A DNA stretch of 64,000 bases, taken from positions 2,313 to 66,312 of the forward strand of contig CALBDO010000019.1 of the NCBI GenBank assembly GCA_937927515.1. The letters are read 5' to 3'. Shown here one piece after another: positions 1 to 64,000 of this stretch. The position numbers were made by a program, and so were the translations under genes. This DNA is from Candidatus Kapaibacterium sp. (GTDB lineage: Bacteria > Bacteroidota > Ignavibacteria > Kapaibacteriales > UBA2268). Positions within the stretch are counted from its first letter, which is position 1, and each line of letters begins with the position of its first letter. The notes below the pieces were generated by a model, which was not told the DNA's origin, made no database searches, and was given only the letters and a program-made list of their open reading frames with translations.

Positions 1-2
1 AA

Positions 3-806
3 GAAGCAAGCCTTAAATATGTCCCAATTGCAGTAAAATCCGGCTGTCTTGTTATCGACAACGGAAGTTTCTGGCGGATGCATCCAGAAGTACCACTTAT
101 TGTTCCAGAAGTTAATTTCCAAGACTCATTAAATCATAAAGGAATTATTGCCAATCCAAATTGTTCAACTATCCAGCTTGTGGTTGCTTTAAAACCTATA
201 TACGAGAAATTTGGCTTGAGAAAAGTTGAAGTATCAACTTACCAGGCCATTAGTGGAGCTGGACAAAAAGGTATCGATAAATTATTTCAAGAGATTGAAA
301 CTGGTCGGACAATAGAGACACTATCAAAGCACCCAATAGCCTTTAATATAAATTTTCACAAAATTTCTGGCAAATACAACTACTCAGAAGAAGAAATTAA
401 AATCATCAACGAAACAAAAAAAATCCTACACAACACAGACTTAAAAGTATCTGCAACTTGCGTTAGAATACCAGTCGTTTTCGGTCACTGTGAATCTGTT
501 TCATTAATTACAGAAAAACCATTCGAGCTAGATGAAATTGAGAATGTTTTAATATCTGCTCCGGGAATTACTTTATATGATGACCCCGAAATAGAGAACT
601 ATCCTACTCCGAAAATTGTAGAAGGGCATGATAATGTTTTCGTGGGCAGACTGAGAAAAAGCTTAACCGATGAAAACGGATTACTTATGTGGGTCGTCGC
701 TGATAACATCCGCAAAGGAGCTGCATCGAATGCTATTCAAATCTTAGCAAAATTATGGTATCAGGCACGAGAACACATATTCAACTTTAAAAAGTTATTC
801 GAATAA
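3..806 (+). CDS. asd: Aspartate-semialdehyde dehydrogenase (5' end outside window)
   Basis: Frame is open from the window edge (EASLKYVPIAVKSGCLVIDNGSFWRMHPEVPLIVPEVN). Has IIANPNCSTIQ with the catalytic Cys, STYQAISGAG, TCVRIPVVFGHCES and WVVADNIRKGAA. Confidence 0.96.
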   Translation, partial: EASLKYVPIAVKSGCLVIDNGSFWRMHPEVPLIVPEVNFQDSLNHKGIIANPNCSTIQLVVALKPIYEKFGLRKVEVSTYQAISGAGQKGIDKLFQEIETGRTIETLSKHPIAFNINFHKISGKYNYSEEEIKIINETKKILHNTDLKVSATCVRIPVVFGHCESVSLITEKPFELDEIENVLISAPGITLYDDPEIENYPTPKIVEGHDNVFVGRLRKSLTDENGLLMWVVADNIRKGAASNAIQILAKLWYQAREHIFNFKKLFE

Positions 807-837
807 ATAAAACTTTAAATTTGCTAATCTAATATTA

Positions 838-888
838 CTCAAGAGTCTTTTATACTAGAGCTCGAGAATCTTTTACATCAAAGCTCGA
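838..888. repeat. Degenerate 23-bp tandem repeat (2 copies plus a partial third) between convergent asd and fbaB
   Basis: ctcaagagtcttttatactagag (838-860) vs ctcgagaatcttttacatcaaag (861-883): 17/23 identical and all six differences are transitions. A third ctcga starts at 884. Confidence 0.5.
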
Positions 889-936
889 AGCTTTAGGCTA
901 ATATATTTTCTAGAATTTTAAAACATATTACAAATT

Positions 937-2001
937 CTAAGCTACTGTAATTTCTTTACACAAATAAACATCTTGAATGGTGTTTAATAATTTAATACCC
1001 TCGTTCATTGGACGTTGGAAGGCTTTTCTTCCAGAGATTAATCCCATCCCACCAGCCCGTTTATTGATAACCGCTGTTCTTGTTGCCTCGGCAAGGTCAT
1101 TTTCTCCAGAAGCACCCCCACTATTAATCAACCCAATTTTCCCCATATAATTGTTAACAACTTGATAGCGGCATAAATCAATTGGATGGTCGGAGCATAA
1201 CTCTGAATACATCCTTTTGTCATATTTCCCATACGACTTACCATTTGCATTAAGAACAAGGTATCCACCATTATTTTCAGGCATTTTTTGCTTGATAATA
1301 TCGGCTTGCAAAGTTGCACCTAAATGGTTGGCTTGACCAGTCAAATCAGCTGATACATGGTAATCTTTTTCTTTTTTAAATGCGGAGTTACGAAGGTAGC
1401 ACCAGAGAATGGTTACCATTCCTAATTCGTGAGCATACGCAAAAGCCTCGGATATTTCCACAATTTGTCTATTACTTTCTGGACTTCCGAAGTATATCGT
1501 AGCACCTACAGCAACAGCGCCCATATTATAGGCTTCCTCAATGGTTCCAAATAATATTTGGTCGTATTTGTTTGGATATGTCAACAGCTCATTATGATTG
1601 ATTTTTACGATAAATGGGATTTTGTGTGCATACTTGCGAGCAACTATTCCCAATACACCAAATGTAGAAGCGACAGCATTGCATCCTCCTTCAATCGCAA
1701 GCCTAACAATATTTTCCGGGTCGAAGTAAATTGGATTCTTGGCAAAGCTTGCACCACCCGAATGCTCGACTCCTTGGTCGACTGGCAAAATAGAAAGATA
1801 ACCGGTACCCGCAAGGCGTCCGGTGTTGAAGAGCCTATGAAGATTTGCAAGTACTCTGTTGTTCCGGTCTGAATTCGAAAAAACTCTTTCAATAAAATCC
1901 GGACCAGGTAATGTTAATATCTCTTTAGAGATTTTAGGACTGGAAAAGGATAAAAGATATTCTGCCTCGTTGCCTAACAATTCTTGAATTTTTTCAAACA
2001 T
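937..2001 (-). CDS. fbaB: Class I fructose-bisphosphate aldolase (DhnA/FbaB type)
   Basis: [42 protein letters not shown] and [12 protein letters not shown]. Start moved to MFEKIQ (2001), which follows a GGAG RBS. Confidence 0.95.
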
Positions 2002-2046
2002 TTCTCCCTCCAAAAACAGTAAAAAATAAATATACCAAAAGATTAG

Positions 2047-2054
2047 CAAATTTA
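2047..2054 (-). promoter_or_regulatory. Candidate Bacteroidota-type -7 promoter element TAAATTTG for fbaB
   Basis: Matches TAnnTTTG about 45 nt upstream of the ATG. The same motif recurs upstream of several other first-in-operon genes. Confidence 0.45.
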
Positions 2055-2393
2055 AAGTCAAAATTTGATATTTTATTAAAAACAAGCAAATCTTTTTGAA
2101 TATCACAGTTATTACAAATCATTAATCAAGAAAGGTTTCACTTTTAAATTTTTTTGAGGAAGCAAAATAAAAATTATTCAATAATTTTATACCTCTAATG
2201 AGAGAATCGTAAACAAGCTTTAAAATACGTAAGGATAATCTTTTTAGATAAGTTAGCTCAAATCGCGAATACGCATTAATCTATACTCTCCTCTTATAAC
2301 TAATTTCTAAAGGTTTATCAATTTCAAGAGGTACCATTGATAAGACCCTTAAGATTTACCTAACGTTCAATAAACTTATAAACAAGAAATTTT

Positions 2394-2424
2394 GTTTTTA
2401 TAACTTCGGAAACGAAGCTAAAAC
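2394..2424 (-). other. Stem-loop downstream of the molybdoenzyme operon (possible terminator or RNA-stability element)
   Basis: Core cttcg-N4-cgaag at 2404-2417, extendable with a G-U pair on the minus strand. The loop reads GAAA on the plus strand. Confidence 0.3.
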
Positions 2425-2534
2425 TTCTCCAAACACAGTAAATTTAAGAACTGTTAAGAAAATATACTATAAAAACCTGATAGCTCTTTTAACGCATGTA
2501 ATTTGATTGAGTTAAATTTACAAACTCATTTTCG

Positions 2535-5036
2535 TCAAGCCTTGTAAACCTTAACACAAACTTCTTTATGCACTGCCATACCAGAAAGAGGTTCAGATTT
2601 TGTAATGTTAAGAATTCCAGTGTTGGTTCCTCTCCCTTTTGCTGATTTACCAAGTGCAGTATGTCCGAATCCGTGCTGTGCACCAATAACTTCCGGATGA
2701 ATTCTTTTCGTTAATTTAACTTTACCTTTTACTTTACCATATGGCGACTCCAACCATATTTCATCACCATCCTCAATTCCATATTTCGCAGCAGTGACTG
2801 GATTCATAATGATGGGATTGTATCCCTTGATTTCGAGTAACCATGCATTATTTTGTGTCCGAGAATGAGTATGGCTTGCTTCTTTCCAGTTAATTAAATA
2901 AAGAGGATATTCTTCGTTGGGTTGCCAGTCTCTTGGTCTATATTCAGGAAGTGGATTTATTGGATTACCATTTGCATCTTTCTTTTCTGCGAGCCACTCG
3001 GAATAAAACTCAACTTTGCCAGACTTAGTGAAAAATCCTCTAACTTTTTTCCCGTTAATGATTGTGCCAATTCTTTTGCCGCCTTTATCCTTTGGTCTAT
3101 CGTAAATCGCATTTCCATCTATGTATGATTTTTGCAAAACTTCCGAGGATAGTTCTTTCGAATATTTTTCATATTCTGTTCCTTTTTTATCTACCCAAAC
3201 AGCACCTGGTAATTCCTTAAGTTGTTGTAGAGTTATTTTTGCTTTTCCTTCAAGAAGCTCCTTGGATAAATAATCCTCGTACCATTTAGTTAAATCTTCA
3301 ACTTTTTCACCAGTCAGTGGACTGATTTCAAAAAATTTCTTACCGTCTTTTGTCATTAAATTTAATTTTCTTCCAAGTGCAATTACAGTTTCGTACTCAG
3401 CAAGCTGACCAAATAATGGTTTTACTACTGGTTGACGTAATCCAACGGACGGCCAGGTAACCCAGTGTGTATTCAGGTCATATCTTTCGAGGTAAACTGT
3501 GCCGGGTAAAACGTAATCTGCAAGTATGGCAGTCTCGCTCATCATAGTATCAATTACAACAGACATTTCCAATTTTTTGAATGCGTCTACAACAGCCCGG
3601 ACACCACCAGGAACACTCATTACTGGATTTTGAAAAACACAGAACAAAATCTTAGCATCGTAAGGACCTTTGCCTTCAATAATATTATTGAACATTTGGG
3701 TATAGACACCTGATTTGTGTCCAAGTGGAAACTTTTCCAATTCATCGAAACGAGGCATTCTCAAAGTTTTTTCTGCAAATTCTCCTGGTTCGATTTCAAC
3801 ATGTTTATTTCCACCAGTATTTGGTAAGATTAACGTGCCTGGTCTATCATAACCACCAATCAAAGCAACCAGAGCCGCAATTGCTCTTCCACCCTGAACG
3901 CCATTGGTATGTTGACCAGGCCCACTCCAAAAATCGATACAAGCAGGTTTAATAGTTGCCAAATCGTGAGCAACTTCTTCGATTTTATTTGCAGGGATGC
4001 TTGTAATCTTTTCCGCCCATTCTGGTGTTTTATCTTTCACATAGTCAGCAAATTTATCGAATCCAATGGTCCAGTTTTCAACGAATTCTTTGTCGTATGT
4101 TCCATCTCGAATTATGCAATGAGACAGAGCAAGGGCAAGTGCTCCATCAGTCCCAGGACGAATGGCTAACCAGTCGTGGCCTTTGGCAGCAGTATCAGAT
4201 AGATAAGGGTCTACAACTACTAAACGAGCGCCTCTTTCAATTGCTCTCGTTAAAATTCTGGGAAGATAAACCCACTTTATTGCGCTCGTTGGATTCCACC
4301 CGAAAAGTAAAATGTATTTTGATTGAATAAAATCTGCTAGTGGTCTTTCATCACCAACAACTGTTTTGAATGAGGCTTTTCGGGCAACATCACAGAGATT
4401 CGAGTGCATAGAGTAGTTTGGAGTACCAAATAATTTGCAAAAATCTGCTTGAATATGAGTGAATGAATGGTCTTCACTTATCCACAAAAGCTTATGAGCT
4501 TCATTATTTTCACGAAGTTTTTTCAATTTTTCTGAAATTTCATTTAGAGCCTGCTCCCAGGTAATTTCTTCCCATTGCGGGTCGACATCAAGACCACGCA
4601 CCGGATTTCTTCTCCTCAAAGGTTTTTTAATTCTATCAGGGTCATATAATGCCATGATACCAGCGTTACCTTTTGGACAAATCGCACCACCTTCTTTTGT
4701 CCCATACTCTTCAGTATAACCATCAAAGAAATCAGTTGAAATATTAGAATAATTGTTGGGATTCCAGTTATTTGGTTCAATTTTCTCTACAATACCATCA
4801 ACGACATGGACAAGAATCCCCGATTGACCACCACACATATTACAACACGAGGGAATCCATTCACCAGCCTCCCGACCCCATTTTTCTAAGCCCACGGGGT
4901 CCGTGCGAATTTCCCTTTCTTCTGAGCCCCAAGTGGCACAGCCAGTGGAGCTTAGCAAAGACGCAGACCCAGTCGTCGCAGCAAGCTTCTTAATGAATTT
5001 CCTTCTTCCAACTTTCTCGTCAAAAATGTATGCCAT
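2535..5036 (-). CDS. Molybdopterin (Mo/W-bisPGD) oxidoreductase catalytic subunit A, Psr/Phs/Ttr/Srd/Arr clade; TAT-exported, probable lipoprotein
   Basis: TAT motif GRRKFIKK and lipobox-like SSTGC33. FS0 region CCNMCGGQS...CPKG. ITWEQAL, putative Mo-ligand Cys215 in HSNLCDVARK, WLAIRPGTDGALAL, ADYVLPGTVYLER, and a C-terminal molydop-binding domain (HTHSRTQNN, MNPVTAAKYGIEDGD). Confidence 0.93.
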   Translation of the reverse strand: MAYIFDEKVGRRKFIKKLAATTGSASLLSSTGCATWGSEEREIRTDPVGLEKWGREAGEWIPSCCNMCGGQSGILVHVVDGIVEKIEPNNWNPNNYSNISTDFFDGYTEEYGTKEGGAICPKGNAGIMALYDPDRIKKPLRRRNPVRGLDVDPQWEEITWEQALNEISEKLKKLRENNEAHKLLWISEDHSFTHIQADFCKLFGTPNYSMHSNLCDVARKASFKTVVGDERPLADFIQSKYILLFGWNPTSAIKWVYLPRILTRAIERGARLVVVDPYLSDTAAKGHDWLAIRPGTDGALALALSHCIIRDGTYDKEFVENWTIGFDKFADYVKDKTPEWAEKITSIPANKIEEVAHDLATIKPACIDFWSGPGQHTNGVQGGRAIAALVALIGGYDRPGTLILPNTGGNKHVEIEPGEFAEKTLRMPRFDELEKFPLGHKSGVYTQMFNNIIEGKGPYDAKILFCVFQNPVMSVPGGVRAVVDAFKKLEMSVVIDTMMSETAILADYVLPGTVYLERYDLNTHWVTWPSVGLRQPVVKPLFGQLAEYETVIALGRKLNLMTKDGKKFFEISPLTGEKVEDLTKWYEDYLSKELLEGKAKITLQQLKELPGAVWVDKKGTEYEKYSKELSSEVLQKSYIDGNAIYDRPKDKGGKRIGTIINGKKVRGFFTKSGKVEFYSEWLAEKKDANGNPINPLPEYRPRDWQPNEEYPLYLINWKEASHTHSRTQNNAWLLEIKGYNPIIMNPVTAAKYGIEDGDEIWLESPYGKVKGKVKLTKRIHPEVIGAQHGFGHTALGKSAKGRGTNTGILNITKSEPLSGMAVHKEVCVKVYKA

Positions 5037-5046
5037 GTTACCTCCA

Positions 5047-6336
5047 CTAAATTTTTACTTCGGATGATAAGTGTGAATTAGCTTCATAACTTTTTGGAAG
5101 GAAGAATTCTCCTAAACCAAAAAGTAGCATGCCAAAACCTACAATTCCAAAAGTCAACATCCATTCAGATATACTTGGAAAATAATGCGGGTCGACTCTG
5201 TGAGAATAAATTGCACTAGTTAAACCATGAATTTCTTCTACCGCAAGACCAGGAATAACAATATTTAAACGTAAACCAAAAATTCCAGCAGCAATTAAAA
5301 AACCAGCAAGGGCAACCCATTGAGGTGATTTCCTGGTTTTAAATGTTAGAAGAAACAGTGGAATCAATGTTCCAACAAATCCTTGCCAACCCCAGAAAAC
5401 CCAAGCATAAGGACCTTTGATGACAAGGTCCCACCCAGCAACATGCCCAGGTATTCCACCTCGATAAACAATCAAAAATTCAGATATTTGAAATAAAATA
5501 TCCAACAACAATAAACCTAAGACCATCTTGCCAAGCTCAACCACTATTTCTCGATTTTTTGTCCACCCTTCCTGGAAAACAGAAGATATAAGAGTAAGTA
5601 GAGCTCCACCACTAACTAATGCAGAGAGTAAAAATAGAATTGGGAATAATCCGCTGTGCCAGTGCGGACGAGCAGCAACAACGCCAAACAATGCACCAAC
5701 ACCACCGTGAAATAGTATAGCAATTGGTACACCTGCAGTGGCTAAAACTTTTACAATTTTTTTGTCTCTAACTCTCGACTTTTCGGATGTATCTTTTGAG
5801 CCAAGCGAGAGTAATTTATAAATTTTCCCTTTTAGTGTCTTATTATTTGCACTAGTGACAAGGTCATATCTTAAAAGAAAATATATTTCCACAATTAGCA
5901 ACAACATGTATGTAGAATAAAGATAAATCATCCATGCCATCGGAGACTTAAAATTCGGATAAACCATAACGTGCCAAGCTCTTCCCATATGACCGAGGTC
6001 AGCCCAGATTGAAAGCAAAGCCATTAGCAAAGTCACTAATGCAGTAAATACGGCAAGTTTTCCGATTCTCTCAAACTTTTTGTAGTTGAAAACATATACC
6101 ATTGATGAAACGAGAAACGAACCGGCAGAAAGACCAATAAAATAAATGTAAGCAGCAACCCAAAGCCCCCAGGTAACAATACTTCCATAATTAGCTTTGA
6201 TATGGCCATCATTTATTCTTACAATCCAGCCATAAAATCCAACTAGGAATAGACAAGTTCCTATAATCCAGAAAAGTTTCTTCAAATTTCTTGAAACTTT
6301 ATTTTGGTCGTGAAGTAATTCATTGATAAAATCCAT
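5047..6336 (-). CDS. NrfD/PsrC-family membrane anchor and quinol-oxidising subunit C
   Basis: Multiple TM helices with TWGLWVAAYIYFIGLSAG, ADLGHMGRAW, NFKSPMAW and RLNIVIPG. GGAGG RBS upstream. Confidence 0.93.
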   Translation of the reverse strand: MDFINELLHDQNKVSRNLKKLFWIIGTCLFLVGFYGWIVRINDGHIKANYGSIVTWGLWVAAYIYFIGLSAGSFLVSSMVYVFNYKKFERIGKLAVFTALVTLLMALLSIWADLGHMGRAWHVMVYPNFKSPMAWMIYLYSTYMLLLIVEIYFLLRYDLVTSANNKTLKGKIYKLLSLGSKDTSEKSRVRDKKIVKVLATAGVPIAILFHGGVGALFGVVAARPHWHSGLFPILFLLSALVSGGALLTLISSVFQEGWTKNREIVVELGKMVLGLLLLDILFQISEFLIVYRGGIPGHVAGWDLVIKGPYAWVFWGWQGFVGTLIPLFLLTFKTRKSPQWVALAGFLIAAGIFGLRLNIVIPGLAVEEIHGLTSAIYSHRVDPHYFPSISEWMLTFGIVGFGMLLFGLGEFFLPKSYEANSHLSSEVKI

Positions 6337-6347
6337 CCAAACACCTC

Positions 6348-7178
6348 CTAAATTAAATAATAAACATTTGGACTTGTACCGAGTTCTTCTTTTAATCGAA
6401 TATACTGGCGTTCACGAAGAAGAATTGAAACTTCACTGTTTGGGTCATTGAAATCACCAAAATGAATTGCTTTACCAGTGCAAGTTTTCGCGCAAGCTGG
6501 CCATCTTCCTTCTTCTTTATTGTATTTTCCTTCCTCATCCTGGAGATGTAAGCAAAAAGTACATTTACGAACATTTCCAATTGGAGATTTTTCGTGTTCT
6601 CTTTTTCGGAACTGTTTGTATTCAGGTGAAGGAACTTTTGACCAGTCTGTATCTTTTTCGATGGCGGGATAATTTTCTCCAAAATCAAACCAGCGTGCAG
6701 AATAAGGACAGGCAGTCATACAATAACGACAACCAATGCATCTATCATAGTCAACTACGACTATTCCATCTTGCTCTCGCTTATAGGTCGCAGAGACTGG
6801 ACAGACATCTGTACATGAAGGATTTTCACAATGGAAACAAGGTTTAGTCATAAATACAGGTTTATCATTCGGACGGTTTTCTAAAATTTCCTCGAATACA
6901 ACGGTGTAAGAAACCCCAGGAGGAGTTTTATTTTCTGCTTTACAGGCAAGAACACAAGCACGACAACCAACACAGCGGCGAGTATCGATGACCATTCCGT
7001 AATGATATTTTCTTTTCACTCGATTCAGAGGCCGAGTCTCTACAATGGAAGAGGTTTTAGCATTAAGTAATCCGCTACTAAGAACCGCTGTCACTAAACT
7101 TCCTGCACCAATCGATATTAAATACTCCACAAACTCACGCCTATCGAAAATCTTGTGTTTATCCATATCCTTTATCAA
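6348..7178 (-). CDS. 4x[4Fe-4S] electron-transfer subunit B (TtrB/NrfC/PsrB-like) with TAT signal
   Basis: FDRREF twin-arginine motif. Cys groups CVGCRACVLAC, CFHCENPSCTDVCP, CIGCRYCMTACP and KCTFC...ACAKTC. Confidence 0.94.
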   Translation of the reverse strand: MIKDMDKHKIFDRREFVEYLISIGAGSLVTAVLSSGLLNAKTSSIVETRPLNRVKRKYHYGMVIDTRRCVGCRACVLACKAENKTPPGVSYTVVFEEILENRPNDKPVFMTKPCFHCENPSCTDVCPVSATYKREQDGIVVVDYDRCIGCRYCMTACPYSARWFDFGENYPAIEKDTDWSKVPSPEYKQFRKREHEKSPIGNVRKCTFCLHLQDEEGKYNKEEGRWPACAKTCTGKAIHFGDFNDPNSEVSILLRERQYIRLKEELGTSPNVYYLI

Positions 7179-7215
7179 AATTTTTAAAAATTATAAAATT
7201 TAGATAATGAAATAC

Positions 7216-7223
7216 CAAAATTA
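7216..7223 (-). promoter_or_regulatory. Candidate -7 promoter element TAATTTTG for the molybdoenzyme operon
   Basis: TAnnTTTG about 38 nt upstream of the subunit B start, in an AT-rich intergenic region. Confidence 0.45.
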
Positions 7224-7545
7224 ATAATTTTAAAAATAATCATAAGAAAAATTTAAACTATAATATTAGTCTTTATTAAAAGCTCTTTTAAAAAAGAAAA
7301 AATTGTAAATAAAGATGTCTAATATTTTATTTTAATGAAGATAAAAATCTATAGCAGATTTACGATGACAATAATTACATTTTGGTGTGCACAATCTTCT
7401 TTATGTTAAATTTTATCTATATATTAATTAAGAGCGTTCATCAAAAATATTAATTAGAAATTTTAAAAGATAATTGTTACATTATATCTTTATGAGTTGC
7501 AGTTTCAAATATCTAAATTTGTCGTAAATGAAGTTTTGGATTTGA

Positions 7546-9783
7546 TTAGAATGAATAACCAAGACGAATATGGAAGACAGGATTTTTCATTGGGGGTTTC
7601 TCGCCATTAGGGTCGTAAATTGGAAACCCCAAGTCGAGGAAAAGTGGCCCTGCAGGTGTTATAAAACCAATACCAAAACCCAATGAGGTTGCAATACCCG
7701 TGACATAATCTCTGAGGTTATACTTAGTGACAAAGTCTCCTTGCTCATTTTTAATAAGCCACTGATAAGCATTTCCTGCATCGAGGAATATTGTTGCGGT
7801 AAACAATTCAAGAATGTCCCCCAAAGTTTTACCAATATATGCGGGACGACCAAAACGGAATCTGAGCTCCAGACTAGTTTCCATCAAGCTTGCATTACCC
7901 ACAAAATCGCGTAAAAAGCTATTGACCAAGGTTGAGCTACTCGTATCGATTCGCTCACCTTTGTAATACCTGAGCTGGCGGGAAGCCCAACCACGAACAC
8001 TATTCGCACCACCAGCAAAAAAATGTCTCTCGTACGGAACAAAACTAATCGACTTGTCAAACCATAAGATATGACCAATCCGATGTTTAAATGCAAAAAC
8101 TGAATAATTCGAAAGATTGAAAAATGTCAAGAAATTAAAGTTAAAACGATAATACTTAGCGTTACCAAAAAAAAGAAAGCCTTCAACTCCAAGATTTGTT
8201 AATCTTCCTTTAGTAGGAAATAAAGGATTATCACGATTATCTCCAGTTAAGTTAATTCCAATGATTGATGATGTAAGAATTGGTTTAAATGTGTTTATAT
8301 ATCTATCGAGATTCCCATAAATCGAAAGAGCTTGCTGGATTCTAAGAGAATCTAAAAACGTGCGCGCATTTTCGTAAAATCGTTTAGATGCAGTTGAAAA
8401 ATTTTTGGGTACTTGCCTTTCAAAAAACAGGTCTAAGTCTAAATAATTAAAATAAGTCCAAAATGGCAAACGCGTTGTGAATTTGATTGGTAATGAGAAT
8501 GTTTTTAATTGCAGTGAACTAAACACTTTTCTCTGTGAATAGAGAATAGACCAAGCAAGTGCAATTCTAGTGTTCCCAATTAACCAAAGTAAAGGTTGGA
8601 CAAAATTTATTCCACTTTGGAACTCATACTCAAGGGATTTCTTTTCGAAAATTACTTTATTAATATCGATTGCAAAACCTCTTAAATATAAGTTAGCAGA
8701 TTGACCCCCACCAAATATATTCTTATCGGAGATACTAAATTCAGCACCAATGTTAACGGTCTTTTCAACCAAATTTCGATTCGTGAACAAGCCGACACTA
8801 AAATCTCGCATTTTTCTGTATCGCAAGAGTACCACCAAATTCAATGTAGTATCAGTATTTGGAGCGAAAAGAGAGGAGGTATCAATTCGAACTAACTCAA
8901 AAGTTCCCAACGAATTTAAATTAATCTCCGAACTCAAAATCTTGCTTTGAGAGAAAATATCACCAGGCTTTATATCTAAATGATTCAATTTTACATTATA
9001 TCCGACACGTTTTTGCCCAAAGGTGCTATCTAAAAAATTTATTTGATTAATTCTAACTATGTTGCCTAATTTAAAATTGACAAAAATGCTATCTACTTTA
9101 TTTGTTGTGTCAATTACTACCTTTGGAGTAGTGTATTCAGCGTAGAAATAACCATTTTCACGTAAAAACGCTCGAATGCTTCGCAGTTCATTTGCCAATA
9201 GAAGTTCGTTGAAATACATTCCAGTTTTCAACAAACGAAGGTTTTCTACTTTTTCGCGAAGTTCAAATGACAAATGCTCCAAGCCAGAGTATGAAATAAA
9301 ATTAATTGTATAACGCTGGTTTTCTGTGATGATGAACCGAAGAATATTCTTTTTTTGTATTGTATCAGCAAAGAAAACGTAGTCTACTTTTACTTCGTGA
9401 AAGCCATTTTGATAGTAATATAATTCGAGATTCCTCTTATCTTGTTCGGCTAAAATTTCTTTGTAAAAAGATACTTCATTAACTAAAGAAAGAACAATTG
9501 ATTTCAAAACTGAGGTTAATATCTTTGGCGTCGCTCTATTCTTTGAAACATTGTCATAATAAAAATAAAGCACTCTGTGAGGAATACTTTTTTGAGTGGT
9601 TCTGGTAGTTATAACGCCCGACAATGTTGTGGAAGGCAAAGAATAATTTCCTTGAAACTCTATCTTGTGTATTTCCGATAAGAAAGGACTGTAAAATGAA
9701 GGAAAAGTAAAATTCTTTGCCTCTATGGAAAGTATATCAAATGGTAAAAAGATTACAACTACAATGATGAAACATTTTTGCAT
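7546..9783 (-). CDS. Omp85 superfamily (BamA/TamA-like) outer-membrane protein with POTRA domains
   Basis: Signal peptide, POTRA-like repeats (YYYQNGFHEVKV, LRENGYFYA), barrel motif FFAGGANSVRGW, and C-terminal FHIRLGYSF. Confidence 0.88.
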   Translation of the reverse strand: MQKCFIIVVVIFLPFDILSIEAKNFTFPSFYSPFLSEIHKIEFQGNYSLPSTTLSGVITTRTTQKSIPHRVLYFYYDNVSKNRATPKILTSVLKSIVLSLVNEVSFYKEILAEQDKRNLELYYYQNGFHEVKVDYVFFADTIQKKNILRFIITENQRYTINFISYSGLEHLSFELREKVENLRLLKTGMYFNELLLANELRSIRAFLRENGYFYAEYTTPKVVIDTTNKVDSIFVNFKLGNIVRINQINFLDSTFGQKRVGYNVKLNHLDIKPGDIFSQSKILSSEINLNSLGTFELVRIDTSSLFAPNTDTTLNLVVLLRYRKMRDFSVGLFTNRNLVEKTVNIGAEFSISDKNIFGGGQSANLYLRGFAIDINKVIFEKKSLEYEFQSGINFVQPLLWLIGNTRIALAWSILYSQRKVFSSLQLKTFSLPIKFTTRLPFWTYFNYLDLDLFFERQVPKNFSTASKRFYENARTFLDSLRIQQALSIYGNLDRYINTFKPILTSSIIGINLTGDNRDNPLFPTKGRLTNLGVEGFLFFGNAKYYRFNFNFLTFFNLSNYSVFAFKHRIGHILWFDKSISFVPYERHFFAGGANSVRGWASRQLRYYKGERIDTSSSTLVNSFLRDFVGNASLMETSLELRFRFGRPAYIGKTLGDILELFTATIFLDAGNAYQWLIKNEQGDFVTKYNLRDYVTGIATSLGFGIGFITPAGPLFLDLGFPIYDPNGEKPPMKNPVFHIRLGYSF

Positions 9784-9862
9784 TTATAAATACTTCTTAG
9801 AAATAAAAATAATAAAACTGCCCCGCAGGAAAATGATTCGGAGCAGTTTATTATGCAGTAAA

Positions 9863-10102
9863 CTAAACATATTGTTCCTCTTCGTCGTCGTCGTAAAAGT
9901 AATCTTCTGAACCTAACTCTTCATACTCTGGCCAAAGGTCTTCAATTCCCATTATTAGCGCATCTTCGTCCTCTATTTCCATGAGATTATCGATAACTTG
10001 CTGGGGACATCCAGTTCTATTTGCATAATCAATCAACTCCTCTTTGTTAGCAGGAAATGGAGCATCTTCGAGGTATGAGGCAAGCTCTGGTGTCCAAAAC
10101 AT
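9863..10102 (-). CDS. DUF2795 family small acidic protein
   Basis: MFWTPELASYLEDAPFPANKEELIDYANRTG matches the conserved Bacteroidota DUF2795 pattern. GGAGG RBS upstream. Confidence 0.85.
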   Translation of the reverse strand: MFWTPELASYLEDAPFPANKEELIDYANRTGCPQQVIDNLMEIEDEDALIMGIEDLWPEYEELGSEDYFYDDDEEEQYV

Positions 10103-10213
10103 AGTTTCTACCCTCCTTCTATGTTACACAAAAAATCATTTAAATTTTATCCAATATCTTTTCGAAAAAAAAGCGATAATATTTTAAATATATTAAATTT
10201 TTTTAAAAAAATT

Positions 10214-10954
10214 TTATTTGTTCTTTGGGTTAGTAATTAAATCATCAAAATTATGTTGCAATATCAAAACATTGCATCCATAATTTGGTTCTTTTGCTTT
10301 TAAGTCACCGCGTAAAACAATAGTGTATCCCTTGCCTGGTTTAAATTCAAAGTTTTTTGCTTGAAACAAAATTGTATCTTTTTCTAAATCGGATATGGTG
10401 ATTTTGTACTTTTCTGGATATGTTGTATAAAATTTTGTATAATTTTTAAAATTTAATGAGAAGCTCAATGGATACTGTTGTTCTAAATTAAATAATAAGT
10501 AAGAAGGTGAATTAAGTGCAAGATTGACGAAGCGAAAATAAGAATTGGTAGGTGAATAATTGCTAATCGAATCGTTTAGAAGCAACCCATTTACTCTCCT
10601 TTGTAGTTGAATTATGAAAAATGTGTAAAGTTGACCTTTAACCAAATTTGCAAAACCATTGTATACAACAGAATCATTCTTGTAGGAAACGACAAAATTT
10701 GTGACACCAGGCAAGACATTCATATATTTAAAACCTTCTTCTAAATCATAACTTAAAGAATTGTGCAAAATTATACCACCAATAGCTAATTTGACTTTTC
10801 CAAACATCGGTGCACAATTAACACACATAACTTGAGCATATTGAGAAGGGGTTATATCTTTTTCAGTTTCAAGACTCGGTATACATTGGCAGGCAATAAA
10901 AAATATAAATAAAAAGAAAAGAAAACTAATGAAAATTGATAAATTTTTACCCAT
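10214..10954 (-). CDS. DUF4397-like lipoprotein (two beta-sandwich repeats)
   Basis: Lipobox FIAC, VMCVNCAP and FRFVNLA repeat starts, and GQLYTFFI / GKGYTIVLRG repeat ends. Confidence 0.7.
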   Translation of the reverse strand: MGKNLSIFISFLFFLFIFFIACQCIPSLETEKDITPSQYAQVMCVNCAPMFGKVKLAIGGIILHNSLSYDLEEGFKYMNVLPGVTNFVVSYKNDSVVYNGFANLVKGQLYTFFIIQLQRRVNGLLLNDSISNYSPTNSYFRFVNLALNSPSYLLFNLEQQYPLSFSLNFKNYTKFYTTYPEKYKITISDLEKDTILFQAKNFEFKPGKGYTIVLRGDLKAKEPNYGCNVLILQHNFDDLITNPKNK

Positions 10955-10959
10955 ATTGC

Positions 10960-12201
10960 CTAATACTTTAGGGTAACTCCATAAGTAACTCCGCTTTTCT
11001 TAGTTTGGTAGATATTTTCTTGGACTTTGTAACCTAAGTAAGAAACTTCCCATCCTAAAAACAAAGCAACACGTGCATCAGGACTATATTGTATTCCTAA
11101 GGAACCTCGAGCGAGAGGACCAACGGGAGTACCACCAAGGAAAATCCTTGCAAAAGGTTTAAGTTCATTAAGAATAAACATATTATCAATGTTTTGCTGT
11201 AAATAGAAACCATACCACCATAGGAGTGGATTTTGCTTATAATAAGTTAATTCACCATATCTTTTAAGAGTATATTGTTGCGAGAACTTTTCCTGCCCAA
11301 ATTCAAAGCCAACATTTGTGTTTTTAAGTAAATTATACCCTATTGAAATTCCAGTGTTCGTTAATACACCTTTCTCACCCAAATTAACATTCACGTTTGG
11401 ATAGGAATTCATCGAATAACCACGAAAACCTAGGGTAATATTTTTAAGTCTTTTCGTTACTTGGTTAGGGCTCGAAACCTCGGTAAGAATTGATTTAGAA
11501 GTGAAACCGAAATTTCTTGGTATTTCAATTGGAGATTGTTTAAAACTTCGAAAGACAATGTTCTGAGAGGCATGTTTTGTATTTGTCTGCTCAATAATCT
11601 CGGGATTTTCATTTTGAAGTACTTCGACTGGTTTCAACGACATTTGATTATTATTTTGTAAGTATTTTGAAAGATATTTATCAAGTGCTCGAAGAAATGT
11701 TCGTTCGAATTTATCTAGTTGATTAGTTTCACCACTTTCTACTGAAGCTTTGGACATTTCGATAGCATGTCCTACTGGAATTCCTATTTCATTGCTTAAA
11801 TTTGAACCTTCATTGATGGTCGTTACTAATCTTGGATATGGAATAAATAGCCAAAGAAGAAGAAATGTACAAACACTACCCAAGATACTTGAAGCGAAAT
11901 ATGGAATAAATTTTGAAAAGTGTGTTTTAAGCTTTTCAATAAAAGCTGGTTGGGGAATGGTTGTCGATATATGATTTGTATTTGGAATATTGAAGTTTAA
12001 CTTAGCAAAAATATCGTTTGTCAATTCAGAAGGAACAGTGATGGTTTGATAGTCTTTAAAAAAAATTTGGTTAAAATTAATTTGTTCTTCGAAATACTCA
12101 CGAAGCTCTTCATTAGTAGAAAGTTCACGAAAGAGCAAATCCTTTTCAACCAAATTTAAATCACCTACTAAATACATGTCAATTAATTTTTTGTAATTCA
12201 T
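10960..12201 (-). CDS. Putative anti-sigma factor: N-terminal ASD-like helices, one TM helix, low-complexity linker, C-terminal beta-barrel-like domain
   Basis: Directly after the ECF sigma. N-terminus KKLIDMYLVGDL...EELREYF, TM segment SILGSVCTFLLLWLFIP, and amphipathic strands ending GVTYGVTLKY. Start moved to MNYKK. Confidence 0.7.
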   Translation of the reverse strand: MNYKKLIDMYLVGDLNLVEKDLLFRELSTNEELREYFEEQINFNQIFFKDYQTITVPSELTNDIFAKLNFNIPNTNHISTTIPQPAFIEKLKTHFSKFIPYFASSILGSVCTFLLLWLFIPYPRLVTTINEGSNLSNEIGIPVGHAIEMSKASVESGETNQLDKFERTFLRALDKYLSKYLQNNNQMSLKPVEVLQNENPEIIEQTNTKHASQNIVFRSFKQSPIEIPRNFGFTSKSILTEVSSPNQVTKRLKNITLGFRGYSMNSYPNVNVNLGEKGVLTNTGISIGYNLLKNTNVGFEFGQEKFSQQYTLKRYGELTYYKQNPLLWWYGFYLQQNIDNMFILNELKPFARIFLGGTPVGPLARGSLGIQYSPDARVALFLGWEVSYLGYKVQENIYQTKKSGVTYGVTLKY

Positions 12202-12220
12202 ATATCTAACCACATATGTG

Positions 12221-12787
12221 TTAATAATCATTTTTTAGAAAAGGTGCCAAAATTGTTTTTAATTTATCCCTTCCTCGGTAATAACGAGACTTTACTGTAG
12301 CGAGCGATTCACCGACAATTTCAGCAATTTCACTAAAAGTTAAGTTTTGATAATGATGCAGAACAAATACCTCCCGTGATAAGAAATCCAGCAAAGCAAG
12401 TGCGTTCTCAATCATTTGTGATACTTCATTTTTTTCAATTTCAATAACTGATTGTAAAATACCCGTTGTTTCATCGAATGAAATAACCGATTTCTTGTCT
12501 CGGTAGTAATTCAAGCAAAGATTTCGAGCAATTTTTAGAAGAAATGGCAATATATTTGAAACTCTATTACCATTTTTACAAAAAGTAAAAAATTTTAAAA
12601 ATGTTTCTTGAAAGATATCCTTTGCATCATTTCGATTATTCACTAACCTCAAGATAAATGCATACAGAGTATTACTGTATCGATTATAAATTTCTGTAAA
12701 AGCGAGTTCTGCAATATTAGAATTGTTTGCTAAACTCAAGCAAAGTTCAATATCAGTCAAGCCACTAACTTTTTCTTGTTTTTTCAT
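12221..12787 (-). CDS. ECF-family RNA polymerase sigma-70 factor
   Basis: Region 2 AFTEIYNRY...DAKDIFQETF and region 4 LTFSEIAEIVGESLATVKSRYYRGR. The ATG overlaps the upstream TGA (TGATG). Confidence 0.93.
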   Translation of the reverse strand: MKKQEKVSGLTDIELCLSLANNSNIAELAFTEIYNRYSNTLYAFILRLVNNRNDAKDIFQETFLKFFTFCKNGNRVSNILPFLLKIARNLCLNYYRDKKSVISFDETTGILQSVIEIEKNEVSQMIENALALLDFLSREVFVLHHYQNLTFSEIAEIVGESLATVKSRYYRGRDKLKTILAPFLKNDY

Positions 12788-13872
12788 CAACCTTTAAATT
12801 TATTCCAAAAAGCCCGAAAAACATTACTTCCAATTATTATTGGTTTGGCTTTGTTATCGGAGATATTTATAATTTCCAAAGTACCACTGAACTGGGTCAA
12901 CTCGTCCCTATAAAATCGAGTATAGAGAATATATTTTTTCTCCTCATATAGTTTTGGGAAAAGATTATAAGAATATCCACCAGATAGGGAAATAAATTGA
13001 AATCGTTTCGTTAATTCATTGAAGTTAACAATCCATATTGAACCGTCTCGCCCAACGGTATAAAAGACATTTTCTCTGCTCGATGGTAATGCTTCTACAC
13101 ATCCGACGAATTCTACTTCCCAAGTTTTTTCGTAACTTCCTTCGAAACTTGTTGAATAAATTAAATCAATCCTTTCTAATGTCTCTATGCAACAATAAAC
13201 AAAGACATTGTCATTACTCCAATTTGGTGAAGGTTCGCCATAAAGCTCTGCAACATTTCCAGGTAAAACTTTCTTGCAAAGTGTCTGCGGTTGTTCTGAA
13301 CCCAGGTAGGAAATTACAATATACTGGGGAGAGGTGTACAAGTCTTTCCCCTCAAAAAATGCAATCTTACTACCGTCTGGAGAAAAACTCGGCAAAGTGC
13401 CTTTGCAAAAGTTATTGGAAATTTTAAGATAAGTAGTCTCATTTTTTACTATCCATAGCTCATTACCATTAGCCCCTATTGCGATAAAAGAACCATTGCT
13501 GGAAATAATAGCAAAATCGCGCGAGTACCAATGAAATGAGCCGGCAATTATTCTTTGATTAGAGCCATCAATGTTGGATAGTATAACATCTTGAGAGCCA
13601 GTGGAGTAATCTCGAACGAATACCAATTTGTTATCCCTTGAAGGAGCAGAGTATAATTTGCCATTTTTAATCAATTCTTTTGGATTGGATTGATTTATAT
13701 CTATTTGAAATATACTCGGCTCAGTAGCATTAACTGGCAAAGCGGTAAAATAGATATCACCTTCCGGAAAAGAATATATATTATCATACTTGCAGGGGTC
13801 GCAGGCAAATAAAAGAACTACAAAATCAATTACTATTAAAAATGTCTTCCAAACGTGCCTGCATTCTTTCAT
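12787..13872 (-). CDS. TolB/PD40-like beta-propeller lipoprotein
   Basis: Lipobox LLFAC and repeats such as PSFSPDGSKIAF, PSRDNKLVF and PNWSNDN. Start moved to MKECRHV. Confidence 0.7.
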   Translation of the reverse strand: MKECRHVWKTFLIVIDFVVLLFACDPCKYDNIYSFPEGDIYFTALPVNATEPSIFQIDINQSNPKELIKNGKLYSAPSRDNKLVFVRDYSTGSQDVILSNIDGSNQRIIAGSFHWYSRDFAIISSNGSFIAIGANGNELWIVKNETTYLKISNNFCKGTLPSFSPDGSKIAFFEGKDLYTSPQYIVISYLGSEQPQTLCKKVLPGNVAELYGEPSPNWSNDNVFVYCCIETLERIDLIYSTSFEGSYEKTWEVEFVGCVEALPSSRENVFYTVGRDGSIWIVNFNELTKRFQFISLSGGYSYNLFPKLYEEKKYILYTRFYRDELTQFSGTLEIINISDNKAKPIIIGSNVFRAFWNKFKG

Positions 13873-13911
13873 AAAAACTTTTTGCCTTTCTGCTTTCTCT
13901 GTATCTTGTAA

Positions 13912-13937
13912 GACACATAAATGGCAAAAAAGTATCA
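13912..13937 (-). promoter_or_regulatory. Candidate ECF-sigma promoter TGATAC-N16-TGTC(T)
   Basis: Minus strand reads tgatac ttttttgccatttatg tgtct, about 40 nt upstream of the first gene of the sigma/anti-sigma module. It fits the generic ECF TG(a/t)AAC-N16-(C/T)GTC layout. Confidence 0.55.
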
Positions 13938-13958
13938 AAACTTAAACAAATTCTTAGA

Positions 13959-14453
13959 TTAATTGTTTTGTTCTGTTTGAATGTTAAATAGTTTGTAAAG
14001 GTCAAGCAATATTACCAATCTATCGTCTAAATTCACCACACCAATTATGTAATTTTCACTAATTTTACTCTCACTTTGAGTGGGATTAGTTTCGATAGAA
14101 TGTTTATTTACCCAAATCACTTCATTCATTTTATCCACCAAGATTCCTATTATCTTTCCATCGAGTTGCAAGACGATAATTCTCGAGGAGGGGTCGTAGT
14201 CGCGCAGATTTAAATTCATTAACTTTCTTAAGTCAACGACGGGAATAACTTTACCGCGCAAGTTAATAACCCCTTCCACATACTTTGGTGCATTTGGTAC
14301 GCGAGTAATTTTCGTCATAGGCGTAATTTCCTGTACTTTCAAAATTTCAATGCCAAATAACTCTCCAGCAAGTTCAAAGGTAACCAACTGTAACATCTCG
14401 GATTTTTCGCCCTCTTGATTAATCAAACTCGTTGATTTTACAACTTCTTCCAT
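13959..14453 (-). CDS. cheW: Chemotaxis coupling protein CheW
   Basis: QLVTFELAGELFGIEILKVQEI, VPNAPKYVEGVINLRGKVIPVVDLR and GILVDKMNEV. ATG lies 1 nt after the era stop. Confidence 0.93.
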   Translation of the reverse strand: MEEVVKSTSLINQEGEKSEMLQLVTFELAGELFGIEILKVQEITPMTKITRVPNAPKYVEGVINLRGKVIPVVDLRKLMNLNLRDYDPSSRIIVLQLDGKIIGILVDKMNEVIWVNKHSIETNPTQSESKISENYIIGVVNLDDRLVILLDLYKLFNIQTEQNN

Positions 14454-14454
14454 T

Positions 14455-15348
14455 TTAATACCCAAAAAATTTTAACATACTTTTATTGTTTCTCCAATTC
14501 TTTCGAACTTTGACAAAAAGTTCGAGATACACTTGTTGCCCAAGATGAGCTTCGATATCTTTTCTAGCCACTTCACCTAATTTCTTTATCCTAGTTCCTC
14601 CAGCACCAAGAATTATTGGTTTTTGAGTATCTTTCTCAACAATAATTTCAGCATTAATATACCACTTTCCCTTTTGCCTCTCTACAAATTCTACAATTTG
14701 TACCTCTGTTGAATAGGGTATCTCCTCTCTGTACATTTTAAAAAGCTTTTCTCTAATCAATTCAGCCACAAAAAACCTTTCATTTTGAGTACTTAGGATT
14801 TCTTCATCGTAAAGAAACTCAGCTCTTGGCAAGTAATGCATAAAAACCTTAAGCAATTCATCTATCCCAGCTAGTTTTGTTGCTGATATAGGTACATACT
14901 CTTTGAACAGTTCAGTTTTTGCATATGAATCGATTATAGGAAGAACCAACTTGGTACTCTCCAGCAAGTCAATCTTATTCAAAACTAAAATTAATGGCTT
15001 TCCAGTGGATTTCAACTTCTCTTCTATTGCATTCGTAATGATTTCTTTTGGTTCTTTATGTGTTACTACATCAATCATAAAACCTATTATATCTGCTTCC
15101 TGTATTGCATAATCGACATATTGCATCATCACCTTGTGAAGTTCATACTTTGGGTCAATTATTCCAGGAGTATCCAAAAAAATCATCTGGTAATTTTCCT
15201 CTGTCCGAACTCCAACCACACGTTTACGAGTTGTTTGAGGCTTGGGTGATACGATGCTAAGTTTGACACCAACAAGAGCATTCAAAAGAGTAGACTTTCC
15301 AACATTTGGAGCACCAATTAAAGCAACATATCCACAATGTCTATCCAT
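14455..15348 (-). CDS. era: GTPase Era
   Basis: GAPNVGKSTLLN, KPQTTR, DTPG, NKID, and a KH domain with EIPYS and GTRIKKLG. Confidence 0.97.
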   Translation of the reverse strand: MDRHCGYVALIGAPNVGKSTLLNALVGVKLSIVSPKPQTTRKRVVGVRTEENYQMIFLDTPGIIDPKYELHKVMMQYVDYAIQEADIIGFMIDVVTHKEPKEIITNAIEEKLKSTGKPLILVLNKIDLLESTKLVLPIIDSYAKTELFKEYVPISATKLAGIDELLKVFMHYLPRAEFLYDEEILSTQNERFFVAELIREKLFKMYREEIPYSTEVQIVEFVERQKGKWYINAEIIVEKDTQKPIILGAGGTRIKKLGEVARKDIEAHLGQQVYLELFVKVRKNWRNNKSMLKFFGY

Positions 15349-15641
15349 CAACTTTCTTTATCTTTTTTAAATGTTTTTAGCAAGGCATATGGTATAATAA
15401 CACAATACCCAAGGAATAACAAAATTGGTGCAACATATATAACAAATGGATTATTCCATTTGCTGTTGGGAAGTGCCGACTCTTCTGTAATTCCAGTTGC
15501 TAAAAAAATATAACCAAGAATTATAACAGCAAAACCAATTGCCAAATATTTCAAATTTTCATTATCCAACGTAAATGTCCAAGTAGGTTTTTTGCTTTTT
15601 TTGGTTCTTTGCTGCTGTTTAGCTTGTACCTGTCTTTTCAT
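15348..15641 (-). CDS. Small two-TM membrane protein (DUF3098-like)
   Basis: NLKYLAIGFAVIILGYIFL...VAPILLFLGYCVIIPYAL. Its stop overlaps the era ATG. Confidence 0.6.
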   Translation of the reverse strand: MKRQVQAKQQQRTKKSKKPTWTFTLDNENLKYLAIGFAVIILGYIFLATGITEESALPNSKWNNPFVIYVAPILLFLGYCVIIPYALLKTFKKDKES

Positions 15642-15672
15642 ACATTCTCCAAAAATGAATTGTAATATAAAT

Positions 15673-15680
15673 CAAAATTA
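15673..15680 (-). promoter_or_regulatory. Candidate -7 promoter element TAATTTTG for the DUF3098-era-cheW unit
   Basis: TAnnTTTG about 32 nt upstream of the ATG at 15641. Confidence 0.45.
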
Positions 15681-15867
15681 ATAAAAAATATATATATCGA
15701 TGGTTTCAATCTCGAACAAGTCGCTTTTCAACCCTAATTTTGAATTTATTTTGATATAAACTTCACTAAAATCAGTTATTTCGAAAATTTTTTTTACAAT
15801 ATTCATACTATAAAGCAATTTATATCAATATAAAATCGTCAACAAACTTTATGATTACATCTAAAAT

Positions 15868-16332
15868 ATGAAGAAAGATTCTCTTGTGACCACAAATTTT
15901 GATAAAGATGAATTTAAAGCTCTAAAGCATTCTGTTTTGCTCCGTGTTTATTATGCAGATGTAGATAAAATGGGGATTGTTTACAATGGTAATTACCTTC
16001 GTTATTTTGAAATTGGACGAACTGAACTAATGCGACATTTTGGAATTCCCTATTCTTTAGTCGAAGAACAAGGTTATTTGCTCCCTCTGATTGAAGCAAA
16101 TATCAAATGGAAAGGTTCTGCAAGATACGATGACACAATTGAAATTGAAACTTCGTTTTATCCAGACTTTTTTAATCCAAAGGTACGATTCGAATATGTA
16201 ATTAAAACTTCTGATAAAATAATAGCATACGGGTATACAATTCATACTTTTGTGCGTTGCGAAGACTTTCGCCCAGTCCGAACTCCAAAGTTTTTCATAG
16301 ATAAAATTGAACAAATAATTACTCAAAAATAA
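15868..16332 (+). CDS. Acyl-CoA thioesterase (YbgC/FadM hot-dog family)
   Basis: RVYYADVDKMGIVYNGNYLRYFEIGRTE and SARYDD motifs. Confidence 0.9.
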   Translation: MKKDSLVTTNFDKDEFKALKHSVLLRVYYADVDKMGIVYNGNYLRYFEIGRTELMRHFGIPYSLVEEQGYLLPLIEANIKWKGSARYDDTIEIETSFYPDFFNPKVRFEYVIKTSDKIIAYGYTIHTFVRCEDFRPVRTPKFFIDKIEQIITQK

Positions 16333-16334
16333 AA

Positions 16335-17261
16335 ATGAAAAGAATAATTTTCTTATTTTTTTTAGTAACTTTTGTATCGCATTCGAAAGACACTCCATTC
16401 AATTTCCTCCGTCATTCTGGCAGTGCACGGGCTACTGCTTTGGGGGGTGCTTTCGTTTCCATTTACGACGACCCATCGGCTTTATTTTATAACCCCGCCA
16501 GTGTAGGTTCAACCAATTCTAAAAATTTTTCATTAACTTTTTTTAAGCACGTTCTCGATATCAACTCTGGCTCGGCATCCTTTAAGAAAAAATTTGAAAA
16601 AATTGGACATTTTGCACTTTCGGGGAATTTTACCAATTATGGTTCTTTCGAACGAACCAATACCGACGGGCAGATAATTGGCTCTTTCACAGCCAATGAT
16701 TTTTCTTTTGGTGTAACTTACTCTAACCTTTTAGATACCAATCTATACTACGGCGCCACAATCAAGTTTATATCATCTAATATCGACAAATATAGCTCTT
16801 TTGCAATTGCTTTCGATTTTGGTTTACTACTCCTGATACCGGAAAAAAATACAAGCATAGGTTTAGCAATACTGCATGCTGGCACACAATTAAAAACTTT
16901 CGACACCAATAGAGAGAGCTTACCAATTGATTTAAGGGTCGGAATATCACATCGATTACGAGGTTTACCTTTACTTTTAAACTTCAACTTCTTTAATTTG
17001 GCAGACTACACAAAGAAATTTCTTGATAAATTCTTGAAATTCTCCATAGGAGGGGAATTCATACTTAGTGACTACTTGCATTTGAGAGTAGGTTACGACA
17101 ATAATCTACGCAAATACTCTGGTACATCAAAAAGTAAAGAATTTATAGGGTTTTCCGCTGGTTTAGGTTTAAAAATAAATGAATTTAATATAGACTATAG
17201 CATTGGACAAGTCGGGGCATCTGCAATATTTCATAAATTTTCAATTTATTTGACACTTTAA
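16335..17261 (+). CDS. PorV/PorQ-family outer-membrane barrel (T9SS shuttle-like, FadL-type fold)
   Basis: Signal peptide, FLRHSGSARATALGGAF, ALFYNPA, FAIAFDFG, LPIDLRVG and GFSAGLGL. Confidence 0.82.
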   Translation: MKRIIFLFFLVTFVSHSKDTPFNFLRHSGSARATALGGAFVSIYDDPSALFYNPASVGSTNSKNFSLTFFKHVLDINSGSASFKKKFEKIGHFALSGNFTNYGSFERTNTDGQIIGSFTANDFSFGVTYSNLLDTNLYYGATIKFISSNIDKYSSFAIAFDFGLLLLIPEKNTSIGLAILHAGTQLKTFDTNRESLPIDLRVGISHRLRGLPLLLNFNFFNLADYTKKFLDKFLKFSIGGEFILSDYLHLRVGYDNNLRKYSGTSKSKEFIGFSAGLGLKINEFNIDYSIGQVGASAIFHKFSIYLTL

Positions 17262-17447
17262 TTAATTCATATATCGAATTGTTATAACGCAATTAAAATA
17301 CTACTAAGAATCAACTAAAACAAAATTTAACTCAACTATAATGATAAAACTTGCTCTATATCTAAAACAGTAAATGTAAACAAAATTATTTCAAATTAAC
17401 TTTCCTATAAAGTCCAATACTAATTTACCTCTTTAAATCTTTTCCCT

Positions 17448-18464
17448 TTAATAATTCAAATCTTGTGTTTTTACTTTGCCACGGAAAATCCAGTAAATTC
17501 CAGCAGTATATGCAAGAACAAAGGGTACACCAATTATCGCAATTATTAACATAATAGTAAGAGTTTTTTGAGAGGAGGCTGCATTATAAATTGTCAAACT
17601 ATATTCTGGATTAGGGTTTGATGGAACAATATTTGGAAAAATACCGATAGCAAACAAAGCCAAAAGCGCAATGATACTTGCAGAGGAAGAAATAAATGCC
17701 CAACCGTACCTTTTATGATGAATTTCCCTGGGAATATTTGCTATTGCCAGCATATTAAGTAAAGGAACAATAAATAAAATTGGATAATCAATAAAATGTC
17801 GTGTCATATGAGGAACATAAATCAAGGTAACCATTGTAGTAGATACGTAGCAAATTACAAAAAATATAATAGTATTGTTGACCCAAGGTATTAATTTATC
17901 CCTCAGTTCGCCTTCTGTTTTCAAGACTAAATAAATTGTACCGTGCATCATAAACAATGATACTGTGGTAATGCCTGTGAGCAAAGTATATGGGGATATC
18001 AAAGTCCAAAAGTTTCCAACAAATTCATGGTATTGATTAAGAGGCACGCCAATGATTATATTGCCCATAGCAACACCGAGAAGTAGAGCAATGACGTAAC
18101 TAGACAAAGAGAAAGCAATGTCCCAATTGCGTCGCCACCGTAGGCTTTCCCTTTTGCTCCTAAATTCAATAGCGATTGCTCTAAATACCAAAACTACGAG
18201 CAGAAGAAAGAGAGCGATGTAAAATCCAGAAAAAACAGTGGCGTAGACTTCGGGAAACGCAGCAAAAAGAGCTCCACCTCCAGTTATTAACCAAACTTCG
18301 TTACCATCCCAAACAGGACCAATTGCGTTTAGGAAAATGCGTCTATGATGGTCTTCCTTTACAAAAAGATGAACGGCGCCAACACCCAGGTCGAAACCAT
18401 CAAGGACAGCATATCCTGTAAATAAAACACCTATTAAAATAAACCAAACTATATTCAAATCCAT
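17448..18464 (-). CDS. cydB: Cytochrome bd ubiquinol oxidase subunit II
   Basis: YAVLDGFDLGVG, IGPVWDGNEVWL and LTIYNAASS. The start at MDLNIV follows GGAGGT; an alternative ATG is at 18476. Confidence 0.96.
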   Translation of the reverse strand: MDLNIVWFILIGVLFTGYAVLDGFDLGVGAVHLFVKEDHHRRIFLNAIGPVWDGNEVWLITGGGALFAAFPEVYATVFSGFYIALFLLLVVLVFRAIAIEFRSKRESLRWRRNWDIAFSLSSYVIALLLGVAMGNIIIGVPLNQYHEFVGNFWTLISPYTLLTGITTVSLFMMHGTIYLVLKTEGELRDKLIPWVNNTIIFFVICYVSTTMVTLIYVPHMTRHFIDYPILFIVPLLNMLAIANIPREIHHKRYGWAFISSSASIIALLALFAIGIFPNIVPSNPNPEYSLTIYNAASSQKTLTIMLIIAIIGVPFVLAYTAGIYWIFRGKVKTQDLNY

Positions 18465-18476
18465 TTCTACCTCCAT

Positions 18477-19862
18477 CTATTTTTTATCAAAAATTGCTTT
18501 TTGTTTAGAATAAATTTCGGACTCCACCTCGGATACAATACCTTGCTTGATTTTTCGGTCGAGGAGGAAAAGAAACAAAATTAAAATTAGTAAGTAAATA
18601 GCAGTAAACAAAATAAGAGAAAACCAAACGCTCCCAGGAGTTAAAGTTTTCGATATGGCATCGGATGTTCGCAATAGTCCATAAACAATCCATGGTTGCC
18701 GACCAACTTCGGCAGTAATCCAACCAGTTTGATTGGCTAAATGTGGTAGAACAACACCAAATACTAAAACCCAAAGAAACCACTTGGTAGTCCAAAGTTT
18801 ATTTGTCATCCAAAGTAAAATTCCAATGATTGAGATTAGTATGAATAAAAAGCCCAAGGCTACCATTATGTGAAAACTTTGGAAGACTAAATTAACTGGT
18901 GGTCGCTCTGACGGAGAGTATTCAGCTAAACCCTTTACGGGCTTTGAAGTATCAAAATAAATCAACCAACTAAGTAGGCCGGGAATTGCGATGTTATATT
19001 TCACTTTTTGTTCTTTTTCATCTACCCAACCAAAAATGTTGAGAGGCGCATAGGCTTTGGTTTCAAACAAGCCTTCCATGGCAGCAAGTTTTGTTGGTTG
19101 ATTTCGTGAAACCCCAACTGCACTTGAATGCCCGGTAATCACTTGCATAAGCGAAGCAATAATGGCAATGACCAAACCAATCTTTACTGCAGATTTTGCA
19201 TGTTCCAGGTGACGATTCTTTAAAATGAAATAAGCTGAAATGCTTAAAATTAGAAATGCACCAGTTACCCAAGATGCGAATATCGTATGCGTTAGCCTAT
19301 CAATAGTTGATGGATTAAAAACCACCTGCCAAAAATCAACTATTTCGGCACGAGCAACAATAGTATCTCCAACTTGACGAGTGACGATGTGATGTCCTGC
19401 AGGTGTTTGCTGCCAAGAGTTTGCCACCAAAATCCAAACAGCACTTAAATGAGCACCAAATGTTACTAAAATCGTGGAGATAAAGTGGGTACGTGGTTTA
19501 ACTTTGTTCCAACCGAATAAAAGAATCGCAAGGAAACCAGATTCTAAGAAGAATGCAAATATCCCTTCTGCAGCTAATGCACTTCCAAAAACATCACCAA
19601 CGAATCGTGAATATGTTGCCCAATTAGTTCCAAATTGGAACTCCATTACAATACCAGATGCTACACCCATTGCGAAGATAATTCCAAAAATTTTTACCCA
19701 GAAACGTGTCAGCTCTTCCCACTTCTTATCTTTTGTCTTTAAGTACATACCCTCCATTATAATTAATCCTATACCAAGACCAATGCTCATAGGGGGATAA
19801 ATAAAATGGAAAGCTGCGGTTATGGCAAACTGAATGCGCGAAAGAAGTTCTACCTCGCCCAT
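18477..19862 (-). CDS. cydA: Cytochrome bd ubiquinol oxidase subunit I
   Basis: SRIQFAITAAFHF, GIVMEFQFGTNW, EGIFAFFLES, QPTKLAAMEG, FHIM and EVGRQPWIVYGLLRT. Confidence 0.97.
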   Translation of the reverse strand: MGEVELLSRIQFAITAAFHFIYPPMSIGLGIGLIIMEGMYLKTKDKKWEELTRFWVKIFGIIFAMGVASGIVMEFQFGTNWATYSRFVGDVFGSALAAEGIFAFFLESGFLAILLFGWNKVKPRTHFISTILVTFGAHLSAVWILVANSWQQTPAGHHIVTRQVGDTIVARAEIVDFWQVVFNPSTIDRLTHTIFASWVTGAFLILSISAYFILKNRHLEHAKSAVKIGLVIAIIASLMQVITGHSSAVGVSRNQPTKLAAMEGLFETKAYAPLNIFGWVDEKEQKVKYNIAIPGLLSWLIYFDTSKPVKGLAEYSPSERPPVNLVFQSFHIMVALGFLFILISIIGILLWMTNKLWTTKWFLWVLVFGVVLPHLANQTGWITAEVGRQPWIVYGLLRTSDAISKTLTPGSVWFSLILFTAIYLLILILFLFLLDRKIKQGIVSEVESEIYSKQKAIFDKK

Positions 19863-19967
19863 AACAGCCCCTTAAATTTTAAATATTACCAAATAGTAAT
19901 TTAAAAAAATTTTTTGAATAACAATATATATTTTAGCAAATTTGAATTTAACAAACTCAATATCAAA

Positions 19968-22223
19968 ATGAACGATTTTTTGAAAAATTTTTTCTCCAAC
20001 ATCGAGAGAAGAGAAAAGAAAATTGTGCGCGAGGCAATTAAATTTGAAAGTTTTTTAAATTTAATTCAAGAGCGCCCAGAGTTTTATTTACGCGACATTT
20101 TTCAATTCTTCTACGACATGATATTTTATTTTGTCAAGCCAAAGAAAAAAAACAAGAATACCTTCAAGAATGATAGTTTCCAAGAGTATGATTTTGATGC
20201 TTTATTCGTAGAAAATTGTGAAAATCCTTTTTTTGCAGACCCCGTGTTCAGCGAGAGATTTATTGAATTAGTCAAAACTTTTAAGAAAAGAACTCTTCAA
20301 AATCACTTAATTCTTTTCGAAGGACCACCAGGAAGCGGAAAATCTACATTTCTAAATAATTTGGTAAGCAAAGTCGAGGATTATGCAAGAAGCGAGGAAG
20401 GAGCATTATTCAAGACCTATTGGAAAATTAACATTCCTGAAATTTTACAAGCTCTTGAAAGATATGGTTTCTCTAATGTATACTTTGAAGAGGACCAGCA
20501 AAATTTTTCAAATATACCCGAGATTAAAAAAGACATTAATAAGCGTCAGTCTCTTGATTTCTCTTGTCCACGATTTGACCACCCGATACTCCAGATACCA
20601 AAAAATCTTCGACACGACTTTTTAGATAAACTCATCCAGGACAAAAAATTTAAGAAAAGACTTTTTGAAGACACTGAATTTGAATGGATTTTCAAGGACA
20701 ATCCTTGTAACATTTGTTTGTCTCTTTACGACATTTTATATGATAGGCTTCACGATGAAACCAAAGTTTTCGACATGATTTTTGCTCGTCGAGCGGTTTT
20801 TCGACGTTTGTTCGGAGTCGGAGTTAGTGTTTACAATCCAAGTGACCCAATCTTTTTAGAACCTAAGACAAACATTTTTGTTCAAGAATATCTTCGTACT
20901 TTACTACGTACAGACAACATTGAATTTATTTACTCCGACCTTGCGCTTACAAACAATGGAATTTACGCATTGATGGATATTAAAGAAAAAAACTTAGAAA
21001 GATTGCGGCGTTTACACGGCATAATAAGCGATGGCATTCATAAAGTTGGGACTATCGAGGAGAGAATTAAATCCATGTTTATCGGTCTTGTCAACCCAGA
21101 GGATAAAGACAAGTTCGAGGGGATTCCATCGCTAAAGGATAGGATAATCTATGTCAAAATACCATATGTATTAGACTACAAGACCGAAATCTCAATCTAC
21201 AAAGATAAATTTGGCGAAGAAATTCAAAAATTATTTATGCCACACGTGTTGGAAGTCTTTTCGAAATTGATAATCGCAACACGTCTCGAAAAAGGTAGCA
21301 AAGCATTGAAACGTTGGATATCCGAACCCTTGAAATACGATAAATTTTTAGATAACGACTATTTAATATTGAAATTATTCATCTACTCCCGTGAAATTCC
21401 AAATTGGCTCGACGATTCCGACGTAAAAAAATTAGATGCAGAGCTTTTCAATGAAATTTATCGTGAATCTGAATTTGATGGATTCAAAGGAATCTCAGGA
21501 AGACAATCATTGCAGTTATTCAGCGAATTCCTGGAAAAGTATTCCGATGAACACCAGATATTCACCTTGGACAAAGTGATTAGCTTTTTTGTGAATAGTG
21601 AATCGCCAGATGCAGTAAATATCCCCCAGAGCTTATTTGTTTTGCTTTCAAACGATTATGATTACACTGTTACTCAAGAAGTCAAAGAATCTATCTATTT
21701 CTACAATAAAGAAGAAATTGAAAACCAAATTGCAAACTACTTATATACAATAAACTTCGACATTGGTGACAAAGTTTTATGTCCATTTACTGGAGAAGAA
21801 TTAGAAGTAAGTGAAGAAAGTTTTAGAGCATTCGAGTCCTCGATACTTGGAGCAAACGCATCCCCATTTGAAATGAAAAAGTTTAGAAAAGAGAACCAAC
21901 ATATTTATGTCAACACTACATTAGCCCAAGAGATAAATGTTCAAGGAAAGGATATAAGAAACACCCAACAATTTAAAAACCTTTACAAGCGATTTACAAA
22001 TTCATTAAAAGAGAGTGCTCTCTCACCATTTTCTGAAAATATTCACTTCAAGACAGCATTAATTGAATTTGGCAAACCAAGCTTTGAAAAATACGATTCA
22101 AAAGTAAAGCGAACAGTGGAGTTTCTGATTAACAACCTGACAAAAAAATATAAGTATACACGCGACGGAGCAATACAAATTGTCCTTTATGTTATTGAAA
22201 ATAAACTCGATAAAAAGTATTAA
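19968..22223 (+). CDS. PrkA/YeaG-like AAA+ ATPase (divergent paralogue type)
   Basis: Walker A EGPPGSGKST, SCPRFDHPILQIP, C-x2-C (CNIC), a Walker-B-like GIYALMDIKE, KDRIIYVKIPYVLDY and FKGISGR. Confidence 0.8.
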   Translation: MNDFLKNFFSNIERREKKIVREAIKFESFLNLIQERPEFYLRDIFQFFYDMIFYFVKPKKKNKNTFKNDSFQEYDFDALFVENCENPFFADPVFSERFIELVKTFKKRTLQNHLILFEGPPGSGKSTFLNNLVSKVEDYARSEEGALFKTYWKINIPEILQALERYGFSNVYFEEDQQNFSNIPEIKKDINKRQSLDFSCPRFDHPILQIPKNLRHDFLDKLIQDKKFKKRLFEDTEFEWIFKDNPCNICLSLYDILYDRLHDETKVFDMIFARRAVFRRLFGVGVSVYNPSDPIFLEPKTNIFVQEYLRTLLRTDNIEFIYSDLALTNNGIYALMDIKEKNLERLRRLHGIISDGIHKVGTIEERIKSMFIGLVNPEDKDKFEGIPSLKDRIIYVKIPYVLDYKTEISIYKDKFGEEIQKLFMPHVLEVFSKLIIATRLEKGSKALKRWISEPLKYDKFLDNDYLILKLFIYSREIPNWLDDSDVKKLDAELFNEIYRESEFDGFKGISGRQSLQLFSEFLEKYSDEHQIFTLDKVISFFVNSESPDAVNIPQSLFVLLSNDYDYTVTQEVKESIYFYNKEEIENQIANYLYTINFDIGDKVLCPFTGEELEVSEESFRAFESSILGANASPFEMKKFRKENQHIYVNTTLAQEINVQGKDIRNTQQFKNLYKRFTNSLKESALSPFSENIHFKTALIEFGKPSFEKYDSKVKRTVEFLINNLTKKYKYTRDGAIQIVLYVIENKLDKKY

Positions 22224-24431
22224 TTATTTCACGATTGAACCGGGGGCGATTTCATTCATGGTGGTAACTAAAGATAGTTTTTGTCCATCTTCAGAATTTG
22301 CTGCGAGCAACATCCCATCAGACTCAATGCCCATAAGCTTTACAGGTTCAAGGTTTACTACTACTACAATTGTTTTATCGATTAGTTCCTCGGGTTTGTA
22401 ATGTTCACCTATACCAGCAACAATCTGTCTCTTTTCCATACCAAGGTCTATCACTAACCTAATTAATTTCTTAGATTTTTTGACCCTTTCCGCTTCCAAA
22501 ATTTTTGCTACCTTCAATTGTACCTTCTCGAAATCCTGGTAGGAAATTCTATTTTTTCGTTTCTCCTCCCAAATTTGTTCGGGACTTTTGCCGAGTTTCT
22601 CAATTTGTTTTTGAATTACTTTATCATCAAAATTCGGGAATAGAATGCCAGGAGACTTGATAGGCATTCCTTCGTCAAGATTAAAATATAAAATATTACT
22701 CCAAATATCTTCGGATGGCGTACCATAATTTGGCTCACCAAGATTTGGTTCTAAATTAAGAGCCTCGAATATTTTCTTGGCAGAAAAGGGTATCACTGGA
22801 GCGAAGAAGACTGCAAAGGAATACAAAAGCTGGGTACAGATGTAAAGTGTTTTGGCGCAAACCTCTGGATTGGTCTTCAAAGTTTTCCAAGGTTCCTCAT
22901 CGTTGAAGTATTTATTCGCAAATCTTGCTGAATTCATTATTTCAAATACAGCATCTCGGAATTTGAATTCTTCTAAATTTTTTGTTGCGTTTTTGAACGA
23001 TTTGGCTAATCCTTTGGCTAAGTCTATCTCATTTTGTTTCAACGTGTGAAACATGCTATAATCGAATTCAGAATTGTTTAAAAGAAGATTTATTAGTGTA
23101 TTCCACTCGTGCTTTAAAAGGATATAATTTTCGGATAAATGTGGAATTTTTCCATTAAAATTTTTCAAAACAAATTGAATAGTACGGTTGATGAAATTAC
23201 CAAATATTGCAGCAAGTTCACTATTATTGCGAAGCTGAAAATCTTTCCAGGAAAAGTCTGAATCTTTGGTCTCGGGAAGATTGCACGCAAGAGTATAGCG
23301 TAATGCATCAATTGAAGATTCGTCGGGAAAATCTTGAATAAAATCTCTCAAATCTATTGTCCAAAATCTCGACTTTGAAAACTTTTGACCTTCCAAGTTC
23401 AAAAATTCGTTGGCTGGTACATTTTCTGGAAGGATAAAGCCATCATTTCTAGCGTAGAGCAAAGCTGGAAAAAGCAAGGTATGAAAAACAATATTGTCTT
23501 TTCCAATGAAGGCAATGTAATGAGTTTTAGGATTTTTCCACCAAGATTCCCAATCAGTATTTACTTGTTCGTTTTTTTTCTCGAGTTCAATAATTAGATG
23601 TTTAGTTGCAGAGATGTAGCCAAGCACAGCTTCGAACCATACATACATTACTTTGCCTTTTGCTTTCTCTGGTTCAATCCCTTTTATACCTTCAATTGGT
23701 ATACCCCAAGATAAATCTCTTGTAATCGGTCGTTCCTTTAAACCCTCTTTCAACCAACTACGACTTTGTTGCAAAACATTCTCTTTCCAAGAGGTGGATT
23801 TGCTTTCAATATATTTCTCCATAAAATCCTGGAACAAATCGAATCGGAAGAACCAATGTGTTGTTTTCTTCACTATTGGTTTTTGACCAGTAATCATACT
23901 TTTAGGTGATATCAGCTCCAATTGGTTGTAATACGCGCCACAATTGTCACACTGGTCACCTCTTGCTTTATCGTACCCACAATATGGACATATTCCCTCG
24001 ACATATCTGTCGGGAAGAAACATATTCGCAACGGGGTCGAAGAATTGTTCTTCTTCCTTTTCAAGCAAGAGGCCTTTTTGAAGAAAATCTTCAAAAAATT
24101 CACGTGCAGTTTGATGGTGAATAGACAGGGATGTTCTACTATAGATGTCAAAAGTCATCCCAAATTTTTCAAAAGCTTCTTTGTTTGCATAATGGTACTT
24201 ATCGATTATTTCTTGTGGTGATACCTTTTCTTTCTCGGCTGCAATTGTAATTGCAACTCCATGCTCGTCCGACCCACATACCCATATTGTCGATTTCCCT
24301 TGCAATCTCAGAAATCGCACGTAAATATCGGCGGGGAGATATGCACCAGCACAATGTCCTAAATGAATATACCCATTTGCATAAGGTAGAGCAGACGTAA
24401 CTAAATATCTTTCGTAATTATTATTTTTCAT
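22224..24431 (-). CDS. metG: Methionyl-tRNA synthetase with C-terminal tRNA-binding domain
   Basis: TSALPYANGYIHLGH, GSDEHG, Zn knuckle CPYC/CDNC, KFSKS, and the C-terminal RQIVAGI...SDGMLLAA domain. Confidence 0.97.
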   Translation of the reverse strand: MKNNNYERYLVTSALPYANGYIHLGHCAGAYLPADIYVRFLRLQGKSTIWVCGSDEHGVAITIAAEKEKVSPQEIIDKYHYANKEAFEKFGMTFDIYSRTSLSIHHQTAREFFEDFLQKGLLLEKEEEQFFDPVANMFLPDRYVEGICPYCGYDKARGDQCDNCGAYYNQLELISPKSMITGQKPIVKKTTHWFFRFDLFQDFMEKYIESKSTSWKENVLQQSRSWLKEGLKERPITRDLSWGIPIEGIKGIEPEKAKGKVMYVWFEAVLGYISATKHLIIELEKKNEQVNTDWESWWKNPKTHYIAFIGKDNIVFHTLLFPALLYARNDGFILPENVPANEFLNLEGQKFSKSRFWTIDLRDFIQDFPDESSIDALRYTLACNLPETKDSDFSWKDFQLRNNSELAAIFGNFINRTIQFVLKNFNGKIPHLSENYILLKHEWNTLINLLLNNSEFDYSMFHTLKQNEIDLAKGLAKSFKNATKNLEEFKFRDAVFEIMNSARFANKYFNDEEPWKTLKTNPEVCAKTLYICTQLLYSFAVFFAPVIPFSAKKIFEALNLEPNLGEPNYGTPSEDIWSNILYFNLDEGMPIKSPGILFPNFDDKVIQKQIEKLGKSPEQIWEEKRKNRISYQDFEKVQLKVAKILEAERVKKSKKLIRLVIDLGMEKRQIVAGIGEHYKPEELIDKTIVVVVNLEPVKLMGIESDGMLLAANSEDGQKLSLVTTMNEIAPGSIVK

Positions 24432-24450
24432 TTTTTCAATCAAAAAAACA

Positions 24451-24458
24451 CAAAATTA
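24451..24458 (-). promoter_or_regulatory. Candidate -7 promoter element TAATTTTG for metG
   Basis: TAnnTTTG about 20 nt upstream of the ATG at 24431. Confidence 0.4.
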
Positions 24459-24564
24459 GGAAAAAAAGTTTAGCAAAGTTTCATCATAACAAATACTGTT
24501 CTTAATTACATAGAAACCTTGTCAAAGATTTGGTCTCGAATATGAGTGGGAAGAAATTTTTACA

Positions 24565-24969
24565 TCAAAAAAGTAGTTTTTGTTTAAATAGTTTATTAAG
24601 AACTAAAATTAAGGTTCCAATGAGTGGAAAGACAAGGAAAAGAGGACCAAGCCACAACAGTCCTCTAATAATTGCAGTGACCAACCAAAAGGAAATTGAA
24701 GACAAAAGAATAACCCAACCAGACAAAGTGGGTTTAAAGAAAAACAAAATAAAGCCAGCTAAAATACCAGTGAAGGAAACTATTTGAAAAAACAACTCGT
24801 AATTCCAGTTATTGTAGTCGTATAGGTCTTCAGTCCAGAAAAACAAAATAATAAGAGTGATGAATAAAATCGCAATAAATTTAAGGAAGTATAAAATAGA
24901 GACTCTGATAAAATCTTTTTTATTTTTGGCCCTTGTTTTACGATTATTTTTTTCTGCTGTATTTGCCAT
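24565..24969 (-). CDS. Hypothetical four-TM membrane protein
   Basis: Basic N-terminus followed by four hydrophobic segments. Overlaps the YbhB stop by 26 nt. Confidence 0.6.
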   Translation of the reverse strand: MANTAEKNNRKTRAKNKKDFIRVSILYFLKFIAILFITLIILFFWTEDLYDYNNWNYELFFQIVSFTGILAGFILFFFKPTLSGWVILLSSISFWLVTAIIRGLLWLGPLFLVFPLIGTLILVLNKLFKQKLLF

Positions 24970-25408
24970 AAAATTCACCTTCGGCGAGAATGTGTCCTTT
25001 CATAGCGCGGAGAAGTTCATCTTTTGTTGCACCGGACTTTAAATCTAAAACTGTATCTAAAGCATAGATTTTGAAAAAGTAACGATGCGTACCACTTGGT
25101 GGGCAAGGACCACCATATCCAATCTTTCCCCAACTATTCTTCCCTTGAAGGGTTCCATCGGAAAGTTTTTCCATTGGCTTGATGTTTTCGGGAAGACCAT
25201 TGGAAATCGCTGGTATGTTATAGATTATCCAGTGGACCCAAGTTCCCATAGGAGCATCTGGGTCGTCGTTAATGATAGCGATTGATTTAGTTCCTTGGGG
25301 AAGATTTTTCCAGCTCAAAGGTGGCGAAACATTTGCACCATCGCAAGTGTATTTTTGAGGGATGTAACCTTCGTGCACGAAGGCACTACTGGAAATTTCA
25401 ATCTGCAT
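24944..25408 (-). CDS. YbhB/YbcL family (PEBP/Raf-kinase-inhibitor-like) protein
   Basis: DDPDAPMGTWVHW and YGGPCPPSGTHRYFFKIYALD. GGAGG RBS before MQIEI. Confidence 0.93.
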   Translation of the reverse strand: MQIEISSSAFVHEGYIPQKYTCDGANVSPPLSWKNLPQGTKSIAIINDDPDAPMGTWVHWIIYNIPAISNGLPENIKPMEKLSDGTLQGKNSWGKIGYGGPCPPSGTHRYFFKIYALDTVLDLKSGATKDELLRAMKGHILAEGEFYGKYSRKK

Positions 25409-25596
25409 TTTTTGTCCTCCAAAAACTAACAAGAGGAAACATAAAATTAATCCGTTCATGAAATAACCAAAAAATCATTCAAATATAATAAATCTTTTAG
25501 AAACAATACTCTACACTTAGACATAACAAAAACAACAGTTACAAAAGACTTGATTTTTAACTTAACTTTTGCAAGCTAATAAATAATTTTTGAAAA

Positions 25597-26094
25597 CTAC
25601 TTATACTCTCTTAAAAATTCAAGACGGTCTTGTAACTTGTGGATTGGTACAAGCAATTTTTCTTTGCCTAATATTGCATCTTCTCGGTTTGTGAAGACCA
25701 GTTCATAATCTTTGCTCATTACAATTGCTTCCTCGGGGCAGACTTCTTCGCAAAAGCCACAATAGATGCAACGGAGCATATTTATCTCAAACTTCTCTGG
25801 ATAGCGTTCCTTGTCGCGTTCAGTTTCAGCTGCTTGAACTTCAATAGCCAATGCAGGGCATACGCGAGAGCACAAGCCACAAGCAACACATCTTTCCCCA
25901 TCTTCATCAAGCACTAATACCGGGCGACCGCGATAAGAGCCAGTCGGTTCCCATCTCTCTTCTGGATACTGTCGAGTAAACTTAGGTTTAAACATTTGCC
26001 GAAGTGTTATACCCAGACCTTTTGCGATTTCTGGGAGATACAATCTCTCCCAAAATGTAAGCCTGTCGTGTTCTGTGTTCTCTATTCTATTCAT
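25597..26094 (-). CDS. nuoI: NADH-quinone oxidoreductase subunit I
   Basis: [19 protein letters not shown] and [21 protein letters not shown]. Confidence 0.96.
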
Positions 26095-26111
26095 ATATTA
26101 TTTCCCGAGCT

Positions 26112-27158
26112 TTACCTTAAAAAATAAATAACGATTGAAGTAATAATCAAGTTTAACAATGCAAGAGGTAAAAGCACTTTCCAACCAAGATACATAAGCT
26201 GGTCGTAACGAAATCTTGGTACAGACCATCGAACCCAAATGAAGAAAAAAACAAAAAATAATGTCTTTATAATCAAGACGAAAAATTGCAGAAGAGATAA
26301 CCAGAATGAACCATGCTCGAGCCCTATCCACTCGGCTGGAATTGGCAGATTCCAACCACCGAAGAATAAGAGGACAATTATCAATGATGAAGTAAACATA
26401 TTAGCATATTCCGCAAGGAAAAACATACCAAACTTCATTCCGGAATACTCGGTGTTATACCCCCCAACAAGCTCGGGCTCGGCCTCGGGCAAATCAAAGG
26501 GTGCTCTATTTGTTTCGGCAAATGCCGATACCAAAAAAATTAAAAATGCAAGAGGTTGATAAAATACATTCCAATTCCACAAAGCTTGTTTTTGAACTAT
26601 TTCCTGCAATGAAAGAGACTGTGCAACAAGTAAAACACCAACTAAAGACAATCCCATGGATAGTTCGTAAGATATCATTTGTGCAGAGGAACGCAATCCG
26701 CCAAGAAGTGAGTACTTGTTGTTCGACGACCATCCAGCAAATGTAATACCATAAACGCCTACAGATGTAAGTGCAAGAATGAACAATATTCCAACATTTA
26801 CATCTGGTGTTGTTAAAGCAAAATAAACGGTTCTATTCCCCATTTCGAATGGTTCAGCAAAAGGAATAACAGCGTAAACAGATAAAGCTACCCCAAGAGA
26901 AATTACTGGAGCAATGCGATGGAACAGCTTGTCTGCAGCACTTGGCGTAATGTCTTCCTTCAAAAACAACTTAATAACATCAGCAAATGGTTGTAATAAC
27001 CCAAAAGGTCCAACCCTATTAGGTCCAATTCGATTTTGAATCCAAGCAGAAACTTTTCTTTCGAGATAAACACCAAAAGCAGCTGCAATAAGTAAAATCA
27101 AGGTTAAAATTATTATTGCTTTGATTAAAAACTCAATAATTAACAAGGACCAGTTCAT
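26112..27158 (-). CDS. nuoH: NADH-quinone oxidoreductase subunit H
   Basis: ERKVSAWIQNRIGPNRVGP, SSAQMISYE and AETNRAPFDLPEAEPELVGG. Confidence 0.97.
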   Translation of the reverse strand: MNWSLLIIEFLIKAIIILTLILLIAAAFGVYLERKVSAWIQNRIGPNRVGPFGLLQPFADVIKLFLKEDITPSAADKLFHRIAPVISLGVALSVYAVIPFAEPFEMGNRTVYFALTTPDVNVGILFILALTSVGVYGITFAGWSSNNKYSLLGGLRSSAQMISYELSMGLSLVGVLLVAQSLSLQEIVQKQALWNWNVFYQPLAFLIFLVSAFAETNRAPFDLPEAEPELVGGYNTEYSGMKFGMFFLAEYANMFTSSLIIVLLFFGGWNLPIPAEWIGLEHGSFWLSLLQFFVLIIKTLFFVFFFIWVRWSVPRFRYDQLMYLGWKVLLPLALLNLIITSIVIYFLR

Positions 27159-27171
27159 CTATATCCCTCGC

Positions 27172-28944
27172 TTATTGTGGCTTCATATAATGAGATTCGT
27201 AAATTCTAGTGGGCTTATCTGGATTATTGGCACGACCAAGAGTGACCCCAAGATGCATATCTAAAAGTTCGTATGTCATACCCTTGAATTCGTCTAAATG
27301 AGATGATATTTCTTTAAAGACATCCTCAGTTCTGTGATAATTCCAACCAGCACCCAGTTTATTTGCTAACAATTGAATCACTTCCCAACTTTGACGCAGG
27401 TCGCGAAATTCAAATCGTGTCCATCTATCATTGAAAGCCCCAAATTTATCCAAGCGGCTCATTTTCATTCCCATAAAACGCAAGTTGTTGCGAGTGACAA
27501 GAGCTGGGGTAAAATGTTGAACACGCCCATCGATGTTGACAAAAGTTCCTTCGCTTTCAGCAAAAGTTGTTACGGGAAAGACTATATCTGCCATTTGGGT
27601 GAGCGGGTTATTTATGTTATACTGATGGGTAACTAGCAAATCCAACTCGACGAGAACTTCATGTAACTCTGGAAAATCCTCAAAATCATCTTCGATAACA
27701 TATAAAGCTCTTATAGTGCCATCACGAATTAGTTGCGGTAGATGTGAAATTTTTACAGAATGAGCCTCTGGTCGAATACCAACCAATCTTGCACCTTTCA
27801 AATTGGGGGTTTTGTCGGAGCAGCGCAAGAAATCGTCCCCAAAACTCTCGTCGTAATGCTCGAGCAAATCTATATTTTTTGATTTGATTATTTCTCTTGC
27901 AAACTTGGCAAGAAGATAATTGCTTTCCACCGTTGCTTTTGCAGAGCCAATGAACATAATCTCTTCAGCTTCAAAAGGTTTTAACCTTTCAACAGCTGTG
28001 TTTATTGCATCAGTCCAATTAGTCTTTTCGAGCTTGTCTCCGACCTTTACTAACGGCGAACTAAGCCTATCATCATTTATGTATCGATATTTTAGCCTTC
28101 CATAGTCGCACATCCAAAACTTGTTTACAAATGGATTGGGTTTTGGTTCTATTCTAAGTATTTCATTATTCCTAACGCCAATTTTAATATTGCAGCCTCT
28201 GGCACAGCCATCACAAATTGAGTCGTTGAAACTCATATCCCACACACGAGATTTAAATCGAAAGTCCCGGCTTGTTAGTGCACCGACTGGACATATATCA
28301 ATGACATTCATTGAATAAGGACTATCAAACTGTGTCCCCGGATGAAGTTCGATTGTAACATGGTCACCTCGTTGAACGAATGTAAGAACATCCTGCTTGG
28401 CAATCTCCTTTGCAAAGCGAATACAACGAGAGCAAGAAATACACCTTTCAGCATCAAACAACACATTCGGTCCCCAAACGACACGCTTCGGTTTGTGGTT
28501 CTTTTCCTCGTCAAATCTACTATACCCGCGTGAATGCTTGAAGGCATATTCCTGAAGTTTACACTGGCCAGCTTCGTCACAGATTGGACAATCAAGCGGA
28601 TGGTTAATAAGCAAAAACTCCATCACAGCTTCTTGTGCCTTAATTGCTCGTTCAGAGTTAGTGCGAACATGCATACCATCGGCTATCTCAGTAGCACAAG
28701 CAATTTGAAGTTTGGGAAGATAGTTGATTACAGGGTGGTTATTAATGTCAACTTGGATTGAACCATCTGGATTTCGCTTAGCCATTCCTACTTCTACAAG
28801 ACACATTCGACAGTTGCCAGCTACAGAAAGCTCGGGATGCCAGCAAAAATGTGGTATGTCCAAGCCATTTTCAAAGGCAGCTTGTATAATGGTTTGCCCT
28901 TGTTTGGCTTCATATAATTTACCGTTAATATAAATATGCGGCAT
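27172..28944 (-). CDS. nuoG: NADH-quinone oxidoreductase subunit G (short, 590 aa)
   Basis: N1b FCWHPELSVAGNCRMC...AC, N5 HPLDCPICDEAGQC, N4 CISCSRC...CP and N7 CDGCARGC...CDYGR. Confidence 0.92.
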   Translation of the reverse strand: MPHIYINGKLYEAKQGQTIIQAAFENGLDIPHFCWHPELSVAGNCRMCLVEVGMAKRNPDGSIQVDINNHPVINYLPKLQIACATEIADGMHVRTNSERAIKAQEAVMEFLLINHPLDCPICDEAGQCKLQEYAFKHSRGYSRFDEEKNHKPKRVVWGPNVLFDAERCISCSRCIRFAKEIAKQDVLTFVQRGDHVTIELHPGTQFDSPYSMNVIDICPVGALTSRDFRFKSRVWDMSFNDSICDGCARGCNIKIGVRNNEILRIEPKPNPFVNKFWMCDYGRLKYRYINDDRLSSPLVKVGDKLEKTNWTDAINTAVERLKPFEAEEIMFIGSAKATVESNYLLAKFAREIIKSKNIDLLEHYDESFGDDFLRCSDKTPNLKGARLVGIRPEAHSVKISHLPQLIRDGTIRALYVIEDDFEDFPELHEVLVELDLLVTHQYNINNPLTQMADIVFPVTTFAESEGTFVNIDGRVQHFTPALVTRNNLRFMGMKMSRLDKFGAFNDRWTRFEFRDLRQSWEVIQLLANKLGAGWNYHRTEDVFKEISSHLDEFKGMTYELLDMHLGVTLGRANNPDKPTRIYESHYMKPQ

Positions 28945-29302
28945 ATGAAATCAAAATTTAAGTATAAAAAACTAAATTAAGAAAAAGCCTTGAAATAAAA
29001 GCAAAAGTTTTATGATTAATTGTTTCACAGATTAACTTATTCGATGTGTTAAGATAGCTAGTATTTATTAAAAGCGATTTTTTCACTATAAATTGCAAGC
29101 AAGACAATTGAATAAACATAACTTGTTTTGAGGTTAAAGTAATAGCCAAATGAAAATTTAAATAATAACAGTTCAAAGTTCACAATAGATTAGCTTAAAC
29201 ATTGGGAAGTTTACGTAATTATTCGAAAATCATTAATTGAATCCAAAAGCAATATCAACCCAACAAGAAAGAAAGCTGCTTAAAGAAACAAAAAAATTGA
29301 AA

Positions 29303-30973
29303 CTAATCCTCGAAGACTTCTCCAATATCCTTGAGTCTTCTAGGTCCAGATTCAATGACCTCTCTTGGGCAACCATCAGCAAATAGTTTGAAATTTTCGA
29401 TATAGCGTGCTGCAAGGCTATCATATCTTTGCCAATATTCGTTCTTGTTCCCCCAAGAGCTTGATGGTTTCAAAACATCATCGGGGACACCTGGGCAATG
29501 CAGTGGTACTTCGAAACCAAAAAGCTTATCTTTACGATAAGGTACATCTTCGAGCAATCCATCTAAAGCAGCATTCAAGAGTGTTCTTGTATGTCTTATA
29601 CTAATCCTTTTGCCAACACCAAATTTACCACCAACCCAGCCAGTATTAACAAGCCAGCATTTTGCGTTGTGTTTCACCATTTTCTCTTTTAATAAATTCG
29701 CATAGTAGAAGGGATGATGTACCATAAACGGTGCCCCAAAACAAGCAGAGAATGTAATTTCTGGCTCAATACCAAGACCTATTTCGGTTCCAGCAATTTT
29801 CGATGTATATCCACTTATAAAATGATACATAGCTTGGTTCATATCCAAGCGGGCTATTGGTGGTAAAACACCAGAAGCGTCGCAAGTCAAGAAGATTACA
29901 TTCTTGGGGTGTTCACGCACCATCTTCTCTTCCACAACGTTTGGAATAAACTCCAACGGGTACGACGCTCTTGTATTTTCGGTAAAATGGTCATCATCTA
30001 AATCTACATTACGAGTTACTGGGTCGTAAACGACGTTTTCAAGTATTGTTCCGAAGCGGCGGGTAGCAGCCCAAATTTGTGGTTCGTGTTCTGCAGAGAG
30101 CCTAATTACCTTTGCGTAGCAGCCACCTTCGAAATTAAAAACACCATCATCGCTCCAGCCATGTTCATCATCTCCAATGAGTCTTCTATTTGGGTCTGCA
30201 GAGAGTGTTGTTTTACCAGTACCACTAAGTCCAAAGAACAAGGCAACATCCCCCTTTTTGCCAACATTAGCTGAACAATGCATTGCCATAACATTTTGCA
30301 TTGGCAAAAGGAAATTCATTATCGTAAAAATTGATTTTTTTATTTCACCACCATAGCTTGAACCCAGAACCAAAGCCAATCGTGCTCCAAAATTAATTAT
30401 TATAGCGGTTTCAGTGCGTGTACCATCAACCCTTGGGTCGCAGCGAAAAGATGGAGCTGCTATTAGTGTAAACTCGGGTACGTGCCGCTTATAATCATCT
30501 TGAGTTTTGGGAAGAAGAAACATATTACGAGCAAACAAACTTTGCCAAGCGCTATCTGTAATCACTCGAATTGGCATACGGTAGTTTGGGTCTGCCCCGA
30601 CATAACAATCTTGAACAAAAAGTTCCTCACCCTCCAAAAAAGCCAGCAATCGATAAAGTAAAGCATAAAACTTTTCGGGCGGGAATGGTCTATTATAGAC
30701 TCCCCACCAAATTTTATCTGCAGTTGTAGGCTCGTAGACTATAAATTTATCATTTGCGGCACGAGCAGTCCACTTGCCAGTATAAACCAGTAAAGGTCCA
30801 CCATTTACTATATGGCCTTCACCTCGAAACACTGCTTCTTCGTAGAGCGCTGGTGTTGGTAGATTCCAAAAAACTCTGTCTAAATTAATAAAACCATGAT
30901 TTGACAATTTAAACTCGCTTGCCAATGCATTTGCATGCTTTGTTGCTGGTGTTTCAAATTCTAAATATTTCAT
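29303..30973 (-). CDS. pckA: Phosphoenolpyruvate carboxykinase (ATP)
   Basis: YGGEIKKSIF, FFGLSGTGKTTLS, IGDDEHGW, FEGGCYAK and ENTRASYP. ATG overlaps the upstream stop (ATGA). Confidence 0.97.
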   Translation of the reverse strand: MKYLEFETPATKHANALASEFKLSNHGFINLDRVFWNLPTPALYEEAVFRGEGHIVNGGPLLVYTGKWTARAANDKFIVYEPTTADKIWWGVYNRPFPPEKFYALLYRLLAFLEGEELFVQDCYVGADPNYRMPIRVITDSAWQSLFARNMFLLPKTQDDYKRHVPEFTLIAAPSFRCDPRVDGTRTETAIIINFGARLALVLGSSYGGEIKKSIFTIMNFLLPMQNVMAMHCSANVGKKGDVALFFGLSGTGKTTLSADPNRRLIGDDEHGWSDDGVFNFEGGCYAKVIRLSAEHEPQIWAATRRFGTILENVVYDPVTRNVDLDDDHFTENTRASYPLEFIPNVVEEKMVREHPKNVIFLTCDASGVLPPIARLDMNQAMYHFISGYTSKIAGTEIGLGIEPEITFSACFGAPFMVHHPFYYANLLKEKMVKHNAKCWLVNTGWVGGKFGVGKRISIRHTRTLLNAALDGLLEDVPYRKDKLFGFEVPLHCPGVPDDVLKPSSSWGNKNEYWQRYDSLAARYIENFKLFADGCPREVIESGPRRLKDIGEVFED

Positions 30974-32187
30974 AACCAATCCCTTATTAATTTCCTTTCA
31001 CCTATATATAGTTCATTGGGAGAATCTGGGTCTAATGCCCATTTTATTCTTTCTACTCCTTCTGTAATATCCTTGACAGAACCACAAGTGGAAAGACGCA
31101 ACCAGCCATCGAGACCAAATTCAATGCCAGGAACAGTAAGAACACGAACTTTATCCAACAAAAACTGGGATAATTTGATAGAGTCTTTCATATAATAACT
31201 AAAATCTGCAAAGCAATAAAAGGTACCATCTGGTTTAAAAGCTTTCACACCTTTAAAAGCATTGAGTCTTTCCAAAAGAATGTTTCGATTGTTTTCTAGA
31301 GTAACTCTCAAACTTTCAACTTGCGTCTGAGGTCCATTCAAAGCTGCAGCAGCAGCAACTTGGGTAACTACAGATGGCCCTGATGTTTGATGGGCTTGGA
31401 TATTGGTCATAGCTTCAATTAATTTACGATTAGCAACAGCCCATCCAATTCTAAAGCCCGTCATAGCATACATTTTCGAAACGCCATTAACAACTATAAG
31501 TTTGGAATTTTCACTTAAGTCTTTGGCATACTTGTAGCAATTAATTGGTTTGCGTCCATCAAAAATTAGCCTGTGATAAATATCGTCCATAATTAAATAT
31601 AATCCGCGTCTTTCACAAAAATCAACAATTTCGGCAATAAGGTTTTCTGAATACATTGCCCCAGTGGGATTATTTGGACTATTGATAATCACAGCTTTGG
31701 TGTACGAAGTCACTCGCTCTTCAATGTCTTCTAGCCTTGGATAAAATGTACCATCTTCTGAAAAAACTGGAACAGGTACTCCACCACAAAGTTTAACCAT
31801 CTCGGGGTAACTTACCCAATATGGGGCAGGGAATATGACCTCCTCTTGTGGATTCAAAATAGCCTGTAGACATACCATAATAGCTTGCTTTGCTCCACTG
31901 GAAGCAATTACATTTTCTGGTGCAACTAATCTGTCGTAGTACTCTTCCGTATAGCGAATTATGGCTTTTTTTAGAGACGGTATTCCATCTGCAGGAGTAT
32001 ACCGGACTTCTCCAGAATTGATTAAATTTGCAGCTGCTACGAGAGCTTCCAATGGAGCTTTACTTTTGGGTTCGCCACCACCAAGGTGAATAACTGGTTC
32101 ACCCTTTTCTCTCAAGATTGCTGCTATCTCGTTAAGCCTCAATGTTGCAGAGGCTTTAATTGTCTTACCAATTAAACTTAAACTCAT
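30970..32187 (-). CDS. Class I/II PLP-dependent aminotransferase (aspartate aminotransferase type)
   Basis: YTPADGIPSLKKAI, GAKQAI, PYWVSY, NSPNNPTG, DDIY, and the PLP-Lys motif SKMYAMTGFRIGW. Confidence 0.93.
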   Translation of the reverse strand: MSLSLIGKTIKASATLRLNEIAAILREKGEPVIHLGGGEPKSKAPLEALVAAANLINSGEVRYTPADGIPSLKKAIIRYTEEYYDRLVAPENVIASSGAKQAIMVCLQAILNPQEEVIFPAPYWVSYPEMVKLCGGVPVPVFSEDGTFYPRLEDIEERVTSYTKAVIINSPNNPTGAMYSENLIAEIVDFCERRGLYLIMDDIYHRLIFDGRKPINCYKYAKDLSENSKLIVVNGVSKMYAMTGFRIGWAVANRKLIEAMTNIQAHQTSGPSVVTQVAAAAALNGPQTQVESLRVTLENNRNILLERLNAFKGVKAFKPDGTFYCFADFSYYMKDSIKLSQFLLDKVRVLTVPGIEFGLDGWLRLSTCGSVKDITEGVERIKWALDPDSPNELYIGERKLIRDWL

Positions 32188-32351
32188 TCTTTTTCACCGT
32201 AGTTTTTGATTTAATACGTATAAAAAAACAAAATTCCAAAAAAACAAAGAGAAAAACAAACAAAAAGACTCTATAAAAAAATTTTGTTTTTAAAAAATTT
32301 TTTAAATTGATATTTTGTAAAATGCAAAATGTTCCAAAATTTGGAGTTTCA

Positions 32352-32924
32352 ATGACTTTTAAAACTGTTCTCCTCGTGTTTTTTCTCATTGTTTATCCTT
32401 CTTTTAGCTCTCCATTTTACCTCTTCCTCGGCGGCACAAACATTATACCAACTGGAAAATTTAAAGAAATAAACAAAACCTCCCTCGGCTTCAACATTTC
32501 TTTCCAAGAGCGTTCGTTCTGTAATTTGTGGTATGGCTTTCGCATCGACGTTTCTAGACTTGACTCTCTTGAAAGCGTTCCTATCAACACGAATTACTTC
32601 GACTCGTACTTGTTGTTCTCTCCTGAAATTAGGTACGTATTTCTCCTATCGGAAAAAAACAAATACGACGACACATTTTATCTTTTCCTTCAAGGACTTT
32701 TACACTTCTCGTCTATTACTCGAAGACAAGAAATTGATGAAAGCAATTTAGGAGTTGGTGCTTCACTAGGCACTGGGATTGGTTTCTGCTTTAAACTGTT
32801 CAAAACTTGCTGGGCCGTTGAAATCGATGGCAAATATTCTGCACCAAACTCCATTCTCAAATCCAAACAAAGACCATCTCTAACAAATTATAACTTCAGT
32901 CTCACATTAGGAGTCAATTTATGA
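32352..32924 (+). CDS. Small outer-membrane beta-barrel protein (about 8 strands)
   Basis: Signal peptide, alternating amphipathic strands, and the C-terminal YNFSLTLGVNL. Start moved to MTFK after a GGAG RBS. Confidence 0.7.
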   Translation: MTFKTVLLVFFLIVYPSFSSPFYLFLGGTNIIPTGKFKEINKTSLGFNISFQERSFCNLWYGFRIDVSRLDSLESVPINTNYFDSYLLFSPEIRYVFLLSEKNKYDDTFYLFLQGLLHFSSITRRQEIDESNLGVGASLGTGIGFCFKLFKTCWAVEIDGKYSAPNSILKSKQRPSLTNYNFSLTLGVNL

Positions 32925-34132
32925 AGAATTTTATACTTTCTCTGATGATTATTTCATTACTTATACTTGGTTCATCTTGTAGAACCATTCAACGTAACGA
33001 TGATGCTCTAAGAATAAAAAAGGACTCGGCCTTTAAATACACTGTTTACCCGTATAATCTGAACATAATCCGCAATGGAAATACGCTTCGGGGAATGGTT
33101 TTAAGACTTGAAACTGTAATGGTGCCAGACAGTTGCGTGGATAATAAAGAGCCAAATTACAAGATCGAAAATCGTGTTGCATTTCTCGATGCAAAAGCAA
33201 GCGATTTAAGATTTGTTGAATATATACCTTTTGATGACGTTGACTTTATTGGGCCTAAATTTGAGCAACCAATCAATGTATTTGAAGATTACAATTATCC
33301 CCTTGAACCTAAGAAATTTAGATTGGTACCTTGGGACACTTTCAAAGTTGAATGCCACGAGTGCAATTGTACTCCCTTCTCATTATCCCTTAAATTGCCC
33401 TCCTTACCATGTATTATTTGCTTTAAATGTCCTGCGAGGATTTGTAAATGGTATTTTATAGAAGTAAGAGCAGGTTATTCAACATACCGTGACAAGATTT
33501 CTCCTTTTAACTCTGTTTGGAAAGATGGTTATTACGGCGAGACTGCCTTTGGAATTAGATTTGGTTATCGCAAGCAATATGGAATCGGAGTACTTCTCTC
33601 AACTGGTTTACCAATTTATAATTCTTTTACTAGTGAGGAAAAGATTAGACCATTAGCACTTTTACACTTCCGCTGGGACCCCTTTAAAAATTGTTGCAAA
33701 CCGCGTGAAAAAACTTTACTTATTAAAGTCCAGGAAAAAGGATGTGATTGTCCCGAAGAGTGTATCGAGGAGGAGAAAAAAGAAAAGTTGGAATTACCCC
33801 ATGAAAAATGCTTCAAGCCTTACTTTTTCGTTCAAAGTGGGATACCACTGGACCAATTCTCTATCGACCTCTTTAAGTTAAACATTTCTCGCTCTGATTG
33901 CAAAGAAAAAGTTAATGCGTCTGCTCCTTATTTGAACGTCAAAACTGTTCCTGTGACATTTACAATTGGTGCTGGGATAGATTACCCAATCTCCTCACAT
34001 ATAGACATCTCAATCGATGCTGGTTGGCGGAGCTACGCTTTTGGAGAGAGCCAAGCATTGCTCGGTTTTTCCAATGTTCCTTCGTACAGAAGAATCAATA
34101 TGTTTTTCATTAGAGCTGGTATAACTTTATAG
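32921..34132 (+). CDS. Cys-rich putative lipoprotein with C-terminal beta-barrel-like domain
   Basis: Lipobox LGSSC, 16 Cys, barrel-like strands (FIEVRAGYS, FTIGAGIDY, ISIDAGWRSY) and C-terminal FFIRAGITL. Confidence 0.65.
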   Translation: MKNFILSLMIISLLILGSSCRTIQRNDDALRIKKDSAFKYTVYPYNLNIIRNGNTLRGMVLRLETVMVPDSCVDNKEPNYKIENRVAFLDAKASDLRFVEYIPFDDVDFIGPKFEQPINVFEDYNYPLEPKKFRLVPWDTFKVECHECNCTPFSLSLKLPSLPCIICFKCPARICKWYFIEVRAGYSTYRDKISPFNSVWKDGYYGETAFGIRFGYRKQYGIGVLLSTGLPIYNSFTSEEKIRPLALLHFRWDPFKNCCKPREKTLLIKVQEKGCDCPEECIEEEKKEKLELPHEKCFKPYFFVQSGIPLDQFSIDLFKLNISRSDCKEKVNASAPYLNVKTVPVTFTIGAGIDYPISSHIDISIDAGWRSYAFGESQALLGFSNVPSYRRINMFFIRAGITL

Positions 34133-34141
34133 GAGAAAAAA

Positions 34142-35017
34142 ATGAAAGCAAAAATCAAAATATTAACGAATTTTGGTTTTCTCATCTACTTTGTCTTTAT
34201 CTTATTTCAATCTTGCGAATGTCCTTTGAAGGAAGCAAATTTGTATTCAAATTGCAAAGTGCGAGAGGCAACAATCACAAAATTTAACCCTAATGGTACA
34301 ATACAACAGGTTTCCAATCCCGATGGAACTTATGATTTGGTTTTTGTTCCAGACTCTTTGTACTCAATACACACGTTCCTTTTTCCATTTGAAGCAAATT
34401 TGTCTGGCTCGTTGGTAAATGATGAAAGATTTGCCAAAAGCTCGACAATTCCCATTGTTAAAATTCCTTTTTCTGATGGTCGACCATATTATATTTCAAT
34501 CTTTGACAATTATCCACAAAATAATGATATGAATGGGGATATCTTACTATATTACGTAGCAGATGATTTCTCTTACGCAGAGATTCGTGTTGCTGGAGAA
34601 TTAGTCAGAATTAATCAAAATTTCAATTCAGAAAATTCATCTGATTTTTGCGACTTCATCAACAATTTTACACGCGACACCGCTGAAATAGCAAGATTGA
34701 AATCGGATTTGAAAAAATTTGGATTAAATGCAAGGAACACTGATAGTTACGCTCAAAATTATACCAGCGGAAATATTGTTGTCCTTGATGTCAACAACAA
34801 CATCGTAGCAAATATTACACCATTACAAACAGACATAGACCAAGCTCTTCAAAAAACAACTAACAAATCAGTTAACGTCCGGGTGAGTATCGGGCAAGTT
34901 TATCTTTATCGTGCCAGAAATGGAAAATATTTCATTTTTGCAATCACAGATATTCGACAAGGAACACTGAGCCCATTCAAACGTAGATTAACAATTATGT
35001 TCAGTGAAGTAAATTAA
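34142..35017 (+). CDS. Uncharacterised lipoprotein
   Basis: Lipobox LFQSC followed by ECP. C-terminal VYLYRARNGKYFIFAITDI beta-hairpin pattern. AGGAG RBS. Confidence 0.65.
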   Translation: MKAKIKILTNFGFLIYFVFILFQSCECPLKEANLYSNCKVREATITKFNPNGTIQQVSNPDGTYDLVFVPDSLYSIHTFLFPFEANLSGSLVNDERFAKSSTIPIVKIPFSDGRPYYISIFDNYPQNNDMNGDILLYYVADDFSYAEIRVAGELVRINQNFNSENSSDFCDFINNFTRDTAEIARLKSDLKKFGLNARNTDSYAQNYTSGNIVVLDVNNNIVANITPLQTDIDQALQKTTNKSVNVRVSIGQVYLYRARNGKYFIFAITDIRQGTLSPFKRRLTIMFSEVN

Positions 35018-35029
35018 TAAGGAGGTTAT

Positions 35030-37714
35030 ATGCACAAATCTTTTTTCCATTTATATATCGTTTTTTTAATACTTTTAATTTCTTGTTCAAAGCCCAACAT
35101 CGTAAGGGAATTACCCGTCGGAAATTTGACTAAAATTTCTGCAAATAATTCACCAAATACAAAAATCGACGATGTAGCACCAATTCAACAACCCAACAAT
35201 TTAGCCTTAATCGACCCCTGCGAAAAGGAAGAAAACTTTGTCGCTTCTGGTATATTTGATGGTATTATGACTTCATCCGAATTTATTAGAAAGACCTTTC
35301 CAGTGACCGACTACAACAGCGAGGCTGTAAATTATTTAACATCTAATGTTGAATCCATTACATTTTTAACAGCGACAGAGGGATACGCTGCTTTTTCGCA
35401 TCCTCCATCCACAAAATACATACAGAAGTATGAACTGCCTCTTGAAGGTTCAATCGGTGGTACAGACATTTTTTACTTTGCACCCAAAGGGTCCAAGATT
35501 TTCTTCACTGTGCTACCCGAGCCAGTTAATTCAGAGTTTTGGGACTCACATCCTTTCGTCACCAATGATATTGTTGGTAATCAACTTCTTATTTGGGCTT
35601 CCGACAGGAAGGATAACAGAAACGGTTTTAGTTTTCCATACCAAAATCAAGGAAATACCGACTTGTACTTTGCTTTTAAAAAACCTTACGAAGACTGGAG
35701 CGAAGTCCAAATTCACAACTTTTCTGAAATATCCCCAGATATAAACACAAAATACTTCGAAGCAACTCCTTTTCTATTTTGTAAATGTTACAATCCAAAA
35801 CTTATTTTTGCTTCTAACCGAGACACGAAAGATTCCACCTACGATATCTTCTATGTAGACCTTGAAATTGATTTCATCAACCAGAAAATCACACAAAAGG
35901 GAAATGTCAAAAAAATTCAAGAAGGTGAAAAGTATATAAATACAACTGCCGATGAACGTTTTCCGTTCATTCCGTATCCACATGTTAGAAAAGCCAACTC
36001 GGAGCTAAACATTTATTTCACCTCGGATAGATATCGCGATTCTGTTGTTTTTAGAACAAAGGACTCCTTGGGTAAAGAAACTCATATAATTTTAAAAAAT
36101 GTCGGTGGATACGACTTATACAGATTTACACTTCAGAACAGAGAATTCACTTGCTCCCCTCCCCCTCCACCTAAACTTTATCTCATAGTACACCTAAACG
36201 AGTATTGCTACGATTTCAATGGCAATTTATCAGACTCCACCATCGATGTTAACGGATTATATTTGATGAACGCAAAAACTTGCTCAGCAAAGACAAAATA
36301 TGAACTTGAACTTGGAACGAAATACAGGCTTGAAGTTAAAGATATTTTTGGTGGTTGCCAATCAAATTGCGATTCATGCTTTTCAACAAGTATAGAATTT
36401 ATTACGCCAAAGAAAATATATCAAGATACAACATTGGAAATGACTCTAAGTAAACATTGTATTAAAAAACCACCAAAAACCGTAAGCTTCTCAATGAAAA
36501 AGGGCTTAGCATTTTTTGTTACTGGTTATTGGTACCCCACTACTATGAGTAATTTACAAGAGCTTTGGCGGCGCTCTGCCAGTGGTTGCCTTACACTGTC
36601 AAATTTCATAGATTCCACAGATTTTAGGCCAGACGAAAGATATTTCTACGTTAGTGCTGCAGAAACAAACGATAAATGGTTAAATACCTACTTCTACCCC
36701 ACAATCGACTCCCTCCTTCAAATATTGGATACATGCTATTCCAATCAAAAGATATTGATAACTGTACATGGATATACAGACCCTTGTCCACTTAGAACTG
36801 TAAGAGACCAGGCTGGAAGAATTATTCAAGATAGCACAAGATTTACCTGCGATGAAAGTTTTATCTTTAAACGCAATGATGTTAGTATCGTTATTCCTCA
36901 AGGGGTACTAATGAAATTCCCAGATTTAAAAACTACCGAGGGTAAACAATTCAAGCCGCCTTTCGGAACTCAACAAGGGAATTACTTGCTTGCCATGCTT
37001 CGAGCATATTTTACAGAACAAACTTTAAGGAACGGTTTTAAAGCAAAATATTCGCAAAATCCTGAAAAAATAATGCTTTTCGAAAAGTATGTAACCTTTT
37101 CTTTAAATGCATACGGGATTTACGATGAACGACCACCATGCCCAGACATTGATAAAGATATTGTAGGAATTGAATTAGCCAACAAGCCATATCCACCTAC
37201 TTTAAATGAACCTTGCAACTTGCCGCATAGTAGAAGAGTGATGATATATGTGGATGTTGTAAACCAGCAACTTTTGGATAAAAGAATCTTTGCAAGGGAG
37301 GAATGTGGAAAATTGAATTATCAAATGTTAGCAATAAAAGAAAAACCCCAAGCTACGCCACCTTCAAAACCGTTTTCAGACGAAGAATTAGCAATAAATC
37401 TTGATACATTAGAAAGTGATTTGCCAAAAACAAATGAAAAGCCCAGAGGATTCATATGTCCGGGTAAATGTTATCGGGTAGTTTATGGTCCAGCAAGAAC
37501 CATCGAGGAATATATTTTCTTGAGCAATTTGTTGCAGTCCCTTGGATTTGAAATCGACGAAGATGAATCAGACAAACTGAAATTAGTCTCCAAAGAAAAA
37601 TTTAATTCAGAAAAAGATGCGATGGAGCTTTTACAAAAGCTTCAAGAGGAATTAAAAAAACTCACACCAATTATCGATATTAAAAGAGTTAAAGCATATA
37701 TAGAGATAATCTAA
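35030..37714 (+). CDS. PorE-like lipoprotein: PD40-type propeller, Ig-like linker, divergent OmpA-like domain, SPOR-like C-terminus
   Basis: Lipobox LISC. PD40-like repeats (WDSHPF...IWASDR, EATPF...IFASNR, ERFPF...YFTSDR). OmpA-like HGYTDP...NYLLAMLRA...SRRV, then YRVVYGP. GGAGG RBS. Confidence 0.7.
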   Translation: MHKSFFHLYIVFLILLISCSKPNIVRELPVGNLTKISANNSPNTKIDDVAPIQQPNNLALIDPCEKEENFVASGIFDGIMTSSEFIRKTFPVTDYNSEAVNYLTSNVESITFLTATEGYAAFSHPPSTKYIQKYELPLEGSIGGTDIFYFAPKGSKIFFTVLPEPVNSEFWDSHPFVTNDIVGNQLLIWASDRKDNRNGFSFPYQNQGNTDLYFAFKKPYEDWSEVQIHNFSEISPDINTKYFEATPFLFCKCYNPKLIFASNRDTKDSTYDIFYVDLEIDFINQKITQKGNVKKIQEGEKYINTTADERFPFIPYPHVRKANSELNIYFTSDRYRDSVVFRTKDSLGKETHIILKNVGGYDLYRFTLQNREFTCSPPPPPKLYLIVHLNEYCYDFNGNLSDSTIDVNGLYLMNAKTCSAKTKYELELGTKYRLEVKDIFGGCQSNCDSCFSTSIEFITPKKIYQDTTLEMTLSKHCIKKPPKTVSFSMKKGLAFFVTGYWYPTTMSNLQELWRRSASGCLTLSNFIDSTDFRPDERYFYVSAAETNDKWLNTYFYPTIDSLLQILDTCYSNQKILITVHGYTDPCPLRTVRDQAGRIIQDSTRFTCDESFIFKRNDVSIVIPQGVLMKFPDLKTTEGKQFKPPFGTQQGNYLLAMLRAYFTEQTLRNGFKAKYSQNPEKIMLFEKYVTFSLNAYGIYDERPPCPDIDKDIVGIELANKPYPPTLNEPCNLPHSRRVMIYVDVVNQQLLDKRIFAREECGKLNYQMLAIKEKPQATPPSKPFSDEELAINLDTLESDLPKTNEKPRGFICPGKCYRVVYGPARTIEEYIFLSNLLQSLGFEIDEDESDKLKLVSKEKFNSEKDAMELLQKLQEELKKLTPIIDIKRVKAYIEII

Positions 37715-37734
37715 TTTTTTTTAAATCATGTTTC

Positions 37735-37773
37735 AAGCTGAACAAGGAATTTCCTTGTTCAGCTTTAATTTTT
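37735..37773 (+). terminator. Rho-independent terminator closing the 32352-37714 operon
   Basis: Perfect inverted repeat aagctgaacaagg-aattt-ccttgttcagctt (13-bp stem, 15-nt complementary arms) followed by taattttt, 20 nt after the stop. Confidence 0.88.
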
Positions 37774-37817
37774 AAGTAAATTTTTTTTATATTCCTTTTT
37801 TGAACATAGAGTGAAAT

Positions 37818-38225
37818 ATGAAAAAATTCTTTCAGGAATTTAAAAATTTTGCATTGCGTGGAAATGCCATTGATATGGCAATTGGTATCATTTTGGGCAC
37901 TGCATTTGGTAAAATTGTATCTTCAATCGTTAATGACATTATTATGCCCCCAATAGGCCTATTGCTCGGTGGAATGAATTTCACAGATATTAGGATTATT
38001 CTTCAATCTGCAACAGAAACGAAACCGACAGTAGCATTGAATATTGGAAATTTTGTGCAGGTTCTTGTGGATTTTATCATCATCGCACTTGCAATTTTTA
38101 CTATCGTTAAATCTCTTAACATTTTGAAAAGAAAACAAGAAGCAATACCACAACCACCACCAACACCAACCAAAACCGAGATACTTTTAGAAGAGATAAG
38201 GGATATTTTAAAAAAAGAAAGATAA
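37818..38225 (+). CDS. mscL: Large-conductance mechanosensitive channel
   Basis: EFKNFALRGNAIDMAIGIILG, IVNDIIMPPIG and LLEEIRDIL. Confidence 0.97.
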   Translation: MKKFFQEFKNFALRGNAIDMAIGIILGTAFGKIVSSIVNDIIMPPIGLLLGGMNFTDIRIILQSATETKPTVALNIGNFVQVLVDFIIIALAIFTIVKSLNILKRKQEAIPQPPPTPTKTEILLEEIRDILKKER

Positions 38226-38299
38226 GAATTATATAGATTTTATGCTATAACTCGGTGTGTAGATTTAGTAAGAAAGTTTTTCAAAAAATATTATCTTAA

Positions 38300-38608
38300 T
38301 TATTCTTGTTGGTTTTTGTCTTTATCCTTTAATATAATTATTTCTAAAAAAGGAGATAAAAACTTTCCTTCTTTTTCTACAAATTCACGCACTTTTGGCT
38401 TTAGATAAGTTTCATCCAAATAAGAATACAAAATATTCGATAAAATTGAAAGATGGTTTTCGACTGGAAGGTTCTTATTGAGCACAATGATTTTTTCATT
38501 TTTAAAAAGACAAGCCCCACCAGCAAAATTACCATTATCACGTCGAATTTTAAACCCTATAGATTTTAAAGCTTCCAACATTTCATTAAATAATTCTTTG
38601 CTCTTCAT
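38300..38608 (-). CDS. Hypothetical protein (weak resemblance to the IrrE/ImmA N-terminal region, no HExxH)
   Basis: GFKIRRDNGNFAGGACLFKNEKIIVLNKNLP pattern. Third gene of the ligA run. Confidence 0.55.
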   Translation of the reverse strand: MKSKELFNEMLEALKSIGFKIRRDNGNFAGGACLFKNEKIIVLNKNLPVENHLSILSNILYSYLDETYLKPKVREFVEKEGKFLSPFLEIIILKDKDKNQQE

Positions 38609-39131
38609 TTTTTCTAAGTGGTTTAAAAAAGAATAAGAATACAATCGTAAAAATTGCAAGCCAATTGTATATTATCAAAAAGGAGAATTTTTTAAATCTA
38701 TCATAGAAAAAGCTTTGAATTTCCTGAGAGTAATAACTAACACTCGAAGAAAAAAACACATACAAATTTAACCTAACGTCGAAGTACGAAAGAATCATTT
38801 CGGAAACAAAAGCAAGGACATAAAGAAATGTGGAAATTAACAACCAGCCCTCTTTCTTGAAATTTGATTTAATCTTTGGTAAAAGAAAGAAAAATGAAAC
38901 AACGGTTAGCAAAAATCCTGTAATGGTATAAATAGAACCGACAGCAAAGTTTCGAACGGTTATTAATGCAATTTTTTCATCTGCCCAAGGACGCAAAACT
39001 ATTGTTTGTTTATTACTTAGCTCGAAAATGTCGTAAGCGATTGAACTTCTCGTTATAGAGCCGCCAATCCAAATAATTATCCCTATGAAAAATAATGTAA
39101 CAAAAATTTTCCCCTTTTTGGACAAATCCAT
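38586..39131 (-). CDS. Hypothetical four-TM membrane protein
   Basis: Four hydrophobic segments. Starts 15 nt after the ligA stop. Confidence 0.65.
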   Translation of the reverse strand: MDLSKKGKIFVTLFFIGIIIWIGGSITRSSIAYDIFELSNKQTIVLRPWADEKIALITVRNFAVGSIYTITGFLLTVVSFFFLLPKIKSNFKKEGWLLISTFLYVLAFVSEMILSYFDVRLNLYVFFSSSVSYYSQEIQSFFYDRFKKFSFLIIYNWLAIFTIVFLFFFKPLRKNEEQRII

Positions 39132-39146
39132 ATGTCAATCCATTTA

Positions 39147-41249
39147 CTAAAAAAGTGTTGGTTGGTCAGTTTTAGTTATCTGGTTACTATCTAAAGGGAC
39201 TTCGTTCAATAATTTCAAAAAATCGTCTTCGTAAAGTATTGAAACTCCAAGCTTTTTGGCTTCTTGGTACTTAGAGCCAGGGTTTTCACCAACTACTACA
39301 AAGTTCGTTTTTTTACTCACAGAGGAAATAACCTTTCCACCCAATCTTTCAACTTTTGATTTTGCCTCGGCTCGGGTTAATGAGCTCAACTCCCCAGTGA
39401 ATACAAATGTCTTACCTTCTAAAAATTTTTCAGAAAACTGTGTCTCTTTCTCCTCAAAATTCAATCCATAAAATTTGAGTTTATCGATAATCTCTCTCTC
39501 TTTGGGATTATTAAAAAAATTCACTATTGATTTGGCAATTTTTTCCCCTATCTCGTTTATAGTCATCAACTCCTGCTCTGAAGCAGACATCAAGGCATCA
39601 AGGGAGCCAAATTTCAAAGCCAAAATCTTTGCAGTTGCTTCTCCAATATGTCGAATACCAAGAGCAAATATTAATTTGCTTAAAGGCCTTTTCTTGCTCT
39701 CCTCGATTGATTTAAGAAGATTATGAACTCTTTTTTCGCCCCACTTTTCGATATTTATCAAATCCTGACTTTTTTGATGCAACTCGTAAATAGAAGCAAT
39801 ATTTCTCAAAAATCCAAGAGTGACAAGTTGGTCTACAACTCTTTCGCCCATACCTTCGATATTCATAGCATTTCTCGAGGCAAAATGTTCTATACGACGA
39901 CGCACTTGCCAAGGGCACTCAGGATGCTCGCAAAAATATGCAACCTCGCCTGGCAATCGCACCAATCGACCATTTAATCCACAAGTGCAGTATTCTGGGA
40001 AAATGAATTTTACTGCCCAGTCTGGTCTTTCCTCTAAAATTACCCCAGTAACCTTGGGAATAACTTCACCACCTTTTTCAACTACAACAGTATCCCCAAT
40101 TCTTAAATCAAGCTCTTCAATATAATCAGCATTATGAAGGGTTGCTCGACTGATTGTTGAACCACCTAACTTAACTGGTTCGAGCTCGGCAACTGGAGTA
40201 ACAATTCCAGTTCTACCGACCTGGAGAATGATGTTTTTAAGCTTTGTGGTGGCTTTTTCTGCTTCGTATTTAAAAGCTATTGCCCACCGAGGAGCTCTTG
40301 CTATGGTCCCCAACCTTTCCTGTTGTTGAATAGAATTAACCTTTATTACAATTCCATCAATTTGAAATGGAATACTGTGACGACGATTCTCCCAATAATT
40401 AATAAAATTAAATACCTCTTGTATGTTTTTACATAACTTTGAGTAAGGGGAAACGGGTAAACCCATTTTTCGCATTATCTCAATGTTTTCACTTTGGGTT
40501 GTTAATTGTACCCCCTCAACATCAAGATAATACAAAACAACACGTAAAGGGCGTTCTGCAACCTCCTTGGGGTCCAGCAATTTTAAAGTGCCAGAGGCAA
40601 GGTTTCTCGGATTAGCAAACGGTCTTTCCCCATTGGCAATTCTGTCCTCATTGATTTTCAAAAAGTCATTATAGTTCATATACACCTCGCCACGCACCTC
40701 GAAGTTTCTCAGTGAGATACCGTTAAAGCTTACTTCGTTAACCCTCAACGGAAGATTTCTTATAGTTTTTACATTTAAAGTTACATCGTCACCAGAAAAT
40801 CCGTCTCCTCTTGTTACAGCCAATTTAAAAAGCAAATTTTCATAATGTATGCTTATAGCTACACCATCATATTTCAATTCCGTAAAATACTCTACTTTCT
40901 CACCCTCAAGTAAATCATTAACTCTTCTATCAAAATCAATTATTTCATCAAATGAATAAGTGTTCGACAATGATAACATTGGCTTATTGTGTACAACATT
41001 TCTAAATTCTTTTAAAGGCTCTCCTCCGACACGTTGTGTAGGTGAGTCCGGAGTAATTAATTCTGGATGTTTTTTCTCAAGTTCTACTAACTCGGCAAAT
41101 AATTGGTCGTATTCTCTATCGCTAATTAAGCTTTCATCTTTGACGTAATAGTGATGGTCGCAAATTGAGATAATCTCTCGCAGACGAGAAATCTTCTTCG
41201 CTACATCTTTTTCTTCTCGATAATTACTTATAAGTTTTTCAATATCCAT
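39147..41249 (-). CDS. ligA: NAD-dependent DNA ligase
   Basis: ELKYDG adenylation motif, TRGDG, NPRNLASG, DGIVIKV, GRTG, a Zn finger, HhH repeats and a BRCT domain (GKTFVFTG). Confidence 0.98.
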   Translation of the reverse strand: MDIEKLISNYREEKDVAKKISRLREIISICDHHYYVKDESLISDREYDQLFAELVELEKKHPELITPDSPTQRVGGEPLKEFRNVVHNKPMLSLSNTYSFDEIIDFDRRVNDLLEGEKVEYFTELKYDGVAISIHYENLLFKLAVTRGDGFSGDDVTLNVKTIRNLPLRVNEVSFNGISLRNFEVRGEVYMNYNDFLKINEDRIANGERPFANPRNLASGTLKLLDPKEVAERPLRVVLYYLDVEGVQLTTQSENIEIMRKMGLPVSPYSKLCKNIQEVFNFINYWENRRHSIPFQIDGIVIKVNSIQQQERLGTIARAPRWAIAFKYEAEKATTKLKNIILQVGRTGIVTPVAELEPVKLGGSTISRATLHNADYIEELDLRIGDTVVVEKGGEVIPKVTGVILEERPDWAVKFIFPEYCTCGLNGRLVRLPGEVAYFCEHPECPWQVRRRIEHFASRNAMNIEGMGERVVDQLVTLGFLRNIASIYELHQKSQDLINIEKWGEKRVHNLLKSIEESKKRPLSKLIFALGIRHIGEATAKILALKFGSLDALMSASEQELMTINEIGEKIAKSIVNFFNNPKEREIIDKLKFYGLNFEEKETQFSEKFLEGKTFVFTGELSSLTRAEAKSKVERLGGKVISSVSKKTNFVVVGENPGSKYQEAKKLGVSILYEDDFLKLLNEVPLDSNQITKTDQPTLF

Positions 41250-41351
41250 TCTTTAAATTAAAAAGTTCTCTTAAACTTTGGTAAATAACAGAAAAACAGT
41301 TTAGAAGAAATATTAAATTAAGAAAATTTGCAATTTCCTTTTCTAAATCAT

Positions 41352-41359
41352 TAATTTTG
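41352..41359 (+). promoter_or_regulatory. Candidate -7 promoter element TAATTTTG for the gene at 41380
   Basis: TAnnTTTG 20 nt upstream of the ATG. Confidence 0.4.
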
Positions 41360-41379
41360 AAAATTTAATATAACATCAT

Positions 41380-43035
41380 ATGAAACTAGTTTGTATAATT
41401 TTAGTTACTATTCTATTATCAAGCGCAAAAATTTACACAAGTGACCTTCAAATATCAGCACTACCACAAATAATTAACTCCAAATTTGATGAATACCCTT
41501 GTACAATTTTTAAAGACCATTTAATTTTCATTAGAAAAAAGGATGAACAATTTACGCCTTTTTCATTCCATCTAAACAACTTTAACCAAGTTTTTAAATT
41601 TAAAATTCAAGAGCACTATCAAAGACTCAAAGGTAGCTTTCTATCAATTTTTGAAACAGATAACAAGAATTATATTTTATTTTCTGGCAAAGAGAGAAAT
41701 AAACAAGACTTTGACATTTTTTTGCTGGTCGAAAAATCTAATAATAAAGCTCAACTCTTTAGGAAATCAGAAATTAACACACCTCTTTTCGATTCCTATC
41801 CACAATTTGTAAATAATGGAGCAAAGGTTCTATATTCTCGGGAAGTAGCCGATAGTATTCCTAACATAGACATTTTCTTTGCTACTTTTGAAAATGGAGA
41901 AATTGTTGCTCCAAAGCCATTTTCAATTGTAAACACTAAAGAGAACGAAATAACTCCATTTATGGATGATGGCGGTAATTTATACTTTGCCAGATGGGAT
42001 TCAACTAACTATAACCTCTATAAAGCTGAGAGGATAAATGATACTCTTTGGGGTCAACCAAGATTACTCCCACCTCCGATTAATTCCGAGTATAATGAAA
42101 TATCCCCCGTTGTTTACAATAATAAAATTTTCTTTGCAAGTGATAGAAATAAAAATGGTTTCGACATTTTCGTAGCAAATCTTTGTTTACCAGTTTTACT
42201 CCAAATAAATTTCAAAGAAAGCATTAAGCTATTTTCCAATTTCGATAAAATTATAATTTTAGAGGAAAACCAAAATGTCATTGAACAAAAATATCTTGGA
42301 ATTGAATCAAGTCTTTTGTACAACTTAGAACCAAATAAGGCATATTCGATTAAAATTTTTAATGAATGTACCAATGAGTCTTTTTTTTCTACAAACTTTA
42401 CAACATCATGTAATGACACTTCTTACACAAAGTATGTCGTTAAATACGAGGTGAGCAACAATTTAACTAAAGAACAAAACATACCATTCTTTTTAACTGG
42501 ATATTACAAACCCATAACAAAAAATAACTTAAATCAATTGAAAAAACTTTTTGATTATAACTTAATAGGGCTTGATGATTCTACAAGTTACGTAGAATAT
42601 CCCAGCCATCAATATTATGATTACTCTGAGCGAGTAAAAAATGCTCTTGATGAAATAGTGGACCACATCGGATACTTTGCTCATTTGTTTGAGAAAGGCT
42701 GTATTTCGAAAGACAAAGTATTTATAATTGAAATAATCGGATATGCAGACCCAAGACAGTTTTCACCAAACGCTCGTTTCTTCGAAGAATCAATTAGCGA
42801 CGACGAGTTTGGTACTTATTTTCCAAAAGGAATGCAAATGACAAACGACCATCTTGGAAAATTGCGAGCATACTTTACTGCGAAAGAGTTGAATGATTTG
42901 ATGATAAGTAAGTTTGGAAAAAATTTTGTAGAAAATAATATTAAGTGGGAAATACGCAGTGGTGGTGTTATCAATGAAAATGAGGATTATTTGTTACTTA
43001 GAAAAGTTAATGTGAAAATTAAATTTGAAGAATGA
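41380..43035 (+). CDS. PD40-propeller plus divergent OmpA-like domain protein (paralogue of 35030..37714)
   Basis: Signal peptide. INSKFDEYP, INTPLFDSYP, VNTKENEITPF, INSEYNEISP...FFASDR repeats. FFLTGYYKP, IGYADP, NDHLGKLRA, LRKV. Confidence 0.72.
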   Translation: MKLVCIILVTILLSSAKIYTSDLQISALPQIINSKFDEYPCTIFKDHLIFIRKKDEQFTPFSFHLNNFNQVFKFKIQEHYQRLKGSFLSIFETDNKNYILFSGKERNKQDFDIFLLVEKSNNKAQLFRKSEINTPLFDSYPQFVNNGAKVLYSREVADSIPNIDIFFATFENGEIVAPKPFSIVNTKENEITPFMDDGGNLYFARWDSTNYNLYKAERINDTLWGQPRLLPPPINSEYNEISPVVYNNKIFFASDRNKNGFDIFVANLCLPVLLQINFKESIKLFSNFDKIIILEENQNVIEQKYLGIESSLLYNLEPNKAYSIKIFNECTNESFFSTNFTTSCNDTSYTKYVVKYEVSNNLTKEQNIPFFLTGYYKPITKNNLNQLKKLFDYNLIGLDDSTSYVEYPSHQYYDYSERVKNALDEIVDHIGYFAHLFEKGCISKDKVFIIEIIGYADPRQFSPNARFFEESISDDEFGTYFPKGMQMTNDHLGKLRAYFTAKELNDLMISKFGKNFVENNIKWEIRSGGVINENEDYLLLRKVNVKIKFEE

Positions 43036-43038
43036 AGA

Positions 43039-45540
43039 TTAATTCTTAATTGTATTTCTGGGCGCCGAAATCTTTGCAAACAATTTGAACCTAGTATCCG
43101 GTTTTTTAGACATAGGTATAGTGATGTAACCTCCCCGAAGCCATAATTGAAATTGGTCCGAGTAGTTTTTGCTAAAGTTCTGCCCAGAGTTTCCACCAGG
43201 AAGTATCGTGAAAACAACGGTGTCATTCATATCGGCAATAAAACGAGCCGAAGGTCCCACTTCAACTTTTTCCAATTTAAATAGTTTACCGCCAGCATAG
43301 TTTATTGTCGAGTTATGACCACCAATTGTGGTTTCTTCGATTGAGAAACTTGGTTCGAGAAAGTTAATAATTGAAAAAGGGTGTTCAAGCTTTACTTTGT
43401 GAATTTTTCCATACTTCCAATCATCAACAAAATTTGAATTGAATAATTTAGATATCTTTTGTATTGCTAATTTGAAACTTTTAATAACTATTTGCTCTCT
43501 GTCCTCAATTTCTGGTGTGGTTAAGTCATCATAGAAAACAGTGGTTGAATCCGAAATGAATTCCAAAAATTTCCTATTTGCGATAAAATCCAAATAAAGT
43601 AATTGTTTCAGAATAGGCTCTCCCAGCTCATCTTTCAGTAAATTTTCGAGAAATGTAACCAAAAATACCTGATAAATAGTAGGGGCAACGTAGTTCTCAG
43701 AAAAAACGTAATTCCAACTTTTAAGCTTATCTAAAGCAAGTTTTTCAATATTGTTCAAAGAGTTCACATTTTTATTTAAAATCGGCAAAATCCTTCGAAG
43801 AACGTATTCAGACTGCTCTGAAAAACGGTCCATTTGCATAACCTGCATATTCAGCACGTCGTCTGGTCTACTTTGAGTTAGCATTTTGAGAATTCTATAT
43901 GCTCGGGATGGGTCGCTCCAATAATTTCCTAAATATATTGATGGCGAAAAGGTTTTGTTATTTGCATTAAATATGATACCTTCCTTCGGGTTATAAATAT
44001 TGAATTCACTATCCAATTTTTCCACTCCAACCCAAGAACTATTACGACGGATAAGGAAGGTCGGAAAATTTGGATGAACGTTATTTCTAACGGGCACATA
44101 TCCAGCAAGCATCAAACCAATATTTCCTCTTATATCAGCATAAGAAAAGTTTAATGCAGGCGAGCCCCAGAATTTCTTCGAATTTAAAAAGTCACTCCAA
44201 TTTTTGGCGCTACATATTAGATACAATGCTTTAAATTCATTACTAAAAAACTGTCCGGTCCACTTAAAAGTAAAAGCAAAATTTGGGGGCAGCTTGGGAG
44301 AATTACTGATATCGTAAAATTTCGGAGCTGAAATTGAATCCTTTAACAACAAAAAATCTGAAATTAATATATCTTCTCCAATAAACCTCTGATAATAAAT
44401 AAAATCTGGAGAATTCTTAACTTTAATGGTATCTAATTTGTAGCTGATTTTTAAAGTTCTTACAGAATCAATTACAAATTTTGCAGTTGAATCCAAACTA
44501 TAAACGAAAAAATCACAATCGTCGAGCATCCCATTTGTAATTCCCCAAGATATGTAATCATTCCTACCAATCAAAGGTAAGGGTACGCCGGGTAAACACA
44601 ATCCCACAACATTAAATTTTGAAGTTGTAATATGTATTTGATACCAAAATGGGGGAAGACTTAGTTTCAGATGTGGGTCGGAAGCAAGTATCGCTTTTGT
44701 TCCACTATTCGTTTTAGATTGAATAGCCCAAGTGTTGCTTCCCTTTTGTCCACAGATGAAAGGATAGAAGCGCTCTACTGTAGAGAGAACATCATGGTCG
44801 AGTTTGTATCCGAAAATTTGTTTTGTTGAGGTGCTATCGAATTGAGGTTGCTTAATTTGGAATGTATCAGAAAGAAATTCATCAAAATTCTCAAATCTAT
44901 TTGGCAAAAGTAAAAAAGCTTTTTCATAACCAATTTTATTAGCAATATCGAAGAAAGTCAAATCCAACCAAAAGGAAAAACTCATAGTAAAAGCCATTAA
45001 TCTACCAATCAAGATACAATCCAATGGTGTCCATCGATTTGGTTTATAGTTCAAAGCTTGAAACTCAACTGGCAGTTTATTCGAAAAGCGCTCGATGTAG
45101 AAATTAACCCCATTTGAAAAGGACTCGAGCAAACGCAGCGAGAATGTGTCTAAATTCTTTAAAACAATTTCCGACGATTTTTTGAGTTGCAATGAGCGAA
45201 AATATTGGTCGAGTTTAATCGCATCCTTACCAAGTATTTCGGATAGTTCCCCTTTAGCTACTCTACGGAGATAATCCATCTGCCAGAGCCTATCTGATGC
45301 CTGAACAAAACCAATTCCAAAGAATGCATCCGATATATTCTCGGACATAACATGCGGAATACCATATTGATTCTTATAAATTTCTACTTTTGTATTTATG
45401 AATTCACATTCGCTGGTATAGTTTCCTTCAAAAATTGAAATTCCGGCAAGGTCTAAAATAAAAAGTAGAAAAAGAAAAAACGACAAGAGTAGGACAAAAA
45501 ACGTAATTAAAACATTAAATTTACTGTACCTAAACTTCAT
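43039..45540 (-). CDS. Penicillin acylase family (Ntn-hydrolase) amidase
   Basis: YGIPHV, ASDRLWQMD, the GSNTWAI autocleavage/Ser-nucleophile site, ASDPHL and GGNSG. N-terminal membrane anchor. Confidence 0.92.
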   Translation of the reverse strand: MKFRYSKFNVLITFFVLLLSFFLFLLFILDLAGISIFEGNYTSECEFINTKVEIYKNQYGIPHVMSENISDAFFGIGFVQASDRLWQMDYLRRVAKGELSEILGKDAIKLDQYFRSLQLKKSSEIVLKNLDTFSLRLLESFSNGVNFYIERFSNKLPVEFQALNYKPNRWTPLDCILIGRLMAFTMSFSFWLDLTFFDIANKIGYEKAFLLLPNRFENFDEFLSDTFQIKQPQFDSTSTKQIFGYKLDHDVLSTVERFYPFICGQKGSNTWAIQSKTNSGTKAILASDPHLKLSLPPFWYQIHITTSKFNVVGLCLPGVPLPLIGRNDYISWGITNGMLDDCDFFVYSLDSTAKFVIDSVRTLKISYKLDTIKVKNSPDFIYYQRFIGEDILISDFLLLKDSISAPKFYDISNSPKLPPNFAFTFKWTGQFFSNEFKALYLICSAKNWSDFLNSKKFWGSPALNFSYADIRGNIGLMLAGYVPVRNNVHPNFPTFLIRRNSSWVGVEKLDSEFNIYNPKEGIIFNANNKTFSPSIYLGNYWSDPSRAYRILKMLTQSRPDDVLNMQVMQMDRFSEQSEYVLRRILPILNKNVNSLNNIEKLALDKLKSWNYVFSENYVAPTIYQVFLVTFLENLLKDELGEPILKQLLYLDFIANRKFLEFISDSTTVFYDDLTTPEIEDREQIVIKSFKLAIQKISKLFNSNFVDDWKYGKIHKVKLEHPFSIINFLEPSFSIEETTIGGHNSTINYAGGKLFKLEKVEVGPSARFIADMNDTVVFTILPGGNSGQNFSKNYSDQFQLWLRGGYITIPMSKKPDTRFKLFAKISAPRNTIKN

Positions 45541-45553
45541 ATTTTAAATTTGG

Positions 45554-46537
45554 TCAAATCCAGTTATTATCTTTGTACCATTTGTAAGTCATTTTAAAGC
45601 CTTCCAAAGGCAGCATTTTTTGCTGAAATCCTAAGATTTGTTGTGCTTTTTTTGCATCACAAATCCAATAACTTTGTGTAAAATCGCGAGCTTTTTCTCG
45701 ATTGAACACCGGCATTTTTCCAGACATTTTTCCCAAAATCTCTGCAACAAAGCCACTTGTATAAACTAAAAAGTGTGGTATTTTTAATTTTATCACCTTT
45801 TTTCCCACAGAAGCCGCAAGACAATCAGCGAGATAACTCCACGAATAAAATTCATTCGATGATAGGAAAAATATCTCACCGTTGGCTTTTTCATTCGTTG
45901 CTGCTAAGAAAATTCCCTCAACTGCATCATAACAATGTAATATACTCAAATACTTTTCATTAAATCCAATCAAAGGAACAATTCCTTTGTCTACCAATCT
46001 AAACATATCCACCAAAGCCGCATCTCGAGGTCCGTATACAGCTGGTAAACGCACAATAGTAATTGGAAAAATATCTTTAAAATTGAGTACTTCCTTCTCG
46101 GCTTCTAATTTGCTTTGCCCGTAACTAGTAACTGGATGACATTCGGTGGTTTCATCAACAGGTTCATTCAATGATTTTGCAGGACCAACAGCAGTTTGGC
46201 TACTACAATATAGAAATTTTTTTAGATGTGGATTGAACATTTCAACCGCTTTCAATAAATAAAATGTTGTATCCCTGTTCCCCTTTAAGTAACCATTATA
46301 ATCTGGTGCTGCTATTGTTCCAGCTATGTGAAGAACATAATCTACATCAACTACTGCTTTTCGTAAACTATCGGCAGAGCTAAAATCAGTCTCAATAAGC
46401 TCGTAACCTTTATCTCTCACCCATTGTAAATTGCTCGACTTTCTGATTGTGCAACGAACATTAAAACCCCTTGATGCAAAATACTCTGCTACAAAACTAC
46501 CAATAAAGCCGGTAGCTCCAGTGACTAATACATCCAT
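45554..46537 (-). CDS. NAD-dependent epimerase/dehydratase (extended SDR)
   Basis: VTGATGFIG, YGQSKLEAE (YxxxK) and RLPAVYGPRD. Confidence 0.9.
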   Translation of the reverse strand: MDVLVTGATGFIGSFVAEYFASRGFNVRCTIRKSSNLQWVRDKGYELIETDFSSADSLRKAVVDVDYVLHIAGTIAAPDYNGYLKGNRDTTFYLLKAVEMFNPHLKKFLYCSSQTAVGPAKSLNEPVDETTECHPVTSYGQSKLEAEKEVLNFKDIFPITIVRLPAVYGPRDAALVDMFRLVDKGIVPLIGFNEKYLSILHCYDAVEGIFLAATNEKANGEIFFLSSNEFYSWSYLADCLAASVGKKVIKLKIPHFLVYTSGFVAEILGKMSGKMPVFNREKARDFTQSYWICDAKKAQQILGFQQKMLPLEGFKMTYKWYKDNNWI

Positions 46538-46541
46538 TGTT

Positions 46542-49500
46542 TTAGTTTTTGAAAAATTGATTAATATAAATCTTGTTTAAATTCGAGATTTTTATAAAAT
46601 ATATTCCAGAGGGTATACTTCCTATAGGAATTACAATCTCACTTGAACAATTGACAGAAGGATATGAGAAACTTAAAACTTCTTTACCAAGAACATCAAT
46701 TATCGTCACCTCCATCGGAAGTTGAAAATCTTCGGTAAAGAAAAAGAGCTTGTCCTCAGCTGGATTGGGATAGAGCGAAATCAAACAATTCGCGTTATAC
46801 TCCACCCCAGAAATCTGTTGCTTTCCAACACCCAATAAATTAACAGCTATTGTAAATGGTTCAGCATCGCTTTCAATAATTAATTTTGCCGTTCGAATCC
46901 CTTCGGCTTTTGGAACGAATCGAACTCTAATTTGAATTTCTTCACCTGGGGAAATGCTATTTGGAACACTTCCAAAAATTTTAAATTCGTCGGCAATAGA
47001 CGAAATTGTATCAATACGCACATTAATGTTAGCAGGCACATTGCCAGTATTTTTCAAACTTATTGTCTTAAGCTTATTAGAGCCGACTAATACTGTATCA
47101 TAGTTTAGTGTGTTTTCGGAAATTAACTGAATTTCTTTTTTTGTTTCTAAAGGAACCAGGTTAAAATCGAGATAAGAGACGCCCAATCCTACTTGCCACA
47201 ACCTGACAATCGATTTACTGATGACAATGTTTGCTCCCGTTTCAATTTGTCCGGTGTATTCGTTCAATACAGTCACCCAATTTTCTCCAAGGTCGGATGT
47301 GCCAAGTATTTGTCCTCCGTTACACAAGATATACATCAATTTTGAATTCTCTGGAGTGAATAGATAAACCGGCACCAAGCCATTTTGAGTAAAATTATAT
47401 TGTCGAACCCTCCACGTTTTGCCACCATCAGTAGTTGTTGCCAAATAAAAAGGAGCAGTTGCATCTGTTGTTTCCTTGTATACAGCCATTCCAACCAAGC
47501 TATCCCTGAAGGTAATATAGTTTACAATAGCAGCGTTTGGAATATTGGAGAAAGACCAACTTTTACCACGATTAGAAGAAATAAACACTCTTCCAGTACT
47601 TGTTCCAAACCAAACATAGTCTTTCCAGCGAGTAGTTGAATTAACGAAACCGGTTTCGTTTGTCTGAGGCAAGGGAATGCCAAGTACTGGTAGCCACGAA
47701 TCGCCACCATCGGTTGTACGACCAATTCCCCAATTGCCATTCTTTGGGTCGCCGAGAAAAATACCTTCTTTTGAATCAAAGAAATAGATTGCATTAACAA
47801 AACCAGTTATACTTGAAACATTGTATGAGGTCCAAACTTGTCCGGCATTGCCAGTTTTATAAATATATGCAGTGGTCTGATTTTGACTACCACTGCCAGC
47901 AAAAGCTATAGTTGAGCTAACACCTTCGATACAAAAAATTGGTTGATTAGCTATATAATTCGCCGAACTTGTCCCCGAACGAAGCAAGACAAAGCCGCTA
48001 TTAGAACCAAACATACCTCCTTGACCCACCACCCAAAGGCAATCAAATTGTGGAGAGGAAGCTCCATACCAAGTAGGCTTATAAGCATCTGGCAAAGTAA
48101 AAACTTTTGTTAAACGATTACTTGAATTAATTTGAATAGGTAAGGAAAGAATTTGATAATCTATATAATTTCCCGATTCGAATGTACACAACAAATTAAC
48201 ATTACCAAGGTACCAGGGGTTGTTTTCAAGTAATGTAATAGTTAGATTCACATCTTTTTCAGATAGAGTTCCGAGCGTACCAAGAGCAAATTCATTTTGA
48301 CTAAGTGAGATTATATTTTGTAATGGCGAAATTTTTAGAGTAACATTCCCAGCAGCACCTAAAAAGTTTTTAATTTTCAGTTGTAGAACTTTGGGATTAT
48401 AATCTGTAATGGCATTACCTTGAGCAAATTTGTAAGAGATAATTTCAATTCCTGGCACACTTGGAGCACTAGGGGAATTATAATACACTGCCTTGTAAGC
48501 ATTAACTTTGCCATAATAGTAAGGTTTTAAATTTGGCTGTGAAATTACCAGATTGTCTGATGTTGAACGAATTTGATGTAAAATTTGCTTAGGAGACCAT
48601 TCCTTGTGAATAGATGCAATTAGTCCAGCAACACCAGCAACTATTGGAGCCGCCATTGAAGTACCATTTTGATTTGAATATGAACTATTGGGCATAGTAG
48701 AGTAGACATTTTGTCCCGGGGCGTAAACTGTAACTTTAATCCCCCAATTGGAAAAACTTGTGACGTTGTTAGCACTATTTGAAGCCCCAACACACAATAC
48801 GTTATCATAACCAGCTGGGTATTGGCCACCATAATCAATGTACATACCATCATTACCAGCAGCAACAACAACGAGACTGCCCTTTTCGAGAGCGTAGTTA
48901 ATTATATCTTGCTCAGCTGGGCTATAACCGGGACCGCCCCAACTGCAATTAATTACTTTAGCACCCATATTTGCAGCGTAGACTATTGCCTCGTATCCAC
49001 GAAAAATCCCCATACCACCAACATCTGGAGAACATTTTATTGGAAGAATGGAACAACTAAATCCGGGAGAGGCAATACCGACGCCATTGTCCGTTACAGC
49101 TGATGCTAAACCGGCAACATGCGTACCGTGAAAACCTTGAATATTGGTTGGGTCATTATCCTCACGATAAATTCCGCTCATGAGTTGTTGAGTAGTCACA
49201 TTCCCAACAAAATCCCAACCCCTAACATCATCAATTTTACCATTTCCATCATCATCTACATTATTTCCGGGCACTTCCTTAGGGTTTGTCCAAATATTTG
49301 CTAATAGGTCCGGATGGTTCCAATCGACCCCGCTGTCAACAATTGCAATCACAACATTCTTAGAGCCTTTCGTAATATCCCAAGCTCGTGGTAAACTAAT
49401 GTTGTTTATCTGCCATTGTTGATTAATCCTTGGGTCGTTAGGTATGTAATCAAATGTCTTGCGAATGTAGATTGGCGTCGCATACTCAACATCTGGCAAT

Positions 49501-49928
49501 TGGTTAAGTTCATTGCAAACTTCATATGGGTCTATTTCATCAGAAAAGTATATTTCCAATATTTTCTCAATACCAGTGGAACTGGTAGACAATGGAGAAG
49601 CAGTGGTGCCATCAAAAAAAGGGGCTCGGATTTTTGCAACATTATACTTTGATAGAATTGTCGATATGCTACTCGAATAAATTCTCGAATAGTTTTTATC
49701 ATATTCGACGATTTGTTTAGTTTTAATGTGGATAGCTTTCTTAATCAAGAACTCCTCGGGAACACGGTAGATTGGAACGATTTTAGCTTTACCATATTGA
49801 TTTTCGGCATCAATTGATAAATAATATTCAACATTCTTTTCCAAAGACTTCGATTGAGAATTGATAAAAACGGTCGAAAAAGAATAGTTAAAAGTAATCA
49901 AAAGCAAAAGGAAGACTAATTTTTTCAT
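46542..49928 (-). CDS. Secreted S8 subtilase with Asp-box/BNR propeller, Ig-like (ASH/choice-of-anchor D) domain and T9SS CTD
   Basis: Catalytic triad AIVDSG, FHGTHVAG, GTSMAAP. Repeats TTDGGDSW, SSNRGKSW, TTDGGKTW and TSDLGENW. CTD LYPNPAED...GIYFIKI. Start moved to MKKLVF. Confidence 0.9.
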   Translation of the reverse strand: MKKLVFLLLLITFNYSFSTVFINSQSKSLEKNVEYYLSIDAENQYGKAKIVPIYRVPEEFLIKKAIHIKTKQIVEYDKNYSRIYSSSISTILSKYNVAKIRAPFFDGTTASPLSTSSTGIEKILEIYFSDEIDPYEVCNELNQLPDVEYATPIYIRKTFDYIPNDPRINQQWQINNISLPRAWDITKGSKNVVIAIVDSGVDWNHPDLLANIWTNPKEVPGNNVDDDGNGKIDDVRGWDFVGNVTTQQLMSGIYREDNDPTNIQGFHGTHVAGLASAVTDNGVGIASPGFSCSILPIKCSPDVGGMGIFRGYEAIVYAANMGAKVINCSWGGPGYSPAEQDIINYALEKGSLVVVAAGNDGMYIDYGGQYPAGYDNVLCVGASNSANNVTSFSNWGIKVTVYAPGQNVYSTMPNSSYSNQNGTSMAAPIVAGVAGLIASIHKEWSPKQILHQIRSTSDNLVISQPNLKPYYYGKVNAYKAVYYNSPSAPSVPGIEIISYKFAQGNAITDYNPKVLQLKIKNFLGAAGNVTLKISPLQNIISLSQNEFALGTLGTLSEKDVNLTITLLENNPWYLGNVNLLCTFESGNYIDYQILSLPIQINSSNRLTKVFTLPDAYKPTWYGASSPQFDCLWVVGQGGMFGSNSGFVLLRSGTSSANYIANQPIFCIEGVSSTIAFAGSGSQNQTTAYIYKTGNAGQVWTSYNVSSITGFVNAIYFFDSKEGIFLGDPKNGNWGIGRTTDGGDSWLPVLGIPLPQTNETGFVNSTTRWKDYVWFGTSTGRVFISSNRGKSWSFSNIPNAAIVNYITFRDSLVGMAVYKETTDATAPFYLATTTDGGKTWRVRQYNFTQNGLVPVYLFTPENSKLMYILCNGGQILGTSDLGENWVTVLNEYTGQIETGANIVISKSIVRLWQVGLGVSYLDFNLVPLETKKEIQLISENTLNYDTVLVGSNKLKTISLKNTGNVPANINVRIDTISSIADEFKIFGSVPNSISPGEEIQIRVRFVPKAEGIRTAKLIIESDAEPFTIAVNLLGVGKQQISGVEYNANCLISLYPNPAEDKLFFFTEDFQLPMEVTIIDVLGKEVLSFSYPSVNCSSEIVIPIGSIPSGIYFIKISNLNKIYINQFFKN

Positions 49929-49959
49929 ACCCATCAACAGATTAATTTGACATAATAAA

Positions 49960-51903
49960 CTAATACTCCTGAACAACATTTAATGAATAACCTTTTGTTT
50001 TCGTACCCAAGAAAACAAGAGTGTAATTTTTACCAAAGGAAAGAAAAATGTCGCTGAACTGGTTAATAATTCGATTAGAAATATTGTCGAATATGACTAA
50101 AGAAAATTTTCTTTCTAAAAAAACTTTTTCTACTTGGCTGAAACTACCGTACGACAATTCATTAACAATAGTTTTTGTTTTCGAGCTATCGTAAAAAATT
50201 CCAATATTTCGAGCTTCTGGGCTAGCGTTAAAAAACCTCCTTCGGTACGAATTCATTTCTTTTCCCATAGAAGAAATGGAAGCGTCGAAAAGCTCAATTT
50301 CGTCTTTCGACCCAGTTACAATGTATAAACCCATCTTGTTTTCATCCAACGACAAAGAGTAAGCGGTCTCATTAATTATTATTTGGTTTATATCTCGAGG
50401 TAAAACTGTAGCAAAACTTTCTTTGTACGCCAACTTTATGTTTGCAAAATGCTTTGGGATAGAGCAGGTTAAAAATTCGGCGTATGGGAATCCATTCAAT
50501 AATTGAATAAAAATACCACGAGCAAGATTTGAAATTCGGATATCTTGGCTCTCTTCTGGAATTAAACTCAATTCAATTCCTTTGTCTCGTGATTTATAAA
50601 TTACAATCAAATACGACTTATTAGCTTCTACAGCAGAATAAAAGGATTTTAATAAAATTGATGGTTCTGTGGCTGAAAACAAAGTTAGGGGGAGATATCC
50701 TGGCTCTACCAAAACTGGTGAACCTATTTTATTGCTTTTTAGATTTGCTGCCAAAACTTCACCCGATGCGAAGCCAGTCTTAATACTACTTAGATTTCTA
50801 GTACCCACAGACAAGGTCATACCAAAATTTGTATCAATGGCATTTACAACTCTTACTGCTGCATAACCACTTTGCTTCACCTTTTCATTTAATGGAGGCA
50901 CCATTAATAACTTCTTATCGTGGTGCGTACTATCGAAAATTAAAAGAGTATATCTTTTCAAAACTTCAAAGGAATAGACATAAACAGTGCGATTAGAAGA
51001 ATAGCTTATTTCAAGAGTATCAGGAAAATCACTTGTACAAGCCGACAACCTAAAGTATGGGGACACCCAGCCACTTTCTAAATTGTCTGAAATTATTGTA
51101 GCGGGAGATTTAGTTAAAGTGACATTTTCTGAAGCAAAATTTGCTACTCGAATGAAAGAATGTTTATTCTCGACTGGGGATAATTCAACTAAATTTGTAG
51201 ATAAGGAATCATAGTCATTATAAAGGAATAATGAATAGGTTCCATCCTTTTTTTGAACAAAAAAAAGAGTATATTCATTGTCCTCCAAAAAGTTCACAGA
51301 ATAGATATCAATTAAATTTGAATTAACCCCATTATTTACTACCACAGAAATTGTGTAATTACCGAAAGGAACTGTCTTCAAATATGGATATGCAAAATAA
51401 GGAACGTTGGAAATAAGTACCTTTCCATTAGGACAGCCTTCTACAATTGAGACTTTTAAAATTGAATCCCGAACCAAATTGACAAACTTAAAATGTGCAT
51501 TGCCTTGCTTTCGAGGTAGCCCAAAAGTAGTTGCAAGGACCATAAATGTATCTACATCAGCGCCCTCCTTTAAACTTCGTCCAGCAATAATTAAATACCT
51601 TGTTTCTCTAACAAGCCGTATCTTTCTCTCGGGGGAGTGGACTTTTTTATTATTTTGATACAATTCAATCTTAATCGAGTCGTAAGGAGGAGGCATACTC
51701 GAGGCGGTTAAACCAAGATATTCTACTGAATTAGAATAAACATTTCCATTGTATCCCCAAGATATTACATCATTTGAGTTAAAAGCATTGAGCAATCTAA
51801 TTCTTATACTTTGATATGGTGGAGGGGGATTCACCAACTTTGGGTCTTCCTCTGCACAAGATGCAAAAATGTAAAATATTATAATCCAATATATTTTCTT
51901 CAT
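49960..51903 (-). CDS. Multi-repeat DUF4397-like lipoprotein
   Basis: Lipobox FASC followed by acidic AEED. Repeats begin IRLLNAF, FKFVNLV, IRVANFA, VRVVNAI, IQLLNGF and RRFFNAS. Confidence 0.72.
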   Translation of the reverse strand: MKKIYWIIIFYIFASCAEEDPKLVNPPPPYQSIRIRLLNAFNSNDVISWGYNGNVYSNSVEYLGLTASSMPPPYDSIKIELYQNNKKVHSPERKIRLVRETRYLIIAGRSLKEGADVDTFMVLATTFGLPRKQGNAHFKFVNLVRDSILKVSIVEGCPNGKVLISNVPYFAYPYLKTVPFGNYTISVVVNNGVNSNLIDIYSVNFLEDNEYTLFFVQKKDGTYSLFLYNDYDSLSTNLVELSPVENKHSFIRVANFASENVTLTKSPATIISDNLESGWVSPYFRLSACTSDFPDTLEISYSSNRTVYVYSFEVLKRYTLLIFDSTHHDKKLLMVPPLNEKVKQSGYAAVRVVNAIDTNFGMTLSVGTRNLSSIKTGFASGEVLAANLKSNKIGSPVLVEPGYLPLTLFSATEPSILLKSFYSAVEANKSYLIVIYKSRDKGIELSLIPEESQDIRISNLARGIFIQLLNGFPYAEFLTCSIPKHFANIKLAYKESFATVLPRDINQIIINETAYSLSLDENKMGLYIVTGSKDEIELFDASISSMGKEMNSYRRRFFNASPEARNIGIFYDSSKTKTIVNELSYGSFSQVEKVFLERKFSLVIFDNISNRIINQFSDIFLSFGKNYTLVFLGTKTKGYSLNVVQEY

Positions 51904-51948
51904 AAATACAAATTTAAGACTTGGAACATCAATTAAGAAACCTTATTA

Positions 51949-54900
51949 TTACTTAACTATAACAAAACTTCTAGTATATGTAAATGCTCTTGTGTTCATT
52001 TTTACAAAATAAACACCACTGTTAATCTCCTTTGAATCAACATGAAAAGAATACTTGCCAGCTTTTAATTCAGCATTTACTAACTCCAAAACTTTTAATC
52101 CCATCGAGTTAAAAATAGTTAGATTCACAAAATCATCGAAAGCAATTTCAATATTTATGTCAAAACTAGATTCGACAGGGCTTGGCTGTATTTCAAAGAG
52201 ACAATAGGTCTTATCGGATATTTCAACAAGTCTACCTTCTGTAAAGCACGTAACTAAATTGATAGTTTTTTTATTTTCCTTAGGCATTAAACAATTTTCT
52301 GCACCAGGGAAAATTGGCTTAATTGTAATATCTGGATTAGATACATCTGAAAGAAACGTTTCAAAAGTTAAGGTGTTTTGGAATGAGGCAGGTGTTGGAA
52401 ATGGGGTCCCTTTTCCGGCTACTTGGTAGCCGTCATTTGTAGGATTGATATCCCAATTCCATCCCAAAAGCTTAGATTCGAATCTCTTTAAAATGAAGTT
52501 TTTCTTATACGACTTAACATCAAAGACAACATTTCCAATTTCAATGGAATGGTCACGAAGAATATTAACCTCGAATGTAAGTATTAAATCTTTTGAGACA
52601 ACAAGCTTACTATCATCGCTCTTGTAATCGACTGAAACAGTTTCCGTAAAAGTCTTACCGATAATTGGTATAATTTTATTTTCATAATTTGTAAAAATTT
52701 CGAGATTTGCAGAATAATTTTGTGTAGCAGGCTCGGGTAAAAATCGTAGAGTAACTACTCCACTCTCCTTTGGCTTAATAACAGTCGGAAAATTCACTAC
52801 TTGAAAATTGTTTGAATTAGGTCCAGTTAAATTCAATCCCAAAATCTGCAAATCCGAATCATATGGACTATTGTCAATAACAACACTTAAATCTTTTGTA
52901 GCACAAGTGGAGACCTCACCAAAATCAATTGGGTCTGGGTACACAATCAAACCTGTCCCTACGCCAAAAATAAGTATAGTGTCGTTAACAATAGGATTTT
53001 TACTTGGTCCTGGTGCAGCGTCTGATTTGATTAGAGCAAGTATTTTTCTTGTTCCAACACTTGATGGAGTAAAATCAATTGGCACAGCAAATTGCCCATT
53101 GTTTTTAGAAATAACAATGTCGGTTGTTTTGGCGCCAGAGCTAAATTTAAACTCTGAGGAAGAAGGTAAAATAATTTCTCTTACGTATAAATCCATTGTT
53201 TGACTCGGGTTCATGATAATTAAATCGGCAGTAACTGTATTCCCAACCTTAGTTCGTCCACAGTCGACGTCGGGGGCAGTTATTTTTGGTAGACCACCGA
53301 TGCCAATTATCTGCACTTCAGCGGGTTCACTAAAATCTTTGATGGACAATAAAACTTGATTTTCTAAATACCCTTCAGTTTGTGGATTAAATCTTACAGC
53401 CAAGTCAAAAGATTCTCCAGGAGCAATCATCAATGGTAAGCCTGAGGGCGGATTAATGTAGAAATTTTGGTCATTAATGCTTGCAAGTTCGACCTTTTGA
53501 ATTTCTATCTGTGCCTGTGTAACATTCTTGATGGTGACAATAGTATCATTTATTGTCAAGATTCGTCGAACACCAAAATCTATAGGTTGAATTGGAAGAG
53601 CCGATGGAATGCCTTCGCCGGTTATATTTGTAAAAAATTCTCCACAATGGTTTGGTATATTGAACTTAATCCGAGCAGACTTAGAACCAATCGACTGAGG
53701 TCTAAATTGTACAGTTATATTTAAACACTCACCAGGATTCAAAGTAAACGGTCCTAAACCGGGTAAGACAAGGAATTCCGAAGAATTTACCCCCTCGATA
53801 GATAAATTAAATGTTAAAGGCACTGCAGTGGTATTCTTGAATACACAATTTTCATTTTGGTTTTTAACAGTTTGAATTTGAACCTTTCCAAAATCAATCT
53901 TCGAAACAACTTCCCCACCACAAGGAGCAATAAGCCTGATAATTGGAGGAGGGCAAGGGACTGCATTTATTTGAAAGCCAGTTTCGGAGGATGCTCCCAC
54001 TGGAGATTCAATGTAATTAATTTCAATAGTGTGGGACTGGTTTTTCAAAAGGTTAAAAGGAGGTGTTTTACCCTTCCAATCAATAGTGAACTTATTTGTT
54101 GAATTTATATTAAAGGAGTTGATTGTAAAATCAGTGTTAACTGCAGTCATTGTTAATTGCCTTTTTGTAGTGCCAATGCCAGGTGCACCAAAAAGTAAAA
54201 ACGTATCAGACAAGTCAAGTTTTGCTAAACTTTTTTCTGGAGCAAAGTAATTGGTCAAAACTGAATCGGGTATTCGTTTGAATATAGCTTTAATGTTTCG
54301 GGTTCTACTCTGCTCGTCACAACCAAAAGGTGAAACCCACGTCAGATAACAAACATTACGACTTTGAATATCACCGACAATTTGACGAAAAGCGTTTATA
54401 ATTTGTTGTTTTGTGTTTATTTCAAAACTTTTACCACCGGTTGCTTGACAAATTAGGTCTATTGAATAGTTTATAGAGCTTTTAATGAACAAAGAGTACA
54501 CCTGTGCTTTGATTCTTTTTGCATAGTTAATTATTGTATCTCTCTTCCAATCTTGAAAAGGTCTTTCGGGTTGTCCATCTGATAGAAATATGACCACTCT
54601 TCGTAAATCTTTAGGAGTAGTTTCTAATAAGGGCAAAGCACCAAGTGGTGGCCAAGCCTTTACAAAAGGTGGATAAAAATCTGTGCTTCCAGCAGCGTAT
54701 GTTAAATTAATGTTTAACCAATCATATAAGGGCTGTTTTGTATCGTACAAAGGACTTGTTTTGTAAACATCGCCAGCAAAGAGAACATATGCAATTACAG
54801 ATGGTGGGTCTAATTTGATTGAGTCGAGAAATGCAAAGGCTCCCTGCTTGACCCAGTCAATTTTTTTTTCTCCACCCTCGACTGGGTCATTCATAGATGT

Positions 54901-55182
54901 GGAGACATCCAAGACCAGGACCACTGCCAATTGAGGATAAAAGTCGACTTTTTTACAATCGATACCAAGAGTTGGATTAAGATTAACGCCGTTTTCATAA
55001 AAATCAAAATCAGATGTTGTTATATTCGGATAATCTACACCCATAGGGGTTCTAGCATAAAAAAGTGCTTTCATATTTGGGAAATTACTAGTGTCGATAG
55101 AATATAAATTAAAAGACTGTGCTAACACTTCATTAAATAAAATAATTAATAAAAACACTGAAATTAAAATCAAACGTTTCAT
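51949..55182 (-). CDS. VWA-domain adhesin-like protein with several ASH/choice-of-anchor D Ig domains and T9SS CTD
   Basis: MIDAS motif LDVSTS...FLSDGQP. Repeats IDFGKV, IDFGVR, VDCGRT and IDFGEV. CTD IQPSPVES...SGVYFVKM. GGAGG RBS. Confidence 0.82.
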   Translation of the reverse strand: MKRLILISVFLLIILFNEVLAQSFNLYSIDTSNFPNMKALFYARTPMGVDYPNITTSDFDFYENGVNLNPTLGIDCKKVDFYPQLAVVLVLDVSTSMNDPVEGGEKKIDWVKQGAFAFLDSIKLDPPSVIAYVLFAGDVYKTSPLYDTKQPLYDWLNINLTYAAGSTDFYPPFVKAWPPLGALPLLETTPKDLRRVVIFLSDGQPERPFQDWKRDTIINYAKRIKAQVYSLFIKSSINYSIDLICQATGGKSFEINTKQQIINAFRQIVGDIQSRNVCYLTWVSPFGCDEQSRTRNIKAIFKRIPDSVLTNYFAPEKSLAKLDLSDTFLLFGAPGIGTTKRQLTMTAVNTDFTINSFNINSTNKFTIDWKGKTPPFNLLKNQSHTIEINYIESPVGASSETGFQINAVPCPPPIIRLIAPCGGEVVSKIDFGKVQIQTVKNQNENCVFKNTTAVPLTFNLSIEGVNSSEFLVLPGLGPFTLNPGECLNITVQFRPQSIGSKSARIKFNIPNHCGEFFTNITGEGIPSALPIQPIDFGVRRILTINDTIVTIKNVTQAQIEIQKVELASINDQNFYINPPSGLPLMIAPGESFDLAVRFNPQTEGYLENQVLLSIKDFSEPAEVQIIGIGGLPKITAPDVDCGRTKVGNTVTADLIIMNPSQTMDLYVREIILPSSSEFKFSSGAKTTDIVISKNNGQFAVPIDFTPSSVGTRKILALIKSDAAPGPSKNPIVNDTILIFGVGTGLIVYPDPIDFGEVSTCATKDLSVVIDNSPYDSDLQILGLNLTGPNSNNFQVVNFPTVIKPKESGVVTLRFLPEPATQNYSANLEIFTNYENKIIPIIGKTFTETVSVDYKSDDSKLVVSKDLILTFEVNILRDHSIEIGNVVFDVKSYKKNFILKRFESKLLGWNWDINPTNDGYQVAGKGTPFPTPASFQNTLTFETFLSDVSNPDITIKPIFPGAENCLMPKENKKTINLVTCFTEGRLVEISDKTYCLFEIQPSPVESSFDINIEIAFDDFVNLTIFNSMGLKVLELVNAELKAGKYSFHVDSKEINSGVYFVKMNTRAFTYTRSFVIVK

Positions 55183-55249
55183 TTTTTGCCCTCCATTTAT
55201 TAATATTATTTATAACAAAATCAATTAAAAAGTTACAAAAAACACCACT

Positions 55250-55257
55250 CAAAATTA
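55250..55257 (-). promoter_or_regulatory. Candidate -7 promoter element TAATTTTG for the T9SS-cargo operon
   Basis: TAnnTTTG about 68 nt upstream of the VWA gene ATG. Confidence 0.35.
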
Positions 55258-55351
55258 ACTCTGAATTATAAGAAAAAATATAATATCATAAACTATTTTT
55301 TTGTAATGAAATTAAATATTAATTTGTAATGTTTGATACTACAAAATTCAT

Positions 55352-56584
55352 ATGATGAAAATTTTATCAACATATATTATAATTTTTTTTCTCACACACT
55401 TAGCATGGTCACAGAAATGTAGGGACTATTTAATATACGATGATGTTGAAAAAGTGCAAACCTTTGGGATAGACACTAGCGGAAACTGGTGGATATTGAC
55501 CAAACCCTATATGAATGATTATAGGCTGATAATTTCGGGGACCAAAACTGAAGTATTTAAAGAAATTAAACATCTCACTTTTTCTCCAGATGGTAAGAAA
55601 TGGGCATTTTTTGGTAAAACAACAACAAATTGGAATTTCGTTTCAAGCGATACGATTATTCCGCTTTTCGCCGAAGAGGTTTTAGCAATAGGTTTTAGCA
55701 ACAACTCCGAGAAAGTTTTCTATGCATTCAAAAATGGAGTTGAAACAACCATATGCTACGATAATAAAGTGATAAAGTTTACAAATTTTTGGGGGAAAAT
55801 ATTTGCAAACTATGATGGTAGCAAGATTGCACTAACATTGCAAGTTGGTAAAATGTTTTCGCTCATAATTCCCCAATATTTTGAAAGTGAAAGGTTCGAC
55901 TCAATTGTCCCCCTTGGTTTTTGGCTCGACGATGAAGTAATCTTTGCTGGGAAGATAGGGAGTCTTTGGCAAATTTTCAAAAACCATCAACCTTTAACCG
56001 AAGAATTTCTGCAACTCATTGATATGAAAATAAATAACCTCGGAAGCAATGCAGTATTTGCAATCAAAAGAAATACATCTGATGTTTTTGTCGTGTTAAT
56101 TTCCGAAAAGTTTGCTGAACCAATAACTTCCAAATCATACAATTATGTTTCGAATGTGAAGTTACATCCCGAAGAACCTCTGGTTTCTTTCCATGCTACT
56201 AAAGATATAAATAATTTCATTGTCTATGGTAATGTCGAGTATTCGTTAGGGAATTTCTCTGCGGAACCTTTTTTCTCCTATGACGGTTCTGAATTATATT
56301 ACTGTTACTGCGACATAGAATGTTATTTTTATGTTGATGGTAAAAGATTTACACTCCCTGGCGGCACAAGCTGTTTATCAAATGTTGCTCGTAAACCAAG
56401 AACAAACTCAATAGCTTTTTCAAATTATTCCCATCTCGTAATGTTAGATTATTATCTAAACATCCAATACGCTGGATTGATGGTGGATAAAATAACCAAT
56501 CCTATTTATAATTGGAAAGCAGAAAGATACGAGGCTCTCGGTGAAATCAATAATAAAATTTATTTACTTACTTGTGCCCCTTGA
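55352..56584 (+). CDS. Secreted hypothetical protein, probable beta-propeller
   Basis: Signal peptide and repeated F-S-x-D-G-like turns (FSPDGKK, FSNNSEK, NYDGSK, FSYDGSE). Confidence 0.6.
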   Translation: MMKILSTYIIIFFLTHLAWSQKCRDYLIYDDVEKVQTFGIDTSGNWWILTKPYMNDYRLIISGTKTEVFKEIKHLTFSPDGKKWAFFGKTTTNWNFVSSDTIIPLFAEEVLAIGFSNNSEKVFYAFKNGVETTICYDNKVIKFTNFWGKIFANYDGSKIALTLQVGKMFSLIIPQYFESERFDSIVPLGFWLDDEVIFAGKIGSLWQIFKNHQPLTEEFLQLIDMKINNLGSNAVFAIKRNTSDVFVVLISEKFAEPITSKSYNYVSNVKLHPEEPLVSFHATKDINNFIVYGNVEYSLGNFSAEPFFSYDGSELYYCYCDIECYFYVDGKRFTLPGGTSCLSNVARKPRTNSIAFSNYSHLVMLDYYLNIQYAGLMVDKITNPIYNWKAERYEALGEINNKIYLLTCAP

Positions 56585-56588
56585 AATT

Positions 56589-57413
56589 TTATTCAAGCCA
56601 TCTACGCAAAACAAGAGCATATTTCAACTCTAACGAAAATAGCCAGGAATGCCATCTGTAATTCCTACCTCTTTCACTATAATTATTCAACGGAAGTTGA
56701 TACGTAAAAGCAAATCCGAAGAATATATTTCCAGTAAGATGAAAACTAAAGCCAATTGCAGGAGCAAATGAAAACAGAATTGAATTTACCCGTTCAACAA
56801 CCCCATCCTCTAATTTTACCACATCACCATTTCCGATAGAAATATCAATTTTTTCACCATTTTCAAGACGCACGCTCCTGTCTAACAACTCTTTTTTATG
56901 GATAATATGTGTATAAAAAGGCAAACTAGCTTTTATCCCCACCCTTATAAACGAAAAATCCCAGAGGTTGAAATTCAAAAAAGGCATCAAATCAAAATTT
57001 GAAAAACCTACTTGGGTCTTTTGGCGGAAAAGGACGGGAACGTTGTAGAATTTCTCTCCAGTTTGACTTTCGAATGCAAGAAGCTCCCTCTCTTTGTAAG
57101 AAGAAGTATTACTCAATAGAGACAAACCTACGACCCCCCCCCATTGTAGAAAGGAAGTCAAATCTTTTTGAAATAATAAACCCAAACCAAAGGCGAGACC
57201 AGAACCATCCCTAAAACTTGGACAGTCACAACTGGCAAATAATTCACCAGTTTGCCAGTTTGGACCAAGCCCGGCAAAGATACCCAATTCGGTTTGTTTA
57301 CGGGACTTTCCGGGACCCAATGGTGATGGTTGCTCCTCAACTCCTTGAGAGAAAATGGTTAGCGAGGGTAAAAACAAACACAAAAAAATGATTAAATTTG
57401 AAACTTTATTCAT
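56589..57413 (-). CDS. Outer-membrane beta-barrel protein (PorT/OMP_b-brl_2-like)
   Basis: Signal peptide from MNKV, ELGIFAGLG and amphipathic strands. Contains an SCDCP motif and a G9 tract. Confidence 0.7.
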   Translation of the reverse strand: MNKVSNLIIFLCLFLPSLTIFSQGVEEQPSPLGPGKSRKQTELGIFAGLGPNWQTGELFASCDCPSFRDGSGLAFGLGLLFQKDLTSFLQWGGVVGLSLLSNTSSYKERELLAFESQTGEKFYNVPVLFRQKTQVGFSNFDLMPFLNFNLWDFSFIRVGIKASLPFYTHIIHKKELLDRSVRLENGEKIDISIGNGDVVKLEDGVVERVNSILFSFAPAIGFSFHLTGNIFFGFAFTYQLPLNNYSERGRNYRWHSWLFSLELKYALVLRRWLE

Positions 57414-57441
57414 ATTGCCCAAAAAAATTAAAAACGAAATT

Positions 57442-58842
57442 ATGGACAATAATAGTTTAAATAGTAAAGGTGATAATCATTTTGAAAACAACAAAGACAT
57501 ATCAAATATTATTAATGGTGTTCGTGCTACTGCAATCAAAATTTTAAATCGTTTCGAACGAAGTGATTCATATCTCGAGAAACTACTCGATAAAGCAATC
57601 AAAGAAAATAATTTCAATGAGATGGATAGAGCGCTATTGACAGAACTGGTTTATGGAGTAATCCGATGGAAAGCCAAACTTGATTATGTACTTGTCGGTT
57701 TCTATTTTGGTGATTATCTTAAATGCTTAAATGTTGTAAAAAATGCAATGAGAATAGCCCTTTACCAAATTATGTTCCTTGATAGAATTCCTTTGTATGC
57801 CGCAGTAAATGAATCTGTCGAATATGTAAAGCGAATACAAGGGGAAAAAACTGCTGGTATTGTCAACGCAGTTTTAAGAAATATTGCAAGAAATATTGAC
57901 AATATACGCTACCCGGAAAGAGAAGAGGACCTTATTTACCACCTTGCTGTAATGTATTCCTATCCAAGGTGGATTGTAAAACGCTGGTTGGATTATTTTG
58001 GAGAGGAAAACACTGAAAAAATGCTTTTTACCAGCAATAGGAAACCTTACATTACCCTTAGAGTTAACACTTACAAAACAAATTCCGAGTTTGTTATAAA
58101 TGAGTTAAAAAAACTTAATCTGCCTTTTTTCATTTCGCCGTACTACCCTAATTCACTTGTAATTAGAAATCCAAGGTTTGATATAACTTCGCATCCTATT
58201 TATACCCAAGGTCTTGTGACAATACAAGATACTAGTGCAACATTGGCTTCGTTGCTTGCAAACCCACAACCAAATTATCTCATTTATGATATGTGCGCTG
58301 CACCGGGTGGGAAGACTTTTGTCTTTGCAGAACTTATGCAGAACTCTGGCAAAATTGTTGCAATCGACAAGTATCATTCAAAATTAAGGTTTATTAAGGA
58401 GGGAGCGACTAGACTTGGCCTTGCCAACATAGAAACTCTAAGTGGTGATGCAATGAATCTTGTATTTGACACTCCAGCAGATGTAGTTTTTCTCGATGTC
58501 CCTTGTTCCGGCCTTGGTACTATTTCGAGAAATCCAGATATTAAATGGAAAAAAGAACGAGAAGATATTTATAAACTCGCGGAAATTCAAAAAAAGATTC
58601 TTGCGAATGCAACTAAAAACGTAAAAATAGGTGGAGCAATTATATATTCCACTTGTACAACAGAACCTGAGGAAAATGAACAAAATATTGAATGGTTTCT
58701 CAATGAATTTCCTAATTTTACACTCGAACCAGCTGAAAATTATCTTCCCGAAAAACTTTGCCAAAATGGCTTTCTAAAAACACTACCATTCAAACACTTT
58801 ATCGATGGAGCTTTCGCTGCAAGACTTATTAGAACTGAGTGA
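57442..58842 (+). CDS. rsmB: 16S rRNA m5C967 methyltransferase RsmB/Sun
   Basis: NusB-like N-terminus (ELVYGVIRW, NAVLRNI), DMCAAPGGKT, DVPCSGLG and YSTCT. Start moved to MDNN. Confidence 0.94.
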   Translation: MDNNSLNSKGDNHFENNKDISNIINGVRATAIKILNRFERSDSYLEKLLDKAIKENNFNEMDRALLTELVYGVIRWKAKLDYVLVGFYFGDYLKCLNVVKNAMRIALYQIMFLDRIPLYAAVNESVEYVKRIQGEKTAGIVNAVLRNIARNIDNIRYPEREEDLIYHLAVMYSYPRWIVKRWLDYFGEENTEKMLFTSNRKPYITLRVNTYKTNSEFVINELKKLNLPFFISPYYPNSLVIRNPRFDITSHPIYTQGLVTIQDTSATLASLLANPQPNYLIYDMCAAPGGKTFVFAELMQNSGKIVAIDKYHSKLRFIKEGATRLGLANIETLSGDAMNLVFDTPADVVFLDVPCSGLGTISRNPDIKWKKEREDIYKLAEIQKKILANATKNVKIGGAIIYSTCTTEPEENEQNIEWFLNEFPNFTLEPAENYLPEKLCQNGFLKTLPFKHFIDGAFAARLIRTE

Positions 58843-59700
58843 TTCTGCTTTTTTGTTTATAATTCTGTACTTCCTTAAAGAACTATCGTAGCTTGTATTA
58901 GCATAACAATATATACAATCAAACAAACAAGTATTGTAAAAACCTATATCTAAGCTTTTGAAACAAGTACAACCATTCCGAGTTGGTACGACTTTGTAAA
59001 GTTCATTTTCCTTGTTTGTGAATTGGTATGGATTGACGCAACTTGATTTTTTAATATTCAATGCTTTTGCAAGAGAGCCTTCACAACAAAGCTTGAGTTC
59101 AATGTTGTAAGACGATGCAATTTGCATCAACTGACTTATCAACTCAACTTGTTCGTCAAATTCAATGAAGTTTAAAATAACCTTACCATTATTGCTTATC
59201 CGTCTTTTAACTTTTCCGTATAAATCCAAAAAACTAACAATACATGTGCGAACTTTCCCAGAAAGTAATTTGGAAAGTGAAGTGAATTTATCTCTAATAA
59301 AACTTTTCGTCGTTAAGTTTGAAATGATAATAGGGTCGAACCGCCATTTTATGTAATTTTCGCCATATCTGTCGAAAAGGAAATTTACCAGATACAAAAC
59401 TTTACTCAAATTAGCTTTACGAGGTTCAATTTCCTCTGGATAATCATTGATTGTAAAATTGATGTAGTGATTAGACCCAAAAGAATTGTCTATGACATCT
59501 AAGACAGAAATAAGTCCCTTTGGATAACGGCTCCAAAAAACAAATCCCAAGACCTCTTCTGGTGTCAGATTAATTCGCAAAAAATTATGATTGAATGGAT
59601 GCTTAACTGTAGCATATCCAGACTTTAAAACATTCAAAAGCCAACTCGAATAAAAAGCGGGTATATCTGTCCGTCGACTTACGGATATAATATGCTTCAT
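58783..59700 (-). CDS. DUF1848 family protein (radical-SAM/SPL-like, C-terminal CX3CX2C)
   Basis: IISVSRRTDIPAFY, FVFWS, WRFDPI and GCTC...DIGFYNTCLFDCIYCYAN. Confidence 0.88.
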   Translation of the reverse strand: MKHIISVSRRTDIPAFYSSWLLNVLKSGYATVKHPFNHNFLRINLTPEEVLGFVFWSRYPKGLISVLDVIDNSFGSNHYINFTINDYPEEIEPRKANLSKVLYLVNFLFDRYGENYIKWRFDPIIISNLTTKSFIRDKFTSLSKLLSGKVRTCIVSFLDLYGKVKRRISNNGKVILNFIEFDEQVELISQLMQIASSYNIELKLCCEGSLAKALNIKKSSCVNPYQFTNKENELYKVVPTRNGCTCFKSLDIGFYNTCLFDCIYCYANTSYDSSLRKYRIINKKAESLSSNKSCSESSIDKVFEW

Positions 59701-59756
59701 TTTCTACAAGTAACTTAAATGAAAATTTTAAACTACCAGATTTTGAAGAGTGTCTA

Positions 59757-60332
59757 TTATAAATTGTTTGAAACAAAATTCCAATTTACAATACTCCAAA
59801 ACGCTTCTACGAATTTTGGACGGGCATTTCGATAATCAATGTAATAAGCGTGTTCCCAAACATCAAGTGTGAGCAGTGGCTTCTTGCCTAATGTAATAGG
59901 ATTACCAGCGTTACTTGCTGGTAGGATTTCAAGCCTGCCATTTGGTGTTTCGACAAGCCAAACCCAACCAGAACCAAAGAGCGACACAGCAGCATTTGTA
60001 AAATCTTGTCTAAATTGCTCAAAGCTTCCAAAGTTTTTTTCAATTTCTACAAGCAGATTTAAGGGTGGTAAACCACCGCCGTTTGGAGAAAGACAATTCC
60101 AGAAAAAAGTGTGGTTATATGTTTGAGCAGCATTGTTGAAAATAGGACCTTGAGATTTTACAATAATATCCTCGAGAGATAAATTTTCAAATTCTGTCCC
60201 AACGATTAGATTGTTTAAGTTGTTGACATACGCTTGATGGTGTTTACCATAATGATATTCAATGGTTTCTTCCGACATGAATGGGACTAACCCATTCTTT
60301 GGAAATGGCAAAGATGGAAGTTCGAAAGCCAT
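59757..60332 (-). CDS. sodB: Superoxide dismutase, Fe-type
   Basis: YHYGKHHQAYVNNLN, FNNAAQTYNHTFFW (Fe-type AAQ signature) and LDVWEHAYYIDY. Confidence 0.92.
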   Translation of the reverse strand: MAFELPSLPFPKNGLVPFMSEETIEYHYGKHHQAYVNNLNNLIVGTEFENLSLEDIIVKSQGPIFNNAAQTYNHTFFWNCLSPNGGGLPPLNLLVEIEKNFGSFEQFRQDFTNAAVSLFGSGWVWLVETPNGRLEILPASNAGNPITLGKKPLLTLDVWEHAYYIDYRNARPKFVEAFWSIVNWNFVSNNL

Positions 60333-60357
60333 CGCAAACTCCTATTTTATGTTTAAC

Positions 60358-60753
60358 CTACCCTTGGCAACCACAAGTTGGTAGATTGTTAGGATTTGAA
60401 AAGACAAATCCTCTCCCCTGCGCATTATCGATAAAATCCAAAGTTACGCCCATCAGAAAGAACAAACTTCTTCTATCTATAACAATTCGCAAACCTTGAA
60501 CATTAGTTTCCATGTCGTTAAGCGGGTCGAAGTCAGAATCGAAACCCAATGCATAGTTGAAGCCCGAACATCCGCCACCCTGCACAGCCATACGCAAGAA
60601 ATAATTCTCGGGAACATTATTTTGATTTCGAATCTCAATTATCTTTTCCAGAGCTCGAGTCGAAATAAAGATGTCGTCTGCTTCTGTTGCACCTTCTATT
60701 CCTGTCGGAATTCTCTCCACTGTAACTTCAATTTCCTGATTTAAATTTTCCAT
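60358..60753 (-). CDS. A-type Fe-S carrier (IscA/SufA/HesB family)
   Basis: GGGCSGFNY, FVFSNPN and TCGCQG. GGAGG RBS before MENL. Confidence 0.92.
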   Translation of the reverse strand: MENLNQEIEVTVERIPTGIEGATEADDIFISTRALEKIIEIRNQNNVPENYFLRMAVQGGGCSGFNYALGFDSDFDPLNDMETNVQGLRIVIDRRSLFFLMGVTLDFIDNAQGRGFVFSNPNNLPTCGCQG

Positions 60754-60776
60754 ATTGCCTCCTTCAAAAAACAAAC

Positions 60777-61064
60777 TTAATAATCATAATTGACATAACA
60801 ATCATCATCCTGGGGATGGGATTGACAAGTTAAAATAAAGCCTTTATCAATTTCTTCGTCAGTCAAAGCATCCCTTTCATCCATGAAAACTCTTCCACGT
60901 TCCAATTTTGCCATACAACTACCACAGACACCAACCTGACAACTAAAAGGTGGGTCCAAACCAGCACGGAATGCTGCTTGGAGAATACTTTCATCTGATT
61001 CTACTTCAATTGTTTTGATTTCGCCGTATAATTTTATTTTGACAAAATGAACATTATTTACCAT
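60777..61064 (-). CDS. Stand-alone [2Fe-2S] ferredoxin (resembles the PaaE C-terminal domain)
   Basis: PPFSCQVGVCGSC...ILTCQSHP. Confidence 0.88.
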   Translation of the reverse strand: MVNNVHFVKIKLYGEIKTIEVESDESILQAAFRAGLDPPFSCQVGVCGSCMAKLERGRVFMDERDALTDEEIDKGFILTCQSHPQDDDCYVNYDY

Positions 61065-61095
61065 TTCCACCAGACATTGAGATTTAACAACAAAA

Positions 61096-61449
61096 CTATA
61101 GCAAGCCAAGCTCGAAACGAGCTAAATCGCTCATACGAGATTTATCCCATGGCGGGTCAAATGTTATAAATACCTTCGCATCCTTGACATCGGGTATACT
61201 TTTGATAGCATTTTCAACCTCTTCTGGCAAATTTCCAGCTGCTGGACAGTTGGGCGCAGTCAATGTCATTAGCACAACCACTTCATTTTCTTGCGTAATT
61301 TGTAAATCATAGACCAATCCAAGCTCCCAGATGTCAACTGGTATCTCGGGGTCGTACACAGTTTTAATAGCTTTAATTACTTTCTCATACAAATCCTTTT
61401 TCTCCTCGGGTATAGGATTATTTAATGGATTGAATTGATTATTGTCCAT
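61096..61449 (-). CDS. sufT: DUF59 Fe-S assembly protein SufT
   Basis: TVYDPEIPVDIWELGLVY, MTLTAPNCPAA and TFDPPW. Confidence 0.9.
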   Translation of the reverse strand: MDNNQFNPLNNPIPEEKKDLYEKVIKAIKTVYDPEIPVDIWELGLVYDLQITQENEVVVLMTLTAPNCPAAGNLPEEVENAIKSIPDVKDAKVFITFDPPWDKSRMSDLARFELGLL

Positions 61450-61462
61450 TTGTTCACCTTAT

Positions 61463-61903
61463 TTAATCCGACTTTTTATTGCCCAAAGCATCAATGAGAG
61501 TGTGCCAAGCAAGAGTTGCACATTTTACACGAACTGGAAAGTTGCGAACCCCTGCAAATACCGCGAGCTTGCCCAATTTTTCTGTGTTCACTGGCTCATC
61601 TACTTTAGATGTCAATGTGCGATGAAACTCATCGAAAAGACTCTGAATTTCAGCCAATGTCTTACCTTTCAAAACGGTTGTCATAATAGATGCAGATGCC
61701 TTGGAAATTGCACAACCTACTCCTTTGAATTTTACATCCTTAACTACACCATTTTGAACGTTTAGATAAATTTCTATATGGTCCCCACACAATGGATTAT
61801 GTCCCACAGCTTTGTGAGTTGCCTCTTCAAGAACTCCGAAATTTCTTGGATTCTTGTTGTGGTCAAGTATTACTTCCTCATATAATGCGTCAATTTCGTC
61901 CAC
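61463..61903 (-). CDS. sufU: SUF system NifU-like sulfur-transfer protein SufU
   Basis: LYEEVILDH, HNPLCGD, GCAISKASAS and RVKCATL. Confidence 0.93.
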   Translation of the reverse strand: MDEIDALYEEVILDHNKNPRNFGVLEEATHKAVGHNPLCGDHIEIYLNVQNGVVKDVKFKGVGCAISKASASIMTTVLKGKTLAEIQSLFDEFHRTLTSKVDEPVNTEKLGKLAVFAGVRNFPVRVKCATLAWHTLIDALGNKKSD

Positions 61904-61915
61904 GACTAACCTTTT

Positions 61916-63175
61916 TTATTTAAACTTCTCAATTATCTTTTTAAGAGATTTGACAAGTACATCAATTTCTTCGAATGTGTTATAAAATGCAAAAGAAGCT
62001 CTCGAGGTAGCTGGTACACCAAATCTTCTCATTACGGGTTCAGTACAATGATGACCAGTTCTTATTGCAATGCCATCTCTATCTAACAAAGTACCGATAT
62101 CATGAGGGTGGACATTATTCACAACAAAAGAGATAAGACTTGCTTTATTTCGTGCCTTTCCAATAATCTCTACATCTGGAATTTGAGAAATTTGCTCAGT
62201 AGCATAATCAAGTAATTGCTTTTCATACTTATAAATAACGTCTAAACCAATATTTTGAACATATCTTATTGCAGAACCCAAGCCAATAGCTCCCTCGATG
62301 TTAGGAGTTCCAGCTTCAAATTTATGGGGCAATTCATTATAAATAGTTTTTTCGAAGCTAACAGATAGAATCATGTCGCCACCGCCCTGGTAGGGTGGCA
62401 TAGCCTCGAGTAAACTTCGCTTGCCATAAAGAACCCCAATACCAGTTGGAGCATATATCTTGTGACCAGAGAAGGCAAAAAAGTCGCAATCAAGTTTTTG
62501 AACATCAATTGGGATATGCTGTATGGATTGGGCTCCATCGATAAGAACCACAGCTCCTACTTCGTGGCTCCTCGAAATAATATATTCAATTGGATTTACT
62601 GTTCCAAGCGAATTTGATACGTGCACGACAGAGACAATCTTTGTTCTATCCGAAAGCAACTTTTCAAATTCATCAATTATAATTTCACCATTGTCATCGA
62701 TTGGCACCACTTTCAACTTTGCACCAGTTCTTTCACAAATAATTTGCCAAGGGACAATGTTCGAGTGGTGTTCCATAAAAGTTATTAAGACTTCGTCACC
62801 TGGTCGAAGATTAACACTACCATACGAGTGCGCTACCAAATTGATGGCTTCCGTAGCACCACGAGTGAAAATAATCTCCTCCTCATACTTTGCATTAATA
62901 AATACCTTTACAATTTTTCGGGCACATTCATATTCCGTCGTCGAAGCTTGGCTTAGATAATGAACACCCCGATGAATGTTGCTATTTAAATTCTTGTAAA
63001 AACTTTCAATGGTTTTAATCACTTGTTTGGGCTTTTGTGTAGTTGCTGCATTGTCAAAATAAATTAGAGGTTTATCCCAAACCTTTCGTTGAAGTATTGG
63101 AAAGTCCTCGCGTATTTTGTATACGTTAAATGATTTTTTCTTCTCTACGCGTATTTCAAGGTTTTTTGGGTCCAT
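61916..63175 (-). CDS. sufS: Cysteine desulfurase SufS
   Basis: YFDNAATTQKP, EHHSNIVPW, FSGHK, FEAGTP and RTGHHC. Confidence 0.96.
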   Translation of the reverse strand: MDPKNLEIRVEKKKSFNVYKIREDFPILQRKVWDKPLIYFDNAATTQKPKQVIKTIESFYKNLNSNIHRGVHYLSQASTTEYECARKIVKVFINAKYEEEIIFTRGATEAINLVAHSYGSVNLRPGDEVLITFMEHHSNIVPWQIICERTGAKLKVVPIDDNGEIIIDEFEKLLSDRTKIVSVVHVSNSLGTVNPIEYIISRSHEVGAVVLIDGAQSIQHIPIDVQKLDCDFFAFSGHKIYAPTGIGVLYGKRSLLEAMPPYQGGGDMILSVSFEKTIYNELPHKFEAGTPNIEGAIGLGSAIRYVQNIGLDVIYKYEKQLLDYATEQISQIPDVEIIGKARNKASLISFVVNNVHPHDIGTLLDRDGIAIRTGHHCTEPVMRRFGVPATSRASFAFYNTFEEIDVLVKSLKKIIEKFK

Positions 63176-63184
63176 TTTAAAAAA

Positions 63185-64000
63185 TTAAACTTTTGATAAT
63201 TCATTTATAGCGGAACAGAAGTAAATGTTTTCCAAGTTAAGTTTCTTAGCAACCAATTCTTTTAAGATATTTCTTAATTCAGATTGTTCTACCCTTTCTA
63301 AGTTGTTCGAAACAAAAGAGCTTAGTAGTAGAGCTTTTGCCTTTTCCTTTCCTATCCCTCTTGTAGTAAGGTAGAATAAGCTATCTTGGTCGAGAAATCC
63401 AGCAGTTGCACCGTGTGTACATTTAACATCATCTGCATAAATCTCCAATTGAGGTCTTGTATAAACGCGAGCTTCGTTCGAAAGTAGAATGTTTTTATTG
63501 GATTGGTAAGCATTTGTTTTCTGAGCTCCTCTTGCAACATAAATCTTACCATTGAAAACTGAGCGGGCTTGTTCGTTTATTATACCACGATAATCTTCAT
63601 CACTCGTACAAAATGGTTGATTGTGATACAACATTGTATGATTATCTACAAAATTATTGCTAGAAACAATATAAACTCCGTTGAGTTTAGCAGTAGAATT
63701 TATCCCCTCGAATGCCAAATTTACATTATTTCGAACAAATTGTGTTTCAAAAGAAAAGTAATTACTTTTAAAGAAAACTCCAATATCGCATACAACATTC
63801 AGATTATTTAAGAGAATCAAATTAGATAGGTCATATTGCAGGAAACTTATTTCAATACTTGAATTTTGTTTGAGATGCAAATTGATATATTCATTAGCAA
63901 AGACCTTTGAAGCATTATTGCTTTTGAACAAAATAATGATACTTACTTTACTATTCTCTCCTACTTCAATAAAATTTAGGGTATTCGAAAGAGAAGAAGT
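63185..64000 (-). CDS. sufD: Fe-S assembly protein SufD (5' end outside window)
   Basis: Frame open to the window edge. Has SVFNGKI, AQKTNAYQSNKNILLS, PQLEIYADDVKCTHGAT and FYLTTRGI. Confidence 0.93.
   Translation of the reverse strand, partial: TSSLSNTLNFIEVGENSKVSIIILFKSNNASKVFANEYINLHLKQNSSIEISFLQYDLSNLILLNNLNVVCDIGVFFKSNYFSFETQFVRNNVNLAFEGINSTAKLNGVYIVSSNNFVDNHTMLYHNQPFCTSDEDYRGIINEQARSVFNGKIYVARGAQKTNAYQSNKNILLSNEARVYTRPQLEIYADDVKCTHGATAGFLDQDSLFYLTTRGIGKEKAKALLLSSFVSNNLERVEQSELRNILKELVAKKLNLENIYFCSAINELSKV

Follow-up and report, generated by a model that had tools for sequence, protein, structure and literature searches.

A four-gene envelope operon of the Kapabacteria/Ignavibacteria as a candidate tether between outer membrane and peptidoglycan

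The 64,000-nucleotide stretch of Candidatus Kapaibacterium sp. DNA analysed here (the window) contains a compact operon of four genes, hereafter g1 to g4, that may constitute a lineage-specific envelope module tying the outer membrane to peptidoglycan, a reading to which we give a probability of about 0.5. As a concept, a tether between outer membrane and wall is already known; this four-gene variant of it is undescribed, and our literature searches found no description of the module.

An earlier note on this DNA had proposed four tightly linked genes bounded by a terminator, and the reading frames and junctions are as it claimed. The genes g1 and g2 share an ATGA overlap (TTAGGAGTCAATTTATGA), g2 and g3 are separated by 9 nt (TAGGAGAAAAAAATG) and g3 and g4 by 12 nt (TAATAAGGAGGTTATATG), and the ribosome-binding sites of the operon genes are strong. 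The ATG of g1 at 32352 has a GGAG 7 nt upstream; the gene could alternatively start from a TTG at 32307. Beyond g4, the segment 37735-37765 forms a perfect hairpin with a loop of 3 nt and is followed by TTTAATTTTT; the stem measures 14 bp and not 13 bp, as had been counted. The free energy of this hairpin is -21.1 kcal/mol (z = -5.8), and 0 of 200 shuffled sequences folded equally well. A terminator thus bounds the operon on its 3' side, whereas the 5' boundary is set by a divergent aminotransferase gene (30970-32187, - strand). Taken together, the overlap, the gaps of 9-12 nt, the strong ribosome-binding sites and the single terminator are signals that point to co-transcription of the four genes. 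No convincing sigma-70-type promoter was identified in the leader upstream of g1, and an Rfam scan of the leader returned no riboswitch, sRNA or other element. The locus is present in four metagenome runs, all of them DNA and none RNA. The base composition of the operon gave no signal of horizontal transfer when compared with its neighbourhood, and we therefore regard it as a resident gene set.

Table 1. Features of the operon and of the proteins that it encodes, with positions in the window
Feature	Position	Strand	Basis
Leader and divergent intergenic region, AT-rich, presumed operon promoter	32188-32351	+	Sequence; promoter inferred only
g1	32352-32924	+	ORF, 190 aa
g2	32921-34132	+	ORF, 403 aa
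g2 N-terminal domain, aa 28-142	33002-33346	+	AF2 pLDDT mostly >90; invariant columns
g2 predicted barrel, aa 178-402	33452-34126	+	AF2 model, Foldseek
g3	34142-35017	+	ORF, 291 aa
g4	35030-37714	+	ORF, 894 aa
g4 N-terminal region and PD40-type beta-propeller, aa ~20-370	35087-36139	+	PD40 Pfam, Foldseek, HMM
g4 beta-sandwich at the PorE CRD position, aa 383-479	36176-36466	+	AF2 strands
g4 divergent OmpA_C-like domain, aa 488-745	36491-37264	+	AF2, hhalign, PDB profile search
g4 insertion of ~60 residues between triad Asp and Asn, aa 585-650	36782-36979	+	AF2, spacing
g4 C-terminal SPOR-like domain, aa ~810-894	37457-37711	+	AF2 beta-alpha-beta-beta-alpha-beta, pLDDT 85-93
Intrinsic terminator, 14-bp stem, 3-nt loop and T-rich tail	37735-37775	+	Folding

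As had also been noted, every protein of the operon carries an export signal and three of the four (g2, g3 and g4) have a lipobox; the signal peptides are conserved in the respective families, as are the lipobox cysteines. Scans of the four window proteins against Pfam and NCBIfam gave no direct match, and PDB sequence and profile searches with each of them returned nothing useful. The assignments given below come from families, profiles and models.

The g1 protein is secreted, is not a lipoprotein and ends in ...LTLGVNL. The OMP_b-brl model (PF13505) matches 13 of 42 members of its family, with a best E of 2.8e-8, and gives no match to the window copy; this family-level evidence points to a small outer-membrane beta-barrel of the OMP_b-brl type. 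Homologues of g1 hold the same position in most loci. The idea that g1 is a copy of the g2 barrel was unsupported (profile probability 5%).

According to its AF2 model (pLDDT 82), g2 is a lipoprotein in which a conserved N-terminal domain precedes an 8-stranded barrel of the NspA/OmpW/OmpA type, and its lipobox Cys20 is invariant across the family. The C-terminal barrel shows eight long strands, and Foldseek aligns it with NspA, OmpW and the transmembrane domain of OmpA at E 1e-5 to 4e-4 (TM on target 0.55-0.62); the list of matches is headed by the OmpA transmembrane domain, NspA and Ail, and also includes OmpW, OprG and AlkL. Weak OMP_b-brl matches occur in 7 of 37 members of the g2 family. 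The C-terminal residue of the g1 and g2 barrels is L, F or Y, a feature that is conserved in the g2 family. Since the number of barrel strands is even, the N-terminal domain would face the periplasm. This domain is highly conserved, with the motifs DDAVRIKxD, RNGNTLRG and IPxEDVDFIGPKF, and no PDB or Pfam relative of it was found. Among the loops of the barrel are a variable Cys-rich loop (aa 254-298) and a two-helix loop (aa 310-345). The label 'Cys-rich', under which the protein was introduced, is correct in that g2 holds 16 Cys in total; the Cys-rich insert is modelled with low confidence, variable and missing from distant homologues, and is therefore not a defining feature.

By its sequence, g3 is a lipoprotein of an orphan family with no assignable fold, no relative having been found in Pfam, NCBIfam or the PDB. 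Its lipobox Cys25 is invariant across a family of about 90 representative clusters among 1.84 billion proteins. Only signal peptides align when g3 is compared, as a possible duplicate, with the g2 N-terminal domain or parts of g4, and its resemblance to a longer lipoprotein found in variant loci (X, see below), of which it might have been a short form, is not significant (P ~0.008 over ~50 residues). About 6-9 loci lack g3 but are complete in other respects, and certain lineages can dispense with the gene.

The fourth protein is, on sequence and model, a multidomain lipoprotein of PorE/CHU_0125-like architecture with a SPOR-like tail. Its AF2 model (pLDDT 83) places a propeller, a sandwich, an OmpA_C-like domain and a SPOR-like domain in this order, and 90% or more of 40 sequences share the Cys19 of its lipobox (LLISC); the protein has 20 Cys in total. 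The propeller is indicated by the Pfam PD40 matches that 5 of the 40 family members give (4e-13 at best), by repeated IN[TS]xx[DE]xxP and GxxD[IL][FY] motifs, by whole-chain Foldseek matches to 5- and 6-bladed propellers, and by the alignment of the g4-family HMM (A1) with a canonical PD40-CRD-OmpA protein through the propeller region (3e-12). GH43 enzymes and sialidases, with low TM-scores, also appear in the whole-chain Foldseek list, which is dominated by the propeller and hence uninformative on the C-terminal domains; a catalytic reading is unwarranted. No TPR was detected by Pfam in any of 40 members of the family, and the N-terminal region of the AF2 model shows only short helices and strands. 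At the position of the sandwich, CarboxypepD_reg matches are weak (5e-4 in the relative L010, 7e-5 in the canonical protein of L049), and the sandwich is present three times in solo forms of 1211 aa.

The domain that follows the sandwich is, on sequence and model, a very divergent OmpA_C-like domain that keeps the peptidoglycan-binding triad of PorE, from which we infer binding to the wall. The order of its secondary-structure elements in AF2 (beta-alpha-beta-alpha-beta-beta) is that of OmpA_C, and the motifs FFVTGYW, VHGYTD(584), N651-YLLAML-R658-AY and RRVMIYV retain the register GxTD, NxxLSxxRA, RRV in hhalign. Residues D584, N651 and R658 are invariant in 40 sequences. Their PorE counterparts, D576, N584 and R591, were seen bound to a peptidoglycan fragment (PMC7192894), and the N-to-R spacing is 7 in both proteins. 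The hhalign comparison of g4 with the OmpA_C profile gave P 0.003 untrimmed, and a probability of 91% with E 1e-6 once the insert had been removed post hoc; the trimmed profile matched OmpA_C-like domains in 5 of 5 PDB matches. PF00691 matched 0 of 40 family members at E <= 0.1, and jackhmmer started from Pal over the loci collected 14 canonical OmpA_C domains and no g4. The removed insert separates the triad Asp from the Asn, and the D-to-N spacing is thus 67 in g4, compared to 8 in PorE and 32 in the paralogue encoded in the window. It is modelled as small strands (pLDDT 61-92) and, given its location inside the binding loop, could change or abolish ligand binding. The barrel and OmpA folds that had been anticipated are predicted in g2 (AF2 and Foldseek), in g1 (PF13505 matches of the family) and in g4 (AF2 and trimmed profile).

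The C-terminal tail of g4 is SPOR-like, an assignment that is probable rather than proven and marginal for the window copy. Against PF05036, this copy scores E 0.1 and 13 bits, below the 21-bit cut-off, and hhalign with a verified SPOR profile gives a probability of 61% and P 8e-5 at a half-repeat register offset. Two of 40 g4 relatives pass the Pfam SPOR model at the homologous position, one of them being P0039 (1e-7), and jackhmmer from the P0039 SPOR domain reached no other tail of the g4 family. Shorter g4 paralogues and the variant loci with X have no SPOR-like tail.

The gene order is conserved well beyond the window. A synteny search, put forward earlier as a check, found the order g1-g2-g3-g4 in about 44-47 of the 65 GTDB species loci that could be assessed; the flanks are unrelated, and the median intergenic gaps are -4, 3 and 5 nt. 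The genomes that carry this arrangement are all labelled or inferred as Kapabacteria/Ignavibacteria, and the 60 g4 homologues all come from Ignavibacteria/Kapabacteria-type MAGs. In the multi-gene variants g1-g2-g4 and g2-X-g4, where X denotes a lipoprotein of 640-760 aa that contains Ig-like repeats, a g2-like barrel always lies directly upstream of the g4-like protein, a pairing that parallels the one between barrel and PorE-like protein in PorP-PorE. In four genomes, g4 stands alone. Genes flanking the module are not conserved among the loci examined; Mur ligases, MraY and SurA are encoded near two of them (L004 and L006). On the basis of this synteny, the four proteins may belong to one physical complex.

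Among the nearest known systems is PorE (PG1058) with PorP and PG1035, a sub-complex that anchors the type IX secretion system of Porphyromonas gingivalis to peptidoglycan, along with the porP-like/porE-like pairs of Flavobacterium johnsoniae; in PorP-PorE, a 14-stranded FadL-type barrel is paired with a PorE-like protein (PMC9143113). Like PorE, g4 is a predicted outer-membrane lipoprotein with a propeller, a possibly CRD-like sandwich and an OmpA_C-like domain bearing the D/N/R triad, its gene adjoins a barrel gene (PorE itself binds the barrel), and both belong to the Bacteroidota/FCB lineage. Unlike PorE, g4 has no TPR and has an extra SPOR-like tail, and its OmpA_C-like domain misses PF00691, carries the ~60-residue insertion and is not C-terminal; moreover, the partner barrel is 8-stranded instead of a 14-stranded PorP/SprF, and a gene for type-B CTD cargo is lacking. 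The earlier designation of g4 as PorE-like is sound for the lipid anchor, the propeller and the OmpA_C-like domain, and plausible for the sandwich, although the OmpA_C part is far more divergent than it implied and the TPR is absent. On the NCBIfam T9SS_PorE model (NF052230, cut-off 600 bits), window g4 has no match at E <= 1 and its relative L010 reaches 83 bits; distant g4-like proteins score 2e-23 on T9SS_PorE and 1e-27 on CHU_0125, far below the cut-offs.

Another of the nearest systems is CHU_0125 ('chuPal') of Cytophaga hutchinsonii (NF053607, 'OmpA-like outer membrane integrity protein'), which, like g4, combines a PD40 propeller and a Pal-like wall-binding domain in one lipoprotein. 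It differs by its TPR, by an OmpA_C that is canonical and shares 40% identity with E. coli Pal, and by the absence of SPOR, and dedicated barrel or lipoprotein operon partners have not been reported for it. Its deletion impairs outer-membrane integrity and increases vesicle release, with no division defect (PMC5891637). The NF053607 model gives weak scores to the window paralogue and to distant g4-like proteins and does not match window g4. The module also resembles OmpA and Pal/Tol-Pal of Proteobacteria in its 8-stranded barrel, lipid anchor, OmpA_C-type clamp and TolB-type propeller, and in its presumed job of linking outer membrane and wall non-covalently, but its barrels are on separate chains, its propeller and clamp are fused in g4, and sequence similarity is detectable only in the clamp motifs. 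With RlpA, FtsN, DedD and DamX, g4 shares a beta-alpha-beta-beta-alpha-beta domain at the end of an envelope protein; RlpA, too, is a lipoprotein of the outer membrane that ends in a SPOR domain. In contrast to these proteins, the tail of window g4 is sub-threshold in Pfam and follows an OmpA_C-like clamp, and we found no description in the literature of such a clamp and SPOR in one chain. The Pfam scan of the operon gave no PorP_SprF, SusC/D or Tol component, in keeping with the earlier view that the operon matches neither SusCD nor Tol-Pal nor the PorP-PorE-cargo triplets. A SusC/SusD identity was discarded (no TonB_dep_Rec, Plug or SusD Pfam matches, and a barrel of 8 strands against 22 in SusC), as was a Tol-Pal identity (no tolQ-tolR-tolA-tolB-pal-cpoB genes in the operon or within 10 kb). 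Neither g1 nor g2 is a PorP/SprF, g2 being 8-stranded in AF2 and Foldseek and no member of either family matching PorP_SprF.

The likeness to PorE raises the question of whether the module serves type IX secretion: g4 would be a PorE equivalent or paralogue anchoring a T9SS-related assembly or surface protein to the wall, g1 and g2 would play the part of the PorP-like barrels, with g3 or X as the protein that is anchored or acts as partner. We consider this unlikely, though it is the strongest of the rival readings. The propeller, CRD and OmpA_C of PorE have likely counterparts in g4 in the same order, the distant g4-like proteins do score, sub-cut-off, on the T9SS_PorE and CHU_0125 models, and X with its Ig-like repeats looks like a surface or adhesin-type protein. 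The genome also has T9SS cargo, as the window encodes an S8 peptidase with Por_Secre_tail (46542-49979), and in about 7 of 88 loci the module has a type-A CTD protein as its direct neighbour. This adjacency, however, is close to chance expectation (by an ad hoc HMM that leaves type-B CTDs uncovered), and an enrichment of type-A CTD genes beside the module was rejected as not above rough expectation. Furthermore, none of the loci examined has a linked T9SS core gene, Pfam and NCBIfam detect no type A or type B CTD in g1-g4 or X, the 8-stranded g2 contrasts with the 14-stranded FadL-type partners of PorE, and g4 is without TPR. Because a canonical PD40-CRD-OmpA protein coexists with g4 in at least one genome (L049), g4 is not simply the PorE orthologue.

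Less likely still is a Tol-Pal-like division machine, in which g4 would merge TolB-like propeller, Pal-like OmpA_C and RlpA/DedD-like SPOR parts, its tail would recruit it to septal peptide-free glycan, and the barrels and lipoproteins would then draw the outer membrane inward as the cell constricts. SPOR domains are septal targeting modules, the three parts do occur in one chain, and murein-synthesis or envelope genes lie near several loci, L004 and L006 among them. Yet the window tail is not securely a SPOR domain, the shorter paralogues and the g2-X-g4 variants do without this tail, the operon includes no TolQRA-like motor or inner-membrane partner, the neighbouring genes are not conserved, and the CHU_0125 mutant divides without defect. 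The operon might instead take up or export small molecules or lipids through OmpW/OprG/AlkL-like barrels, with the lipoproteins as binding or handover partners, or its products might be co-expressed and never assembled; of all the readings, this is the one to which we give least credence. OmpW, OprG and AlkL, which conduct hydrophobic molecules, are among the Foldseek matches of g2, and neither g3 nor the g2 N-terminal domain has an assigned function. However, non-transporting barrels (the OmpA transmembrane domain, NspA, Ail) lead that list with equal scores, no product of the operon looks like a periplasmic carrier, an ABC/RND component or an enzyme, and transport would not explain why a g2-like barrel is so strictly paired with a wall-binding strut in all the variants.

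If the operon is indeed a tether of the outer membrane to peptidoglycan, g1 and g2 would be embedded in the outer membrane as 8-stranded barrels, g2 being also lipid-anchored and presenting its conserved domain to the periplasm, and g3 would be an accessory outer-membrane lipoprotein. A lipid-anchored g4 would act as a periplasmic strut: its propeller would probably dock on the periplasmic domain of g2 and/or on g3, its sandwich would serve as a spacer, and its OmpA_C-like domain would use D584, N651 and R658 to bind the meso-DAP stem peptide. The SPOR-like tail may add affinity for glycan strands, possibly peptide-free strands at division sites. The outcome would be a non-covalent staple between outer membrane and wall, working like PorP-PorE, CHU_0125 or OmpA/Pal, in which the barrel and wall-binding functions reside on separate proteins. 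Its physiological role would lie in outer-membrane integrity or invagination and, by analogy with CHU_0125, a weak outer membrane and vesiculation are predicted upon loss of the module. The fullest version of this proposal, which we advance tentatively, is an unrecognised four-protein staple of Kapabacteria/Ignavibacteria made of three orphan families, a PorE/Pal-type clamp re-engineered by a loop insertion, and a SPOR-type second reader of glycan.

For diderms outside Proteobacteria, only a few cases show how outer membrane and wall are held together: OmpA/Pal/Lpp, PorE and CHU_0125 in Bacteroidota, and SlpA/OmpM in other phyla. The module, if a tether, would be a distinct attachment solution in a poorly studied and mostly uncultured lineage. 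It brings three new families of envelope proteins (g1, the g2 N-terminal domain with its barrel, and g3), and g4 reveals an OmpA_C-like subfamily missed by current Pfam and NCBIfam models, which matters for the annotation of peptidoglycan-binding proteins in metagenomes. Moreover, the way in which a barrel and a PorE-like strut stay paired suggests that the principle behind PorP-PorE reaches beyond type IX secretion. Should the four-protein staple prove true, these bacteria would possess a peptidoglycan anchor with two readers, joined to 8-stranded barrels, that possibly fills the tethering role of Lpp or of a Tol-Pal-type system where the cell divides.

The four genes of the envelope operon, g1 to g4, are tightly linked, as the earlier note had described: AGGAG and an ATGA overlap mark the g1/g2 junction, and gaps of 9 nt (with AGGAG) and 12 nt (with GGAGG) separate g2 from g3 and g3 from g4. 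For g1, the ATG at 32352 is favoured over an alternative TTG start at 32307, because GGAG lies 7 nt before that ATG. A hairpin with a loop of 3 nt, followed by a T-rich stretch, stands 20 nt past the g4 stop; it is perfect, as stated, but its stem has 14 bp rather than 13. Its folding energy is -21.1 kcal/mol (z = -5.8), and none of 200 shuffled sequences was equally stable. The operon is thus terminator-bounded at its 3' end, with mscL downstream past the terminator, but not at its 5' end, which faces a divergently transcribed aminotransferase gene. Inspection of the upstream sequence revealed no clear promoter, and neither Rfam elements nor an anomaly of base composition were found at the operon. 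Moreover, the export signals claimed for all four proteins and the lipoboxes claimed for three were confirmed: g1 carries a plain signal peptide, and the lipobox cysteines of g2, g3 and g4 are invariant or nearly so within each family. Between mscL and ligA lie two small overlapping ORFs of 119 and 181 aa, the latter a multi-pass membrane protein; neither has a Pfam match, and among the contigs checked they were conserved in identical ones only.

Positions of the operon genes, the parts of g4 and related features (window coordinates unless a locus or aa is given)
Feature	Position	Strand	Description
g1	32352-32924	+	190 aa ORF
g2	32921-34132	+	403 aa ORF
g3	34142-35017	+	291 aa ORF
g4	35030-37714	+	894 aa ORF
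g4 lipoprotein signal	first of five parts in order		model
g4 N-terminal region and beta-propeller	aa ~20-370		model
g4 beta-sandwich	aa 383-479		model
g4 alpha/beta domain (clamp)	aa 488-745		model
g4 flexible linker, then beta-alpha-beta-beta-alpha-beta domain (tail)	aa ~810-894		model
Two overlapping ORFs	38300-39131	-	between mscL and ligA
g4 paralogue	41380-43035	+	551 aa; signal peptide, PD40-like propeller, beta-sandwich, divergent OmpA-like motifs
S8 peptidase	46542-49979	-	1145 aa, with Por_Secre_tail
Variant module	L010 5158-9932; also L051, L067, L077, L079, L080, L082, L085, L091		g2-like barrel, X, g4-like; g1 absent
Solo g4 homologues	L041 6001-9636; L049 5914-9549		1211 aa
Split g2 and g4	L017 3821-5058 and 5950-8516		each broken into two ORFs

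None of the four window proteins matches Pfam or NCBIfam. A collection of 5.8 billion proteins held 60 g4 homologues, and every source MAG is labelled Ignavibacteria, Kapabacteria/Kapaibacteria or 'FCB group'. Three of these homologues, of just 30-35% identity and with completely different neighbourhoods, end a row of the same four genes (about 190, 375, 290-300 and 900-1000 aa), the upstream genes being g1, g2 and g3 homologues by BLASTP. The gene order was then scanned in one genome per GTDB species (80 loci), all ORFs being searched with jackhmmer profiles of g1-g4. Among the 65 loci with enough upstream sequence, where ranges reflect ORF-boundary noise of the script, about 44-47 have the order g1-g2-g3-g4, with median intergenic gaps of -4, 3 and 5 nt; the synteny search proposed in the earlier note thus found the homologues strongly syntenic. 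About 6-9 lack g3 with the rest intact, 8 show g2-X-g4, X being a different lipoprotein gene, and 4 carry g4 alone. The core common to the variants is a g2-like barrel gene immediately before a g4-like gene. In one locus, L017, both g2 and g4 are split by a frameshift, pseudogenization or assembly error.

The hosts are largely uncultured. The window organism is a Kapaibacteriota-type bacterium; one fragment (L019) is 92% identical and the complete Kapaibacterium Ch6 genome 67%. One co-assembly project contributed about twenty carrier MAGs (L013, L018, L022, L025, L027 and others) titled 'uncultured Hyphomicrobiales', Alphaproteobacteria or Patescibacteria; these labels look like placeholders or mis-binning, because the module proteins share over 60% (up to 62%) identity with those of Ignavibacteria MAGs.

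Both g1 and g2 belong to the small outer-membrane barrels of the OmpA-TM/OmpW class, g1 being predicted so from family matches. PF13505 (OMP_b-brl) is found in 13 of 42 g1 family members (best 2.8e-8), though not in the window g1 itself, and the length of the mature protein, about 170 aa, together with its hydrophobic C-terminal residue would fit an 8-stranded barrel; the earlier note had assigned a small barrel to the first gene. The AlphaFold2 model of g2 (37 sequences, mean pLDDT 82) comprises a compact N-terminal domain (aa 28-142, pLDDT mostly >90) followed by eight long strands over aa 178-402, for which Foldseek returned NspA, OmpW and the OmpA transmembrane domain (TM-score on target 0.55-0.62, E 1e-5 to 4e-4). 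Barrels of this type have a periplasmic C-terminus; with an even number of strands, the lipidated N-domain is expected on the periplasmic side. This domain has invariant motifs (DDAVRIKxD directly past the lipid cysteine, RNGNTLRG and IPxEDVDFIGPKF) and no detectable relatives in Pfam and PDB-sequence searches. The description of g2 as a Cys-rich lipoprotein-barrel holds for lipoprotein and barrel, whereas the Cys-rich stretch (aa 254-298) is a low-confidence loop missing from distant homologues; C148, C150, C170, C297 and C327 are invariant or nearly so family-wide.

The third gene encodes a lipoprotein, as had been read from its lipobox. Searched exhaustively with HMMER, 1.84 billion representatives yielded only 90 clusters, all of about 290 aa. 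Neither g3 members nor a 44-sequence profile matched Pfam or PDB sequences, and profile-profile comparison with g2 or g4 revealed no relation except the signal peptide; as judged from these searches, g3 is an orphan lipoprotein. Its replacement X, a lipoprotein of 640-760 aa, contains Ig-like repeats of HYDIN/ASH type, and its final ~50 residues only weakly resemble the g3 C-terminus (P about 0.008). In these variants the g4-like proteins range from about 630 to 900 aa; those at the short end (about 630-645 aa, e.g. L010) have no SPOR-like tail.

g4 was modelled with AlphaFold2 from 40 sequences (mean pLDDT 83). In 5 of 40 family members Pfam recognizes PD40 repeats, and PD40-type motifs are discernible in the consensus; Foldseek returned generic 5- and 6-bladed propellers only. 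The g4 family HMM also detects a canonical PD40-CarboxypepD_reg-OmpA protein of 624 aa in L049 (E 3e-12). Foldseek on AlphaFold models, proposed earlier as a check, thus led to 8-stranded barrels for g2 and propellers for g4, and barrel and OmpA-like folds were found. In two solo g4 homologues of 1211 aa (L041 and L049), the beta-sandwich occurs in three tandem copies, and g1-g3 are missing upstream. The gene directly upstream of the L049 copy encodes a T9SS type-A CTD protein; at a distance of 4 kb, on the opposite strand, this locus also has a canonical PD40-CRD-OmpA gene of PorE/CHU_0125-like type.

PF00691 matched none of 40 g4 family members, and jackhmmer from E. coli Pal over the loci recovered 14 canonical OmpA_C domains and no g4. 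The secondary-structure order of the modelled alpha/beta domain nevertheless agrees with OmpA_C, and the invariant D584 (GYTD), N651 and R658 (NxxLxxLRAY), followed by RRVxIY, match its GxTD / NxxLSxxRA / NRRV signature. The peptidoglycan fragment in the crystal structure of PorE is held by the side chains of D576, N584 and R591 (PMC7192894). The N-to-R spacing of 7 is exactly that of PorE, whereas the D-to-N spacing is 67 in g4, 8 in PorE and 32 in the shorter window paralogue, indicating a ~60-residue insertion within the g4 binding loop. With the insertion kept, hhalign aligned the domain to the OmpA_C profile in the correct register at P 0.003; once the insertion was cut post hoc, the probability was 91% (E 1e-6). 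The same post hoc trimmed domain, searched against 177,635 PDB sequences, gave only five matches (E 0.02-0.9), all OmpA_C-like and aligned at the same motifs (PA0833-PD, RmpM, Rv0899, OmpA). Together, fold order, invariant residues, PorE spacing and profiles point to an OmpA_C-like domain, in line with the first of the two ends ascribed to the wall anchor. The other, SPOR-like end is graded as probable: Pfam SPOR matches 2 of 40 relatives, one of them (P0039) at a position homologous to window g4 aa ~810-870. Against Pfam SPOR, the tail of window g4 reaches E 0.1; against a Pfam-verified SPOR profile (hhalign) it has 61% probability, one half-repeat out of register, and jackhmmer from the P0039 domain did not reach it.

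The outer-membrane lipoprotein PorE comprises TPR, beta-propeller, CRD and OmpA_C-like domains; it binds both peptidoglycan and PorP, a 14-stranded barrel of FadL type that holds a type-B CTD cargo, and six porP-like genes of F. johnsoniae adjoin porE-like genes (PMC9143113). CHU_0125 of C. hutchinsonii combines TPR, PD40 and OmpA_C; cells lacking it show impaired outer-membrane integrity, with vesicle release up about six-fold (PMC5891637). The NCBIfam PorE and CHU_0125 models do not match g4 itself; sub-threshold, they reach distant g4-like proteins (PorE 83 bits, cut-off 600; CHU_0125 97 bits, cut-off 620) and the 551-aa paralogue. g4 shares its architecture, and probably its ancestry, with both. 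In contrast to the PorE family, however, it has no TPR, scores under the model cut-off, and lacks both a PorP-type partner and cargo; the operon barrels are of the OmpA-TM/OmpW class. g4 is therefore PorE/CHU_0125-like yet outside the PorE family definition, and the PorE-like reading of the fourth protein stands for propeller and divergent clamp in a lipoprotein, with the modelled sandwich as a possible CRD counterpart and several PorE-defining features absent. The 551-aa paralogue (g4 HMM 2e-27, NCBIfam CHU_0125_OmpA 1e-12) could be the PorE/CHU_0125 counterpart of the lineage. It shares the clamp motifs (FFLTGYY, GYADPR, NxxLGKLRAYF, RKVNV), with a shorter insertion (32 residues) and no SPOR-like tail; in L018 its equivalent lies directly upstream of g1.

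The reading of the earlier note is thus supported in its parts (four exported proteins, barrels, lipoproteins, PorE-like anchor), and the most probable explanation is a tether between outer membrane and peptidoglycan, of the PorE/CHU_0125/OmpA-Pal type. g1 and g2 would sit in the outer membrane, the g4 propeller would dock the g2 periplasmic domain and g3, and the sandwich would act as a spacer bringing the clamp to the wall. There, the clamp would bind the meso-DAP stem peptide, with additional glycan affinity, possibly with a division-site preference, coming from the SPOR-like tail. Such a module would form a non-covalent outer-membrane-to-wall staple.

The window S8 peptidase bears a Por_Secre_tail, the type-A CTD of type IX secretion, and so shows the organism to possess a T9SS. 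Its linkage to the operon was found in no other genome, and a type-A CTD gene stands beside the module in about 7 of 88 loci, roughly chance level; we consider a T9SS-linked anchor, for which the likeness to PorE would speak, unlikely. A Tol-Pal-like division device, with which a SPOR-like tail would be compatible, appears somewhat less probable still. Neither Tol nor Sus components are linked to the operon (Pfam, window neighbourhood). As the earlier note had maintained, the module thus resembles neither SusCD nor Tol-Pal, nor, without PorP-type barrel or cargo, the PorP-PorE-cargo triplets. A transport route, or proteins forming no complex, we regard as the least likely.

The concept of a tether is itself familiar; the module is well conserved and clearly undescribed, literature searches having found no published description. 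It comprises three orphan families as partners, and an OmpA_C-like subfamily missed by current models.
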